A stretch of 64,000 bases of DNA from Nitrosopumilus sp. Its GTDB lineage: Archaea > Thermoproteota > Nitrososphaeria > Nitrososphaerales > Nitrosopumilaceae. The DNA lies in the NCBI GenBank assembly GCA_965206745.1, contig OZ242220.1, positions 320,001-384,000 of the forward strand. The letters are read 5' to 3'. The notes under the pieces are model-generated. The model saw only the letters and a program-made list of their open reading frames with translations, was not told the origin of the DNA and made no database searches. The position numbers and the translations under genes were made by a program. Positions 1 through 64,000 of this stretch are shown piece by piece; positions within the stretch are counted from its first letter, which is position 1; each line of letters begins with the position of its first letter.

Positions 1-51
1 TGAATGATAAAAACAAGCTGTCTCACAGGTACAACGCACTGAAAAAATTCT

Positions 52-1080
52 CTAAATGGTATTTGAGCAGGCAGAAATAAACCGGTCAGTAAACCTCTCG
101 TTGTTTTGCAGTATTGAGATTCTGGAAATAACACTCTCGTCCATTATTGAAAATATTTTACTTTGTTTTGCAATATCCTCGCTGAATTTTTGTATTTCCT
201 CCATCTCTAACATGTTTTGACGCTCCAACCTGTTAGTTGAGCGCCCAATGTGCATGTATGATTTAATCTCGATAAAGTGCGGGCTTGCTTTTCTAAACAT
301 TTCAGCGAATGCCGGAATTGACTCCTTCTGGTCATTGTAATTTCTGATCAAAGTAATCCTCAACACTGTCCTTGTTTTCAAGTCTTTCAACATTCCAAGT
401 GTTCTGTTCCATCTTTCCCATGAGTCATCGTATCTTGGTTTGTTTATTCTCATAAATGATTCACGATCCGCTGCATTTGTTGACAGATACAGCTGTGTCG
501 GCAGTGCGTCTTCATCCTGCAATCTTTGAATCATGTCCGGCTCTTGTCCGTTGGTCACAAGAAAGATTGACTTTGTCGCCTCAAATGTTTTTAGATACTT
601 TATCAGTTCTGGAAGCTTGGGGTACATTGTCGGTTCTCCGGAAAGTGAGATTGCATAATGTGCAGGCAGCAATGATTCATCCAGTCTTTGTTTGTCGTTT
701 CTTGAATCACCATAGAATCCGTTGATCAGCTTTTTTCTTTCACCCATCAGCTTTGTTAAAATTTGTTCAGGTTCTGCAACTTCTTGGGGCTTCATTTTTA
801 CCGTGTCATAGAATTCCATTGGTCTCCAGCAATACACGCACCTGTTTTCACAGTACATGCCGGCAGGGGAAAATTCCATGCATCTGTGGGTCGAGATTCC
901 ATAAAACTTGTGCTTGTAGCAGTTTCCCTCATGTTTGAAGGATTTTTTTGTCCAATGACAAAGTCCCACAGTTGAGTGATCTGCAACCCCGTACTTTGCC
1001 TTTTTTAGCTGCGCAGTTATTGCAGGCCTGATCTGGAGTAACTGCTCCTCTTCCTCGACTGTTTCTCCAGAGCAACTCAT
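52..1080 (-). CDS. taw1: 4-demethylwyosine synthase (radical SAM, Tyw1/Taw1)
   Basis: CxxxCxxC (CENRCVYCWR), CYKHKFYGISTHRCM and ISLSGEPTMYP motifs typical of Tyw1. Confidence 0.93.
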   Translation of the reverse strand: MSCSGETVEEEEQLLQIRPAITAQLKKAKYGVADHSTVGLCHWTKKSFKHEGNCYKHKFYGISTHRCMEFSPAGMYCENRCVYCWRPMEFYDTVKMKPQEVAEPEQILTKLMGERKKLINGFYGDSRNDKQRLDESLLPAHYAISLSGEPTMYPKLPELIKYLKTFEATKSIFLVTNGQEPDMIQRLQDEDALPTQLYLSTNAADRESFMRINKPRYDDSWERWNRTLGMLKDLKTRTVLRITLIRNYNDQKESIPAFAEMFRKASPHFIEIKSYMHIGRSTNRLERQNMLEMEEIQKFSEDIAKQSKIFSIMDESVISRISILQNNERFTDRFISACSNTI

Positions 1081-1218
1081 GAATTTAGGTCATCATTCCA
1101 TTTACTTAAATTGATCGAGTTTTTTGTCCAACATGGAAACTTTTCTCAAAACCACTGATATTTGCAGTCAATTTCAGAGTGAGGTTTAATAACTGGATCT
1201 ACGACGTATTTTTAGGCC

Positions 1219-3657
1219 TTGAATAAAATACACTCGATATCATTCCTATTGTTATTTGTAGTCACGCTAACTAGTATGCCAATTAACCCCATTTTTGCCG
1301 CTGATGATGACCTGGATAAGGACGGCATTGATGATTCCCTTGATGCATGTCCTAATCTGCAAGAAGATTATGAAGGAACACTTGATGGCTGTCCATCAAA
1401 TTTTGTCCCATGGTATGATGAGGATTATGATGGAATACAGGATCACATTGATCAATGTCCAAATTTGAAAGAACACTACAACAAATTCCAAGATGACGAC
1501 GGCTGTCCAGACACACTTCCCGGAGATGGAGCAGGCGGAGCACCGGATACTGATAAAGATGGATTCACTGATTTTGCTGACTTGTGTCCAAACCAACCAG
1601 AAACTTTCAACGGTGTTCAAGATAGAGATGGCTGTCCCGATTCTTATGATTCTGGTGACAGAGATTTGGACGGCGTTTCAGATGTTGATGATGAGTGTCC
1701 GCTGAGTGCAGAAACTTACAACAAATTCGAGGACGCTGACGGCTGTCCTGATGTGGTTGATGATTCAAGTTTTGTAGACACTGACAACGATGGCATTCAA
1801 GACAAAATTGATTTATGTATTGATAAACCAGAAGTGTACAACGGTTATAGAGACACTGATGGCTGTCCCGACGTTGGACTAGATTCCTCATTTGATGATG
1901 GGGACGGGGATGGAATCGCTGATCAATTCGATATCTGTCCTGATCATCCTGAAACTTTTAACCGCTTTGCAGATTATGACGGCTGTCCCGACAAAGCCAT
2001 CGTCCTTGATGGCACGTTAAACGATGCAGATGGTGACAGAGTTGCTGATGTTGATGACTCTTGCCCGTTAGATCCTGAAAGATACAATGGCTTCCAAGAC
2101 GATGACGGCTGTCCCGACATTCCAGACTCTTCTAGTGATACTGATTCAGACCTTGATGGAATTTTCAACAGCATTGATCAATGTCCTAACGTAAAAGAGA
2201 CTTACAACCAGTTCCAAGATCAAGACGGCTGTCCCGACTTTGTAGCCTCTAACAAAGGAGTTCCAGATTCAGACGGTGATGGAATCAACGACTTTGCAGA
2301 TTTATGTCCAAACCGACCAGAGACCTTCAATGGTGAATTTGATAGAGACGGCTGTCCCGACAATGACGATCCCGGTGACAGAGATCAAGACGGCATTCCA
2401 GATAATATAGACGCATGTCCAACTGCTAAAGAAAATTACAATAATGTCAAAGATGATGACGGTTGCCCAGATGGCGGATTCCAATCACGGGGATTGGACT
2501 TTGACGGTGACAATATAGATGATTTGAATGACAAATGTCCTTTGCAACCAGAGACCGTAAATAACTACCAAGATCAAGACGGATGTCCGGATCTCTTTGT
2601 ATCTGATACTGACGGTGATGGAATTCGTGATACATTAGATTTGTGCCCTTCAACTTCAGAAACATGGAATTATTACCAAGATCAAGACGGTTGCCCTGAT
2701 GAGCTGTCTGACTTTGATTCTGACTATGATGGAATTTCAGACTCTGTAGATGAGTGTATTTTTGAGCGAGAAAGGTACAATGACTACCAAGACGATGACG
2801 GCTGCCCTGACTATCCAGACTTTGTCACCACTATGGATACTGACTTTGATGGAATAGATGACGAATTTGATCAATGCCCACTAGTCTCTGAGACTTATAA
2901 TAAATTCCAAGATCTAGACGGCTGCCCTGATTATTTAGGGGATGGCAAAACAACTCCAGATTCTGACGGTGATGGAATCAATGATTACAATGATCATTGT
3001 CCAAACCAGCCAGAAACGTATAACGATATTCTAGATCGAGACGGCTGTCCTGATGACAACATTTCAAAGCATGACAGAGATGGGGATGGAATTCGAGATA
3101 TAATTGATGCATGTCCAAACGCCCAAGAAACCTGGAATAAATTCCATGATGATGACGGCTGCCCTGATTCCGTGTTTGAATCAGTTGTAGTAGATTCGGA
3201 CAATGATGGAATCAATGATGTCTATGATGATTGCCCACTAGTTACTGAAAATTATAATGGCTTCCAAGACGATGACGGCTGTCCAGATATTGATAACACT
3301 CAGCCTGATGCTGACGGTGACGGCGTTCCAGATGTAATGGATGTGTGTCCGCAACAGGATGAGGTTTGGAACAAGTATGTAGACTATGACGGCTGCCCTG
3401 ATACTGTCCCAACTGCAAATATTGTGTATGATACTGATGATGATGGCATAAATGATGAATTTGATTTATGTATAAACGAAAAAGAATCCTGGAACAAATA
3501 CAATGACCATGACGGCTGCCCTGATATAGCGCCAGAACAGTCAAGATACAAGCATGATGCCGACCTTGATGGCATTGTTAATGAATATGACAGCTGCCCA
3601 TTAGAGGTTGAGGATTATGACGGTGACCGAGATCAAGACGGTTGTCCTGACCAATAG
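1219..3657 (+). CDS. Secreted thrombospondin type-3 repeat (Ca-binding) protein, copy 1
   Basis: N-terminal signal peptide; about 20 units of DxDxDGIxDxxDxCPxxxExYNxxxDxDGCPD; TTG start. Confidence 0.9.
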   Translation: MNKIHSISFLLLFVVTLTSMPINPIFAADDDLDKDGIDDSLDACPNLQEDYEGTLDGCPSNFVPWYDEDYDGIQDHIDQCPNLKEHYNKFQDDDGCPDTLPGDGAGGAPDTDKDGFTDFADLCPNQPETFNGVQDRDGCPDSYDSGDRDLDGVSDVDDECPLSAETYNKFEDADGCPDVVDDSSFVDTDNDGIQDKIDLCIDKPEVYNGYRDTDGCPDVGLDSSFDDGDGDGIADQFDICPDHPETFNRFADYDGCPDKAIVLDGTLNDADGDRVADVDDSCPLDPERYNGFQDDDGCPDIPDSSSDTDSDLDGIFNSIDQCPNVKETYNQFQDQDGCPDFVASNKGVPDSDGDGINDFADLCPNRPETFNGEFDRDGCPDNDDPGDRDQDGIPDNIDACPTAKENYNNVKDDDGCPDGGFQSRGLDFDGDNIDDLNDKCPLQPETVNNYQDQDGCPDLFVSDTDGDGIRDTLDLCPSTSETWNYYQDQDGCPDELSDFDSDYDGISDSVDECIFERERYNDYQDDDGCPDYPDFVTTMDTDFDGIDDEFDQCPLVSETYNKFQDLDGCPDYLGDGKTTPDSDGDGINDYNDHCPNQPETYNDILDRDGCPDDNISKHDRDGDGIRDIIDACPNAQETWNKFHDDDGCPDSVFESVVVDSDNDGINDVYDDCPLVTENYNGFQDDDGCPDIDNTQPDADGDGVPDVMDVCPQQDEVWNKYVDYDGCPDTVPTANIVYDTDDDGINDEFDLCINEKESWNKYNDHDGCPDIAPEQSRYKHDADLDGIVNEYDSCPLEVEDYDGDRDQDGCPDQ

Positions 3658-3667
3658 GAGTGTCTAA

Positions 3668-5833
3668 ATGAAAAAACAATATCTTTTGGGATTTTTACTC
3701 CTGCTTACATCCACCATTGGCATGATGCCAACTAGTGTTTTTGCTGCCTCTGAAATTGATTCAGACAATGACGGTGTGCCAAATTATTTGGATCAATGCC
3801 CCAACCTTCTAGAGGATTATGATCCCCAGTACGGCAACAATGTTGACGGCTGTCCTGCAGACTTTGTTCCGTGGTACGATGCTGATTATGACGGAATACA
3901 AGATCATATAGATGACTGTCCCACTGTAAAAGAGACTTACAACAAGTTCCAGGATGAGGATGGCTGCCCGGATTTATCCCTTGATGGCGGAAAAGCCATT
4001 GCAGATACTGACGGCGACAGTTATCCAGATTTCCTGGATAACTGCCCAACTCAGCCAGAGACATTCAATGGAGTTGATGATGGTGACGGTTGCCCAGATG
4101 ATGTCATTACACAACCCGACTCTGACCAAGACGGAATCTCCGATTCCCTTGATTCATGTCCGCTAAAGCCTGAGAGTTACAACAGATTCCAGGATGATGA
4201 CGGCTGCCCGGACTCGTCTGATTCAGCAAACCCGCAGTATCAATTCCCTGACACTGACGGCGATGGGATTGAGGATAGGTGGGATTCATGTATCGATATA
4301 CCCGAAAACTATAATGATTTCCTAGATGATGACGGCTGTCCTGACGTGCTTGGGGCGATCTCTCTTGAAATACCAGATGCTGATCATGATGGCATTGCAG
4401 ATGATGTGGATGATTGTCCACTAGAGCGTGAAAATTACAATAAATTCCAAGATTCTGACGGCTGTCCTGACGTGCTAGTTCTTACAATAACCCGTGATAC
4501 TGACGATGATGGCATTTTAGATCAAGATGATTCTTGCCCATACGCTCCTGAGACTTATAATAAATTCAAGGATTTTGACGGCTGCCCTGATTACATAGCA
4601 GACAACAAACTTACATTTGATACTGACGGCGACGGAATAATTGACAACTTGGACCACTGTTCAAACCAGCCAGAAACGTATAACGGTATTCTAGATGAGG
4701 ACGGCTGCCCTGACAATGATTCCACATCTGACCAAGATTATGATGGTATTTTGGACGCTTTAGATGCATGTCCGCTAGAACCTGAAACATACAACAGACA
4801 TCTTGATGATGACGGCTGCCCTGATTCCCCTGATTATACCACATTCTCTTACACGTTCCCTGATACTGACGGCGACGGGATTGAGGACAGGTGGGACGCG
4901 TGTATCGATATACCAGAAAACTATAATGATTTCCTAGATACTGACGGATGTCCTGATGTCCCAGGATCATCTACAGTAAATCTGTTTGATGCTGATCGTG
5001 ACGGATTGCCAGATGACTTGGATGCCTGTCCCACATCAGCTGAAAGATACAATGGCTTCCAGGATGATGACGGCTGTCCAGACAGCATTGACTATCAGAG
5101 CATTGGTGACACTGACGGTGATGGAATATTTGATGATGTAGATAAATGCCCTGCATCCAAAGAAAGCTATAACCGTTTCCAAGACACTGACGGTTGCCCC
5201 GATTACATAGCAGACAACAAACTTACATTTGATACTGACGGCGACGGAATAATTGACAACTTGGACCACTGTTCAAACCAACCAGAAACGTATAACGGTA
5301 TTCTAGATGAGGACGGCTGTCCTGACAATGATTCCACATCTGACCAAGATTATGATGGTATTTTGGACGCTTTAGATGCATGTCCGCTAGAACCTGAAAC
5401 ATACAACAGACATCTTGATGATGACGGCTGTCCTGATTCCCCTGATTATACCACATTCTCTTACACGTTCCCTGATACTGACGGTGACGGGATTGAGGAC
5501 AGGTGGGATTCGTGTATCGATATACCTGAAAACTATAATGACTTTCTAGATACTGACGGATGTCCTGACGTGCCTGGTGCAGAATCAACCATTCCTGTTT
5601 ATGCAGATTCTGACGGCGACGGATACCTAGATGTAGCTGATTCATGTCCGACAAGCCCTGAAACTTGGAACAAGTATCTAGACTGGGACGGCTGCCCTGA
5701 CACTGCCCCAGAACAACAGAGATTCATCCATGATGATGATCTAGATGGCATTATCAATGGTGAAGATTCATGTCCTTTTGATCCTGAGGATTATGACGGT
5801 GACCGTGATTTGGACGGCTGCCCAGACTCATAA
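3668..5833 (+). CDS. Secreted thrombospondin type-3 repeat protein, copy 2
   Basis: Signal peptide MKKQYLLGFLLLL; same DGCPD repeat units; GGAG 5 nt or so upstream of ATG. Confidence 0.9.
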   Translation: MKKQYLLGFLLLLTSTIGMMPTSVFAASEIDSDNDGVPNYLDQCPNLLEDYDPQYGNNVDGCPADFVPWYDADYDGIQDHIDDCPTVKETYNKFQDEDGCPDLSLDGGKAIADTDGDSYPDFLDNCPTQPETFNGVDDGDGCPDDVITQPDSDQDGISDSLDSCPLKPESYNRFQDDDGCPDSSDSANPQYQFPDTDGDGIEDRWDSCIDIPENYNDFLDDDGCPDVLGAISLEIPDADHDGIADDVDDCPLERENYNKFQDSDGCPDVLVLTITRDTDDDGILDQDDSCPYAPETYNKFKDFDGCPDYIADNKLTFDTDGDGIIDNLDHCSNQPETYNGILDEDGCPDNDSTSDQDYDGILDALDACPLEPETYNRHLDDDGCPDSPDYTTFSYTFPDTDGDGIEDRWDACIDIPENYNDFLDTDGCPDVPGSSTVNLFDADRDGLPDDLDACPTSAERYNGFQDDDGCPDSIDYQSIGDTDGDGIFDDVDKCPASKESYNRFQDTDGCPDYIADNKLTFDTDGDGIIDNLDHCSNQPETYNGILDEDGCPDNDSTSDQDYDGILDALDACPLEPETYNRHLDDDGCPDSPDYTTFSYTFPDTDGDGIEDRWDSCIDIPENYNDFLDTDGCPDVPGAESTIPVYADSDGDGYLDVADSCPTSPETWNKYLDWDGCPDTAPEQQRFIHDDDLDGIINGEDSCPFDPEDYDGDRDLDGCPDS
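4589..5577 (+). repeat. Near-identical direct repeat of about 375 bp (4589-~4965 and 5201-~5577, offset 612 bp) inside TSP3 copy 2
   Basis: DYIADNKLTFDTDGDG...DTDGCPDVPG occurs twice with almost identical DNA. Confidence 0.9.
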
Positions 5834-5916
5834 CCCTCTTTGGTTTCTAATTTTAAAAGAATCAATTTAACGTGAGACTTAATAAATACTTGATAATAGC
5901 TGTTCTTAGAGGGATA

Positions 5917-8088
5917 ATGAAAAAACAATACATTTTAGGATTTTTACTCTTGCTTACATCCACCATTGGCATGATGCCGCCTGGCGTATATGCTAATGAT
6001 GAGATTGATATTGACGGTGACGGGGTACCAAACAGCCTTGATCTGTGCCCCCATCTTCTGGAGGACTATGATCCCCAGTATGGCGACAATGTTGACGGCT
6101 GCCCTGCAGACTTTGTTCCTTGGTATGATGTTGATTATGACGGAATACAAGATCATCTTGATGGCTGTCCCACTGTAAAGGAGACTTACAACAAGTTCCA
6201 GGATGACGACGGCTGCCCGGATTTGTATTCTGATGATGGAAAATCAATTGCAGATACTGACGGTGATGGTTATCCAGATTTCCTGGATAACTGCCCAACC
6301 CAGCCAGAGACATTCAATGGAATTGATGACGGCGACGGCTGCCCAGATGACGCTGTAGCCCAATCAGACACTGACCAGGATGGAATCTCAGATTCCCTTG
6401 ATTCATGTCCGCTAAAGCCTGAGACTTATAACAGATTTGAGGATGACGATGGCTGCCCGGACTCGTCTGATTCGGCAAACCCGCAGTATCAATTCCCTGA
6501 CACTGACGGCGACGGGATTGATGATAGATGGGATCAATGTATTGATGAACCGGAAAATTATAATGAATTCCTAGACTGGGATGGCTGTGCAGACGTGCTT
6601 GGTTCGGACTCTAATGCATTAGTTGATTCTGATTATGACAGCATTCTTGATTCAGTTGATTCATGTCCGCTAGAGCGTGAAAATTTTAACAAATTCCAAG
6701 ATGATGACGGCTGTCCTGACGAGATTGAATTTTCAATTACAGGTGACTCTGACGGTGATGGAATCTCCGATCAATTCGACACGTGTCCTAATTCTAAGGA
6801 GACATACAACCAATACAAGGATGCAGACGGTTGTCCCGATTTTGTCGCAGACAACAAATTCACATTTGACTCTGACGGCGATGGAATAATTGATAACTTG
6901 GATCATTGTCCAAACCAACCAGAAACATATAACGATATTTTGGATTTTGATGGCTGTCCTGACAATGACGATTCAGCGATTGATTCAGACATGGACGGAA
7001 TTGTAGATGTATCTGATGCATGTCCGCTAGAACCTGAAACATACAACCTTTTCAAAGACGGTGACGGCTGCCCTGATTTCTCCGAGTCTGTCCTCTCCTC
7101 TTACCTGTTCCCTGACACTGACGGCGACGGGATTGAGGACAGGTGGGATTCGTGTATTGACGAACCTGAAAACTATAATGACTTTCTAGATACTGACGGC
7201 TGCCCGGACGTTACAGGGTTTTCAAAACCTGCCTTGCCTGACTCTGACTATGATGGAATCCCAGACGAATCTGACATGTGTCCCACCATCGGTGAGAGAT
7301 ACAATCAATTCCAGGATGACGACGGCTGCCCTGACACCGTATCCTATGATTCATTTGGTGATGCTGATTTTGATGGAATAACTGACAATGTTGATGACTG
7401 CCCTACTGCTAGGGAAACTTATAACAGATTCCAGGATGATGACGGCTGCCCTGATCTGATTTTTGATAACAGAGTTGCTGTTGACTCTGATGGCGACGGA
7501 ATTCCTGATACTGATGACCGGTGTCCTACTCAGCTTGAAACACCCAACGGATTCCAGGATGAGGACGGCTGCCCTGACCGATTCACATTTACGCTTGATT
7601 CAGACACGGACGGAATTATAGATGTGTCTGATGCATGTCCGCTAGAGCCTGAAACTTACAACTTTTTCCAGGATGATGACGGCTGCCCTGATGTGGTTGG
7701 CACCATTATTCCATCTTACCTCTTTGCCGATATGGACAATGATGGCATTGATGACAAAAAAGACGCATGCATTGATCAACAGGAGAACTTTAACGGATAC
7801 CTGGACTGGGACGGCTGCCCTGATGTGTTGGTAGAGGCATCAGCGGCCATCCCAAGACCCGACTCTGATGATGATGGATACTATGATGCCATTGATTCAT
7901 GTCCGACAAACCCAGAAACATGGAACAAATACAACGATCATGACGGCTGCCCTGATACTGCTCCAGAACAACAGAGATTTGTCCATGATAATGATCTAGA
8001 TGGCATTCTCAACGATGAAGATTTGTGCCCTTCTGATCCTGAGGATTATGACGGTGACCGTGATTTGGACGGCTGCCCTGATTCCTAG
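5917..8088 (+). CDS. Secreted thrombospondin type-3 repeat protein, copy 3
   Basis: Start moved to ATG 5917 (MKKQYILGFLLLL, matching copy 2); colinear paralog of copy 2. Confidence 0.9.
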   Translation: MKKQYILGFLLLLTSTIGMMPPGVYANDEIDIDGDGVPNSLDLCPHLLEDYDPQYGDNVDGCPADFVPWYDVDYDGIQDHLDGCPTVKETYNKFQDDDGCPDLYSDDGKSIADTDGDGYPDFLDNCPTQPETFNGIDDGDGCPDDAVAQSDTDQDGISDSLDSCPLKPETYNRFEDDDGCPDSSDSANPQYQFPDTDGDGIDDRWDQCIDEPENYNEFLDWDGCADVLGSDSNALVDSDYDSILDSVDSCPLERENFNKFQDDDGCPDEIEFSITGDSDGDGISDQFDTCPNSKETYNQYKDADGCPDFVADNKFTFDSDGDGIIDNLDHCPNQPETYNDILDFDGCPDNDDSAIDSDMDGIVDVSDACPLEPETYNLFKDGDGCPDFSESVLSSYLFPDTDGDGIEDRWDSCIDEPENYNDFLDTDGCPDVTGFSKPALPDSDYDGIPDESDMCPTIGERYNQFQDDDGCPDTVSYDSFGDADFDGITDNVDDCPTARETYNRFQDDDGCPDLIFDNRVAVDSDGDGIPDTDDRCPTQLETPNGFQDEDGCPDRFTFTLDSDTDGIIDVSDACPLEPETYNFFQDDDGCPDVVGTIIPSYLFADMDNDGIDDKKDACIDQQENFNGYLDWDGCPDVLVEASAAIPRPDSDDDGYYDAIDSCPTNPETWNKYNDHDGCPDTAPEQQRFVHDNDLDGILNDEDLCPSDPEDYDGDRDLDGCPDS

Positions 8089-8147
8089 CGGGGATATCTG
8101 TCAATATTTTTGACATACTAGATATATCGAATCTGTAATGTTCTAAC

Positions 8148-9110
8148 ATGCTTCCAAAGTTTTCCAGTCGGGCGTTTTTAGCTCCCATGGCAGGAGTCAG
8201 TGATCCCGCACTTCGTTTGCAGTGCAAGAAAATGGGCGCCGGACTGGTTGTTACAGAATTTACAAACATCCACAGTATTGTTGCAAAAGAGACCCAGCTC
8301 AAAGAAAGAATGAAGACCATTGAGGAGTTCATTGAATACTCTGATCAGGAGCGCCCTCTCTCAATCCAACTGTTCGGTTCTGATCTTTTGGCATTGGAAA
8401 AGGCAGCACAGATAGTAGAGCCTTTTTTTGACATCATTGATTACAATATGGGCTGCCCTGCACCGCATATTACCCAACAGATGGCCGGAGGCGCCCTGCT
8501 ACAGGAAGTCAACCTGACTCAGCAGATCTTTCACACTCTGGTAAGTGCAGTAAAAAAGCCTGTGACGCTAAAAATTCGTTCAGGAGTCACAGATGCCAGC
8601 AAATTCCTCTTTAGGGAAATTGCAGGGATTGCAGAAGACGAGGGAATCCAGATGATTACCCTTCATCCGAGAACTGTAAGTCAGGGTTATTCTGGGACCG
8701 CCAATTGGGATCTGATCAAAGAACTAAAAGAGATTTCTGGCATTCCAATTGTTGGAAATGGCGATATTACAACTCCTGAGGATGCCAAGACAATGATTGA
8801 TAATACTAATTGTGATTACGTCATGATTGGCAGGGGTGCGATGGGGAACCCCTTTATTTTTGAGCAGATCAATGACTTTTTGAAGACTGGCTCTTACAAG
8901 GAATATTCATTCCATGATAGGCTGGACTCTTTTTTTGATTACTTGCATCTCTCAAGTCAGTACAAGATCAAATTTGCAAACATCAAGGGCCAGGCCATGA
9001 GATTTACTAAAGGAATGAAGGGCGGCTCAAAACTTCGTTCAAAAATCACTCTCTCTACAAATATTGAAGAGCTAGAGAAGCTTATGCGTGATGCCTACGT
9101 GCAATCTTAG
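8148..9110 (+). CDS. dus: tRNA-dihydrouridine synthase (DusB family)
   Basis: LAPMAGVSD, NMGCPAP, HPRT, GNGDI and MIGRGAMGNPFIF motifs. Confidence 0.93.
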   Translation: MLPKFSSRAFLAPMAGVSDPALRLQCKKMGAGLVVTEFTNIHSIVAKETQLKERMKTIEEFIEYSDQERPLSIQLFGSDLLALEKAAQIVEPFFDIIDYNMGCPAPHITQQMAGGALLQEVNLTQQIFHTLVSAVKKPVTLKIRSGVTDASKFLFREIAGIAEDEGIQMITLHPRTVSQGYSGTANWDLIKELKEISGIPIVGNGDITTPEDAKTMIDNTNCDYVMIGRGAMGNPFIFEQINDFLKTGSYKEYSFHDRLDSFFDYLHLSSQYKIKFANIKGQAMRFTKGMKGGSKLRSKITLSTNIEELEKLMRDAYVQS

Positions 9111-9449
9111 AGATGTTTTACGCCGGTTCAAATCTATTCATGCTTGCGTACTCTGGTGGGAGTCATCTGCAGCATGACGTAAAAGCAAGACCATGACATG
9201 GAATATCTGATAAAAACAAAAAAGCGTGTAACTAGTGCCTGTGAGGCATACATGTCTGCAAAAATTCTAAACGAGGGCTGCCTCATTGATTATGGCGTGT
9301 ATCTCCGTCACTAGGGAATGGAATTAAGCACGTATTTCGTGCGCAAAATCATGATTTTACTCAGATGTAGCATAAGATCCATCCATGACAGGATTCAATC
9401 CGTCTGAATACATAGTAAATCTCTTATTGAATCAAATTATTAAAATTTA

Positions 9450-12400
9450 TTGAATCAAGTCATTCTGTTAGCAATATCACTAATTTTAGTCGCTTCAACG
9501 GGTCTAGGATCATCTTATGCTCAAAATTATGATGATATTATACAAGGATGGGATGATTATGTCCAATCATACAAGGACTATGTAGAGGAATACCGAAAGT
9601 ATGTGGAAAAATATGAAGATTATGTGCAAGAATACAAGAATTATATGCAAAAATACAAAATATGGGATGATAATGTCGCCAGCAGTCTAGAATCAGAGAA
9701 TAAAGGTGTGAAATCTGAGTTTGTCATAATCAAATCAAAATTAAGCAAAATAGTGCTAGAAATTAAAACAGTGCCTGTCACCACGACCAAAGTTGTAGAA
9801 CCTGCCACCAAACCCAAGACTGTAGAACTAACAGAGCCTGCCACCAAACCCAAGACTGTAGAACTAACAGAGCCTGCCACCAAACCCAAGACTGTAGAAC
9901 TAACAGAGACTGCCACCACACCCAAAGTTGTAGAACCTGCCACCAAGCCCAAGACTGTAGAACTAACAGAGCCTGCCACCAAGCCTAAAACTGTAGGATC
10001 TAATCCAGCTATTGCACCACAAACAGGCAACTCTGCAGACACGACACCATCAACCAGCAACGAACCTATGGAATGGTATTATGAAGATGGAAGTTTGCAA
10101 GGACGTGAAGAATATTATGAGGATGGACAAAAGAAAAAGAAGACAGAATATGATGGCAAAACTATCAGTGTAGAAAAGCAGTGGTATGACAATGGACAAC
10201 TGATGTCACACGTTGAGTATCATCATGATGGAAAACTGCGAGAAAAACATCAATATGATGAGAATGGAAAAAACACAACGTCCGTAAAATACTATGAGAA
10301 CGGACAACTACAAGAAGATTATCAATATAATGAAAATGGAAATCCAAAGTTTTACAAAGAATATGCTGAGGATGGTGACTTAGATCAAGAAATATCCTAT
10401 TATGAAAATGGAAATAAGAAATCACAAACAAAATATTTTTACGGAGAAAAAGGTCGTGTATGGGACTATTATGAAAATGGAAATAAAAAATTAGAGACAA
10501 ACTATTCTTACGGAAAAATAGTTCGTGTATGGGAATATAATGAAAATGGTCAACGTATAAAGTATTATGATATGAATGGCAACCCTGCACCATTGGATAT
10601 TGATACAACATCACCTAACATGTGGTATGACATAGATGGAAATTTGGAATATTATGAAGAATATTATGAGGATGGATCAAAGAAAAAACTGATAAAATAT
10701 TCTGAAAATGGAAATATTAAAAGAGAAAACCTATGGCATGAGAATGGACAGCCAGCATTGACCCTCAGATATGATCGGACTGGACCACTGGAACGAGAAT
10801 ATCGAACTGATGAAAATGGAAAAATCCTAGTTGATGTATATTATCACGAGAATGGACAACTAAGGGCTGAATCCCTATATTATGAAAATGGTGAAAAGGA
10901 ATTTGATAGCAAATATTATGAAAATGGTGAAAAGGAATCTGATAGCAAATATTATGAAAATGGTGAAGAGAACTCTTATAGCAGATATTATGAAAATGGT
11001 GAAAAGGAATCTGATAAAAGATATTATGAAGATGGGAGTTTGAAATCAGCATCCCATTATGATGAAAATGGAAATTTGGAATCAAAAATAGAATATGATG
11101 CCGACGGGCAACTAGAAGAGCTTCAATATCATGAAAATGGAAATACAAAGCTTCACAAAAAATATCATGATGACGGTAGCCTCTACACAGAAACATTCTA
11201 TTATGAAAGTGGACGTACGAAATCTGAAATATATTATGATGCTAACGAACAAGTAGATAGTGTAAGAGACTATTATGAAGATGGCAACCATGTATCTTCT
11301 TATGACATATACGGCAACCCTGTACCACAACATCCTGACACAACATTACATAACACATTGTATGATAGAAATGGAAATGCAAAATATTCTGAAGAATATT
11401 ATGAGGATGGATCAAAGAAAAAACTGATAAAATATTCTGAAAATGGAGGTATTAGTGAAGAAAACCGATGGTATGAGGATGGAAGTTTACAAGCACATGA
11501 AGAATATTATGAGGACGGACAAAAGAAAAAGATTACAGAATATCATCCAAATGGAGCAGTCACCGGAGAAGAAAAATGGTATGAGGATGGAACTCCAATG
11601 TCAACTCTTGGTTATAGTAATAATGGGCAACTGACCCGAGAATATCGAGTTGATGAGGATGGTACAGTCACAGTTAATGCATGGTATGATTCCGATGGGA
11701 GTTTAGAGGAAGTTGAAGAGCATTATGAAAATGGACAAATAAAAAAGAAGACACAATATCATGGTGATGAAACTCTCCGTCAAGAAGAACAATGGTATGA
11801 GAATGGACAAGTAATGTCATACATTGAGTATTATCAGAACGGACAACTGCAACACCAATATCAAAATGATGAGAATAGAAAAAACACAATGTGGGTAAAA
11901 TACTATGAGAACGGACAACTACAAGAAGACACTCGATATCATGAAAATGGAAATCTAAAGTTTCACAAAAAATATCATGAGAATGGTGACCTAGACCGAG
12001 AAACACACTATCATGAAAATGGAAATGAGAAATCAGACATATCTTATGGTACTAACGGACAAATAAACAGTGCGTGGGACTATTATGAAAATGGTCATCC
12101 TGTATTTTCTTATGATGAAAATGGCCACCCTACGTCATTGGATGCTGATACAACATCACCTAACAATGAGCCTAAAACATGGTATTATAGAAATGGAAAT
12201 TTGCAAGCACATGAAGAATATTATGAGGATGGTTCAAAGAAAAAGCTGACACATTACCTTGATAGTGGTAGTGCATATAGTAGCATTACTGGATATGAAG
12301 TAACACAATGGTCTGAGGGAGGAGATCTAACGTCTAGAATCAAGTATTATGAGGGAGGAGAAATAGACGTTGAATATAGACTTGATGAGAATGGAAAAGT

Positions 12401-12587
12401 CATAATTGACATAAGTTATTATGAGAATGGACAAATATTCAACGAATACATATATCATGAAAACGGTGAAACGAAATCTTATAACGTCTATTATAGAGAT
12501 GGGACCATGAAGTCAGAATCCCATTATGATGAAGATGGAAATTTTGAATCAAAGAAAGAATATGATGAGAGCGGGCAACTAAAATGA
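9450..12587 (+). CDS. Secreted MORN-variant/YwqK-like repeat protein with Tyr-heptad helix and P/T/K/E-rich linker, copy 1
   Basis: Signal peptide; dozens of YYENG/YYEDG beta-hairpin repeats; visibly AT-rich. Confidence 0.8.
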   Translation: MNQVILLAISLILVASTGLGSSYAQNYDDIIQGWDDYVQSYKDYVEEYRKYVEKYEDYVQEYKNYMQKYKIWDDNVASSLESENKGVKSEFVIIKSKLSKIVLEIKTVPVTTTKVVEPATKPKTVELTEPATKPKTVELTEPATKPKTVELTETATTPKVVEPATKPKTVELTEPATKPKTVGSNPAIAPQTGNSADTTPSTSNEPMEWYYEDGSLQGREEYYEDGQKKKKTEYDGKTISVEKQWYDNGQLMSHVEYHHDGKLREKHQYDENGKNTTSVKYYENGQLQEDYQYNENGNPKFYKEYAEDGDLDQEISYYENGNKKSQTKYFYGEKGRVWDYYENGNKKLETNYSYGKIVRVWEYNENGQRIKYYDMNGNPAPLDIDTTSPNMWYDIDGNLEYYEEYYEDGSKKKLIKYSENGNIKRENLWHENGQPALTLRYDRTGPLEREYRTDENGKILVDVYYHENGQLRAESLYYENGEKEFDSKYYENGEKESDSKYYENGEENSYSRYYENGEKESDKRYYEDGSLKSASHYDENGNLESKIEYDADGQLEELQYHENGNTKLHKKYHDDGSLYTETFYYESGRTKSEIYYDANEQVDSVRDYYEDGNHVSSYDIYGNPVPQHPDTTLHNTLYDRNGNAKYSEEYYEDGSKKKLIKYSENGGISEENRWYEDGSLQAHEEYYEDGQKKKITEYHPNGAVTGEEKWYEDGTPMSTLGYSNNGQLTREYRVDEDGTVTVNAWYDSDGSLEEVEEHYENGQIKKKTQYHGDETLRQEEQWYENGQVMSYIEYYQNGQLQHQYQNDENRKNTMWVKYYENGQLQEDTRYHENGNLKFHKKYHENGDLDRETHYHENGNEKSDISYGTNGQINSAWDYYENGHPVFSYDENGHPTSLDADTTSPNNEPKTWYYRNGNLQAHEEYYEDGSKKKLTHYLDSGSAYSSITGYEVTQWSEGGDLTSRIKYYEGGEIDVEYRLDENGKVIIDISYYENGQIFNEYIYHENGETKSYNVYYRDGTMKSESHYDEDGNFESKKEYDESGQLK

Positions 12588-12814
12588 GATTTTAAATCCA
12601 TGCCTTTTTTTATTTTAAATTAATACTGGGTTTATCGGTTTAATCATATCTAGTTGGTACACCATAATTTCTGGATTGAGCATGAATTAAGTACGTATTT
12701 CGTGTGCAAAATCATAATTTTACTCTCAGATGTGACCGGAGATCCATCTGTGACAGGATTCAATCCTTTTGAATACATAGTAAATTTCTTATTGAATCAA
12801 ATCATTAAAATTTA

Positions 12815-15415
12815 TTGAATCAAATCATTCTGTTAACCGTATCGCTAATTTTAGTTGCTTCAACGGGTCTAGGATCATCTTATGCTCAAAATTATGACGA
12901 TATTATACAAGGATGGGATGATTATGTCCAATCATACAAGGACTATGTAGAGGAATACCAAAAGTATGTGGAAAAATATGAAGATTATGTGCAAGAATAC
13001 AAGAATTATATGCAAAAATACAAAATATGGGATGATAATATCGTCAACAGTCTAGAATCAGAGAATAAAGGTGTGAAATCTGAGTTTGTCATAATCCAAT
13101 CAAAATTAAGCAAAATAGCGCTAGAAATTAAAACAGAGCCTGTTACCACGCCCAAAACTGTAGAACCTGCCACCAAACCCAAAACTGTAGAACCAACAGA
13201 GCCTGTTACCACGCCCAAAACTGTAGAACCTGTCACTAAACCCAAAACTGTAGAACCAACAGAGCCTGTTACCACGCCCAAAACTGTAGAACCTGTCACT
13301 AAACCCAAAGTTGTAGAACCTGCCACCAAACCCAAAACTGTAGAACCAACAGAGCCTGTTACCACGCCCAAAACTGTAGAACCTGCCACCAAACCCAAAA
13401 CTGTAGAACCAACAGAGCCTGTTACCACGCCCAAAACTGTAGAACCTGTCACTAAACCCAAAACTGTAGAACCTGTCACTAAACCCAAAACTGTAGAACC
13501 AACAGAGCCTGCCACCACGTCTTCTATTGTAGAATCTAATCCAGATACTGCACCACAAACAGGCAACTCTACAGACACAGCACCAACATCATCAACCGGC
13601 AACGAACCTGTAGAATGGTATTATGAAGATGGAAGTTTGCAAGGACGTGAAGAATATTATGAGGATGGACCACTAATGCTGTCCATTTATTATTATCCGA
13701 ATGGACAACTACAAGAAAAATATCAATGGGATGAGAATGGAGAAAACACAGTATGGATAAGATATTATGAGAACGGACAACTACTAGAAGAGTATCAATA
13801 TTATGAAAATGGAAATAACAAGTTTCACAAAAAATATTATGAGGATGGTAACCTCGACATAGAAATACTCTATTATGAAAATGGAAATGAGAAATCAGAA
13901 AGACGTTATGATCCTAACTTACAAGTGTATTATCTACATCATTATTATGAAAATGGTAAATATGTATATTCTTATGATAAACATGGCAACCCTGCACCAC
14001 AACATACTGACACAACATCACCTAACACATGGTATTATCAAAATGGAAATTTGAAATTATATGAAGAATATCATGAGGATGGATCCGTGAAAAAGGAGAT
14101 AGTATATTATGAAGATGGGGGTATTGATGAAGAAAACCAATGGTTTGAAGATGGACAACGAATGTCGTCCATCGGGTATTATCCGAATGGACAAATGCTA
14201 GATAAGAGTCAATATGATGAAAATGGAAAAAAATTAGTTGATGTATATTATCATGAGGATGGGCAAATAAGGTATGAATTCCTTCCTCATGAAAATGATG
14301 AAAAGAAATCTGATGACAGATATTATGAAGATGGAAGTTTGCAAGTACATGAAGAATATCATGACGATGGAAGTTTGCAAGTACGTGAAGAATATTATGA
14401 AGATGGACAAAAGAAAAAGAGGACACAATATCATCCAAATGGAACCATCATTGACGAAGAACAATGGCATCCAAATGGTGTTCGGATGTCATTCATCAGT
14501 TATCATCTTAATGGACAACTAAGAAGTGAATATAGACTTGATGAGAATAGAAAAATCATAATTCATAGATCGTATTATGACAATGGGAATTTAAAGACAG
14601 TTCAAGAACGTTATGAAAATGGAGAATATAAAAAGAGGACACAATATTATGATGATGAAACTCTCTATATCGAAGAACAATGGTATGACAATGGACAATC
14701 AATGTCGTACATTGTGTATTACCAAAATGGACAAATGGAAGAAAAATATCAATATGATGAGAATGGAAGAGTTCTGTTTAAAGCAGGTTATCATGAAAAT
14801 GGAGAAATAAGTTACGAATTAACATCTTATGAAAATGGAAATCGAAAGTCTTGGCAAACATATTCTGGGGATGGCCACAAAAAAATACACTATTATGAAA
14901 ATGGACATGAGAAATCTCAAATATATTATGATGCTAACGGACAAATAGATAATGCATGGGACTATTATGAAAATGGTCAGTATGTATCTTTTTATGATAT
15001 AAATGGCAATCCTATACCATTGGATGCTGATATAACATCATCTAATATCTGGTCTGATCCTGTACCATTGGATATTGATACAACATCACCTAACAGATGG
15101 TATGATAGAAATGGAAATTTGCAAAATTATGTAGAATATTATGAGGATGGATCAAAGAAAAAGCAGATAACATATTATGAAAATGGAGATATCAAAATAG
15201 AAGATCAATGGCATGAGAATGGACAACTAGTATCGACCATCAATTATGATCAGAGTGGACAAATAAGTCATGAATCTTTATATCATGAAAATGGTGAAAT
15301 AAAAATTTATAACGTTTATTATGAAGATGGGACTTTGAAATCAAAATTCCATTATGATGAAGATGGAAATCTGGAATCAAAGAAAGAATATGATGAGAAC
15401 GGGCAACTAAAATGA
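12815..15415 (+). CDS. Secreted MORN-variant/YwqK-like repeat protein, copy 2
   Basis: Paralog of 9450..12587 with near-identical N-terminal ~105 aa and C-terminal end. Confidence 0.8.
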   Translation: MNQIILLTVSLILVASTGLGSSYAQNYDDIIQGWDDYVQSYKDYVEEYQKYVEKYEDYVQEYKNYMQKYKIWDDNIVNSLESENKGVKSEFVIIQSKLSKIALEIKTEPVTTPKTVEPATKPKTVEPTEPVTTPKTVEPVTKPKTVEPTEPVTTPKTVEPVTKPKVVEPATKPKTVEPTEPVTTPKTVEPATKPKTVEPTEPVTTPKTVEPVTKPKTVEPVTKPKTVEPTEPATTSSIVESNPDTAPQTGNSTDTAPTSSTGNEPVEWYYEDGSLQGREEYYEDGPLMLSIYYYPNGQLQEKYQWDENGENTVWIRYYENGQLLEEYQYYENGNNKFHKKYYEDGNLDIEILYYENGNEKSERRYDPNLQVYYLHHYYENGKYVYSYDKHGNPAPQHTDTTSPNTWYYQNGNLKLYEEYHEDGSVKKEIVYYEDGGIDEENQWFEDGQRMSSIGYYPNGQMLDKSQYDENGKKLVDVYYHEDGQIRYEFLPHENDEKKSDDRYYEDGSLQVHEEYHDDGSLQVREEYYEDGQKKKRTQYHPNGTIIDEEQWHPNGVRMSFISYHLNGQLRSEYRLDENRKIIIHRSYYDNGNLKTVQERYENGEYKKRTQYYDDETLYIEEQWYDNGQSMSYIVYYQNGQMEEKYQYDENGRVLFKAGYHENGEISYELTSYENGNRKSWQTYSGDGHKKIHYYENGHEKSQIYYDANGQIDNAWDYYENGQYVSFYDINGNPIPLDADITSSNIWSDPVPLDIDTTSPNRWYDRNGNLQNYVEYYEDGSKKKQITYYENGDIKIEDQWHENGQLVSTINYDQSGQISHESLYHENGEIKIYNVYYEDGTLKSKFHYDEDGNLESKKEYDENGQLK

Positions 15416-15667
15416 GATTTTAAATCCATGCCTTTTTTTATTTTAAATTAATACTGGGTTTATCGGTTTAATCATATCTAGTTGGTACACCATTTTCTGG
15501 ATTGAGCATTCTGCCTGGAATCACAAGTTCACCTGTGACTATGGCCATATCAGTCCGTATTTGTTTATGATATATTGAAATTTTATGTTGAATTTTCAGA
15601 TGAATTGGACTATTCTTATATATTCCAAGATCCTATTTCAAGCATGAAAATAGGAGTCAGATCATAA

Positions 15668-15907
15668 TTGGCCACAGCCTACGTTCTCATAAACTGTGAG
15701 CTGGGTTCTGAAGAAGCAGTCATCTCAGAACTAAAATCAATTGAAGGTGTCGTTGAAGTGCATGGTACCTTTGGAGCGTATGATATTTTAGCAAAAGTCC
15801 AGTCAAGTCAAGTCGAAGCATTGCGTGAGACTATAACTTGGAAGATAAGGAAGATCCCAAAAATTCGCTCAACATTGACCCTGATGGGCATTGAAGGCCA
15901 GCAGTAA
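15668..15907 (+). CDS. Lrp/AsnC ligand-binding (RAM) domain protein
   Basis: AYVLINCELGSE...VHGTFGAYDILAKV...IRSTLTL signature. Confidence 0.88.
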   Translation: MATAYVLINCELGSEEAVISELKSIEGVVEVHGTFGAYDILAKVQSSQVEALRETITWKIRKIPKIRSTLTLMGIEGQQ

Positions 15908-16138
15908 CTTCCCAATGTCATCTGTTTTTATACTTTGATTGCAACACTGTACCATCCCTTCTAAGACACGTTCCCCCAAAGGGACAACGACCTGAGAGGA
16001 ACAGTGAATCCTCTCAGCAGTATTTTTTGCATGACTCTGGTTTTAGATGTGATGGCTCATTGGTTTACAGTTTGGGCACATGCAGCAAACCGTGATTTTT
16101 CATTAATCTATACGCACATATCTTGATAAAGAAAATGA

Positions 16139-16480
16139 TTAGAGGGCCTCAGAACCGCTCTTTTTAGATGATATGTTCAGAACGTTATCCACACTAGACA
16201 CAATAACAATTCCATCCCCGCCATTTCCTGTATAAGCTGCATCAGAGATTGCTTTGGAAATCTTTTCCACTTCTGAGTCATCTACAATTGTGCTTATCGT
16301 GGCAACTTCATTGTATTCTGCAGTGACAGTACCTGTTCCTCTTCCAGATCTAATCTCTTGTCGAGTTCCAGAACCTCTGCCTTTTCCTTCCAGGATGGTA
16401 AATCCTCCAGCAATACCACTTATTGCCTCTGTTACCATGCCAATTTTGGTTGCTTGAACAGTTGCTTCAATTCGTTTCAT
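16139..16480 (-). CDS. glnB: P-II family nitrogen regulatory protein
   Basis: MKRIEA, GKGRG T-loop entry, AAYTGNGGDGIVIVS B-loop. Confidence 0.85.
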   Translation of the reverse strand: MKRIEATVQATKIGMVTEAISGIAGGFTILEGKGRGSGTRQEIRSGRGTGTVTAEYNEVATISTIVDDSEVEKISKAISDAAYTGNGGDGIVIVSSVDNVLNISSKKSGSEAL

Positions 16481-16608
16481 TTGCATTGATTCTTTTGTGT
16501 CGCTTAAAAAAGATCATATGTTTTTATTCAAATTTTATGATACTATGGAACCTAGCTGGTTATGTCATAATCCACCTCACCTTTTTAGTGCATAAGAAAA
16601 GTAAGATT

Positions 16609-16785
16609 ATGAAAAGTGATGAAAAGAGATCTCATAGACTCAACTATCTTTTGAAATGCTACCTGATGAATCCCAAGGAAAACGATCTATATCAGAGAGC
16701 AAAGCAGATGGGTGTCACTGATTCCACAGCCAAGGATTACATCAGAACCGTCATAATTCAAGCGCAAAAAATCTGTGCAAAGTAG
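16609..16785 (+). CDS. Small hypothetical protein (possible HTH-like)
   Basis: Plausible start MKSDEKRSHRL within the ORF track 16423..16785. Confidence 0.55.
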   Translation: MKSDEKRSHRLNYLLKCYLMNPKENDLYQRAKQMGVTDSTAKDYIRTVIIQAQKICAK

Positions 16786-16831
16786 CTTTTTAACATATAT
16801 TCATAAATAATCAATTGACAAGTAAATACAC

Positions 16832-17521
16832 ATGGCAGATTCGATCCTGGATGATGCAAAGGCGCTTTTGGATAAGGACTTTGGGGATGATAGAATTCTA
16901 AAGCAAATTTGCAGAGCGTGTGAAAATAATGAAATAATTAGCAATTATGAAAGAAACTATGTCAAAGAATTGGCTGAAAAACATCTGGAGAAAAAACCAG
17001 AGTTCACTGAAACACATGTTCAGGAAACACCGTTGATTCCCGATGTTGTAATTCCCAACACACAGCAAACCATGCAAGCACAATCATATCCGACCGTTGC
17101 ACCAAGGATAGCTCGCTCAAGATTGAAGAACAAAAAAATCATGTTCGGCATTGTCGGACTGGCATTGATAGTTATCGTTACGGCGGCCGTATCCTTTAGC
17201 GGTTTTACCATTGATATTGGAGATATTGACCCCGTCAGACCCTCATCTTCATTATCTGTCCAGACTGATTTAGGATTATACAACAACAAGGATCTGATTT
17301 CAATTAATGGCGCCTCTGACACTGCCGGGACTGTCACCCTCTCGATAGTAAACCCAGACAACAAACTTGTGTGGACCGAACAGATCTCCTTGAAGAGTGA
17401 TGGGAGCTATTCCACATTGACCATTGCAGGAGGTTCAGATTGGGAAAAGTCTGGAGCCTACGCCCTCAAAGTGGACAATGGCAGAGACACAGAATCTATT
17501 GCATTCTCATTTACTGCGTGA
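16832..17521 (+). CDS. Hypothetical single-pass membrane protein with C-terminal Ig-like domain
   Basis: Central TM helix; C-terminal YNNKDLISING...GAYALKV beta-sandwich pattern. Confidence 0.75.
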   Translation: MADSILDDAKALLDKDFGDDRILKQICRACENNEIISNYERNYVKELAEKHLEKKPEFTETHVQETPLIPDVVIPNTQQTMQAQSYPTVAPRIARSRLKNKKIMFGIVGLALIVIVTAAVSFSGFTIDIGDIDPVRPSSSLSVQTDLGLYNNKDLISINGASDTAGTVTLSIVNPDNKLVWTEQISLKSDGSYSTLTIAGGSDWEKSGAYALKVDNGRDTESIAFSFTA

Positions 17522-18070
17522 TCCGTCCCAAGCTCTTTCCGGTGCGAATCTGCCAAACCTCATAGTTTCCCCATGCTGATCTGATGTGCTGAGGATGCAC
17601 CGAATCCCTCGTATCTATTGTGTCATTCCCACATGTCTGCTGATTTTCCTGATTTGAAAAATACATGTAGCAGAGTCTGGCTGGAAAGACCAGCATTCAC
17701 ATACCATACAATACCTTGGGGATCGCGTTTGGTTTTTTATTCAGTTTTTTTTAGCATGCCAGTCTCATCGTTTACCAAATCCCGACAATACCAGGGAGCA
17801 TCGATGGAATCCTCCTCATACCAATTCAATCTTTTCCCATCCTGAGGCATTGCCACGACTGCCTGGAGCATGTGCGTACAAATTTGAATCAAAAAATATG
17901 GCGCCTCTCTCTTGGGCTTTACAGAACCTGTTTTGGGATTGGATGGAATATTATCCCCATTATGCTGCATGAATCAAATGACCTGCCTCACAGGAAAGAT
18001 ATCCTCTGAACCCTCTGCCCAGACGATAAGGGACTGCGTGAAATTTCAGTAAAACCATCTATTTCTTGGC

Positions 18071-18298
18071 CTATCTGCAGAAAAACTCATCTCCTGTTCC
18101 CTTGTACAGTACAAAATATTCGTCCTGGTTCTTCCTGTCTTTTTTTGCGTTTAGGGCCTCCTGATACATTTCAAAGTGCTCCACTAGATACAGCTGATTG
18201 CCTGTATCTGCAAAGTAGTCTATCCCGACCAGGTTAAACCCCTTCTCGGGGGTCAACCGCATCTTTTGCTCTTTAAAAATATCTTCAGTCAATCTCAC
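18071..18298 (-). CDS. Small hypothetical protein
   Basis: Directly downstream of tbp, same strand, protein-like composition. Confidence 0.65.
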   Translation of the reverse strand: MRLTEDIFKEQKMRLTPEKGFNLVGIDYFADTGNQLYLVEHFEMYQEALNAKKDRKNQDEYFVLYKGTGDEFFCR

Positions 18299-18307
18299 AA
18301 CTAAACG

Positions 18308-18871
18308 TCATTGATCATAAATCATCAGGCTCTTCTCTTCTAATAGGGCATGCAAATTATGTACAGAACGATAGACATCTGTCTCCTTCTTTGCCCCCGT
18401 ACAGACCAGCTTTCCTGATGCAAATAGCAGTATCACCGTCTTTGGATCCAACATCCTGTGAATGAGTCCTGGAAACTGCTCTGGTTCATACATGCTTCTA
18501 GCCAGAGTTCTGGCAGCCTTCTCCAGATGGATCTTCCCGCCGAGATTAATTGAGGCCACCATGTTTTGGACTGTGATCACTGCGTCCTTCTTTATCTTGA
18601 TCTTGCCTTTTCTTAATTTCTGAACAACCGTGTTGACTGCCTTTATTGCCATGTCTTCGGATTTTGCTCCGGTGCATACCATCTTGCCTGTTCTAAAGAT
18701 CAGCGTTGCGGTTCTGGGGTTGGTCAATCTGAAGACGAGTCCTGGAAACTGCTCCGGATGGTACTCTGTCTCTGGAAACTTTTTAGTAATTTCAACAAGA
18801 TCAATCTTTTGATCCACTGATGCAGATGCAACAACATTTTCAACGCTGACAATGGGCTTTGTCTGTGGCAT
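18308..18871 (-). CDS. tbp: TATA-box binding protein
   Basis: Two repeats of ENVVAS/QNMVAS...YxPEQFPGL...GKxVCTGAK. Confidence 0.97.
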   Translation of the reverse strand: MPQTKPIVSVENVVASASVDQKIDLVEITKKFPETEYHPEQFPGLVFRLTNPRTATLIFRTGKMVCTGAKSEDMAIKAVNTVVQKLRKGKIKIKKDAVITVQNMVASINLGGKIHLEKAARTLARSMYEPEQFPGLIHRMLDPKTVILLFASGKLVCTGAKKETDVYRSVHNLHALLEEKSLMIYDQ

Positions 18872-18935
18872 TGAGGGTCTTTATATACAACCTGTATATA
18901 TACTAGTCAAATTTTTTTCCAAATTTTGAAATTTT

Positions 18936-19391
18936 CTAATGACGTCCAATCCACTGGTATCTGTATTCCTCATCGATGATGTCTGCAACAATCTCGGTGT
19001 CCTTGGTTTTTGTTTTTGGAATATCTGCATCAAAGAATCCCAGCTGGCCCTTCCATGGGATCGAAACTCTCAACTGCTTTGCATTTTTTAGCAAAAACCC
19101 AAAAGTTTTGCCTTGAAATTTTCTCGATGCAAAATGAAACTCTTTATCCAACTCTATCTCTTTTGCCGAGTCGTATTCTTTTACATCGTAAATCTGGACC
19201 CTTCCGATGATTGCACCTGTCACGAACTTTTTGTCAATTTTTAACCTCCTTGAATCACCGGTCCTTACCTTCAATGGTGCATGGACCAGAAACTCTCCAC
19301 GATAATTTGTATTCCAGCTTCTCAGTTCTATGCTCTTTTTTCCTGAAACAATCAAGTCAGCAAATGGTTGAGATACTGAAAGGCACTTCAA
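18936..19391 (-). CDS. ASCH domain protein
   Basis: LSVSQPFADLIVSGKKSIELRSW and KGQLGFF motifs. Confidence 0.88.
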   Translation of the reverse strand: MKCLSVSQPFADLIVSGKKSIELRSWNTNYRGEFLVHAPLKVRTGDSRRLKIDKKFVTGAIIGRVQIYDVKEYDSAKEIELDKEFHFASRKFQGKTFGFLLKNAKQLRVSIPWKGQLGFFDADIPKTKTKDTEIVADIIDEEYRYQWIGRH

Positions 19392-19394
19392 GAT

Positions 19395-20936
19395 CTACTC
19401 TGTGGCCGCTTTGACGAACTGGCCTGGATTTTTCCCTATCCCTTCAGGCAAGTTTGTTATGCCGCCATTCAAACTCTCAGTTGTTATTCCCTTGCTTGCA
19501 AGTACTTTTGCAGTCATCAGTGACGTGTTTCCGGCCATGCAGATCAACAGCGACTTTTGCTTCGAGCCCTCCAGATCCCTGCCCAGCTCGTCTGGAATCT
19601 GCTGTGTCGATAGCAGCTCGTTGATGGTGCTGGCTTTGGGTATGACTATTTTTTCCTTATCAATACCCAAGGATTTGGCAATGATCTCGACTCCCTCCTC
19701 CTTTGGGGTGTATTGGGGATGGACCCAGATTACCTTGTCGTATTCATCAACGCTGGCTGCTGCCTCCTCCAATGAGACCTGCATGCGCTTGTTAGATGAG
19801 ACTGCCTCTAGGTTCTTCCTGTACTTTTCTATGCCGTCGGCAACCACAACTATGAACTTGCCCTTCTCACCGTCACTTGCCATCTCCAAAATGGCATACA
19901 GTGCAAGTGCCGTGCTCTCACCAATATTGTGGCCCTTATCCACGAAAAATTTAAGCAGATGCTTTGCCTGTCCAAAATCAACCTCATGTTCTGCAGCATA
20001 GGCATCCGGATTGTACATCTTTAGTCCCTCCGTCTTTGCCCTTGTCCTAATTCCTGCCACATCTTGGCCCGGAATTGGAAACACCACGTGAATTGCCTTT
20101 CTTTCATACTTTTTACTCATATAGTCGCTCAACCCGCCAGAGGTGCCACCTGTTCCAAAGGAGCAGAATATCCTATAATCTTGCAGCGAGTCTCCATGCT
20201 CACGCAGCTGCTCGTCGATCTCCACGGCAGTAACTGTCCTGTGCGCATCAATGTTTAACTCGTTGTCGTACTGTTCCGGACAAAAGCAGTCATATATTTT
20301 TGAAAGCAGTTTTGCCAGATTGATTATATCCTGTGCTGCCAGCAGTGCCTCAATTTTGGAGATTGCCCCATCATACACTGCAGGCTCAAAACCCAGTTCC
20401 ACTAGCTGGGAGCGAATGTTTACTGCAGTTGCCTTTGCAACTAGCGCATCTGCATCACTGTCCTTCATTCCCGGGGCAGGACAGATGTCCATGTCAAGAT
20501 CTATTATCTGAATATTCTCATTTCTCAACTCCTTAAAGACCCCCTCCTGCAGTTTTCTTGAAACCAGTGAGACAACCCTCACTCCAAGTCTTGACATCTG
20601 TCCGAGTGCTATCCCGAAATTCCCCGATGTCGCCTCAATTATCGTCTGACTCTCCCTTAGCTTTCCTGTCTTGATTGCATCATGTATGATGTGGATGGCA
20701 GGCCTGATCTTGATTGAACCTGACACCAGGTCCGCATCAAACTTTCCATATATCCTCAAATCCAAATCTGAAATATCCAACTTGTAGACGCTTTTTGCGC
20801 ATTCCTTAAAATCACTGGTAAGATCAGTCAGCGGCGTTGCGTTGACTATCTTGCCCTCCTTCAAATGGGGAACCTTGCTCCAAATCTCCCGCTCAAACTT
20901 TTCTAGCAGCTGCCTATCAATACCGTCCTCTGACAT
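19395..20936 (-). CDS. PLP-dependent cysteine synthase/CBS-family enzyme fused to a C-terminal rhodanese-like domain
   Basis: SGSIKIRPA (PLP Lys), EATSGNFG, GTGGT; C-terminal LLICMAGNTS...SLNGGI. Start 20936 chosen because a TATA-like tract lies near 20965. Confidence 0.75.
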   Translation of the reverse strand: MSEDGIDRQLLEKFEREIWSKVPHLKEGKIVNATPLTDLTSDFKECAKSVYKLDISDLDLRIYGKFDADLVSGSIKIRPAIHIIHDAIKTGKLRESQTIIEATSGNFGIALGQMSRLGVRVVSLVSRKLQEGVFKELRNENIQIIDLDMDICPAPGMKDSDADALVAKATAVNIRSQLVELGFEPAVYDGAISKIEALLAAQDIINLAKLLSKIYDCFCPEQYDNELNIDAHRTVTAVEIDEQLREHGDSLQDYRIFCSFGTGGTSGGLSDYMSKKYERKAIHVVFPIPGQDVAGIRTRAKTEGLKMYNPDAYAAEHEVDFGQAKHLLKFFVDKGHNIGESTALALYAILEMASDGEKGKFIVVVADGIEKYRKNLEAVSSNKRMQVSLEEAAASVDEYDKVIWVHPQYTPKEEGVEIIAKSLGIDKEKIVIPKASTINELLSTQQIPDELGRDLEGSKQKSLLICMAGNTSLMTAKVLASKGITTESLNGGITNLPEGIGKNPGQFVKAATE

Positions 20937-21007
20937 CTCTCTAGGGGCAGTCGATCCTCTGCTCATATAAAATATCTGATGAAGTATGGGACGGCCTGAT
21001 TTTTAAA

Positions 21008-22570
21008 TCAGACATCCAGGATGCCAATCACCTTGTTTGGTATGTCCTTTAGTCTGCTGACTGCCATGGTCTTGTCATATCCCAGATGCCTCAGGTTGCC
21101 GGCTATGGTGGTGGCCCTGATTGTATTGGGACCCAGTCCTAGGGCAACCATGCTGATTCCCAGTCCTTTCAGCGACTTGGTCATGCTTCTGACTGCATCG
21201 GGGTCTGATGGTTCCCCGTCAGTGAGTGTCAGGAAGATATCCGGCCTCTTTGACTGCAAAGTTGGAAACATCTTGTCATAGACCTCGGCTAGCGGGGTTG
21301 AACCGTTGGCGACAATCTGTGCCAGTCTCTTTGCAGTGATGCTGTTCCACTTTACGTTTTCAGACTTTATCAGCCAGCAGACCATCGATCTGTTCTCTGT
21401 ACTAAATGCGTACACTGCAAACTTTACTTTGAGAAACGACAGCACCTCGCAGAGTGCCAGGGTTGCCTTTTTGTACTCGATAGCATCTGATGCAATGCTT
21501 GATGAGTGATCCAGGAGGATCACAATCTTTGTCTTGATTGATTTTTTGATGTCCGTAAAAAACGGCTCGTGATCCTCTATGTAGCTCTCCTCGTCAAACT
21601 CATCGCCTGAACTCAGGTGCTGCTCCTTCCAGCCCGTCTTCCACTCCTTGAACTTTGTCTTCAGCCCGTTAACCAGGCTCATGTCGTATATTGCCGTCTC
21701 ATCGACGTTTCTTGTTGATGGGACCTGAATTCCTACAGACTCTGTTGCCAGCCCCTTGTTCTCTGTCCTCTTGTTCTCATCTAGCAGTACCTTGTACTCG
21801 TCATAGACATCATCGCCGCGGACTACTGATGCCGGATCAGCAGTACCCAGATCACCCTGCTTGTTTTTGGAGATCACCTTGAGCACCTTTAGCAGTTCCT
21901 CCTCTGAGAGTGCCATTCCTGCCTTCATAAACGGCAGGGATATTGGAATTGTCAGCAGCGAGTCAATATCCAGTATCTTTATAATTTTGCCGACATTTTT
22001 TTCAATCCAGTCAGTACCATGCTCCTCCCTGATTGCCTGGCTGACTATTGCCCTTGCAAATTCCGATGCCTCCCTTATCTTTTCAAAGCTGCTTGCCTGA
22101 ATCTCACCCTTTAGTGCGCCAAACATGAAATGCTGATAAAATGCCTCCACAATCCTGGCTTTTCCATAAACTGTGTGCAGCTGCGGCCTTGAGACAAGCA
22201 TGTATGTGTAGTTGAAGATGATCTCATCATCCATGCCTCTCCATATCCCCCTTCCCAATTTTTCAACCCTTTGGGTCTCCATCGTGTTGAGGATGAATCC
22301 AAATGCGTGATCGTTGCTGAGAATCTTCTTGCAGTATCTTATCCTCATGGCCTCATACCACAGTGACGTCCTAAACTGGCGGTACTTTTGAAAGTCACTG
22401 CCGATCCGCTTCTCCATCGGAGTCAAAATCACCTTGTTCTCATTTAGCCGCGTCCTAGTCTCTGCCTTGTCTGAAATCTCCACTGTGATGGTATCATTCT
22501 CAGACCACCTTCTGAGAAGAAACGTTGCTATCTCCACCAGGGAGTCGTTTTGCAGTCGGATTGCCTGCAT
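21008..22570 (-). CDS. VWA-domain protein (CbbO/NorD-like partner of MoxR ATPase)
   Basis: MIDAS LLDHSSS, GSTPL, LTDGEP. Confidence 0.85.
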   Translation of the reverse strand: MQAIRLQNDSLVEIATFLLRRWSENDTITVEISDKAETRTRLNENKVILTPMEKRIGSDFQKYRQFRTSLWYEAMRIRYCKKILSNDHAFGFILNTMETQRVEKLGRGIWRGMDDEIIFNYTYMLVSRPQLHTVYGKARIVEAFYQHFMFGALKGEIQASSFEKIREASEFARAIVSQAIREEHGTDWIEKNVGKIIKILDIDSLLTIPISLPFMKAGMALSEEELLKVLKVISKNKQGDLGTADPASVVRGDDVYDEYKVLLDENKRTENKGLATESVGIQVPSTRNVDETAIYDMSLVNGLKTKFKEWKTGWKEQHLSSGDEFDEESYIEDHEPFFTDIKKSIKTKIVILLDHSSSIASDAIEYKKATLALCEVLSFLKVKFAVYAFSTENRSMVCWLIKSENVKWNSITAKRLAQIVANGSTPLAEVYDKMFPTLQSKRPDIFLTLTDGEPSDPDAVRSMTKSLKGLGISMVALGLGPNTIRATTIAGNLRHLGYDKTMAVSRLKDIPNKVIGILDV

Positions 22571-23365
22571 TTAGCTTCCAAACATTGATGCTATGATGTC
22601 GCTTACTTTTTGGTACTCTATGTCCCCCCACTGCGTATAGACATTTCCAAAAACAATCTTGGCCACCTGCTTTGGTGCCATTCCCTTATCCAACAATTTA
22701 GCAAAAGCAATAGTCTCCCTCAAGCTAGGGGAGTAAAACAGCTCCTCGACTGCGGCTGCCTGCCTTAACGTGTTTGCCAGTCTGACTGCCTGGACTATCT
22801 CTGACTCGTGGTTCCCTGAGACATATTTTTTTACAATCTCAAGCTCTATGTCTTCTGGAGGATACTCTAGCCTGATTCGTACTGGAAACCTGCTGAGCAG
22901 TTGGGGCGGCAGCTCCTTTGTACCGCTGTGCGATAGCGGATTAATTGTTGCAACTACAAACCAGCCCTCCTTTGCCTTGACCACCTCGCCTGCCGACTCT
23001 TTTAGCACAATCTGACGTCTGTCATCTAGTGCCTCGTCTAGTCTTAGCAGGACATCGGCCTCTGCTGAATTAATCTCATCTAGATACAGGATATCCCCGC
23101 TCTTCATTGATCTGACTAGCAGGCCCTCATCAAAGCTGACTGTTCCGTCTGTCAGCGTCTTGGTGCCGACCAGGTGACTCTCTCTGGTTCTGAGGCTAAA
23201 GTTGATGGATCTCAGGTTGACATTCTTGCTTGCCGCAAAGTCCCTGACCAGGGACGTCTTTCCAGTTCCCTTCGGACCTATTATGAGTACAAAAAGACCT
23301 GCCTCGTATGCCTTGTTGAGAATCTGAACCGAGTCATTCCAATCAAGATACTGTGCCTCCTCCAA
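22571..23365 (-). CDS. MoxR/CbbQ/NorQ-type AAA+ ATPase
   Basis: Walker A GPKGTGKT, Walker B LYLDEIN, LLSRF, SPSLRE. Confidence 0.9.
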   Translation of the reverse strand: MEEAQYLDWNDSVQILNKAYEAGLFVLIIGPKGTGKTSLVRDFAASKNVNLRSINFSLRTRESHLVGTKTLTDGTVSFDEGLLVRSMKSGDILYLDEINSAEADVLLRLDEALDDRRQIVLKESAGEVVKAKEGWFVVATINPLSHSGTKELPPQLLSRFPVRIRLEYPPEDIELEIVKKYVSGNHESEIVQAVRLANTLRQAAAVEELFYSPSLRETIAFAKLLDKGMAPKQVAKIVFGNVYTQWGDIEYQKVSDIIASMFGS

Positions 23366-23399
23366 AGTACGTTTTCAATGATTAAGACAATATTTAATA

Positions 23400-24863
23400 T
23401 TAGATCTTTGCATCAAATGCCTCTATTTTGATAAAGGCCTGCTCAAGTCTCTTGTGCAGCGTCTTGTTCCAGCCGTCAAATCCTGAGGGATCCTTTGGAT
23501 AGTCGTTGTAGTGCTCAACTAGCCACTGGTTTTCCTTGGTTGTATATCTGAGCCCGTCTGCAACTGTCTTGTTCATCGCGCCTCTGATTATCATTCCGAT
23601 CTTTCCCAGTCCTGAAAAGTCAGGATGCTCGCCCTTGCTGATTGACTCTACATCCATGTTTCCCAGAAAGTGCTTCATTCCATAGCTGATCTGCTCATTG
23701 GACATTTGCTGGATCAGGCGCCTGAATATCTCAAGGCCTGCAGTCTTGTATCCGTACTCTTTGATATAGTCCAGGTTGTACTGCCAGAGGCCTGCCTCAG
23801 AGACGTCATCTGCCTCCAGTGCGCATGCGACATTGTTTCCAATAATCGTACCTGCAATCAGGGCAGGACCGATGCCGCCTGCATCAATTGGCTTTGGCAT
23901 CCATGCAGAATCACCGACCATCATGTATCCCCCTGACACCATGCAGTCATTCTGTCTTCTAACTGAAACCTGGAATATTCCTGAATTATTATTGATGTCT
24001 TGCGATTCCTCTGATAGTTTGGCATTCTTGATTGCAATGTTTCTGTGAAGGTACTCCTTCATCAGTGACTCGACATTGTCTTTTTTGCCCAGCCTCTTGT
24101 TCCTCCTATCCAAAAGTGTCTTCTCAACGCCCAGCCCTATGTTCACTTTGGTATCGCCCTTTGGAAACACCCATCCGTATCCGCCTGGTGCGATGTCCTG
24201 ATCCAAATGAATGATGCAGTAGTCCGGATCAAACTCTGCAAGATCTTTCTGCCCCTTTTCAAAATGCATGATGTACCTTCCAGTTGATTCCAAATCCCTT
24301 CTGTCGATTCTCTTTTCAACCTTGGTGGAATTCTTCAGCCCGTTTCTGAGCGTCGATGTAACTCCCGTTGCATCAATTACGATTCTTGATGTTTTTTTAA
24401 ACGGCTGCTTTGTCTTGTTGTCCACACCCTGCACTCCGACTGCCTGCTGTCCCTCATAAATCAGACCTGTAAGATTAATCTCATACTCGTACTCTATGCC
24501 CATCTTCTTGCATCTCTGATTCTGGATCTCTGGCAACTTTTGACGGTTCAGCATAAATCCTGCACCGTCAAACGGGATTGCAGTCTCCTTGTCCGGTGAG
24601 AATGCCATGACACCCTTGACATCGTGCTCAATCTCGGGTCTGGTCCATTCGATCTTGATTCTCTCTGTCATAAAGTCGACTGCCTCCTTGGAGCATGCGT
24701 CTCCGCAGACCCATCCTGCAAGTGACTTTCTACCCGGAAGAAACTCTGTATTTCTATCGGCAACTAGGATTTTCAGATTCTGATTCGAATAGTGAGAGAT
24801 GGCCTGTGCTGTAATGGTGCCTGCAAGACCCCCGCCTGCAATTATAACGTCATAGTCTGCCAC
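23400..24863 (-). CDS. Geranylgeranyl reductase family FAD-dependent oxidoreductase
   Basis: GGGLAG, CGDA, PGGYGWVFPKG, VGDSAWMPKPIDAGGI. Confidence 0.88.
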   Translation of the reverse strand: MADYDVIIAGGGLAGTITAQAISHYSNQNLKILVADRNTEFLPGRKSLAGWVCGDACSKEAVDFMTERIKIEWTRPEIEHDVKGVMAFSPDKETAIPFDGAGFMLNRQKLPEIQNQRCKKMGIEYEYEINLTGLIYEGQQAVGVQGVDNKTKQPFKKTSRIVIDATGVTSTLRNGLKNSTKVEKRIDRRDLESTGRYIMHFEKGQKDLAEFDPDYCIIHLDQDIAPGGYGWVFPKGDTKVNIGLGVEKTLLDRRNKRLGKKDNVESLMKEYLHRNIAIKNAKLSEESQDINNNSGIFQVSVRRQNDCMVSGGYMMVGDSAWMPKPIDAGGIGPALIAGTIIGNNVACALEADDVSEAGLWQYNLDYIKEYGYKTAGLEIFRRLIQQMSNEQISYGMKHFLGNMDVESISKGEHPDFSGLGKIGMIIRGAMNKTVADGLRYTTKENQWLVEHYNDYPKDPSGFDGWNKTLHKRLEQAFIKIEAFDAKI

Positions 24864-24930
24864 GCTATTGAGGTCTGTCTATCCGTATTTAAAATAATAC
24901 CGTCAAGCAAATGACTCAAAATCAATCAAA

Positions 24931-24998
24931 GGGTCGGTTCGTCGCGGCCTCTTCAAAGCTTTCGCTCAGACTGGAGCGGCTGTTATCTCCTCATTCCC
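24931..24998 (-). ncRNA. Candidate box C/D sRNA
   Basis: Minus strand reads GGGA-AUGAGGA(C)-guide-CUGA(D')-GC GAAA GC-U-UUGAAGA(C')-12-nt guide-CCGA(D)-CCC, followed by UUU. Confidence 0.6.
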
Positions 24999-25023
24999 AA
25001 GTTGTATGGCCCCTTGTTCCTAT

Positions 25024-25455
25024 TTAATCTAGGCAGTCCGAAAAGATCTCTGTGAATATTTTGACCGTGTCTTTCTTGTTGTAAATGGGCGTGTGAATTC
25101 TCAATTTTACCGTGTCCTTCTTGCTGACCCTCAGATTGCCCTTGATCAGTTCCTGCTTGTCCAGTCTCATATGGAACTTTGAATCCTCGACCCGCTGCCC
25201 GATTTCACAGACCAGCTCACTGACTTGTTCTGCTGGCAGCACCTCAATTATCCTGTCCATCAAATTCTGAGCATGCCTCTTGGCAACCCTTGCCTTTAAC
25301 ATGGTGATTGGATTCTCATAATGTCCCTGCATCTGCTCAAGTGCAAAGTCATCCTCCTTGAGATTCAGAACATTCTCAAAGGACTCGAGGATCTTTGCAA
25401 CATCCTCTGTTGCGTGAAGAATCACATCTATTGAAATCTCAATCTTGCGTGCCAT
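25024..25455 (-). CDS. Archaeal RNA-binding protein (DUF54/exosome-associated family)
   Basis: HATED, GHYENPI and RLDKQ motifs. Confidence 0.8.
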   Translation of the reverse strand: MARKIEISIDVILHATEDVAKILESFENVLNLKEDDFALEQMQGHYENPITMLKARVAKRHAQNLMDRIIEVLPAEQVSELVCEIGQRVEDSKFHMRLDKQELIKGNLRVSKKDTVKLRIHTPIYNKKDTVKIFTEIFSDCLD

Positions 25456-25474
25456 GATGTAAAGGATGACTCTG

Positions 25475-26086
25475 TTATGCTTCTAGTAGTTTTGTTTCCT
25501 TGTCTGCAGTCCTGATGAGCTTGACCTTCTCCAGACCCACGTGTCTTACCCTGATTACCTTCTTGAATGCGGCCATGATGTCCGAGTTGATCTTGCTGTA
25601 GCATGTTGCTTGGACAAACTGCTCGATTGTCATCTCTGGAATTGTCTTGTTAATCACGTCTCTGGCAATCAGTCTGAGCGCATGCTGTCTGGACGTGTTT
25701 AGCTGTCTGTGTGTTAGGGCAAGCAGCTTGATTCTAAAGATGTAGCCGTCCTTTGTCTTGATGTCGATGATAAAGTTGACCTTTGATGAGCCCCTTCTTA
25801 CCAGGCTGCGCAAGAACTCTTTTGAATACTCGTATCTCTTGAAGATTGTCATTGCCTTGTCGCCTTCAACCTTGTTGATTTGAAAATAGATTTTATATTG
25901 ATGCTGTGAAGGATCCCCCTTTAGAATGTCATACAGTGTAACCTCCATCACCCTGCCTGCCGCATTTGCATCATCTGTAATCGGAACATATCCAATTGGG
26001 ACGTTGTTAAATGAATCCGGTGCATAGACTGTGACCCAGCGTTTCTCCCGCCACTTGTCCTTTACCCGACCTTTTCTACGTGCCAA
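25475..26086 (-). CDS. rps3ae: 30S ribosomal protein S3Ae (eS1)
   Basis: KDKWREKRW...GRVMEVTLYDI...LRSLVRRGSSK. Confidence 0.95.
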   Translation of the reverse strand: MARRKGRVKDKWREKRWVTVYAPDSFNNVPIGYVPITDDANAAGRVMEVTLYDILKGDPSQHQYKIYFQINKVEGDKAMTIFKRYEYSKEFLRSLVRRGSSKVNFIIDIKTKDGYIFRIKLLALTHRQLNTSRQHALRLIARDVINKTIPEMTIEQFVQATCYSKINSDIMAAFKKVIRVRHVGLEKVKLIRTADKETKLLEA

Positions 26087-26126
26087 TTATTAACGACCTT
26101 TAAATCCAAAATATAAGGGTATGTTG

Positions 26127-27389
26127 CTAGATCTCTTTCTGATCCCCCATGTAGCTCTGCAAAACCTTGGGAATTCTAATGTGACCATCCCCAGTCTGGA
26201 AATTTTCCATAATTGAGACCATGACCCTCGTAGTAGCTATCAGGGTGCTGTTTAGGGTGTGTACGTACTGTGTATCCTCGTTTGTCTTGTCTCTGAACCT
26301 GATCTTCAGCCGCCTTGCCTGATAGTCTAGACAGTTTGAGCACGAGACGATCTCCCTGTATGCGTTTTGGCCTGCCATCCATGCCTCGATATCGTATGTC
26401 TTGGCAGAGACCTTTCCCATGTCCCCTGATGATAGCAGCATGACTCTGTGCGGTATCTCCAAACTCTGATAGAACTCTTCGGCAACTGCCAGCATTCTTT
26501 CATGCTCCTTTTGGGACTCTTCAGGCCTTGAAAATACAAACTGCTCAATCTTGTCAAACTGGTGAACCCTAAAGATCCCTTTCTGGTCCCTTCCATGGGC
26601 ACCTGCCTCTTTTCTAAAGCACGGGCTGACCCCTGCATATCTTAACGGCAGATCCCCGCCTTCGAGGATCTCCTTTGCCCTCATTGCCGCCATGGCGTGC
26701 TCTGATGTTCCAATCATGTATAGATCCTCATCCTCAATCTTGTAGATGACCTCCTCAAAGTCATCGGCAATCACTGCCCCCTCCATGGATTCACGATTGA
26801 TCATGTATGGGGGCTGGACGAGCTGGTACTCTTTTTTTGCCAGAAAATCCAGTCCGTAGTGGATCAGCGACTGGTTCAGTCTTACAAGATCGTTTCTCAG
26901 GTAATAGAATCTGGCACCTGCCACCTTGGCTGCCCTTTCAAGATCCACCAAGCCCAGCTTCTCTGAGATGTCTATGTGGTCACTTATCTTAAAGTCAAAC
27001 TCTGGAACCTTCCCCCATCTTCTGATCTCCCTGTTTGCACTCTCTGCTCCCACGGGAACTGATTTGTCAATCATGTTGGGGATGGCAAATGCCAGTTTAG
27101 AGTACGTACCCTCAATCTCTGCCTGCTCTGACTCTAGCTTTGCAAGCTGCGATGAGACATTCTTCATTTCAGAGAGGATTGATGCTGCATCCTGGCCTGC
27201 CTTTTTTTTCTGAGAAATCTCCAGTCCCATCTGGTTCTTCCTTTTTCGCAGTTCATCAGTACTGATTATCAGTCTGTGTCTTTCCTTGTCTGACTCTATC
27301 AGCTGGTCCAGGTCAAAGTCGACATCCCTTGCCTTGAGCATGTCCCGGATGATCTGTGGCTTTTCTTTGAGCAGTTTTGGATCCAGCAT
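26127..27389 (-). CDS. serS: Serine--tRNA ligase
   Basis: GTSEH, FRKEAGAHG...FRVHQFDKIE, EIVSCSNC, HTLNST. Confidence 0.97.
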   Translation of the reverse strand: MLDPKLLKEKPQIIRDMLKARDVDFDLDQLIESDKERHRLIISTDELRKRKNQMGLEISQKKKAGQDAASILSEMKNVSSQLAKLESEQAEIEGTYSKLAFAIPNMIDKSVPVGAESANREIRRWGKVPEFDFKISDHIDISEKLGLVDLERAAKVAGARFYYLRNDLVRLNQSLIHYGLDFLAKKEYQLVQPPYMINRESMEGAVIADDFEEVIYKIEDEDLYMIGTSEHAMAAMRAKEILEGGDLPLRYAGVSPCFRKEAGAHGRDQKGIFRVHQFDKIEQFVFSRPEESQKEHERMLAVAEEFYQSLEIPHRVMLLSSGDMGKVSAKTYDIEAWMAGQNAYREIVSCSNCLDYQARRLKIRFRDKTNEDTQYVHTLNSTLIATTRVMVSIMENFQTGDGHIRIPKVLQSYMGDQKEI

Positions 27390-27631
27390 TACTCTATCAC
27401 CTTTAATGCCACCTGGATATGTTCCATCACTTCATCAACCGTACTGGTCAGCTGCTTGATATTCTTTTTACCCTGAAAATTAAAGACCAGCCTGTTATCT
27501 GCATCCTCAATATGCAGGCTCAGTCCGTCTGGAAAATCCACGTTATCTGGCTCCAGAGCTCTCCTTACTGTTCTGGCCTTCTCTTTTGATATGTTACTGA
27601 GAGTTACCTGTACTTGACACGTTAACGACAT
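27389..27631 (-). CDS. pcc1: KEOPS complex Pcc1-like subunit
   Basis: 80 aa with ALEPDN motif; sits in the rps15-DHH-pcc1-serS-rps3ae context. Confidence 0.7.
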   Translation of the reverse strand: MSLTCQVQVTLSNISKEKARTVRRALEPDNVDFPDGLSLHIEDADNRLVFNFQGKKNIKQLTSTVDEVMEHIQVALKVIE

Positions 27632-29015
27632 TTACTTCTAAATAGTTGAGGAACTCATCTAATTTGTCTTTAGTTATCTTTGCCCCGGCAGCTGCATTGT
27701 GGCCTCCCCCTATGCCGTCAAATTTCTCAGCACCCGTCCTCATGATCTCGCTGAGATTGATATCTGATGCGCATCCAAAGGATTTTCTTGATGAGAACTT
27801 TATCGTGTTCTCCTCTGCCTTGGTTCTCAATATTATGATCTTCCCTGAGTTTTTCGGTGATCCTGCAATTAATGATGAGATCGTTCCAGTCATCGTCTCT
27901 GGGACTATCCCCTCCCCGTTTACCATTATGCACGTCTTGCTTTCAGAGACCCTCCATCTCTCATTTGATAAAATATTCATGTACTCTCGGATCATCTTTC
28001 TATAGTCTGTCAGAATGGTTTCTGCCTCCCTTAGGATCTTGTCCCTGTCCCCCATGCAGACTGCCATTCCGACTCCCGAACGGTTGATCCTCCCGCATGA
28101 GTTTAGCATGGTTGAAAACTCCCTGCCATCCCTTAGGAAACTCCTGCTGTCCTCCCTTGGGAACGTATAGGTGTACCCGATCAGCTCTGACATTATCTCA
28201 CCGGTGTCTTGTCCGGATGCAAACTTTACAATCGATTCAATGACCTGCCTTTTTTCATCCTCGTTTAGTTCGGCAGGCACCCTCCATCTTCCCTCCTCCT
28301 TGAGATTGACTCCAGAGGAGTTTAGCACTGAAAGGCACGTGTCCCTGTTCCAGGTCAGTCCTTCAATAAACGGCTGTGATGTAAATGCCAGGGCATCCAC
28401 AAGCGGTCTTGTCTCCCTTCCCACCAGCAGCAGATCCAGATCAACATCGACCAGGCCAAGCTCTTTGGCAGTATTGACAATCTCAAAATTTTTACCGGTA
28501 AATGACTTTCTCTCTCCCTGGTCCTGCCTATCGCCCAGTGCTGAAACGACTGCAATTGCAGAGAGATCCGAGTTTCTCTCATCAAGTGCCATCGATGCAA
28601 GGTATGCCATTCCTCCTGCACAGACATCGACTCCCCCGTCGATGCCGTACTTCCATGAGTTTATGACGTTTTGATTCTCAATCTCCTCGTCTGGAATCTG
28701 ATGATGATCCAAGACTATCCAGTCATCCCCCAGTGTCTTATCCAATTCTCCTGCAAAGCCTCCTGCCAGATCAGTCACTATGTGAAAATCCCGAGAATCT
28801 GTCCTGAAGGATTCCAGAACATTTCTGCTAAACTCCTTTGATGTCCTTACCGTACAGTTGGCACCTGCCCTGATTAGGGCCTTGGTGATGATGCTGCCTG
28901 ATGTCAGTCCGTCGCAGTCAATATGGGTTGTAACTGATATGGATTTTTTTGACTTTATGCAATCTAGAACTCTGTCCTTGAAAAATGAAAGTGATTCGTC
29001 AAGTGATTTTGTCAT
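27594..29015 (-). CDS. DHH/DHHA1 family phosphoesterase (RecJ-like)
   Basis: HIDCDG, LDHH, GGGHNAAAGA. Confidence 0.9.
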   Translation of the reverse strand: MTKSLDESLSFFKDRVLDCIKSKKSISVTTHIDCDGLTSGSIITKALIRAGANCTVRTSKEFSRNVLESFRTDSRDFHIVTDLAGGFAGELDKTLGDDWIVLDHHQIPDEEIENQNVINSWKYGIDGGVDVCAGGMAYLASMALDERNSDLSAIAVVSALGDRQDQGERKSFTGKNFEIVNTAKELGLVDVDLDLLLVGRETRPLVDALAFTSQPFIEGLTWNRDTCLSVLNSSGVNLKEEGRWRVPAELNEDEKRQVIESIVKFASGQDTGEIMSELIGYTYTFPREDSRSFLRDGREFSTMLNSCGRINRSGVGMAVCMGDRDKILREAETILTDYRKMIREYMNILSNERWRVSESKTCIMVNGEGIVPETMTGTISSLIAGSPKNSGKIIILRTKAEENTIKFSSRKSFGCASDINLSEIMRTGAEKFDGIGGGHNAAAGAKITKDKLDEFLNYLEVNVVNVSSTGNSQ

Positions 29016-29464
29016 TATTTTAGTTGGGCAACCACGGATTTATACTTCCATGTTTTAGAAATCCTTCCAATTCTTTTGTAGTAGACTGATAGTCTGTGGA
29101 CCTTGGCCTCAATTAACTCCAAAGATCTGACGTTTCTATTGTCCCCCTTGTTCTCCTTGAGGTGCCTTTGAAGACCCACTGCTTTTCTAACAATATTTTC
29201 AAGGTCTTCGGGCATTTCGGCTTTTAAATCATTCTCCTCTAAAATCTGATCCATGCTCTTTTTGGTTACTGACTTTACCAGGGGAATGGAATGCTGATCT
29301 CTTAATTTAATTCCAATCTGACTGGGAGTCAGACCGTCTTTAGAATACTTTACTATCAATTCTTCAATCTCTGCAGGGCTCTGTGTGACCCATGAGGGCG
29401 TACGAAGCGTCGCCGGCCTAATAGAATGCGACTTTCCATGTCTGTGCGTGTGCATTCGTCCCAT
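29015..29464 (-). CDS. rps15: 30S ribosomal protein S15 (uS15)
   Basis: MGRMHTHRHGKSHS...PEDLENI...IEAKVHRL. Confidence 0.96.
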   Translation of the reverse strand: MGRMHTHRHGKSHSIRPATLRTPSWVTQSPAEIEELIVKYSKDGLTPSQIGIKLRDQHSIPLVKSVTKKSMDQILEENDLKAEMPEDLENIVRKAVGLQRHLKENKGDNRNVRSLELIEAKVHRLSVYYKRIGRISKTWKYKSVVAQLK

Positions 29465-29588
29465 GATTTGGCTCATTATAAAGCAGAATTAAACGTTACT
29501 TATGCTGATCTCGTACATTATGCCGAAATTTGGCCTGTAGAATAAAAGTTAAATAAGTCCCATCTACAAAAGCCAACAGGTAAACTGT

Positions 29589-29921
29589 ATGAATACAAAA
29601 ATACTATTAGCAGCATCCTTAATTGCTGTATTCACTATGGGACTGTATGCAGAAAGTGCTGTAGCATTTGCACAATATCTGGGTAATGTCGGTAGTGCAG
29701 GAGAGACCGGATCATACACTTTGGAAGAAGCACTAGAGATTCAATCAAGGCGAGTGGCAGCAGCCGCAGCCAATCCAGGGGCTGGATCAGGGACTCCGTA
29801 TATTAGTCCAGATGGTGTCGTTGGAGCTGCAGTGATTGCAGGTGCCGTATTTGGCGGTGTTGCAGGCGCTTTCTTCATTAAAGGACGATCTGGTAAATAC
29901 GCAGCAATGGGCAGAGGATAA
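29589..29921 (+). CDS. Small membrane protein, probable ammonia monooxygenase accessory subunit (AmoZ-like)
   Basis: Signal-like N-terminus plus C-terminal TM helix; position near amoB. AmoY/Z identity is inferred from recalled synteny. Confidence 0.55.
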   Translation: MNTKILLAASLIAVFTMGLYAESAVAFAQYLGNVGSAGETGSYTLEEALEIQSRRVAAAAANPGAGSGTPYISPDGVVGAAVIAGAVFGGVAGAFFIKGRSGKYAAMGRG

Positions 29922-30050
29922 ACAAAACCTCAATTTTTCTCATTTTATTATCCCTTCCTAGCGTAGACTGGCTTTAAACTGTAAATACTGATCTCGTACC
30001 CTCCGGTGACAAAAGAAATGTATATATCGCACAAATAGAGTCAAACTATT

Positions 30051-30320
30051 ATGATTCCTATCGTAGGTACTTTCCTAAGCATCCTGTCTTCAATTACAGG
30101 ACAACTAGGACCAAACTACGACCCATTATTCTACGATGTAATGATTTACATCTTTGGAACCATCATGTTCACGGTATTCCTTCTTGGAGTTATCTCATTT
30201 TGGTTGCGTGTACACGGCTGGGCTTACAAAGACAACCGTGAGAGATGGGTTGATGAATTAGACAGACACTTTGAAAGAGAAGGCATCGGTCTTATTCCAG
30301 ACAACGGCAAATACTGGTAA
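30051..30320 (+). CDS. Small membrane protein, probable ammonia monooxygenase accessory subunit (AmoY-like)
   Basis: TM helix plus charged tail; synteny with the amo cluster. Confidence 0.55.
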   Translation: MIPIVGTFLSILSSITGQLGPNYDPLFYDVMIYIFGTIMFTVFLLGVISFWLRVHGWAYKDNRERWVDELDRHFEREGIGLIPDNGKYW

Positions 30321-30410
30321 AATCACTTCTTCTTTTCATTATTTTTAAAATCTCCTAGTGTTTAGCATGATGAATTTTCAGAGTCTTGATATCTGCCAAA
30401 GTATGCGATG

Positions 30411-30950
30411 CTATCTTTCTAGTTCTGGCAGAAAGTCTTGGTCCTTTGATGTGTCATAGTCCTTTGTAGTGAACACACCCTTGTAGTGGTATCCGTCCTG
30501 TAACGGATGCTTGGTGAAATGCGGCGACTTTTTGTCATTGACATAGAAAGTTGACTTGTCCTGATCCATCTCCCTTAGGGGGAAATCCCACATCCACAAA
30601 AAGTGGCCTATCTCCCATGGATACTCTTCCTCCCATTCAACATAGATGGTTCCATCATCTGACAGCGTGTACATTGTTCTCTTGCATCCCTCATCATCCA
30701 GTCCCGCATTGATATTGGCAGGGATTGGTGCCTGGAAGCCGTCGATGATTAACTCCAGGGTGACCTTCATTTTATAGGGCGTCTCCCTGTCATTGATGCA
30801 GACCTTGAGGGGATCGTTTTGGCTGAACTGGCCCTGCAGGACGCTGCTGGCAGCTCCGACTGACATTGCTATTGCTGCTGTAATTATCAGAAATTTTATG
30901 GTCTTTTTTCTTTTGTACGGATCCCCCATTCCAGGATATTTCATCGTCAT
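30411..30950 (-). CDS. Hypothetical membrane-anchored protein
   Basis: N-terminal TM anchor; IPANI...CKRTMYTLSDDGTIYVEW. Confidence 0.7.
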   Translation of the reverse strand: MTMKYPGMGDPYKRKKTIKFLIITAAIAMSVGAASSVLQGQFSQNDPLKVCINDRETPYKMKVTLELIIDGFQAPIPANINAGLDDEGCKRTMYTLSDDGTIYVEWEEEYPWEIGHFLWMWDFPLREMDQDKSTFYVNDKKSPHFTKHPLQDGYHYKGVFTTKDYDTSKDQDFLPELER

Positions 30951-30982
30951 GCCTCTGCTCGGATTCCTTAAAGTCCTTTCTC

Positions 30983-31297
30983 TTAATCGTGCATGATCTC
31001 AATGGTGTCGCACAAGTCCTGATGGTCTGCAAGAAAGTATGTTATCTCGTCTGAATCAATCTCTAGCCATTCTGACTCTCCCTTGTATGGAAGATAGTCC
31101 TCGATGAACAGATCATCTGGCCCTGATACCCTGACTAGAACCTTGTCATTTTTTGGCTTTATCGCAAAGGGCAGTTTTAGAACCTTGCCCCTCCTTTGGT
31201 TTTGTATGTTTACCTTGTATTTGTCAGACCTGAACTCTGTCTCTCCCAGAAAATAACTCTGGAAGATATCCATTTTTGTTATCTTGAAACTGATCAT
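30983..31297 (-). CDS. Hypothetical protein
   Basis: Clean 104-aa ORF downstream of amoB. Confidence 0.7.
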   Translation of the reverse strand: MISFKITKMDIFQSYFLGETEFRSDKYKVNIQNQRRGKVLKLPFAIKPKNDKVLVRVSGPDDLFIEDYLPYKGESEWLEIDSDEITYFLADHQDLCDTIEIMHD

Positions 31298-31386
31298 GTT
31301 TCTCTTGTTGCCTCATAGAAGATAAGACTTGCAGTTACGCCAACCGTAAGAGGTATCTATAAAATGAAAAGGAAAAGTTGGGTTGT

Positions 31387-31956
31387 TTAGATTACTTGCC
31401 AGGGTCGTGTTGCAAACGTAATGACATATCCTACACCGATAATGATTGATTGGTATGCGATGTTGGTATATGGGATTGGTTTGATAATTGGTTCCCCTTC
31501 AACTACTACTGTTTGACCTGGACCTAGTCCCGGACCAACTTGTGCAACGTTGAGTTGGGTGTGTACGTGGTATACACCTGCTTCAAGTGCTTTGGCAGAC
31601 AGTGAGTACTCGATGACTGAGTTGCCTGGAATGTCAAAGACGTTTCCTGGTGGGTCTCTTGCCAACATCTCCCATCTGTTACCTGCATTGGTTGATTCTG
31701 TGAAAATGGATAGCCATCCTCTTAGGTCTCTTTCTACTAAACTGATTAGAGTTCCTTGAACTGTCAAGTTTTCGCCAGTTTGTAGGGATTGTCTGTTGAA
31801 GGTTTCATCCTCAATTCTGATAAAACGACTCTGGAGTTGTGCTTGGACACCGTGTGCATCTGCAGTTGGAAGTACGGATTCAACCCAGTTGAAACCTAGT
31901 GTTCCTAGTGCAAGTACTACAGCAAGTCCAAATACGAAAATTCTTTTTTCTACCAT
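31387..31956 (-). CDS. amoB: Ammonia monooxygenase subunit B
   Basis: ADAHGVQAQLQSRF, GVYHVHTQLNV, FATRPWQVI; start at MVEKRIF. Confidence 0.97.
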   Translation of the reverse strand: MVEKRIFVFGLAVVLALGTLGFNWVESVLPTADAHGVQAQLQSRFIRIEDETFNRQSLQTGENLTVQGTLISLVERDLRGWLSIFTESTNAGNRWEMLARDPPGNVFDIPGNSVIEYSLSAKALEAGVYHVHTQLNVAQVGPGLGPGQTVVVEGEPIIKPIPYTNIAYQSIIIGVGYVITFATRPWQVI

Positions 31957-32199
31957 AGTTATCCCTAAATTCAGGAAACAAAGCACGTCGTTATATGTTT
32001 TACCTTGACAGCGAGGATCGACGTCAGGCTCATTGTAAATCATTGATGTATAACATTGAAATTGATAAAAAAATAGACTAAATTTTCGTAATTTGAACTA
32101 AAATTATATAATATTTACACATATTCCTTGAATATTTATAATATATTGGAGGAAATGAGTAATTCCCAAAACTCTTACTTTATATTCCGAATTCACATG

Positions 32200-32772
32200 A
32201 TGATAATCATGGCACAGATGCCCGCATTAATCCCAAAAGAAGTTGAGATCCAGAGACTAAAGAAAATCTGGCTCATCGTTATTGCTATGGGTTCTACTGC
32301 AGCATCAGTCGAAGTGGACAACTTCGTTGATGGTTCTTTGCATCAAACCTCTATCAGAGATAGTGCTTTCACACCAGCACACTGGTGGCTATACTCCCAC
32401 TTTGTGGCATTACCACTTGGATGGGGTGCAGCAGCAATCTATGATAGAAAAGTTCCAGTTCTTAGAGGCCCAAATAATTCAATGAACACTGGATTGAAGA
32501 TGACCATTCTTGGTTATCTTGCAACCATGTTTACGATTGGTGTCAATGAGATGTGGCATTTCTGGTTTGTAGAGGAGATCTTTGCAGTTCCAAACCACTG
32601 GATGTTTAACATGGGAGTCGTAGTGGCTTTCATGGGCGCACTTGCATACGTAGTCAGAGTATACGCTCGACTCGTAGAACTTGGTGCAGAAACTCCTGGT
32701 GAGAACCCATACGTTGCCGAGATGTACAAGATGGCCTTGGAAGGCAAATTGTACAGCAGAGCAATTCCTTAG
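32200..32772 (+). CDS. amoC: Ammonia monooxygenase subunit C
   Basis: MAQMPALIPKEVEIQRL, DGSLHQTSIRDSAFTPAH, NEMWHFWFVEE. Confidence 0.97.
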   Translation: MIIMAQMPALIPKEVEIQRLKKIWLIVIAMGSTAASVEVDNFVDGSLHQTSIRDSAFTPAHWWLYSHFVALPLGWGAAAIYDRKVPVLRGPNNSMNTGLKMTILGYLATMFTIGVNEMWHFWFVEEIFAVPNHWMFNMGVVVAFMGALAYVVRVYARLVELGAETPGENPYVAEMYKMALEGKLYSRAIP

Positions 32773-32885
32773 AAAAAGTGCATTAGCACCTTTTTTCTCT
32801 TTTATATGGTAAAAATGACGTAGATCGTACATGTCACAAAGCATTAAGAAAGACTTAAAAGAATCCGAATTAGAATAATTCCAGA

Positions 32886-33248
32886 ATGACTCTTCCTAAA
32901 GGATTCGGTTCTGGCGGCGCTGGTGGATCATCAAGTGCCGATGTAGAACGAATGATTGGTAGACGCGTTGAAAACATGACTGGCATAATAACTATTTCAT
33001 TCTGGGCAGCATGGCTGGCAACTTTTGGTGGAACTGCAGCAGGGTATTTCTATTATCCGTGGGCATATCCAACACCAAGTGGTCATTTTGCATTCATCGT
33101 ATTGACAATCATTGAGGCAATAGGTTACATCTTCTGTGTTAAGGTCATGGAAGAAGGTTCCAACAAAAATAGTAATGGTATTGTAGCTGGCAGCATTGCT
33201 GCAGTGACTGTAGGTACCATCTTCATATCACTATACGTTGGTAACTAG
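32886..33248 (+). CDS. amoX: Ammonia monooxygenase subunit X
   Basis: LPKGFGSGG...RMIGRRVENM...YYPWAYP; located between amoC and amoA. Confidence 0.85.
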   Translation: MTLPKGFGSGGAGGSSSADVERMIGRRVENMTGIITISFWAAWLATFGGTAAGYFYYPWAYPTPSGHFAFIVLTIIEAIGYIFCVKVMEEGSNKNSNGIVAGSIAAVTVGTIFISLYVGN

Positions 33249-33289
33249 AAGGCAACCCCCTTCAGACACTTCTTTTTCATTTTTAAATT

Positions 33290-34018
33290 ACACAGGCGAT
33301 CCCCGCCACGCTTGTACTGAAGGTATTGCCTTGTCGTATGGGCCTGATAACTTGTTTGATCTTACCCTTTAGGCACCTCATGGAACAGATCAATCGCTAC
33401 CAGTCATCATATCTTATGCCCATTTTGGGCTCACGAATCGCTTTTTTAGTATTTTTCCAAATACCAGAGTATGACATTTGCTATCTGATGAAAGGCAAGG
33501 ACCTCTTTACTACAATGGCCTGTAGTCCTTTGATGGGTCCGCTCTGGCAATCACACCTTTAGCGTTCTAAAGATTCCCTGTCTTTACCTGTCTACTGATG
33601 GTATGGATGTTTGAGAAAACGATACTTGCAAAATCCCTCCCCAAACATGGATTTGATTTTGACCTCTTTTCTGTTTGGCCTTGCTGAATCTCGTCTTTTA
33701 TACGCCGTATCTCATCCTAACCATTCATCCCCTGGATATTTTGTCCGATGATTCCTGCATATCCTTGATCATACCACCCAACAATCTTGATGCCTGTTGC
33801 AGATGTGTACCTGCAATATCTTTCTGCCTCTTCTGGATTGGCCTGCATTGACAGATTTTATCCCTCAGATGCATTCGTGCTGATTTGATGATAATCTGAT
33901 ATTGAAGATGCATTACATCGATATTTGCCCGATTTTCGGCCTTGGTCTCCTCATCCCGCATCCTGATCGCCATATCTGATAATAATCGCCGTGCACGCCT
34001 AAAATCAGGCCAAATCAC
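33290..34018 (-). pseudogene. Probable decayed gene remnant between amoX and amoA
   Basis: 97-aa ORF 33725..34018 followed by further stop-interrupted frames. Confidence 0.35.
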
Positions 34019-34050
34019 TCTCTATATAATAGCAGATCTTCATCAGACTC

Positions 34051-34066
34051 TAAAATTTTATATATT
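34051..34066 (+). promoter_or_regulatory. TATA box of amoA (probably leaderless transcript)
   Basis: TTTATATA at 34057-34064, 23-30 nt upstream of ATG 34087. Confidence 0.6.
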
Positions 34067-34086
34067 GACCGTTTCATCAACTTGAT

Positions 34087-34737
34087 ATGGTCTGGTTAAG
34101 ACGATGTACACACTACTTGTTCATAGTAGTGGTTGCAGTTAACTCTACACTGTTAACAATTAATGCAGGAGATTACATCTTCTACACTGACTGGGCTTGG
34201 ACTTCGTACACGGTATTTTCAATATCGCAGACGTTGATGCTTATTGTAGGTGCTACATACTATCTTACATTTACGGGCGTTCCAGGCACAGCAACGTACT
34301 ACGCTCTAATTATGACAGTATACACATGGATAGCAAAAGGTGCATGGTTTGCACTCGGATACCCATATGACTTCATTGTAACTCCAGTTTGGCTACCCTC
34401 AGCGATGCTGTTGGACTTGGTTTACTGGGCAACAAAGAAGAACAAGCACTCCTTGATACTGTTTGGCGGCGTACTGGTAGGAATGTCATTACCATTGTTC
34501 AACATGGTAAACCTGATAACAGTAGCAGACCCACTAGAAACGGCATTCAAATATCCAAGACCGACATTGCCACCCTACATGACACCGATAGAACCGCAGG
34601 TAGGCAAGTTCTATAACAGCCCAGTTGCTCTCGGTGCGGGTGCAGGTGCGGTGTTGGCGTGTACGTTTGCAGCCCTGGGTTGTAAATTGAACACTTGGAC
34701 ATACAGATGGATGGCCGCTTGGTCAAAGTGGGACTAG
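34087..34737 (+). CDS. amoA: Ammonia monooxygenase subunit A
   Basis: MVWLRRCTHYLF...GDYIFYTDWAW...WMAAWSKWD, 216 aa. Confidence 0.99.
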   Translation: MVWLRRCTHYLFIVVVAVNSTLLTINAGDYIFYTDWAWTSYTVFSISQTLMLIVGATYYLTFTGVPGTATYYALIMTVYTWIAKGAWFALGYPYDFIVTPVWLPSAMLLDLVYWATKKNKHSLILFGGVLVGMSLPLFNMVNLITVADPLETAFKYPRPTLPPYMTPIEPQVGKFYNSPVALGAGAGAVLACTFAALGCKLNTWTYRWMAAWSKWD

Positions 34738-34833
34738 ATACTCCAACCTTTTCATTTTATTATTTGTCCTTAGGGGAACCTCTGCAAAAAATCCCGGCTC
34801 TGAAAATTCAAAAAACCCTTGGCTTGAATTTTT

Positions 34834-35709
34834 CTAATAGTTTTTAATCAGCAGTTCAAAGTGCCCGGTTCGTTTTTTAGAGTTTGAGTTGATGGAGCGG
34901 TTTGCCCGTATCCTGTCAATACTCCAGGTCTTCTTTGGGAACATCCCTGCGACCTCTTTGGAGTCCGAGTTTGAGAGCAGTACCTGGCATCCCTTGGAGT
35001 CTAGTTTCATGCAGAGTTCTGCCAGTCTTTGGAGGTCCTCATACGTGAAACTCTTGTTTGTATAGCTTGTAAAGTTGGCAGTCTCGCTGACTGGCTGGTA
35101 TGGGGGATCAAAGTATACCAGATCACCTTTCTTTGCATCCCGAAGTACCGACTCAAAGTCCCTGCATTTTATGGCAACCTTGCTTGACTGTAAAATGGCA
35201 CTCACCGAGCGTAGATTTTCCTCGTTTACTATGTTGGGGTTTGCATAGCTGCCTAGGGGCACGTTGAACTTTCCCTTGCTGTTGACCCTGTACAGTCCAT
35301 TAAAGCAGGTCTTGTTCAAAAAGAGCAGCCTTGATGTCTTTTCGATCTCGCTTCTTGGGTTTGACTCCCTGACTGAATAATAGTATTTTTTAGAATCCTT
35401 TTGATAGTTTTTCCCGTGACTCTTCAACGATGATATCAGCTCGTCAATTCTGTTTCGAATTGTAGTGTATGTCAGAACCAGATCCGAGTTCAAATCTGAG
35501 ATGCTGCATTTCTGGGCACTCCTCTCAGTTAGGATGTGGAACAGTAATGCGCCCCCGCCCAAAAATGGCTCATAGTAGGTGCCGAAAGTTTTGGGCAGAT
35601 TATCATTTAGTATCGGAATCAGCTGGCGCTTGCCTCCGGCCCATTTTACAAATGGCTTTGGAGTTGTAGTTACTAGGCTGTAAACTTGTTTCAATGGTTG
35701 TATTTGCAA
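34834..35709 (-). CDS. dam: Dam-family (D12 class) N6-adenine DNA methyltransferase
   Basis: KWAGGK, EPFLGGG, FNGLYRVN, DPPY. Confidence 0.9.
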   Translation of the reverse strand: MQIQPLKQVYSLVTTTPKPFVKWAGGKRQLIPILNDNLPKTFGTYYEPFLGGGALLFHILTERSAQKCSISDLNSDLVLTYTTIRNRIDELISSLKSHGKNYQKDSKKYYYSVRESNPRSEIEKTSRLLFLNKTCFNGLYRVNSKGKFNVPLGSYANPNIVNEENLRSVSAILQSSKVAIKCRDFESVLRDAKKGDLVYFDPPYQPVSETANFTSYTNKSFTYEDLQRLAELCMKLDSKGCQVLLSNSDSKEVAGMFPKKTWSIDRIRANRSINSNSKKRTGHFELLIKNY

Positions 35710-35914
35710 AAGTCATTAACAGTACTATACACAAAATAATTTGATCTGGAACTATCTTTTTTCTAGTCACCAAATAGGTTAAATAGAAATTTCGTAAATC
35801 CCAAAATTCAGGGGTTTGGAGGATCTCCTGATGGAACGCTGCAGTGAAACCTTTTGCAGTGCAACTATGGGGCCGGAATTTATTAGCCATAGAATCTGTG
35901 ATGATTTAGGAGAA

Positions 35915-35988
35915 AGCTTCGAACGGGATCTGAACCCGTGACCTTTACATTACCAATGTAACGCTCTACCAGACTGAGCTATCGAAGC
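35915..35988 (-). tRNA. tRNA-Thr(GGT)
   Basis: GCTTCGA acceptor stem; TTACA-TTGGTAA-TGTAA anticodon arm; GGTTCAGATCC T-arm. Confidence 0.95.
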
Positions 35989-36079
35989 ATAAATTCACCC
36001 TGTGGAAAATCCTTATAATTCTTCATTCTGGGCAAATTTGCTCTAAACTGTTAAATTTCACTCAGATTTTTATCCTTTT

Positions 36080-36201
36080 GGAGGAGTAATCAAGCCTGGC
36101 CAAAGTAAGCACTCTGTGCTTTTGGACATGCAGGACTTAAGATCAAATAATGGGTGATCCTGTCTCTCAGGAGTTCGTGGGTTCGAATCCCACCTCCTCC
36201 A
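36080..36201 (+). tRNA. tRNA-Leu(TAA) with two introns (36106-36127 in D-arm; 36142-36156 at 37/38)
   Basis: GGAGGAG/CTCCTCC acceptor, long variable arm, TTCGAAT T-loop; bulge-helix-bulge-type motifs at both introns. Confidence 0.9.
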
Positions 36202-36203
36202 CC

Positions 36204-36590
36204 TTATCTTGGATTCTTGATTCCTCGGGAGTTTAGAACCTCGTAGACGTCTGGCAGCGAGAATACAAATCCGACATGTACGCAGTCCTTCTCATCGCAG
36301 AGCTGGCAAAACAGCTCCCCTTTCTGAATTGCAACCTCGGCAATCCTGTTTTTGATATTATCTTTTAGAACAACACGGTCATCATCAACTGAAATCTTTT
36401 CAATCTTTGGAGCATACCTTGCAAAGGTCTTGTCCTTTTGCATCATCTCCTCTAGCATATAGGTTACATAGCCGGCAAAACTGTTGACACCCTTCATTGT
36501 CAGGTCGTCTTTACTCTTTTGATAAACTTCGTGGAATTTATCATAGACAGTCTCTGAAACAGTGATTGATTTGAATCCGGCTTTTGGCAA
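36204..36590 (-). CDS. Hypothetical protein (RHH-like N-terminus, C-terminal CxxC...CxH zinc motif)
   Basis: TTG start PKAGFKSITVSETVYDKF; CQLCDEKDCVH. Confidence 0.7.
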   Translation of the reverse strand: MPKAGFKSITVSETVYDKFHEVYQKSKDDLTMKGVNSFAGYVTYMLEEMMQKDKTFARYAPKIEKISVDDDRVVLKDNIKNRIAEVAIQKGELFCQLCDEKDCVHVGFVFSLPDVYEVLNSRGIKNPR

Positions 36591-36791
36591 TTTACTTTTC
36601 CTTACCGTACAATAAAGTACTCCTGTATATAACGTTTTATTCCAAATACGAGACGATCCACTCAAAGGACTGGGCATGAAGATATCTCAGATAATATTGA
36701 TTCATGCCTATCTGAAGGGTGTGAGGACATACAAAGATGCTGATTCCAGATCAAAATCAGTCTTTATAGAATACCATACCCTAGGAGCAGC

Positions 36792-37685
36792 ATGGGAAGA
36801 GGCTACTCCACTGAGGAGATAAGGGAAAGACTGATCCTGCTTTTGGATGATACCGTCTCTGGAATGTCCGGAGTTGAGATCTCTGAAAAACTTGGAATTA
36901 ACAGGGTCACTGTCTCAAAGTATCTCAAGGTCTTTGCAGCAGAAGGACTGCTCCGACAGAAAAACATTGGAAACCTGACTCTGTGGTTTCTAGAGCCGGG
37001 GCAAGAGTCCTTTAGTTTTCCCGATGATTACTTCAAGGTGTCTGCACAGTATCTTGACTATCTGATTAAGGGTACTGAGGATCAGGTCTACTCCCTTGTT
37101 CGGAACTGCCTGCACTCCGGGGGTGCAGTAAACCGCCTGGTACTGGAGGTGATCTTTCCCTCAATTGATCATCTCAGGGGACTGTACGATGACGGAAAGA
37201 TTGGAACCTCCGAGCAGAATCTCCTGACTAACACCATCTCAAAATCACTTCAAATCTTCAACCAGATCCCAGTCGTCGCTGATCCAAAAAAGAACATAAT
37301 ATCCATTGCAGCCGATGCACAGAGCCGGCTGTACTCTGAGGCCGCCTCTGCAGTGTATCATTCTGATGGATGGACAGTCTCGGATTTGGGGGACATGTCA
37401 CCTGCCATCAATGTATTGTTTGATCTTGATCTTCAAAAGTTGATAGGAAGGGTCTGGAAGCAAAAGCCTGGCATCCTGATTATAGCCGTCTTCTCCCAGA
37501 CTGATCAAGGACTAAACTTTTTTGCAGATTCAATAAATCCGATAAAGGCCAAATCCGGAAAACAGATGAAGCTGGCACTCTGTGGCAGGGTATCGAAAAA
37601 AACCAAGATCCGCTCTGACCTGACATCTGAAAAAATCGGGGACATCCTGCAGTGGTCTGCAACCGTATCCCAGAATTTAAAGTGA
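36792..37685 (+). CDS. Winged-HTH regulator with degenerate B12-binding-like domain
   Basis: N-terminal HTH (EISEKLGINRVTVSKYL); helical cap (LYDDGKIGTSEQ) plus Rossmann-like domain. Confidence 0.7.
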   Translation: MGRGYSTEEIRERLILLLDDTVSGMSGVEISEKLGINRVTVSKYLKVFAAEGLLRQKNIGNLTLWFLEPGQESFSFPDDYFKVSAQYLDYLIKGTEDQVYSLVRNCLHSGGAVNRLVLEVIFPSIDHLRGLYDDGKIGTSEQNLLTNTISKSLQIFNQIPVVADPKKNIISIAADAQSRLYSEAASAVYHSDGWTVSDLGDMSPAINVLFDLDLQKLIGRVWKQKPGILIIAVFSQTDQGLNFFADSINPIKAKSGKQMKLALCGRVSKKTKIRSDLTSEKIGDILQWSATVSQNLK

Positions 37686-37697
37686 TATGGATACTGC

Positions 37698-38291
37698 CTA
37701 TTCCTTGACTGACAGAATCATCTTTTCGAGCTCTGCATCCCTCTCTACAATCTCACTGATCCTCTCCTCTGAAACCGTAATGCCCAGGTCAATGATTCCC
37801 TGCAGTGCGCTCTTTCTTACCTCCATGTCAGAATCCAGCACTGCCTCAAGAAAGACCTCTCTTGCCTCTGCAGCCCTCAGATGACCTAGTGCCCCAAGCG
37901 CGCATGATCTTACCATGGAATACTCATCCTTTGCAAGCTTTATTATCTGTGGAATGGCAGCAGCCTCGCCCCTGTTTGCCAGTACCAGTGATGCAAAACC
38001 CCTGATATTCTTGTTTGCAGTATCCAGACTATTGATTAGAAACTGCGAGATATTGTTCCTGTTTAGCAAAAGGGAGCTAAATGCCTCTCCCCTGACCTGA
38101 AGATCCTCATCATCGAGCTTTGAAATCATCTGCTTCAAGATCTCCGGATCGTCTGTGTTGTCTAGTGCCTCCAAAGCCCTGATCTTTGCCTCACTGTTTC
38201 CCGTCTCTAAAACTTTTGAAATATCTTCCAAGTTCTGACCCTGTTTTCCCCTCCTAGTTAATAACGGTTCAAATCCTTCATTTTTCTTCAT
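37698..38291 (-). CDS. HEAT/PBS-lyase repeat protein
   Basis: D.D..VR..A..AL repeats; true start may be TTG 38231. Confidence 0.85.
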   Translation of the reverse strand: MKKNEGFEPLLTRRGKQGQNLEDISKVLETGNSEAKIRALEALDNTDDPEILKQMISKLDDEDLQVRGEAFSSLLLNRNNISQFLINSLDTANKNIRGFASLVLANRGEAAAIPQIIKLAKDEYSMVRSCALGALGHLRAAEAREVFLEAVLDSDMEVRKSALQGIIDLGITVSEERISEIVERDAELEKMILSVKE

Positions 38292-38345
38292 CTGATTCAG
38301 CGATACTCTTTTAGCTTTAAATTATCCTCAAATACCAAACTCTGC

Positions 38346-38633
38346 ATGTTAGATGAAACCCGAGATACAGTATTCATTGGTAAAAAGCCACTGATGGCAT
38401 ATGTGACATCAGCGCTTATTCAACTGGCAAACTTACCATCCGTCAACATCAAAGCTAGAGGACTCAGCATAGGTCGTGCTGTGGATGTAGCTCAAATCAT
38501 TGCAAGAAAGACAGAAAATGCAGGCTACTCTATCGGAGCAATCAAGATCGGCTCAGAGTCACTAGAGTCACAAGACGGCAGAACTAGAAACGTTTCAACA
38601 ATAGAAATTGAAGTAAAGAGAGTTACGTCCTAA
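38346..38633 (+). CDS. albA: DNA/RNA-binding protein Alba
   Basis: VFIGKKPLMAYV, KARGLSIGRAVDVA, NVSTIEI. Confidence 0.93.
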   Translation: MLDETRDTVFIGKKPLMAYVTSALIQLANLPSVNIKARGLSIGRAVDVAQIIARKTENAGYSIGAIKIGSESLESQDGRTRNVSTIEIEVKRVTS

Positions 38634-38654
38634 TCGTACTTTACTTGAAATTTT

Positions 38655-39524
38655 TTATTTTATCATCTTTTTGGCCTTGTACTTTTTCTCCATCTTTCTA
38701 AACTTTGAGAGCTCGACTAGATCATTGAACTGATCAAAGTTGACGACCTTCTGCCTGTACCTTGCAGTGTCCCCGGATTTTTTCAACTCAGTCAGTATGT
38801 TCATTGTTGCAAACGCGTTTGCATACAGGACTGATAGTGGATACAGAATAATGTTGAATCCCATCTTGCTTAGTGTCTGGGCTGAGCTCTGCGGGGTCGC
38901 TCCCCCCTCGATCATGTTTGCCACCAGCGGCGCGTTGATCCGTCTTCCTATCTCCCTCATCTCGTCTGCTGATTCTGGCGCCTCGACAAAGACTGCATCT
39001 GCACCTGTCTTTCTGTTTTGCCTTCCGCGTGCAATTGCCTCATCGAGTCCTCCGGTAGCCCTTGCATCGGTCCTTGCAACTATGATGAAATCCTTGCTTT
39101 CCCGCGCATCAACTGCAGCAGACAGCTTTTCTGTGTACTCCTCCTGTGAGACTGTCTCCTTTCCCTGCATGTGGCCGCATCTCTTGGGCCATCTCTGGTC
39201 CTCCAGAAACATCCCTGATGCGCCGGCTGATTCTAGCTCCCTTACCAGTTTCCAGACACTCAAGGCGTTTCCGTATCCGGTATCTGCATCAACAATCACC
39301 GGAACAGAGACTGCCCTGCAAATTCTTCTGGCATTATCCACAGTTTCAGCAGCACCGATAAACCCATAGTCTGGCATTCCAAACAGCGTGGCTGACGTCC
39401 CATATCCAGTTTGAAACATTGCATCAAATCCCACCTTTTGTGCAATCTTTGCACCAAGTGCGTCATAGACGCCTGGAATGACCAGTGGTTTTCTTGATTT
39501 TAGCATGCCCTTTAGATTCTTCAT
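38655..39524 (-). CDS. Isocitrate lyase/PEP mutase family enzyme (2-methylisocitrate lyase-like)
   Basis: DADTGYG, EDQRWPKRCGH, ARTDA. Confidence 0.85.
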   Translation of the reverse strand: MKNLKGMLKSRKPLVIPGVYDALGAKIAQKVGFDAMFQTGYGTSATLFGMPDYGFIGAAETVDNARRICRAVSVPVIVDADTGYGNALSVWKLVRELESAGASGMFLEDQRWPKRCGHMQGKETVSQEEYTEKLSAAVDARESKDFIIVARTDARATGGLDEAIARGRQNRKTGADAVFVEAPESADEMREIGRRINAPLVANMIEGGATPQSSAQTLSKMGFNIILYPLSVLYANAFATMNILTELKKSGDTARYRQKVVNFDQFNDLVELSKFRKMEKKYKAKKMIK

Positions 39525-39592
39525 AACTGTGCTGTCTCTTTCAATTATTTATGATTTTAATCAGTGGCCTGTATTCCCGAGTGACACCCTGA

Positions 39593-40105
39593 TTACTCTA
39601 TCTTGATCTCTTTGCCCTTCTTCTTTGCCTGTCTTTCCTGGATCTTTGCTAGCTCATCCTCCAGGAATTTCCTGTACCTGTCAGTCTCATCGTCGTTCAT
39701 GCTGGCATAGTTGGAGCTTAGAATGGATCCCATTGCCGAAATCTTCTCCAGCAGATCTGCTGCCACAAACCGTCCGACATTGCCCAACCTGAACAAGACC
39801 TCTAGCTGCTTCTTGAGGATGTCATTTACCTTGTCTACATCCTCTGCCGTCTCCTTTCCCTTCCTTGTCAGCTGGTATCTTCCGTCCTTGGCCTCCTCAA
39901 TGAGGCCCTCGTCTAGCAGCCTGCCCAGTAACGGATAGATCAGTCCCGGTGACGGCTTCCAGATGCCGTTGCTCTGCTCTGCAGCATAGTCAATGATCTC
40001 CTTTCCCGTATGCGGCGTCTTTTTTAGCAGCTCCAGGATAAAGTACCTTGAGAATCCTCTTGGTACGGAGCTTCCCACCCTTTGAAACCACTCTGAGATC
40101 ATCAC
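39593..40105 (-). CDS. PadR-family transcriptional regulator
   Basis: WKPSPGLIYPLLGRL...YQLTRKG. Confidence 0.88.
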   Translation of the reverse strand: MMISEWFQRVGSSVPRGFSRYFILELLKKTPHTGKEIIDYAAEQSNGIWKPSPGLIYPLLGRLLDEGLIEEAKDGRYQLTRKGKETAEDVDKVNDILKKQLEVLFRLGNVGRFVAADLLEKISAMGSILSSNYASMNDDETDRYRKFLEDELAKIQERQAKKKGKEIKIE

Positions 40106-40877
40106 TAGTAATATCGCTAGTGATATACTTTAATGTTTTGTGTATCGATTCGTATGGTACTATCCCAGAATTAGGGCTTTGTATCCTTTCCAGGTTCTTG
40201 GTATGTTGGGTCAAAATCTGTCTGATATGGCAAAACTTTGATGATTCCCGAACCGTATAATTGAACTGATTAACTTTGAGTATGTACCGATCATCCAAAT
40301 TTCCAGAACTGAGTTTGAAGGTATTCTGTATTGGAACTGTTAATTCAAATGCATTTTTCTAATGCCTGCACACAGGCATTATCAATTCTATGATCTTTTG
40401 GTTTGATTCTGCCAAATTACAAACCTGAAGAAAAAGGCAGAACCATCCAAGTCCGATGGAATCGCTGCAGTCCGGAGATGGGGGGGGGGATTCTGAAATT
40501 ATGCTAAATCACAAAATATTGCCAAGATGCAAGGATGAGGGCTTTTCTGTACATCATGTATTGGTGGAAGATTATTCCAAAACATACAGTCTGCATGACG
40601 TGCATCTTTGAGGGTGCCAGATGTGATTGTACATTGATTGCAATCTGACACATTTGAAATTTATGCGATCATGTTATCATCCTATCTAGTTCCAAATTGA
40701 TTTGTATGGCACCAATAACTGGCAAAAATCCAATTTTGCATCCTCTGAGCAACAAATGTGGGTTGAAAAATTCAAAAAATCATACTCTATTTTGTAATTA
40801 TTACACATTTTACCCTGTTAACTTGCAGATCGCAGCTGATCAGAACTATCTATATACTATATCATTCAAATTGATCA

Positions 40878-43800
40878 GTGAATAAAACACTGTTTCTATT
40901 ATTTATTTTCATTCTCATTCCAGTAGGCATCTCTGAGGCCCAAGTTGGAACACCTGATAGTTCAGATGCAGACCTGAATCTCTCCATTGCACCTGTCAGC
41001 CAAAGTTCCCAGAGTGATGACATAGTGACATTGACTGCCAATGCAACTGGTGATAATCCTCTAACCTTTTCATGGTCCCAGATATACGACGGATCCCCCA
41101 TAGTGAGACTGCAAAATGCAGACAGTGCTGTGGCCTCTTTTAGAATACCTTATGCAGTAATCGAGCAGGCTGCAACCCTGTCATTCTCAGTCAGTACCAC
41201 TGACGGACAGGACAGTGTCACAGAAACTATTGATGTTCCAGTGACACTTACTGTCAAGCCTCCAATAGTCGTACCCCCACGGGAACTGACCCCCGGAGTT
41301 GCAGAGATGATATTCTTTGAGCAGCAGTGGGATGATACTGACAGATGGACACTAGATGACTCATGGAATATTGCAAGTCCCACTGATACGTTACCTGTTG
41401 ATACCAACAACCGCGTCATCAGCATCGGAGGGTGTGAAGGCTCCTGTCCTTTACAGATGAGCAACGAGGTCAAACTATCCACCCATGATGGCGCAGACCT
41501 TCTCCTCTGGGTCTGGTTTGGGGATCAGATTGCAAATACAGACTCGCTAAACATCGAGACTGCAGCTACCCTAGATGGCACCTGGGAGAACAGGCATGCC
41601 ATAAACGTGGACCAGTCTACACACCAGAGATGGTTCCCAGTTACGATAAACCTCGATGATCTTGCAGGCAGTGACTTTTTCCTCAGACTCACACCGTCAC
41701 TTGAGGGGGATGATGGTATCATCCAGATTGATGCAGTACAATTAATTGCAAAGATAAATGATAATGTAAAGCCTGAAATCTCAAACGTACCCAAATACAT
41801 AACACAGGATACCTTTGGCCCGTCAGTTGTCACCTTTGCCAGGCCTACTGCAGTTGACAATGTTGATGGTCCGGTTGCCGTAGAGTGTGATGCTCCAAGC
41901 GGCGTGGTTTATCCGTTTGGCACCACTACTGTAACCTGCAGATCCGAGGATTCTGTGGGTAATACGGCTAGTGTCCCATTTGATATTACATTAAACCTGT
42001 ACATCCCCCTGGAGATTACCGCCCCTGATGACCTGACTTTGGAGGCTACAGGAGAATTAACTCTGGTTGATCTGGGCACTGCCACTCTCAACCGGGATGC
42101 TGCAATCACAAATGACGCACCGGACTTGTTTACACTTGGCAACACCACTATAACATGGACTGCCCAGGACGACAAGGGGACCGCAGAGGATGTGCAGGTT
42201 ATCACCATACAGGACACGACAGATCCCGTAATTACACCACCTGGTGACGTCACACTTGAGGCTACAGGCATATTATCCATGATTAATCTGGGTACTGCAA
42301 CTGCAACAGATACTGTGGATGCAATGCCGACTATCACCAGTGATGCCCCTACATCCTTTCCAATCGGTGTCACTATAGTAACCTACACTGCAACTGATGA
42401 CTCTGGCAACTCTGTAACTGCCATACAGAATATCACCATACGGGATACGGGACCAATGCTGATTTTACCATTTGATGTTACAGCTGAGGCCACAGGTGTA
42501 CTGACTAGTGTAGACATTGGAACTGCCACAGTTAACGACAATATTGATTCCATAACTGCGACAAATGACGCACCTGACTCGTACCCGTTAGGTGAGAACA
42601 AGGTCACCTGGACTGCCGAGGACAGTTCTGGAAATACTGTAACTGCAGTACAAAAAGTCACCATACAGGATACGACAAACCCATACTTTGATACCCCAGA
42701 GTCCTATAACGTCTTTGCAGAGGCCACGGGTACATTTACCCCAGTTGAGCTTGACGTCATACCTGCACATGATATTGTAGACCCTGACGTTACAGTTACA
42801 AATGACGCACCTGACTCTTTCCCCATTGGCTTTACCTTTGTAATTTGGACTGCAACTGACAGTTCCGGAAATACGGCCCAGTACAAGCAAGTTGTAGCCG
42901 TTAATGATAGCACAAAACCAACCATTACGGTTCCCGATGATATTACCATCGAGGCCAGTAACCTGCTTACCATGATTAATCTGGGTACTGCAACTGCAAC
43001 AGATATTGTGGATGCAATGCCTACCATTACCAGCGATGCCCCGACCTCCTTCCCAGTCGGTGTCACTATAGTAACCTATACTGCAACTGACTACATTGGC
43101 AATTATGCAACTGGTATCCAGAAGGTGACAGTACGGGATACGACAGAACCCATGCTGATTCTACCGTCTGACATTACAGCAGAGGCCACAGGTGCGCTGA
43201 CTAGCGTAGACATTGGAACTGCCGCAGTTAACGACAATGTTGATTCCATAACTGCGACAAATAATTCACCTGACTCCTTCCCGCTAGGTGAGACCCAAGT
43301 TACGTGGACTGCCAAGGATAATGCAAACAATGTGGCAACTGCCATACAGACAGTCACCATTCGGGATACGACAAATCCAACCATTACAGTTCCAAACAGC
43401 ATAATTACAGAGGCCACAGACATACTGACTGCCGTGGATATAGGCAGTGCGACTGCCAGTGACATTGCAGATTCAAATGTCACCATTACAAATGACGCCC
43501 CCGACTCCTTCCCTGCTGACTCTACCATTATCACATGGACTGCAACTGATGATTCAGGCAATACTGCCAGTGATACCCAGACTGTGAGGATTCGGGATAC
43601 CACAAAGCCCGTCTTTACCAGTTTTCCTGATGATATTACTGTAATATCTGCAAACAATATTGCCGTAGAGTTTGAGATTCCTACTGCAAGTGACATCTTT
43701 CCGGTAACCGTACAGTGTGATGAGGATTCAGGCGCCTTGTTCCCTGTGGGCATCACACCAATCACATGCTTTGCCATTGATGCAAACAACAGACTTGTAC

Positions 43801-46181
43801 GGGATTCCTTCTCCATTACAGTTGTAGCATCTGTATCCCCTGATGCACCTGCCGCTCTGTCAGCTTCAAATATCCGAGCACATGACTTTGTTCTCAACTG
43901 GTCTGCACCGGACCTAAATGGCGGAACCCTGCTCCGCTATGATATTCTGCGCGATCCGCCCGCACCTGCCTTTGCCTCAACAAACAATACCACATATACC
44001 GTAACAGGTCTTGATCCGGATACATCCTCTACATATGCAGTAAGGGCCGTAACTGACGGGGGTCAAAGTCCAATTAGTAATGTTGTAAGTGTGAGGACAC
44101 TGTCTGCATTGCCGCCAGGACCAATAGATGACCTGTCTGCAGTCAACATAACCTCAGACTCCCTGATATTGGAATGGACAGAACCGGATCTAAACGGCGG
44201 CGCACTCCGAGAATACCGACTGTCCAGTACATCTCCACACGGAAACTCTACAACACAACTTGCCCTAACTACTGAACCATTCTATTTCGTTATCGATCTG
44301 CAACCAGATACACAATATTCATTTAGTGTAGAGGCATCAAATGAGGCAGGTTTTGGACAACCTTCTAACATAGTCGATATAATAACTCTGGAACTTCCAT
44401 TACCAGATCCAGTAGATGATCTAAGGGCTAGTGATATAACACACAATTCAGTAAGATTAAAATGGTCAGAGCCTAATCTTAATGGTGTAAGAATACCTCA
44501 TTATGCTATAAGTGTATACACTGGTGATGTACCAAAACCAAGAGCTTATACGTCATCTCCATTCGCATTAATTGGAAATTTAGAACCTGATACAGAATAC
44601 AACGCTCTAATAACTGCACGCCCAGCTAATGGAGAGGTAGATGGAAACATAATTACATTTACAACATTACCCAGGCCAGTAAATGATCTGACTGTCAGTG
44701 AGATAACTACAGAGTCATTAACATTATCTTGGACGCAACCCGTATTCAATAATAGCACGCTTCAAACTTATCATATCCTGTCTGCCTCACCACATGGAAC
44801 TCCGACAACTATTCTTGCCAACACAACAAATACCTCCTATACCGTTTCAGACCTAATGCCACACATTGCTTACTCCTTTTCAGTAAGAACTGTAACAAAT
44901 CAAGGCGCTACAAGCGAATCCGGTAACATCATAAATACAAGAACGTTACTTATACCCCCCGAATCTGGTAAAGATTTGGTGGTTACAAACATCACTTCAA
45001 ATTCCATAAGATTGGAATGGACACAACTGGACCTAAATAATGGCACACTCTTAGAATATAGATTACTATCAACATCACCTCACAGTGACCCTGCAACACA
45101 ACTTGCCCTAACTACTGAACCATTCTATGAGGTGACAGACTTGACCCCCAACACTGATTATTCTTTTAGAGTTCAGGCAATAACAGAAGATGGTTACAGT
45201 GTTGATAGTACAATACTTGACACTGCAACCCTCCCCTTGGATACGACAAATCCTGTATTTACCAGCTTTCCAGATGATATAACCGTGAAATCTAAAAATA
45301 GTGTTTCTATAGAGTTTGCAAGTCCGACTGCAACAGATCTCTACCCAGTAACCATACTGTGTAGTCATAATTCAGGCGATTTATTTTCTATCGGCAGTAC
45401 ACTAGTTACATGCACTGCAACTGATACAAGCGACAACTCTGTACAGGACTCCTTCATAGTAACAGTTAATGCCGTGACTGGATTTGAAACCATAACTGAT
45501 GACTTTGAAAATCTTGATTCCTGGGAGGTTTACGACCCAGTAGGCACTTGGGCTCATAATGGTTCACGGGGCTTCAATAATTACACAGTTGCAGTCACTG
45601 CAACTGACGGCAACCCCGCACCATCTGTCCTGATCACAGGTAATGGGGCGATTACCGGTGCCGGAATTCATAGATACTTTTCCCTTGAGAACCATGATTC
45701 AAATGATCCGCTATACATCAGCATTGATTATAATGTATCCTCAGATTATAGTTTCTTTGCAGACATTGTTAATCTTGTCATACTCAATACTGACGGCAAA
45801 CGCCTGCTTACAGATCGTTTATCTCCAAGTCCCCATTATAGAATTGGTTCTGGATGGGACACACGTAATATTGATATTTCACAGTATGTATCAGGACAAG
45901 ACGATATCGAGGTACGACTGCATCACCAGGATTTCTCCTCTACAGACTTGCATCAGGTAGTGTCCTTTGACAACTTTTATCTTGGTACGAATCCTCTGCC
46001 ATCTCGAAGCATCAGTGGTGAGGCAGACATACAGCTGACACCACTCCAAGAACCCCTGCAAATATCTCAATACCACCAGACACAGATATGTGAACTGATT
46101 GAATTACAGGACGAGTCTTCAGATCTGTATTATTATATGCTGGACCTGATACGCGCATACAACATGACCGCTACCTGCTGA
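40878..46181 (+). CDS. Large secreted surface protein with HYR repeats, about six fibronectin type III domains and terminal jelly-roll-like domains
   Basis: Signal peptide; DTTxPxIT...FPxGxTxVTWTAxD HYR units; LxWxxPDLNGG...LxPDTxY FN3 units. Confidence 0.85.
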   Translation: MNKTLFLLFIFILIPVGISEAQVGTPDSSDADLNLSIAPVSQSSQSDDIVTLTANATGDNPLTFSWSQIYDGSPIVRLQNADSAVASFRIPYAVIEQAATLSFSVSTTDGQDSVTETIDVPVTLTVKPPIVVPPRELTPGVAEMIFFEQQWDDTDRWTLDDSWNIASPTDTLPVDTNNRVISIGGCEGSCPLQMSNEVKLSTHDGADLLLWVWFGDQIANTDSLNIETAATLDGTWENRHAINVDQSTHQRWFPVTINLDDLAGSDFFLRLTPSLEGDDGIIQIDAVQLIAKINDNVKPEISNVPKYITQDTFGPSVVTFARPTAVDNVDGPVAVECDAPSGVVYPFGTTTVTCRSEDSVGNTASVPFDITLNLYIPLEITAPDDLTLEATGELTLVDLGTATLNRDAAITNDAPDLFTLGNTTITWTAQDDKGTAEDVQVITIQDTTDPVITPPGDVTLEATGILSMINLGTATATDTVDAMPTITSDAPTSFPIGVTIVTYTATDDSGNSVTAIQNITIRDTGPMLILPFDVTAEATGVLTSVDIGTATVNDNIDSITATNDAPDSYPLGENKVTWTAEDSSGNTVTAVQKVTIQDTTNPYFDTPESYNVFAEATGTFTPVELDVIPAHDIVDPDVTVTNDAPDSFPIGFTFVIWTATDSSGNTAQYKQVVAVNDSTKPTITVPDDITIEASNLLTMINLGTATATDIVDAMPTITSDAPTSFPVGVTIVTYTATDYIGNYATGIQKVTVRDTTEPMLILPSDITAEATGALTSVDIGTAAVNDNVDSITATNNSPDSFPLGETQVTWTAKDNANNVATAIQTVTIRDTTNPTITVPNSIITEATDILTAVDIGSATASDIADSNVTITNDAPDSFPADSTIITWTATDDSGNTASDTQTVRIRDTTKPVFTSFPDDITVISANNIAVEFEIPTASDIFPVTVQCDEDSGALFPVGITPITCFAIDANNRLVRDSFSITVVASVSPDAPAALSASNIRAHDFVLNWSAPDLNGGTLLRYDILRDPPAPAFASTNNTTYTVTGLDPDTSSTYAVRAVTDGGQSPISNVVSVRTLSALPPGPIDDLSAVNITSDSLILEWTEPDLNGGALREYRLSSTSPHGNSTTQLALTTEPFYFVIDLQPDTQYSFSVEASNEAGFGQPSNIVDIITLELPLPDPVDDLRASDITHNSVRLKWSEPNLNGVRIPHYAISVYTGDVPKPRAYTSSPFALIGNLEPDTEYNALITARPANGEVDGNIITFTTLPRPVNDLTVSEITTESLTLSWTQPVFNNSTLQTYHILSASPHGTPTTILANTTNTSYTVSDLMPHIAYSFSVRTVTNQGATSESGNIINTRTLLIPPESGKDLVVTNITSNSIRLEWTQLDLNNGTLLEYRLLSTSPHSDPATQLALTTEPFYEVTDLTPNTDYSFRVQAITEDGYSVDSTILDTATLPLDTTNPVFTSFPDDITVKSKNSVSIEFASPTATDLYPVTILCSHNSGDLFSIGSTLVTCTATDTSDNSVQDSFIVTVNAVTGFETITDDFENLDSWEVYDPVGTWAHNGSRGFNNYTVAVTATDGNPAPSVLITGNGAITGAGIHRYFSLENHDSNDPLYISIDYNVSSDYSFFADIVNLVILNTDGKRLLTDRLSPSPHYRIGSGWDTRNIDISQYVSGQDDIEVRLHHQDFSSTDLHQVVSFDNFYLGTNPLPSRSISGEADIQLTPLQEPLQISQYHQTQICELIELQDESSDLYYYMLDLIRAYNMTATC

Positions 46182-46731
46182 TAGATACGCCATCAAGTCA
46201 GGATTCGGGTTTGTATCTTGATTACTGACAGATATTTCCTATTTGTAGCAAACCAGTACCAGAAGATTAACTGTTGTGATTGCTAGTTATTGCCTGGATC
46301 ATCTTTATAGATTTACATTGACAGAGATGAATCAAAGAAGATAGGATTGTTCATGTCTGTGTACACAGGCATATCTCAGAGTTCAGTCTGGACTGCAGGC
46401 AAATCATCTGAATGAAACATGCTACAAGGCAGTTGTGAATAACTGGAGTCACACAAGCCCATGGCACCATCTATCTTAAATCCGTCAGTTCATGGGATTC
46501 AACTATGGTTGAATGTATGGCGTATGTGTGGCGTATGTGTGGCATGTGATATTTTTGTCCAAATCTTGGTATGGGGGTCACCCTTGTCTTTTGGTTAGAT
46601 ACGAATCAGCATGGCTGGAAATATTTTTGAACCTGTTTTTTTTGAATAGAGATCCCATACCATTCTTCTTCAAACTCTAAATTAATCAAAAGGCAACTCA
46701 GACAGATAAATACCAGTGAATAGCTCATTGG

Positions 46732-47028
46732 CTACTCACATTCAACAGAAAATTTGTTGATACCTACTATGATGCCTATATCCGATGTACTAAGCGTTGA
46801 TACAAGTTTGCCTTTTTGCACTTGATAATGAATGCTATCATTTGAGTGCAAGTAATGTTTAGTTGCAACCATGATCTCATCTTTCATCTCTTCTGTGTCT
46901 TGACCTCCAATTATAATTCCTGGAATTTCCATAACTTCAAAGATGTTGTCTTTTCCATCTTTTTTATGAAGAGAACTTGTGCTGCCGGCATCGTTTTGTT
47001 ATATAATATAGTGAGAATTTTCTGCCAT
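46732..47028 (-). pseudogene. HicB-like antitoxin remnant with premature stop
   Basis: In-frame ATG 47028, TAA at 47001-46999, then ...FEVMEIPGIIIGGQDTEEMKDEI, resembling the HicB PDLPG...G.T.EEA motif. Confidence 0.45.
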
Positions 47029-47303
47029 TCAAAATATTGTCAATTTTGTCTCTAAAGGATGTAATTTTTACAACTTTTGATCTATTAAAATTCCAAAAAT
47101 TACACGCTTAATCTAGCCAAGAGCTCATTTCCACTTCACACTGTATAAGCCCTCATTTCCACTAATTTGTGGCTATCCCTGGGAGGTACAATACTGCCCA
47201 GAATACGGCCAACTGACTTGGTGTAATCTGCAGGCTTGAACCTAAAATATGCCCCTGTCAATTACTACATATTTATCCCACACAAAGCAAGTTTGACTGA
47301 AAA

Positions 47304-49016
47304 ATGACAGATACCATAGAATTTGACCTGATCATCTGCGGTTCTGGACTGGCCGGACTGCGGGCGGCAATTGCCGCTGCAAAGAGGGGACCTCATCTCA
47401 AGATTGGAGTCGTCTCAAAGGTTCAGGTGATGCGCTCGCACTCTGTATCTGCCGAAGGGGGCACTGCCGCAGTTCTTTTTGAGGATGAGGGTGATACCAT
47501 AGAGTCGCACGTATATGATACCGTAAAGGGCAGCGACTTTCTTGCAGACCAGGATGTCGCTGAGAGACTCTGCGTCGAGATGCCGCAGGAGATACACCAG
47601 CTGGACCACTGGGGAATGCCCTGGTCAAGGAGGAAGGACGGCAGAATCGACCAGCGAAACTTTGGGGGGTACAGTTTTCCAAGAGCAACATATGCGTCAG
47701 ACAAGGTAGGCTTTTTTGAGATGCAGACCCTGTATGATACCTGTCAAAAGTTTGATAATATAGAATACCTTAACGAGTGGTTTGTAACATCAATTATTCA
47801 TGACGGAAAACAGTTCATGGGAGTGACTGCCATAGAACTGGGTTCCGGAACGTTTTACATCATCAAGGGAAAGGCACTGATCATTGCAACCGGTGGTGCC
47901 GGAAGGCTGTACAGCTTTTCAACCTATGCATTATCCTCTACCCCTGACGGCCTGGACATGGGACTGCGTGCCGGCATGGCACTCAAGGACATGGAGTTTG
48001 TCCAGTTCCATCCGACTGGAATCCTGCCGTCCGGAATACTGATTACCGAAGGTGCACGCGGCGAGGGCGGCTATCTTCTTAATAACAAGGGTGAGCGGTT
48101 CATGAAGTCGTATGCTGCAGGCAAGATGGAGCTGGCCCCGCGTGACATCGTATCAAGATCAATAATGACAGAGATTCAGGGTGGCCGCGGATTCAAGCAC
48201 GAGACCGGCGTTGACTGCATGAAGCTTGACCTGAGGCATCTCGGTGATGAAAAGATCCGGGAGAAGCTTGGCGGCATCAGGGAGATATCAATAAAGTTTT
48301 CAGGACAGGATCCGGCGCAAGATCTGCTTGACATCAGGCCTGTCTGCCATTACATGATGGGCGGACTGCACACTGATATTGACGGTGCAACTGAGATACA
48401 GGGCGTCTGGGCCGCAGGTGAGGCTGCATGCAACAGCGTCCACGGCTCCAACCGTCTTGGTGCAAATTCCACATCCGAATGTATCGTATGGGGCAAGATT
48501 ACCGGTGAGCTTGCAGTCGACTATATCCAGAGCAACCGGCAGACCAACCCCTGGCCCCACCATCTGGTGGTAGCAGAAGAGAAGAGAATCTATGACGAAA
48601 TTTTCCGGGGGGGCGGCAGCGTCAACCCGTATGAGATTAGACAGCAATTAACTGATACCATGAATGAAAAGGCATACGTGTACAAGAACCAGACTGACCT
48701 AGTTGAGGGCCTCAAGACAATTCGGGAACTAAAGACGCAGGCATGGAGGCATGTCGATGACAAGGCAAAGGAGTACAATACCAACTTTGCAAACGTCATG
48801 GAGCTTGACTCGATGTTCAGGGTTGCAGAGATCATCCTGCTTGGCGCAATAAACAGAAGAGAGTCCCGCGGCGCACATGCCCGAACCGACTATCCAAAGC
48901 GCGATGACGCTAACTTTTTACATCATACCCTTGCCTACTATGATCCAGAGGAGCCAATCATGAAGACACATCCGGTAACCATCACAAAGTATCAGCCAGT
49001 GGAGAGGGTATACTAG
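47304..49016 (+). CDS. sdhA: Succinate dehydrogenase flavoprotein subunit
   Basis: RSHSVSAEGG (FAD His), QFHPTG, HGSNRLGANS, RRESRGAH. Confidence 0.96.
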   Translation: MTDTIEFDLIICGSGLAGLRAAIAAAKRGPHLKIGVVSKVQVMRSHSVSAEGGTAAVLFEDEGDTIESHVYDTVKGSDFLADQDVAERLCVEMPQEIHQLDHWGMPWSRRKDGRIDQRNFGGYSFPRATYASDKVGFFEMQTLYDTCQKFDNIEYLNEWFVTSIIHDGKQFMGVTAIELGSGTFYIIKGKALIIATGGAGRLYSFSTYALSSTPDGLDMGLRAGMALKDMEFVQFHPTGILPSGILITEGARGEGGYLLNNKGERFMKSYAAGKMELAPRDIVSRSIMTEIQGGRGFKHETGVDCMKLDLRHLGDEKIREKLGGIREISIKFSGQDPAQDLLDIRPVCHYMMGGLHTDIDGATEIQGVWAAGEAACNSVHGSNRLGANSTSECIVWGKITGELAVDYIQSNRQTNPWPHHLVVAEEKRIYDEIFRGGGSVNPYEIRQQLTDTMNEKAYVYKNQTDLVEGLKTIRELKTQAWRHVDDKAKEYNTNFANVMELDSMFRVAEIILLGAINRRESRGAHARTDYPKRDDANFLHHTLAYYDPEEPIMKTHPVTITKYQPVERVY

Positions 49017-49448
49017 ATGCCAAAGGACGAGCACAAGGAGGGCATCGGCGGCATGATCAATCCGCGCAGATACGGCATTGAGCGCGTTGCATACATCATG
49101 ATGCGGCTAAGCGGACTTGGACTGCTGGCATACTTTATCGGCCACATCTATGAGACAAGCAACATACTGCGGGGAAAGGTCGGCTGGGATGACTTTCTGG
49201 AGATGATATCAGGTACTGAGGGCCACATCGTCCTATCCATTGTAATTGCAATGTGCGTGTTTCATACCGTAAACGGGGTCCGTGTGATGCTCGGCCACGG
49301 CGGGGTCGGAGTAGGAAAACCTGCAAGACCGGACTATCCATATGATCCGGCATCGCAGAACTATAAACACAAGATTGGAATTTATTCGGCAATTGTACTT
49401 GCGGCAGTTGCAATGATGTATGGCTTGGCAGTGATGTTTGGTGAGTAA
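49017..49448 (+). CDS. sdhC: Succinate dehydrogenase membrane anchor subunit C
   Basis: RLSG...GH, HTVNGVR; operon position. Confidence 0.88.
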   Translation: MPKDEHKEGIGGMINPRRYGIERVAYIMMRLSGLGLLAYFIGHIYETSNILRGKVGWDDFLEMISGTEGHIVLSIVIAMCVFHTVNGVRVMLGHGGVGVGKPARPDYPYDPASQNYKHKIGIYSAIVLAAVAMMYGLAVMFGE

Positions 49449-49449
49449 G

Positions 49450-49797
49450 ATGATTAGGGAAAGCACAATCATGAAGATCCACTACGGGACTGCCCTGGCA
49501 TCAGTCGCACTAGTAGCAGTACACATACTCATGCGCCTTACAACTGGATATGCCGAATCCCTGGAGTATGAGAGCGTCCTTGCAAACTATAGGTTTGTCC
49601 CGTACGCCATAATGCTTGAGATTATCCTGATTTTATTGTCAGTCCACGGCTTCAACGGCCTCCGCGTCATTCTCCTTGAGCTAAAGCAGGGACGAATATA
49701 TGAAAAGGCAGTATCATACGGCTGCCTTGCCGCAATGATCGGATTAATAGCCTACGGCTCTAGAACAATTATCATGACCAACATGGGGATGGCATAG
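49450..49797 (+). CDS. sdhD: Succinate dehydrogenase membrane anchor subunit D
   Basis: HGFNGLRVIL, three TM helices; operon position. Confidence 0.85.
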   Translation: MIRESTIMKIHYGTALASVALVAVHILMRLTTGYAESLEYESVLANYRFVPYAIMLEIILILLSVHGFNGLRVILLELKQGRIYEKAVSYGCLAAMIGLIAYGSRTIIMTNMGMA

Positions 49798-49800
49798 GAG

Positions 49801-50550
49801 ATGGCCCAGGTTTCCACTACTGAGCAGTCCCCTACTGCAAGATCCGTCACCCTTAGAATCTCAAGGTATAATCCAGAGCATGAAGAGTCAGACGGATTCA
49901 TGGAGTTTAACGTAATGTATGAGAAATGGACCACTGTCCTTGAGGCGATACTTGACGTCAAGCAGCACCTTGATCATTCCATTGCCGTGCGCTACTCGTG
50001 CAGGCAGGCCACCTGCGGCTCGTGTGGGATGGTAATTAATGGCAAGCCGCGGCTTGCATGCTTTACGAAGATCAGCGAGCTTGACTCTGATACTGTAACA
50101 GTCGAGCCGATGAAGAACTTTCCTGTTATTCGTGACCTTGCCGTAAGGTTTGAGAAGCTCTTTGACAGCCACAAAAAGGTCCAGCCGTATCTGATTCGCG
50201 AGGATACGGAACTTGCATCCGACCAGAAAGAGTTTCTGCAGACACCTGAAGAGGTGGAACAGTACATCCAGTTTGCAAACTGTATAAAGTGCGGCCTGTG
50301 CAACTCTGCATGTCCCACGATGGCAACTGACTCGTCGTTTGTCGGTCCGCAGGCACTGGCCCAGGCGTACCGGTATGTGGCAGACAGCAGGGACAAGGGC
50401 AAGGATTCCAGACTGAAAATAATTGATGATTCCCATGGAATATGGAGGTGTCATTTTGCCGGCTCTTGCAGCCAGGTATGTCCAAAGGGCGTTGATCCCG
50501 CAATGGGAATACAGCTACTCCGCGGATACATGCTGGGTTTTCGAGACTAG
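49801..50550 (+). CDS. sdhB: Succinate dehydrogenase iron-sulfur subunit
   Basis: SCRQATCGSC, CIKCGLCNSACP, CHFAGSCSQVCPK. Confidence 0.96.
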   Translation: MAQVSTTEQSPTARSVTLRISRYNPEHEESDGFMEFNVMYEKWTTVLEAILDVKQHLDHSIAVRYSCRQATCGSCGMVINGKPRLACFTKISELDSDTVTVEPMKNFPVIRDLAVRFEKLFDSHKKVQPYLIREDTELASDQKEFLQTPEEVEQYIQFANCIKCGLCNSACPTMATDSSFVGPQALAQAYRYVADSRDKGKDSRLKIIDDSHGIWRCHFAGSCSQVCPKGVDPAMGIQLLRGYMLGFRD

Positions 50551-50870
50551 CCGAGTTTCTTTGGATTGGGACTGTTGTTTACCTGATTGTTAATCTGCTC
50601 TGCCATAAAGTGGTTTGAGACGTTAACCTTGACATCATCGACCCCGTCGACCTTTAGCAGGTTGTCATGGACATCCTGGCATATCTTAAAACCAAACACT
50701 GCTGGACAGAACGGACTGGTAAGGTGCAGGTCCACCTTTACGCCGCTGTCGCTGATGTCTACCTCGTCGATTAGCTCAAGTTCCACAATTGATGTATTTA
50801 TTTCAGGGTCCACAATCTTTGATAGCTCGTCAAATATCTTGACCCGTAACAGTTTGATATCTTGGCTCAT
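50547..50870 (-). CDS. DUF59/SufT Fe-S cluster assembly factor
   Basis: DPEINTSIVELELI and LTSPFCP motifs. Confidence 0.88.
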   Translation of the reverse strand: MSQDIKLLRVKIFDELSKIVDPEINTSIVELELIDEVDISDSGVKVDLHLTSPFCPAVFGFKICQDVHDNLLKVDGVDDVKVNVSNHFMAEQINNQVNNSPNPKKLG

Positions 50871-50919
50871 GTCGAGAAAACCATCGATCCTATATATAAC
50901 CATTTTAGAACACTAGGTG

Positions 50920-52380
50920 ATGTATCGCTCCCGACTCGGCACTGACTTGAGTGATATTACCCTGGATTACGTCTCATCAATTGATGAGGACTCTGAGATT
51001 GCCCTGTATGACATCCTTGGGAGTCAGGCACATGCCCTGATGTTGCTGCAGGGCGGCATACTTGGCAGGACTGATGCAAAAAAGATCCTCTCTGCACTGG
51101 AGGGTCTAAAGGATCAAAAACCTGATGTATCATCAGGTGCAGAAGACATCCATGAATTAATTGAATCGCAGGTGATTAAAAAAGCCGGAATGGCAAGCGG
51201 CGGAAAGATGCATACTGCAAGGTCACGCAACGACCAGGTGGCACTTGACATCCGGATGAAGATAAGGGACGACATTAACATTATCTGTAACTGCCTGCTT
51301 GATACCATTGAGGCACTGGTATCTGTTGCCCGAAACCACCAAAAGACGATCATGCCGCTATACACACATTTACAGCAGGCACAGGCAGGCCTGTTCTCAC
51401 ACTATCTCCTGGCACATGCCGATGTTCTGATGCGGGACTTTGAGAGGCTGTTTGGTACCTTTGAGAGGGTAAACCAGAGCCCGCTTGGTGCCGGACCCGT
51501 GGGGGGGACCAGCATCCCAATTGACAGACATCTCACTGCCCGGTTGCTTGGCTTTGATGGCCTTGTTGAGAATTCCATTGATGCGACAAGCACGCGGGAT
51601 TTTGTGGCAGAGTACATTGCAATGGTATCCATCCTAATGACCAACCTTAGCAGAATATCTGAGGACTTTGTCATCTGGTCGACTGCCGAGTTTTCATTTA
51701 TCGAACTCTCCGATGAGTTTACATCCCCGTCAAGTGTAATGCCGCAGAAAAAGAATCCCGATATCCTGGAGCTCACGCGGGGAAAGACTGCAAGGGTCAT
51801 CGGGGATCTGACTGCCGTACTGACTACTGTAAAGGGACTGGCATCCGGCTACGGCAGGGACCTGCAGCAGATCAAGCCGTCTGTCTGGTCTGCATCTAAA
51901 ATCTCAATTAGCGCGCTGCTGATTTTAAAGTCAATCCTTCTAACCATGAAGGTAAACAAAAAACAGATGAGGAGGGTCACTGAGTCAAGCAACCTCATCG
52001 CGCTGGATGTTGCAGAACGACTGGTCCGGGAGGGGGTGCCGTTTCGGGTGACCCACAAGATTTCAGGTGTCCTAGTCCAGCTGGCAGATGACTCGAAGAG
52101 GCCCATCTCAAAGCTTGGTCCTGCCGAGATTAAAAAATCCGTATCTGGCACAAAAGTTGATCCCCGGATGGTCTCAAAGGTCATATCATCTGCAACAGTC
52201 GTCTCATCGCTGAGGGACAGGACGTCCCTTGGCTCCTCTGGGTATGGCCAGCAGAAGAGAATGATATCTGAGAGGATTGGGAGGATCAACCAGTACAGAT
52301 CCGAGGTGCTGCAAAGGGAGGGCAAGATTAGTCTGGCAATCGATGATCTGGCAAAGCAGGTAGGCCGTCTGATCAAGTGA
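50920..52380 (+). CDS. argH: Argininosuccinate lyase
   Basis: HTARSRNDQ, YTHLQQAQ, SSVMPQKKNPD. Confidence 0.96.
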   Translation: MYRSRLGTDLSDITLDYVSSIDEDSEIALYDILGSQAHALMLLQGGILGRTDAKKILSALEGLKDQKPDVSSGAEDIHELIESQVIKKAGMASGGKMHTARSRNDQVALDIRMKIRDDINIICNCLLDTIEALVSVARNHQKTIMPLYTHLQQAQAGLFSHYLLAHADVLMRDFERLFGTFERVNQSPLGAGPVGGTSIPIDRHLTARLLGFDGLVENSIDATSTRDFVAEYIAMVSILMTNLSRISEDFVIWSTAEFSFIELSDEFTSPSSVMPQKKNPDILELTRGKTARVIGDLTAVLTTVKGLASGYGRDLQQIKPSVWSASKISISALLILKSILLTMKVNKKQMRRVTESSNLIALDVAERLVREGVPFRVTHKISGVLVQLADDSKRPISKLGPAEIKKSVSGTKVDPRMVSKVISSATVVSSLRDRTSLGSSGYGQQKRMISERIGRINQYRSEVLQREGKISLAIDDLAKQVGRLIK

Positions 52381-52632
52381 CTGGTCATCTGGTGTACAAA
52401 GCCCTGGGCTTGGTTAATTCTGACTCACTGACTGATCCCTGCCATGATGTGGTTTTGGACAGTCTCAGGCGTGACTGTTTGAATTTTAACACACGCCAAT
52501 TCCGTGAAACGGTGCTTGGACTATCTGTATAATTGTCACCTCTGATAAATTAATATCCTTTATATTCAAACTTTTTCTATATTACTTTGTATTGGTTCCT
52601 ACATTTTATGTTGATGGGATAGGTGGATATCT

Positions 52633-55600
52633 GTGATCAAGCGTCAGTTATCCTGCATTGTACTGGCCCTTGCTGTGACCCTCTTGCTGTCTGCTACTCC
52701 GGCATATGCCTCCCATACTGTTACTACGACAGATACAATACCTCCCTCAGTCAATGTAGGTGAAAGAGTCATGATACAATTTGAGTCATCTTCGGGACCT
52801 ACCGGTAATGGTGTTGCTGAGTGGAGGAACTTTCCTAATAACATATGTTTTGAACCCCAACATCAAGATGATTATTCTCTAAATCAAGATGGCTTGTTTG
52901 ATTTTAATGCCACCGCTGATTTTGCAGGTCTTTCATGTGTCTTTGAAGTCATCTATGAGGCTGGTACTGGTGATTCTGATGGCGTGCCATTTACAATCGA
53001 GATACCTGCAATCCGCCCTTACAATGTGAATTTTGGTGAAGGAGATCCTTTTCCTCCACTTTCTGATTTTGTAGATTATGTTCCTACTGATCCAACAACT
53101 GTCAGCTATACGATTACTAATCTAAATCTACCCGATGGCATTGAATTTGACGACTCTACTGGTAATTTTATTGGAGATGTATCTCACCTCACTATACGTT
53201 CTGGCAACAGTTTCAGCGATTTTGCTTTTACCTGGACTTATACTGCTGATGGCAATACATATACACAATCAACTGGTAACTTCCTTTTCATAAGAAACAC
53301 AAATAGCCCTCCTACACTTGCAACCATTCCTACTGCAGACCAGCTCATGTTTGATGAGGGTGACATTGTATCTTTTACTATAACAGCTTTAGACGACGAT
53401 ACAAATGATAACTTCGGAAGATGGATTTTAGCTAGTCCTCTCCCCGGTGGACTCGTACATAGCAATGGAACATTTAGTGGGACTCTAACTAGTCTGGCCT
53501 CTGGTACATATCCAGTTGATATCAGCTACAGAGATACTAGTGGAGATACGAGTGAAGGTGGGCCTACCTCCGGCACTGTCTCTACGGATCTTACTATTGT
53601 TGTAAATGATATACCACTTGTTGATGACTTATCTGTTAGAGAGGGTGATACTGTAGATATCCCACTTGGAGTTGTAGGCAGTCCCACCATAACATGCACC
53701 ACTGGTTCCGACATACCTAGCGATCTTGAATTTAATGGTGACACATGTACAATAACTGGCAATGTAAATAGCGATGCCATAACTAACGGTGAGACATCGC
53801 AGGAATTTATAATAGACTATACCCTGACTAGTGGTGATGGGCGTCGTAATGGTATGGGCACATACACGCTCATAGTCATTTCTGCAGACGCAATAGGCAG
53901 TGCTCCGACGATAGATTCAGTTACACCTTTCAATCCAACATATGATGAGGGCCAACTAGTAGAGATTACCCTGATGGGCTCGGATCCTGATGGCGATTCT
54001 TTGATGTGGGCTCTATCGCCTAACACTCCGGGTGCAGCACTGAATACAACTACCGGAGGAGTCACGCAATTCTCATGGACACCAGATGACACACAGGACG
54101 GTCCACATACATTTAACGTCATACTGACTGATTCTGTCGGACAAGAATCTGACCCTGAAGTAATCACGTTTACTGTAAACGAGGTAAACGCAGAACCGTC
54201 CCTATCTGGCACACTATACAATGAGGAATACGACGAGGGAGACACAATATCTGACTCGCTTGCAGTCACAATTACAGATGCTATAGAGGATCCGCCATCT
54301 CCCATGATAACATATACCCTCGAAACTGGCCAAACACCGCCACCTGGCATAATGCTACACCCCAATGGAACATTATCGGGAACCATATCACATGATGCGG
54401 TATCTGCCGGAGCCATGCCACAAAACCTTACGTTCACGTGGACATACAATGATGACGGTATCGGTCCAAATGCCAACATAACTCAGACTAGTTCCATAAC
54501 CGTAACTGACGTTCCAATAGTTGTTGCACCTGACGACGGTGCCTCAACTCACACAGAAGGTGATCGAGTAGACCGCTCACTTGGAGTTACAGGTGATGGC
54601 GACATAACCTGTACCTCTACTTCCACAATACCTGGCAGTCTCACACTTAATCCCGCATGTACCATAACTGGAAATCTAGACCGTAATGTCATAACTAACA
54701 GTTTGGCATCGCAGGAATTTACAATAAACTACATGGCACGAAACCCTGATGACGTCTCTGATTCAGGCACATACGTCCTGACAGTCAATGACCGGCCACC
54801 TACCTTTGATGCCTACGACAGGACAGTAGAAGAAGGTCAACCACTTGACTCTTTGTATGATGCAGTTGCAGACTCTGCTCGGACTCCGGCAAGCACCATA
54901 TTCAGCTATGAAATCATACCCGGCAGCCTGCCTTCGGGAATCACAGATCTTTTTGATATGACCACCGGCGAATTTAATGGCAGCATTCCATTTGATATTG
55001 TAACCCTTGCAGAAGGTTCTCAAACCTTTAACTTTCAGTGGAGATTTACAGACACCATTGGAGTATCTGGAGTGCAGGATGGCGTCCTAATTGTAGATAA
55101 CTTTAACCAAGCACCAACAATAACAGGGACAGATCCAGCAACTATTGACGACACACCTGATGAGCACGCACGAGTACAATTTACCCTGACGGGTGGCGAT
55201 GAGGACGGAAATGATCCTGATCCAATATGGGACGTATCATCTGATAACTCTGCCGCTACTGCAAATGCAACGATTACGCAAAGTGGAGAATTCCAGTGGA
55301 CTCCAGATGATACTCACGGCGACACCACAGTTACATTCACATTCACCCTGATTGATACTGAACCTTTGAGTGCCGACCCTCGAATCATTGCATTTGATGT
55401 CCAAGAGGTAAACATACCACCTACCATTGGTACCTATAACTTTACAATATCAGAAGGCCTACCCATTAATCCCCTCTCTGAGGTAGTTGACAACCCTGTT
55501 GAGATTCCACCAGACGCAATAAACACCTATGCAATCATAGATGGACCTGGCAACAATCTGACTAGTACCATCCGTAGCTCTCTGAATGTAAACACCGGTG

Positions 55601-58600
55601 CATTTTCAGCCATGTTCCCAGCTGGTACGGTACCTGACGGAGCCCCTCATGTACGATATGACTTTGACTGGACCTTTGAGGATGAGTTGGGAGCATCAGA
55701 CCCACCGCTGGCTGCTACCATATTCGTAACTGGATCTGGAACAAACCTGGATCCTGTAATCGGAGACCTCCCTGATCTCCAAGACAGAACAATCGAAGAG
55801 CACGATACACTGACATTTACTTTGAGCAACGTTGATCCTAATACCGGTGATCGTGATAGTGGTATCTGGACCATGCCAAATACTCTTGGTGCAACCATGG
55901 GTAGAACCACTGGAGTATTTGAATGGACGCCAGATGACACACATAACGGCATGCATACATTTACCGTAACACTGACTGACCCGGGCGGCCTTGAAGGTAC
56001 GGCAGAGATCGTCGTTACTGTAACTGAGTTTAACGCAAGACCAACCCCATCTGGCACAACATACGAGGTTCGTGTCAACGAAGGAGGTAATTTAGACAGT
56101 AATCCGCTCACAGGGTTAGTTGATGATATGCTAGAGAATCCTCCATCTACCATAAGATATACCATTGATATTGGCCAAATACTGCCACCTGGCATAAGGC
56201 TAAACCTCAATGGAACCTTCTCCGGAACCGTATCCCATGATATAGCGAATCTTGCAAACTCACCACAACCTTTCCCGTTTACTTGGAATTACAATGACGG
56301 CGACCATGATCTGCCTGGATCTGGCATCATCATGGTAATCAACGACAACCGAATCCCAACAGTAGGGCCAATTCCAGGGGATGTTGACAGAACACCTGAT
56401 GAGGGCCAACTAGTACAATTTATCATGCCTGGTTCTGATGAAGATTTTGATACAGGTGATCCTCGGCCAACATGGAGGATAACAACTTCTTCTGATACTA
56501 ATGCGAGGATTGATACGACCAGTGGTGAATTCACGTGGACTCCAGATGACACTCACGGCAACAGCACAATTAGTTTCAATTTCATTTTGGAAGATTCTGC
56601 ATCTAGAGCTGGCCAGCTAATGATCAACTTTGATGTGCAAGAGTTCAACGCACCACCTACAGATAGTAGACCATACACGGTTACTGTCAGCGAGGGAGGC
56701 GAAATAACTACATCACTCGTAGGTTCAGTTGATGATATTCCAGAGAATCCGTCATCTGACGTAGAATATACCACATCTGACACGCTGCCATCTGGCATAA
56801 CGCTAAATCGTAATGGAACCTTCTCCGGAACCGTATCACACACTGTGGCAACTGCCGGAAACTCGCCACAAATGTTCGAGTTTGAGTGGACATACGATGA
56901 CGACGAGGGTGGCTCAAATATTAACATAAATCAGATGGGTACCATAACTGTAAACAACGACAACCGACCCCCGACAATAGATCCTCCAACTGATACCATC
57001 ATACCAATTGCCGAATTTGCCCCAGCAACCTTGTCCCTGACAAGAACAGATCCTGATGTTGCTGCAGGTGATGATCGGCCAGTATGGGGTGTGACAGCTA
57101 ATTCCACTACCAATGGAGATATCGATGCAGACGGCCTATTCACGTGGACTCCAGATGACAGTCACGGCAGCACCACAGTTACATTCACATTCACTCTGAT
57201 GGACTCTGCAGGAGCATCAGCCCTGCCCGAAGACGTCTCATATGTTGTCTCAGAGGTCAACTTAGAACCTACATCTACATTATACTTTTCTAGAGTCAAT
57301 GAGGGAGATTCAATTGATCTCCCGCTCACCTCATCAATTACAGATGAACCAGAGGATCCGCCATCTACCATAACATATACCACATCTGACACGCTGCCAC
57401 CTGGCATAAGGCTAAACCCCGATGGAACCTTCACCGGAACCGTATCACTTGATGCGACAATTCTCGCAGATTCGCCACAAAATTTCACATTTAATTGGCG
57501 ATACAGTGACGGCGATAATAACGCAGATGAGACGGGTATCATAGAGGTAACCAACGTCAATCAATCGCCGGAAATAATTGTGCATACCATAGAGGTAACC
57601 AGCCCCGACCGACCACCGGTAACAGTTATGCCAGAAAATATTGGCAGCCTGCCAAACCTCCCTATAGGTGATACCCTAACAATAAATTTCACTGCTAGGG
57701 ATGCTGATCCTAATACTGACTTTGTATGGGTTCTAACTACAAGTGATCCGCGTGAATCACTTACGGCTGACGGCCTATATACATTTACACCTGATAGAAC
57801 CCAGGAAAATCTAAATACGGGAAGGACTGTTACTCTGTCTGACGGCATAATTGATACTCCAATTTCTCAGGCGATACGAGTTTTCGTAATTGGCAGCGTC
57901 CCTATGATAACCATCTCACCTGATCCCCCTGACCATGCCGCTATTGGCAGCCCAGTTACATTCACTGTGACTGCTAGGGATCCTGATAGAAATCCTATAA
58001 CGAGTCTGGATATATTATCCAACACCGTAGGTGCAACACTTACCAATGGACAGTTCTCATGGACTCCTACGGCAGACCATGTAGGTCCTAACGTATTTAC
58101 ATTTAGGGCAATTGATGAGCGACTGGGAACTGGCACTGCAACGCATACAATTACAGTACCTACAGGAGAAAACGAACCCCCAACCTTTGTGACGTATGAG
58201 CCGGCCATACTAGAGGGCCAGATGATCCCTTCACTGTCCGATGCAGTTGATGATCCTTTTGAAAGTGACCAGCCCCCTGTAGAATACCGAATCATGGACG
58301 GAGATCTGCCTGACTACATTGAAGGATCCCTCAATGCCCAAACCGGTGCATTTGACGAGACGTTCCGATTTGACACGACGACTGACAGCATGACCTTCTT
58401 CTTCTCTTGGACGTTCAGGGACGGCAGCGGGGAACCAAAGCTTCAGCTCGGCTCAATAACGGTAAACAACGACCCTGACCTGATCCCTACACTAACGCGC
58501 GGAAATGATGGATACATCATCGGTTCGTACCAACCTACTGTGCTGGCAATGGAAATGCTCCCTCCTCTATCCAGAGTGGTTACAGACTATCCTGTAGAAC

Positions 58601-61551
58601 CTCCGGTCATACCCACATACACCATTGAAAATCCTGGAAATCTGCCTGCATCCGTTGCAAACTCGCTGAATAGAAATACGGGTGCATTCTCTGCAATGTT
58701 TGCATGTAATGTGACAAATATCGGAATCGATGTTGTCTATACCTTTGATTGGACCTTTGATGACGGTACTGAACCATCAGGGTTGCAACGTGGTACCATA
58801 ACAATGCAAAGTGGTATAGATGCCTGCTTTACAGAAACAAATGAGGCTCCTACCATTACTAGATATACTGAAAACGCCGAAATAGGGACGACGATTCTTC
58901 CAAGCCTCTCAACTGTTGTAACAGATACTTCTGAGAATCCTGTAGATGCGGCAATTGCATACGCTATCACCGGAGGAAATCTGCCTGACTACATTGCAGA
59001 TTTTCTAGATGAGGATACCGGCGACTTTTCAGTTCCGTTTAGATGTGGCTTCGCTGATAGTCAAACTTTTACATTTACCTGGACATACACAGACGGCTCT
59101 GGGACATATACTCAGAGTGATGCACGGGCTACCGCGGTTTTTAATGCAGCATGCGTTACACTTACATCAATAAATGAGGAACCTACCTTTAGTACTTCTG
59201 CATATTTCCCACGTATATCGGAGAGGGCACCAATCCCAAGCCTCTCAACTATTGTAACAGATCCTATTGAGGATCCGCCAGACACCACGATATCATACAG
59301 TTTTGTTGATGGTACCTCAGAGTTACCTCAAATCATTATGGATTCCCTTGATAGTTCAACTGGTGACTTTGGAGAGACGTTTCCATGTCAAACCACGAGA
59401 CCAGGTACTAGCACAATTCCGAGTTTCTCCTTTAATTGGATATACACGGACAACAACGGACGAGAATCAGGGACGCGATCTGGTACCATAGCAGTGGAAG
59501 ATGATCCCAACTGCGTCAACCCAGTTCCACTATTTACAACAGTAAATGAAGACCCTATAGTTGGTATCTATAATAATGGCGTAAGCGAGGGAAAGACCAT
59601 TCCGAGCCTCTCAGTTGCCGTATTTGACCCTCCTGAGAGTTCAATAGATGATGCAATCGCATACGCTATCACTGGAGGAGCTTTACTTGATAATCCTGCA
59701 TACACATACATTGTTCGTTCTCTAGACACTACAACCGGTGACTTTGGAGCTGTGTTTAACTGTGGTACATTAGAGAACGGACAGACAGACCTTGGATTTA
59801 CTTGGACATACACAGACGAAACCGACACATATACTGCCCCGCCAAGTGTTATAACAGTAAATAATGATAATAACTGCCTCACGTCAGACAATGAAGAGGC
59901 CACAATTACTCAATACAGAGAAACGGTAAATGAAGGGGAAAGGATTCCTCCCCTTTCACGTGATGTAATGAATCCTCGTGAGAATCCTCCAGATGTGCCA
60001 ACATACAAAATAACCACCCGTGTTGATCCTGAAGATGTTGAGGCTGATTTACCTGAATACATTGCAGATTCCCTGAATCCTAGAACTGGCGCTTTTGACA
60101 CGGTATTCCGATGTGATGAAATAGAGACTATTCAGGGTAACAGATTTGGATTTGGTTGGACATACTCTGATAATGTCAATCCAGTATCACTAGAACAAGC
60201 GGGTTCTATAAGAGTAGAACCAAATGACCAGTGTAGCGAATCATTTACACCAGAAAATGAACCCCCAACAGTTAGAAACTATATCGAAACTGTAAGACCC
60301 GGCGGATTCATTACAAGCCTTAGTACGGCAGTAACAGATCCTGAGGAGCAAGATCCAGACCGCAATATCCGTTATCAAATCAAAAACATGGGCAACTTGC
60401 CGGAATCCATCGCCCGCTCCCTAGATGAGCAGACAGGTGATTTCTCAACACAATTCACCAATACCTTTCTAGTGGATGGAAGTTCAAATTCATTTGTGTT
60501 TACCTGGTCATATCAGGACAGTACGGGAGAATCAGAACCAAGGACTGCCTCACTGATGCTGGCAGAGAACTCTGGCGGCAGCTCAAATAACTGGAAGAAA
60601 AAGCCCACCTTTGGCCAGTCATGGGAGATATCCTCATCACAGCTGGTCACTGACGGATTCACATTCAATGGCCACACACTTGACATCACAGACAACTGGC
60701 ACACTGACTTTACAAGGACATCATCGATAATAGGCGAGACAAACAGTGTAAACATGAAGGCATATGCTGCTGACGGATTCAGCTATGTGACACTATCCCT
60801 TGGAGTGCCTGAGATCGGCGAGGTATCTGATGCCGAGACTGACATCATACTGATGCTGAGCAGAAACTATACCAGTCCAGTCGACTATGACATAACTGAG
60901 ATAATTCACGAGCAAAAGGAGTCACTGGTCGATGAGAGCCAGACAACGGCTGCAGTCAACAAGGTAAAGTGCAATCCGGGCTCTGATGTACAGTGCTACT
61001 CCTTTGATATAGATTTCAAGGTTAATGCGCCACTAAAGTCCGACGTGCTGGCAATATCTGCAGTAGATTCAAAGCGACGCAGCACCGTAACATACGTCAA
61101 CGAGGGCGTAGAGTTTACAGGCCAGTCACTGCTTGCACCAAACACGCACTATATCGTGCAGAAAAAGACAAACCAGGGACCAGCAGAGATGCTCACACTG
61201 ACCCAGCAGGACAGGAGATACAACATCTGGGAGGATGATTCGGGATACCTGTGGGCACAAAATGATCACGGCAGCTGGTTCTCAATTACCACGCCAGAGT
61301 CTGAGAGGTTCGTTGACGGGGCAGTCAACGTGATGACCAGGATGCATTCAAACTTTGAAAAACTGATGCAACAGGAGCAAGACAGGGCCACTGTAATATT
61401 TAATGCAAGCAAGCTGGTCTCTGTACCTGACCAGACATTTAGCTATGACTATTCCGGTATTAGCTATGGCGTCTCAAAGATGGACAAGCTAGCAGATGAA
61501 CTGGACGTTGAGCAGGGCAAGGCAGAGAGAATAATGGAACTGTTAAGATAG
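52633..61551 (+). CDS. Giant secreted adhesin-like protein with tandem putative Ig/cadherin-like domains and a distinct C-terminal domain
   Basis: Signal peptide ending AYA; repeated FxWTPDDxH and PPGIxLNxNGTFSGTVS modules; 2972 aa. Confidence 0.8.
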   Translation: MIKRQLSCIVLALAVTLLLSATPAYASHTVTTTDTIPPSVNVGERVMIQFESSSGPTGNGVAEWRNFPNNICFEPQHQDDYSLNQDGLFDFNATADFAGLSCVFEVIYEAGTGDSDGVPFTIEIPAIRPYNVNFGEGDPFPPLSDFVDYVPTDPTTVSYTITNLNLPDGIEFDDSTGNFIGDVSHLTIRSGNSFSDFAFTWTYTADGNTYTQSTGNFLFIRNTNSPPTLATIPTADQLMFDEGDIVSFTITALDDDTNDNFGRWILASPLPGGLVHSNGTFSGTLTSLASGTYPVDISYRDTSGDTSEGGPTSGTVSTDLTIVVNDIPLVDDLSVREGDTVDIPLGVVGSPTITCTTGSDIPSDLEFNGDTCTITGNVNSDAITNGETSQEFIIDYTLTSGDGRRNGMGTYTLIVISADAIGSAPTIDSVTPFNPTYDEGQLVEITLMGSDPDGDSLMWALSPNTPGAALNTTTGGVTQFSWTPDDTQDGPHTFNVILTDSVGQESDPEVITFTVNEVNAEPSLSGTLYNEEYDEGDTISDSLAVTITDAIEDPPSPMITYTLETGQTPPPGIMLHPNGTLSGTISHDAVSAGAMPQNLTFTWTYNDDGIGPNANITQTSSITVTDVPIVVAPDDGASTHTEGDRVDRSLGVTGDGDITCTSTSTIPGSLTLNPACTITGNLDRNVITNSLASQEFTINYMARNPDDVSDSGTYVLTVNDRPPTFDAYDRTVEEGQPLDSLYDAVADSARTPASTIFSYEIIPGSLPSGITDLFDMTTGEFNGSIPFDIVTLAEGSQTFNFQWRFTDTIGVSGVQDGVLIVDNFNQAPTITGTDPATIDDTPDEHARVQFTLTGGDEDGNDPDPIWDVSSDNSAATANATITQSGEFQWTPDDTHGDTTVTFTFTLIDTEPLSADPRIIAFDVQEVNIPPTIGTYNFTISEGLPINPLSEVVDNPVEIPPDAINTYAIIDGPGNNLTSTIRSSLNVNTGAFSAMFPAGTVPDGAPHVRYDFDWTFEDELGASDPPLAATIFVTGSGTNLDPVIGDLPDLQDRTIEEHDTLTFTLSNVDPNTGDRDSGIWTMPNTLGATMGRTTGVFEWTPDDTHNGMHTFTVTLTDPGGLEGTAEIVVTVTEFNARPTPSGTTYEVRVNEGGNLDSNPLTGLVDDMLENPPSTIRYTIDIGQILPPGIRLNLNGTFSGTVSHDIANLANSPQPFPFTWNYNDGDHDLPGSGIIMVINDNRIPTVGPIPGDVDRTPDEGQLVQFIMPGSDEDFDTGDPRPTWRITTSSDTNARIDTTSGEFTWTPDDTHGNSTISFNFILEDSASRAGQLMINFDVQEFNAPPTDSRPYTVTVSEGGEITTSLVGSVDDIPENPSSDVEYTTSDTLPSGITLNRNGTFSGTVSHTVATAGNSPQMFEFEWTYDDDEGGSNININQMGTITVNNDNRPPTIDPPTDTIIPIAEFAPATLSLTRTDPDVAAGDDRPVWGVTANSTTNGDIDADGLFTWTPDDSHGSTTVTFTFTLMDSAGASALPEDVSYVVSEVNLEPTSTLYFSRVNEGDSIDLPLTSSITDEPEDPPSTITYTTSDTLPPGIRLNPDGTFTGTVSLDATILADSPQNFTFNWRYSDGDNNADETGIIEVTNVNQSPEIIVHTIEVTSPDRPPVTVMPENIGSLPNLPIGDTLTINFTARDADPNTDFVWVLTTSDPRESLTADGLYTFTPDRTQENLNTGRTVTLSDGIIDTPISQAIRVFVIGSVPMITISPDPPDHAAIGSPVTFTVTARDPDRNPITSLDILSNTVGATLTNGQFSWTPTADHVGPNVFTFRAIDERLGTGTATHTITVPTGENEPPTFVTYEPAILEGQMIPSLSDAVDDPFESDQPPVEYRIMDGDLPDYIEGSLNAQTGAFDETFRFDTTTDSMTFFFSWTFRDGSGEPKLQLGSITVNNDPDLIPTLTRGNDGYIIGSYQPTVLAMEMLPPLSRVVTDYPVEPPVIPTYTIENPGNLPASVANSLNRNTGAFSAMFACNVTNIGIDVVYTFDWTFDDGTEPSGLQRGTITMQSGIDACFTETNEAPTITRYTENAEIGTTILPSLSTVVTDTSENPVDAAIAYAITGGNLPDYIADFLDEDTGDFSVPFRCGFADSQTFTFTWTYTDGSGTYTQSDARATAVFNAACVTLTSINEEPTFSTSAYFPRISERAPIPSLSTIVTDPIEDPPDTTISYSFVDGTSELPQIIMDSLDSSTGDFGETFPCQTTRPGTSTIPSFSFNWIYTDNNGRESGTRSGTIAVEDDPNCVNPVPLFTTVNEDPIVGIYNNGVSEGKTIPSLSVAVFDPPESSIDDAIAYAITGGALLDNPAYTYIVRSLDTTTGDFGAVFNCGTLENGQTDLGFTWTYTDETDTYTAPPSVITVNNDNNCLTSDNEEATITQYRETVNEGERIPPLSRDVMNPRENPPDVPTYKITTRVDPEDVEADLPEYIADSLNPRTGAFDTVFRCDEIETIQGNRFGFGWTYSDNVNPVSLEQAGSIRVEPNDQCSESFTPENEPPTVRNYIETVRPGGFITSLSTAVTDPEEQDPDRNIRYQIKNMGNLPESIARSLDEQTGDFSTQFTNTFLVDGSSNSFVFTWSYQDSTGESEPRTASLMLAENSGGSSNNWKKKPTFGQSWEISSSQLVTDGFTFNGHTLDITDNWHTDFTRTSSIIGETNSVNMKAYAADGFSYVTLSLGVPEIGEVSDAETDIILMLSRNYTSPVDYDITEIIHEQKESLVDESQTTAAVNKVKCNPGSDVQCYSFDIDFKVNAPLKSDVLAISAVDSKRRSTVTYVNEGVEFTGQSLLAPNTHYIVQKKTNQGPAEMLTLTQQDRRYNIWEDDSGYLWAQNDHGSWFSITTPESERFVDGAVNVMTRMHSNFEKLMQQEQDRATVIFNASKLVSVPDQTFSYDYSGISYGVSKMDKLADELDVEQGKAERIMELLR

Positions 61552-61660
61552 ATTCTATCTGATGTAATAAAGACATGATCCTGTCTTATGAAATATCCTG
61601 ATGCTGTAAAGCCTAAGGGAGGATCCTTGGCACATTATTTACAAGCCTGCATCATAACTA

Positions 61661-62032
61661 TCATCCCAGCTTTTGCCTGTATACTGTGACTGTGCCGTCC
61701 TCAAATGTATACTCTATCTCGATGATTCCGGATGCGGCCTTTGCAGGCCATGCCACGACGCCGGAGGTATGCGGTCCGGCATCAACCCGCTCGGCATGCG
61801 TGCAGTTGCATCCTGATATGGCCCCCCTGAAATGAATAATTGCAGAAGAGCCGCCGTTTGTGTATGTTGCAGATATCATCGAGAGGGACCGATCCCCATA
61901 TACCGCAACATGCGATATGACCCTGTACTGATCCTCCAAGCTTGTAGCATAGTCTCCCATGTGTACAACTGCGATCCCTGCAAGGGAGACGGTGGCTGCA
62001 ACTCCGAGCAGTACTGATATGGCATACTCCAT
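61661..62032 (-). CDS. Hypothetical protein with hydrophobic N-terminal helix (pilin-like)
   Basis: MEYAISVLLGVAATVSLAGIAVV followed by a beta-rich domain. Confidence 0.5.
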   Translation of the reverse strand: MEYAISVLLGVAATVSLAGIAVVHMGDYATSLEDQYRVISHVAVYGDRSLSMISATYTNGGSSAIIHFRGAISGCNCTHAERVDAGPHTSGVVAWPAKAASGIIEIEYTFEDGTVTVYRQKLG

Positions 62033-62035
62033 GAA

Positions 62036-62230
62036 TTATACCCCAAGCTTTCCGACAAACCTGCCGTCCCTCTCTATCCTGATATAGTGGATGCCTGCCT
62101 TGCGGTACAGCGATATGACCTTATAGTCCCCGACGAACACCGAATCCCCCTCACCCATCGAGTCAATTACCTGCCTTGCGTGGTCATACCTTACGCCCAG
62201 TATCTCACAGAGCACCTTTCTGGGGTTCAT
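62036..62230 (-). CDS. Small hypothetical protein
   Basis: Overlaps the ATPase stop by 4 bp (translational coupling). Confidence 0.55.
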   Translation of the reverse strand: MNPRKVLCEILGVRYDHARQVIDSMGEGDSVFVGDYKVISLYRKAGIHYIRIERDGRFVGKLGV

Positions 62231-63993
62231 GGCTCGTTGGGATCCGTGTTGAACAGCTCAAGCTCCCTGTCGTCTGCGATGAACTGGCAGCGCACCACGT
62301 TCTCAGATGCATGTACCATGGCCTCGCCCTTCTTTGCGCCGATCAGTATGTTTGCCTCGTGCTCTGAGAGGTGCAGCGTACCAGTCAGGGCGTCCTTCTC
62401 GGCTGCCTTGTGCTGGAGGAATATCTTGGTGTCAGAGTTGTTAAAGAGTGCAAGCGCATGCTGGTGCTTGAGAATGTCTGCAATGTTCTGGGTTGCAAGT
62501 ATTATGGTGACGTTGTACTTTCGCGCCCTCCGTGCCAGCTCCTCGACTGACTCGCCTGTACTGTCATCCTTGAAGAGGGCCCACCCCTCGTCAAGCACGA
62601 TGAACTTTGGGATTATCTTTGGCAGCTTTGTGGCATGTTGTAACGCAAACTCCAGTGCGACCCTAGTTGCCAGGCGGTGCTCGTCTGAGTTTACCGCAAA
62701 GGAATTTGCAAGGGCGACAACGGTGCTGCTGTTCATGGTGGGTCTTCCGGACAGCAGGGAGCGTATCGGCCCCATCTCAAGTATCTGCATGTAGGAGTAG
62801 TGATCGGTGCCGTTTTGCCGGTCTGAGATCTTTATCAGGTTTATCATATGGTCGACATTTGAGCATCCTTCCTCCTCTGCTGCCTTTAGCATCGAGTATC
62901 TGGTAAGCTTGCCGACGCCCAGTATGTCAGCTAGTAGCGATGCTGCGCGGTACCTTGACATGTAGTGGAACGGGTCCATGCCAAGTCTAATGTTTGCATC
63001 AACTGCAGAGACTGAGAATCCAAGCCTTGATGCAAACTCGACATACTCGTTCTCAATGTCTACAAAGAAGAAGAATGCCTCCGGATACATCTTTTGCGCG
63101 CGGGAGACGATTATCTTTATGGTGTGCGACTTTCCAGCCCCACTTGTAGCGACGATTCCAATGTTGTAGTTTCTCCTCTTCTTATAGTTGTACAGCACCG
63201 CCCTCCTTGTTACAACGTTTACCCCCCATGCAGTCCCCCCCTTCTCTGAGAGTTCCGATGAGATAAAGGGGAACAGCGGGTGAAGGGAGTCAGTCTCCAC
63301 GTAGATGTCGGTCCGACCAGAGAGGAGAAACCTCCTGTCCGAGTACGGCAGGTGCCTCACAGTGGCCCTCATGGCCTTGGCCTTTGAGGAGAACCTCTTT
63401 GCCCTCTCCTCCAGGTTCTTTTTTGTGATGCCTGTCACCCCAAAGGTCACCCTCACTGACACTATCTGCGAGGCGTTCTGGTGCAGCACCTTCTCCTTCA
63501 TGGCATCAATCATCGAGGAGCCATCAATGGTGTCCCTCTTTGCAGAGAGGTGCGCAGTCTTTAGCGACCCGCGGAGGACGGAGACGTATGATTCTGGCTT
63601 TATGGGCTTTAGAAATATCCGGACAAAGTCGCAGTACTGGAACATCCTGTATATCCATCCCGCGTTGAGCTTGTTTGGTACCGAGTAAAGGGAGTGACAC
63701 CTTGCACGCATTCCGTTGTGCAGTATTATACAGGATGACTCAGAGTGCTCAATGTCAAACTCCGGCGGCTCCATCCTCTCAAATGTGAATCCGGACTGTA
63801 CAAGAATGTGCGATATGTCCTCCTTTGATGTGATGACTGTCTTTTCGTTTGCACATGAGATCTGCTTCTTTCCAAACATCATGTCATCATACTCCCTGAA
63901 CATGTCAATTGTAATGGGACCGTCAAGGGAGTCAGCCAGACTCTTCAGCCTGTCTACTAGCATCACCTGCTCCTCGATGCTGGCATATGCCAT
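62227..63993 (-). CDS. VirB4/TraC-like ATPase (HerA/FtsK superfamily)
   Basis: NIGIVATSGAGKS Walker A, VDIENEY, FIVLDEGW Walker B, RRARKYNVTIILATQN. Confidence 0.82.
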   Translation of the reverse strand: MAYASIEEQVMLVDRLKSLADSLDGPITIDMFREYDDMMFGKKQISCANEKTVITSKEDISHILVQSGFTFERMEPPEFDIEHSESSCIILHNGMRARCHSLYSVPNKLNAGWIYRMFQYCDFVRIFLKPIKPESYVSVLRGSLKTAHLSAKRDTIDGSSMIDAMKEKVLHQNASQIVSVRVTFGVTGITKKNLEERAKRFSSKAKAMRATVRHLPYSDRRFLLSGRTDIYVETDSLHPLFPFISSELSEKGGTAWGVNVVTRRAVLYNYKKRRNYNIGIVATSGAGKSHTIKIIVSRAQKMYPEAFFFFVDIENEYVEFASRLGFSVSAVDANIRLGMDPFHYMSRYRAASLLADILGVGKLTRYSMLKAAEEEGCSNVDHMINLIKISDRQNGTDHYSYMQILEMGPIRSLLSGRPTMNSSTVVALANSFAVNSDEHRLATRVALEFALQHATKLPKIIPKFIVLDEGWALFKDDSTGESVEELARRARKYNVTIILATQNIADILKHQHALALFNNSDTKIFLQHKAAEKDALTGTLHLSEHEANILIGAKKGEAMVHASENVVRCQFIADDRELELFNTDPNEP

Positions 63994-64000
63994 GTTAAGT

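Follow-up and report, generated by a model that had tools for sequence, protein, structure and literature searches.

Two tandem genes of the ammonia-oxidising archaeon Nitrosopumilus sp., here called A and B, probably encode species-specific, Sec-exported and anchor-less modular binding proteins; the conserved ends and variable cores of the genes form a recombination mosaic. The genes lie in a 64,000-nt stretch of contig OZ242220.1 (positions 320,001 to 384,000; hereafter the window, in which position 1 is the first nucleotide), where gene A occupies 9450-12587 (+ strand, 1045 aa) and gene B 12815-15415 (+ strand, 866 aa). Both proteins follow the same order, namely a signal peptide, a helical-hairpin head of ~80 residues, a Pro/Thr repeat stalk and three to four beta ribbons. 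We infer that A and B are best read as exported adhesin-like binders.

A duplicated unit inserted between Dus and AsnC

The left flank of the pair is a conserved core gene encoding the tRNA-dihydrouridine synthase Dus (8148..9110, Pfam Dus E 6e-70), and the right flank encodes a small Lrp/AsnC-type protein (15668..15907, Pfam); both, like every feature of the window delimited below, are on the + strand. Within this interval the pair is an insertion of ~6.4 kb that is absent at all nine sister-species loci examined, and at eight of the nine AsnC directly follows Dus with a gap of 143-241 nt. Dus orthologs of 76-91% identity were present in 11 of the 15 same-genus genomes searched. The left end of the inserted DNA (9111..9320; spacer alignment, blastn) is not alignable to the ancestral Dus-AsnC spacer as seen in five sister species, and its part at 9228-9320 recurs, 86-89% identical, just 3' of three class-II MORN genes (matches at C1:227015, 151214 and 223220). 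The right end spans 15510..15560 (spacer alignment), and from ~15560 rightward the DNA can be aligned to the ancestral spacer as well as to the promoter region of AsnC. A mobile element was considered and rejected, and no tRNA lies at the insertion; over 8000-17000, a tRNA scan returned 0 genes and Rfam 0 matches at E<=0.1.

Two head-to-tail units, each a gene flanked by its upstream and downstream DNA, make up the pair, at 9321-12683 and 12684-15509. A preliminary description of this DNA had proposed such a duplication with a junction at ~12683, and blastn together with repeat families places the unit boundary at 12683/12684. The first unit opens with an upstream module, presumed to be the promoter or 5' region (9321..9449; repeat families, blastn), and closes with a downstream element containing a T-run (12588..12683; blastn); the second copies of these are at 12684..12814 and 15416..15509, respectively (same methods). 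Blastn aligned 9321-9963 to 12684-13319 with 89.8% identity over 645 nt, and 12385-12683 to 15213-15509 with 87.7% identity over 301 nt. As that description also had it, the gene starts and the downstream DNA are nearly identical (94-98% in DNA over codons 1-100, and 97.9% over the 96 nt 3' of the stop codons), while the 129 nt 5' of the genes are 87.8% identical. The region is likewise AT-rich, as was noted then (GC 0.34-0.36 vs 0.41 for the genome). Insertion into the Dus-AsnC interval and a tandem duplication gave rise to the pair, each gene having its own copy of the common upstream module.

Leader, head, stalk and ribbon core

The signal peptide of gene A (aa 1-24, 9450..9521) was delimited by reading the sequence, its cleavage site being a predicted one; it has TTG as its putative start, is hydrophobic and ends ...GLGSSYA ahead of Q25. 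In both genes the TTG directly follows an AT-rich stretch. The n-region of both leaders has zero basic residues, which counts against export; the AYAQ/SYAQ motif is kept in 13 of the 15 aligned head proteins. The earlier view that the repeats are exported on a stalk agrees with the hydrophobic leader ending SYA|Q and the Pro/Thr repeat linker found in both A and B. Judged by these sequence features, A and B would be exported and cut at ...SYA|Q, such that the mature protein would start with an 80-residue Tyr-striped helical hairpin.

This hairpin, the head of gene A (9522..9770), was predicted by AlphaFold2 as two antiparallel helices (aa 27-68 and 74-107; pLDDT 90.9, pTM 0.72), the first with Tyr/Trp at alternating 3/4 spacing. 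Leader and head of gene B (aa 1-107, 12815..13135) were assigned by comparison with gene A, and Cys is absent from both heads. Pfam and NCBIfam assigned zero family to the head, Foldseek against the PDB gave no match at E<=0.001 beyond generic helical hairpins, and the ESM Atlas search yielded zero usable matches. A three-copy head complex prediction scored 0.01 (mark 0.42), without a call on self-association. WING-49, a 49-residue two-cysteine N-terminal domain (NCBIfam NF058652), matched neither A nor B, and the class-II gene C1:196652 served as a positive control for this search (34.5 bits, E 1.6e-8). A search for further copies of the N-terminal region, proposed in the preliminary description, found the same head on three more MORN genes of the genome; it also caps a matrixin-like metalloprotease and a coiled-coil protein there, and in metagenomic relatives it caps MORN arrays plus other passengers. 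A and B end within their repeats, and a C-terminal domain and anchor are absent. Lacking an anchor, the proteins could be held on the envelope by the head alone, which presumably retains them at the cell.

The stalk of gene A (9771..10064), rich in Pro/Thr/Lys/Glu/Val, is a tandem array of a 36-nt unit in 5.8 copies, composed of T24 P15 K12 E11 V11 %. That of gene B (aa 108-264, 13136..13606) is an array of 63/90/153-nt units with 92-96% identity and a composition of T26 P21 V15 E13 K12 % (Tandem Repeats Finder and composition for both).

The cores belong to Pfam MORN_2 (PF07661), scoring 57.7 bits in gene A and 71.3 bits in gene B against a gathering cut-off of 29.6 bits. Delimited by Pfam and unit count, the gene A core (10065..12587) holds ~68 twelve-residue half-units in 4 blocks, with short ...NGNPxP...DTTSPN linkers between them. 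Gene B holds ~50 such units, which confirms that the two genes differ in repeat number, and the indel reported after GREEYYEDG is real (QKKK... in gene A, PLM... in gene B). The period is strict, being exactly 12 in 43 of 59 (A) and 33 of 43 (B) unit-start spacings, and the register survives indels in both genes. In 168 units drawn from 5 paralogs, variation is concentrated at register positions 6-12 (3.1-3.6 bits), with positions 1-5 conserved (0-2.2 bits) and Gly at position 5 invariant (168/168). The turn of the unit reads Y-[YHD]-E-[ND]-G.

AlphaFold2 modelled the gene B core (13607..15415; model of aa 262-866, mean pLDDT 84) as 48 seven-residue beta strands with five-residue turns, arranged in three ribbons of 11, 28 and 9 strands with two low-confidence linkers between them. 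A PDB sequence search with gene B returned 0 matches at E<=0.01. By structure comparison of the core model (VIA-align), the engineered OspA single-layer sheet (Z 13.9), the CPAP G-box (Z 10.6), Toxoplasma MORN1 (Z 9.2, 205/207 residues aligned) and the MORN region of SET7/9 (Z 7.3) were matched. In the excerpt of Sajko et al. (2020, PMC7725318) considered here, eukaryotic MORN1 of Trypanosoma, Toxoplasma and Plasmodium is a protein-protein interaction module and, like the fold predicted here, an extended single-layer antiparallel beta sheet; unlike A and B, MORN1 as that excerpt presents it is cytoplasmic, with ~23-residue repeats and C-terminal dimerisation, and sequence identity is 7-9%. Beyond the head, the mature proteins would comprise an extended Pro/Thr repeat stalk and then single-layer ribbons, three or four in number, which would be rigid, rich in Tyr and strongly acidic. 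At 0.48 nm per strand, about 23-33 nm of ribbon would add to the length of the stalk, and the two solvent-exposed ribbon faces may allow multivalent adhesin-like ligand binding.

Database relatives of A and B are often named 'YwqK family antitoxin', and the antitoxin of the YwqJK system does share their Pfam repeat family, which raises the option of immunity proteins or Rhs/YD-type toxin shells. YwqK-type proteins are small, cytoplasmic and encoded beside a toxin gene. A and B, in contrast, have an export leader and 866-1045 aa, and a toxin neighbour is absent, in line with the earlier remark that no toxin gene is adjacent: Pfam identifies the neighbours as Dus, three TSP_3-repeat genes, AsnC and P-II, and its search of the 8 kb flanking the pair found no toxin gene or domain. 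YwqK immunity was rejected on the hydrophobic leader ending SYA|Q and the lack of a toxin domain among these neighbours. A toxin shell has in its favour a weak RHS_repeat match in gene A (23.1 bits vs a cut-off of 22) and Rhs and teneurin shells as the best Foldseek matches (E 1e-21), but the Rhs matches have a TM-score of 0.08-0.13 at rmsd ~50 A, flexible linkers cut the arrays into 3-4 short ribbons (blocks of 9-28 strands), and the proteins stop inside repeats with neither a C-terminal domain nor any further Pfam domain, for which reasons it was rejected as well. We regard both options as hardly credible.

Gene conversion and exchange between paralogs

The unit ends of A and B are 88-99% identical and their cores 63-84%. 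The strong divergence of the cores, as first described, holds for the comparison of A with B, but mosaicism with further paralogs, and not simple mutual divergence, has shaped them. Over head codons 1-105, dS between A and B is 0.07 and dN 0.04, whereas dS beyond the head is 0.37-0.65, with core dN and dS being approximate because the internally repetitive cores align ambiguously. This contrast in dS is better explained by gene conversion at the 5' end than by selection on the core, although synonymous sites close to the start could be constrained, which would account for part of the low head value. A similar head dS (0.08) separates C1:288229 and C1:979196, which are 690 kb apart, and over the last 80 codons dS is 0.34-0.89 in all 10 paralog pairs.

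Exchange is also visible within the cores. Nucleotides 2026-2400 of gene A (11475-11849, 375 nt) are 95-99% identical to C1:218881, 110 kb away (dS 0.10), vs 78-83% to gene B. Gene A nt 601-750 are nearest to C1:979196 (91-93%) and gene B nt 2401-2550 to C1:218881 (92%), and each gene A block has its best-matching block in a paralog other than B. Conversion of the ends and patchwise exchange of the cores thus make the pattern a recombination mosaic; as far as such comparisons reach, the conserved flanks and variable core represent mosaicism by gene conversion and not programmed hypervariation. Gene conversion has kept the two genes alike at the 5' end, in the head and in the downstream DNA; the repeat cores change via unequal crossing-over and by swapping patches with three or more dispersed paralogs. 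A diversity-generating retroelement was rejected, since reverse transcriptase (PF00078) had 0 matches in this 99.6%-complete genome; the control search was positive in 3 of 14 genomes. Bacterial variable surface-protein families such as Mycoplasma Vlp/Vsa combine a conserved promoter, signal and N-terminus with repeat-number variation and recombining paralogs. The pair resembles them in its conserved 5' end, variable repeat body and several recombining paralogs, and differs in that no invertible promoter, homopolymer tract or silent cassettes were seen here, only evolutionary mosaicism.

The preliminary description had proposed a diversifying binder or decoy repertoire against toxins, viruses or host ligands. 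In a fuller version of this idea, the cores would be positively selected by viruses, grazers, toxins or a host to vary their binding surface, and the 5' cassette would be a homology anchor for the shuffling of blocks. Its notion of a repertoire has substance, as the members differ in repeat number (A and B included) and content and exchange segments, among at least four paralogs. Its notion of hypervariability through diversifying selection fared worse. At scaffold positions dN/dS is 0.40; over the seven variable register positions together it is 0.75, which we read as relaxed. Several 40-codon windows approach 1, but the bootstrap 95% interval of 0.52-1.06 does not lie above 1, and the head is low in dS as well as in dN, as conversion rather than selection would leave it. 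The value of 0.75 with its upper bound of 1.06 is nevertheless compatible with some sites being positively selected. The expectation of variable residues on one sheet face also failed: all strand positions save the conserved Tyr vary and, with faces assigned from beta-strand alternation and not from model coordinates, they point to both sides, which leaves the sheet without one variable face. The null result for reverse transcriptase further weakens the case for such a repertoire.

Strain contigs offer the repertoire some support. Those of four runs show strain differences. In a second study's run under the same organism label, divergence of the contigs from the window is 0.6-0.7% over the flanks and a large part of gene B, vs 2.3% (12/532), 4.7% (14/296) and ~8% (11/146; 12/138) in parts of the gene A core, and an 87-nt stretch is swapped for 18 nt. 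Contig pieces at 10234-10604 are nearer to A than any same-genome paralog is (76-88%). However, these contigs are too short to reveal switching, break inside repeats and may be paralogs of the other strain, so that strain-level variation is hinted at and confounded by paralogs. Overall, we consider a positively selected repertoire unlikely.

A further alternative is that the genes are decaying or non-functional repeat DNA undergoing mere homogenisation. In keeping with decay, both genes start at TTG, having lost the ATG of paralog C1:218881, dN/dS is fairly high, and none of the listed sequencing runs holding the stretch is recorded as RNA. Yet frames of 1045 and 866 codons stay open in DNA of 35% GC despite a core dS of 0.37, and the purifying selection on the scaffold, the invariant Gly and the 12-residue register preserved over indels all speak against it, which makes decay very improbable.

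Family distribution and possible roles

The MORN family comprises ~15 genes with ~11,600 aa summed, roughly 1.9% of the genome, and is almost only found here: a protein search matched it in none of 16 genomes of the genus and in 2 of 200 from the same taxonomic family. A PF07661 search of 40 relatives gave 0 matches but is a weak test, as its 22-position model matched only 1 of 14 control genomes, and a search of genome contigs with a five-paralog alignment pattern gave 597 matches, zero of them confirmed. All MORN paralogs have low GC3 (0.24-0.28 vs a genome mean of 0.405, sd 0.099), which may indicate foreign origin. Class-II paralogs of the same genome share with A and B the signal peptide, small head, Pro/Thr stalk, MORN_2 ribbon, low GC3 and lack of a C-terminal anchor; the heads are unrelated, a Cys-free helical hairpin in A and B vs the two-cysteine WING-49 domain.

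The cores have a net charge of about -80 (A) and about -59 (B), with 13-14% Tyr and zero Cys. Given this extreme charge and the Tyr content, a non-specific physicochemical role might be proposed, in which polyanionic Tyr-rich ribbons on long stalks would build an extracellular matrix, form a coat that captures cations (ammonium, Ca2+ or metals) or support a biofilm, with no defined protein ligand. The number of paralogs and their share of the genome, the weak constraint at surface positions and the three adjoining tandem TSP_3 (Ca-binding type) repeat genes are consistent with it. Against it stands the distribution described above: with nearly all relatives lacking the family, it cannot serve these archaea in general as an envelope component, and we think this role rather unlikely compared with ligand binding.

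Among titles returned by a literature search, we found no paper on secreted MORN proteins of Thaumarchaeota. Nearest among known systems are the MORN2 (PF07661) expansions of actively invading Fusobacterium, whose products are exported; in the excerpt of McGuire et al. (2014, PMC4222103) considered here, 87% of 697 MORN2 genes carry signal peptides, the family has expanded by local duplication, recombination between repeats is proposed and adhesion is predicted. Going by that excerpt, the two systems share the Pfam repeat, signal peptides, multi-gene expansion and repeat-number variation (PMC4222103). Set against the same excerpt, the present system differs in its archaeal host, helical-hairpin head, Pro/Thr stalk and linker-cut arrays, in having ~15 genes instead of tens, and in the patchwise conversion between dispersed copies found here (PMC4222103).

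The upstream module recurs at four other loci, the MORN gene C1:218881 and three serpin genes (blastn), and parts of the downstream element recur at C1:1427111-1427183, 1246148-1246192 and 926156-926218. One could envisage an archaeal recombination-driven variable surface system, in which the conserved module, leader and head, held identical by conversion for the sake of this role, anchor the shuffling of ribbon blocks among at least five loci and the serpins are co-regulated; we hold this to be a long shot, slightly less probable than the repertoire or the matrix. If true, each strain would have its own ribbon set for virus or grazer evasion or host attachment, and MORN genes and secreted serpins would be co-regulated via the common upstream module.

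Little is known of what ammonia-oxidising archaea put beyond their S-layer. The evolutionary pattern of the pair is common among repeat-rich paralogs; the pair itself is a clean, datable case in which dispersed archaeal paralogs have undergone gene conversion and swapped blocks. Because MORN ribbons occur on two different small heads, 'head + stalk + passenger' looks like a general, anchor-free mode of display in these archaea. Here, ~2% of the genome length is devoted to MORN ribbons that are predicted to be exported and are nearly absent from relatives, and the link to an unusual serpin gene expansion suggests a lifestyle of close contact with other organisms.

The duplicated unit and its insertion beside Dus

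The source organism is an archaeal ammonia oxidiser with a 1.86 Mb genome in two contigs (41% GC), and the window, C1:320001-384000, encodes archaeal amoA (34132-34680), TBP, a wyosine-synthesis radical-SAM enzyme and a geranylgeranyl-reductase-like protein. Gene A (9450-12587, + strand, 1045 aa) and gene B (12815-15415, + strand, 866 aa) are ORFs that pass the Pfam MORN_2 cut-off of 29.6 bits with 57.7 and 71.3 bits, respectively. The preliminary description had proposed that a gene together with the DNA on either side of it was duplicated head-to-tail, and blastn bears this out with a boundary at 12683/12684: positions 9321-9963 align to 12684-13319 (89.8% identity, 645 nt), and 12385-12683 to 15213-15509 (87.7% identity). 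The conserved ends and differing middles that it described are equally evident, with DNA identities of 94-98% over codons 1-100 vs 63-84% in core windows, and the A/B indel it quoted after GREEYYEDG is present. Beyond the coding sequences, A and B share 97.9% identity in the 96 nt 3' of the stop codons and 87.8% in the 129 nt 5' of the start codons. Part of the downstream element, a T-run and then ~50 nt (12605-12676, 15433-15502), recurs with 83-96% identity at three other intergenic sites of the genome contig C1 (C1:1427111-1427183, 1246148-1246192, 926156-926218) and may be a terminator-containing small repeat.

Orthologs of Dus, the tRNA-dihydrouridine synthase gene on the left flank, were found in 11 of the 15 same-genus genomes searched, and nine of these 11 loci were retrieved for comparison. 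None of the nine carries a MORN gene after Dus; AsnC, the small Lrp/AsnC-type gene on the right flank, follows Dus after 143-241 nt in eight, and P-II takes its place at the ninth. Because window 15560-15667 aligns to the ancestral Dus-AsnC spacer whereas 9111-9320 does not, we conclude that ~6.4 kb (~9115-15560) was inserted. Directly 5' of Dus lie three tandem paralogs rich in thrombospondin type-3 repeats (1219-8088, + strand; 812, 721 and 738 aa); in sister species, whose loci covered ~2.5 kb upstream, all three queries match one Dus-adjacent gene.

The search for further head-bearing copies suggested by the preliminary description was productive within this genome, where three more MORN genes (C1:218881, 288229, 979196) have the same head, stalk and MORN plan, and the family proved rare beyond it. 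A shorter MORN gene (C1:924813) has the leader alone in common with A and B, and about nine or ten others bear a different head, which NCBIfam calls WING-49 in the one gene checked; altogether, the MORN family of this genome amounts to ~11,600 aa. The head query matched three of 24 same-genus species, weakly (best E 1.8e-13), and none of 16 other genera of the order, while the B core query matched none of 16 same-genus genomes and two of 200 same-family genomes. These two, the sole other holders among the 200, are species of one other genus (G103, loci L031 and L034; G056, locus L032), which have multiple MORN-like arrays with 31-43% identity to the B core. Among 8000 candidates scored from 5.8 billion proteins, the closest core match was 30% identical. 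The MORN family is young and species-specific. All MORN paralogs, of both head classes, have a GC3 of 0.24-0.28; the mean over the genome is 0.405 (sd 0.099, 674 long ORFs), and the neighbouring Dus has 0.46. The low values may reflect either a foreign origin or repeat-driven codon bias.

Leader, head, stalk and core

The leader of A is hydrophobic and ends in ...GLGSSYA ahead of Q25, and the AYAQ/SYAQ motif is conserved in 13 of 15 aligned proteins bearing the head; cleavage would be expected after ...SYA, before Q25. An export-type leader also occurs at the N-terminus of a single ORF of 18,728 codons elsewhere on the contig (C1:1482661-1538847, - strand). In the AlphaFold2 prediction (pLDDT 90.9, pTM 0.72), the head is a hairpin of two antiparallel helices, one spanning aa 27-68 and the other aa 74-107. 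As read from the sequence, Tyr/Trp positions in helix 1 (37, 41, 44, 48, 51, 55, 58, 62, 65, 69, 72) alternate in spacings of 4 and 3 without exception. The head has no family match in Pfam or NCBIfam, and the absence of an NCBIfam family led us to reject A and B as WING-49 proteins. A HMMER scan of all 1.84 billion representatives returned 19 matches at E<=0.001 (best 3.5e-10), and the N-terminal matches have the same head ahead of MORN arrays or unrelated passengers. In this genome, the leader and first part of the head also precede a matrixin-like (zinc) metalloprotease (L007:1566-2579 = C1:1618065-1619078, - strand) and a coiled-coil protein (L006:781-1882 = C1:492280-493381, + strand). 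Since it precedes such diverse partners, the head is a portable module. The coiled-coil ORF overlaps the next ORF (L006:1220-1882) out of frame and may be a frameshifted gene. A metagenomic homolog, P0123, runs on into MORN repeats.

Pro, Thr, Lys, Glu and Val abound in the stalk, which is built as a tandem repeat array, of 5.8 copies of a 36-nt unit in A and of 63/90/153-nt units with 92-96% identity in B. The core follows with a strict period of 12 residues: of the spacings between unit starts, 43 of 59 (A) and 33 of 43 (B) measure exactly 12. Across 168 units from five paralogs, the conserved register positions are 1-5 (Y, Y/H/D, E, N/D, G), the Gly being invariant, and positions 6-12 are variable (3.1-3.6 bits). 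Four blocks in A and three in B are set apart by short ...NGNPxP...DTTSPN linkers. Net charge is ~-80 for the A core and ~-59 for the B core, and both contain 13-14% Tyr and lack Cys. A C-terminal anchor and extra domains are absent from A and B.

For B aa 262-866, AlphaFold2 gives a model (mean pLDDT 84) of 48 strands of seven residues with five-residue turns, arranged in ribbons of 11, 28 and 9 strands with two low-confidence linkers between them. By VIA-align, this model falls among single-layer beta sheets, its matches being an engineered OspA (Z 13.9), the CPAP G-box (Z 10.6) and Toxoplasma MORN1 (Z 9.2, 205 of 207 residues aligned). The best Foldseek matches are Rhs and teneurin shells, but at a TM of 0.08-0.13; the resemblance is one of local hairpin geometry, not of a closed shell, and an Rhs shell was rejected. 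A role as YwqK-type immunity proteins was also rejected, as A and B have an export-type leader and no toxin gene among their neighbours.

Gene conversion, mosaic cores and selection

Between A and B, dS is lowest in the first 107 codons (0.066) and rises through the stalk (0.23) and core (0.37) to the last 83 codons (0.65). Paralogs C1:288229 and C1:979196, 690 kb apart and on opposite strands, have a head dS of 0.08 and a C-terminal dS of 0.56; across all ten paralog pairs, C-terminal dS is 0.34-0.89. Purifying selection alone would be one explanation for conserved heads, but dS as well as dN is low there, and therefore recent homogenisation is indicated. In a block-by-block comparison, each A block is best matched by a paralog other than B. 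A nt 2026-2400 shows 95-99% identity with C1:218881 (dS 0.10) vs 78-83% with B, A nt 601-750 is nearest to C1:979196 (91-93%; B 76%), and B nt 2401-2550 is nearest to C1:218881 (92%; A 79%). The cores are mosaics, and since their segments match other paralogs best, the tandem neighbours are closest kin at their ends only. Gene conversion and block exchange have produced the identity pattern as a side effect.

Contigs from four sequencing runs were compared with the MORN region. Those of run X1, which may be its source, are essentially identical to the window, and those of X3, from another study under the same organism label, differ by 0.6-0.7% in the flanks and long B stretches (3/411, 4/703, 0/400) vs 2.3% (12/532), 4.7% (14/296) and ~8% (11/146; 12/138) in parts of the A core, with 18 nt in place of an 87-nt stretch beside the two ~8% pieces. 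As the X3 pieces at 10234-10604 resemble A more closely than does any paralog in this genome, patchy allelic divergence is likely. Overall, the data hint at such divergence in the A core, with the constraint that the short X3 contigs break inside repeats and possibly represent that strain's paralogs.

On the question of DIVERSIFYING selection on the core, codons were assigned to classes from their repeat register, irrespective of any difference seen between the genes. At the five scaffold positions (181 codons) dN/dS was 0.40, and at the seven variable ones (252 codons) it was 0.75 (bootstrap 95% interval 0.52-1.06), which does not demonstrate positive selection, so that hypervariability through diversifying selection is unsupported, although positive selection may act at a few core sites. 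Each strand of the B core model consists of register positions 7-12 and 1, and strand alternation would place 7, 9, 11 and 1 on one side and 8, 10 and 12 on the other. The single variable face once envisaged is not seen, as both inferred face sets are equally variable, Tyr at position 1 excepted. The dN/dS and face patterns are what relaxed constraint on a pair of open surfaces would give. The genome contains no reverse transcriptase, and A and B were accordingly rejected as retroelement targets.

Upstream element, serpins and related systems

The 220 nt upstream of A (9228-9449) are 84% identical to the DNA upstream of C1:218881 and share 86-90% identity with the stretches (C1:151214-151500, 223220-223504, 227015-227297) that separate three MORN genes of the different-head class from the serpin gene following each (C1:151501, 223505, 227298). 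At the serpin loci, homology extends ~30 nt into the counterpart of A's signal-peptide coding sequence, beyond which lies a 20-codon remnant of the A/B-type leader, overlapping the serpin ATG. The shared element may be a common promoter, possibly co-regulating MORN and serpin genes, or a sign of promoter capture. The genome holds eight full-length serpin genes (E ~1e-118, Pfam Serpin; C1:151648-152754, 223649-224752, 227445-228548 and five at 1704020-1713112) and one fragment (C1:1122832-1123017); export leaders are present on the three serpins inspected. A paper on a sponge-symbiont archaeon (PMC6790972) links secreted serpins to host association and reports that, of the non-host-associated ammonia-oxidising archaea, a single species had a known serpin at the time; going by that account, eight are unusual for a free-living one.

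The nearest described case is the Fusobacterium MORN2 expansion, for which PMC4222103 reports signal peptides on 87% of 697 genes, growth by local duplication, an invoked inter-repeat recombination, and adhesion that was predicted, not assayed there. Eukaryotic MORN1 structures, as presented in PMC7725318, form an extended sheet of the same kind as our model and have been interpreted as modules for protein-protein interaction. The present case is new in that the host is an archaeon, a helical-hairpin head is present, ribbons alternate with linkers, and conversion tracts can be seen directly. The pattern in the preliminary description is confirmed and its interpretation holds in part, namely for exported proteins on a stalk and for a repertoire of differing members: A and B are most likely exported, head-tethered, multivalent putative binding proteins.
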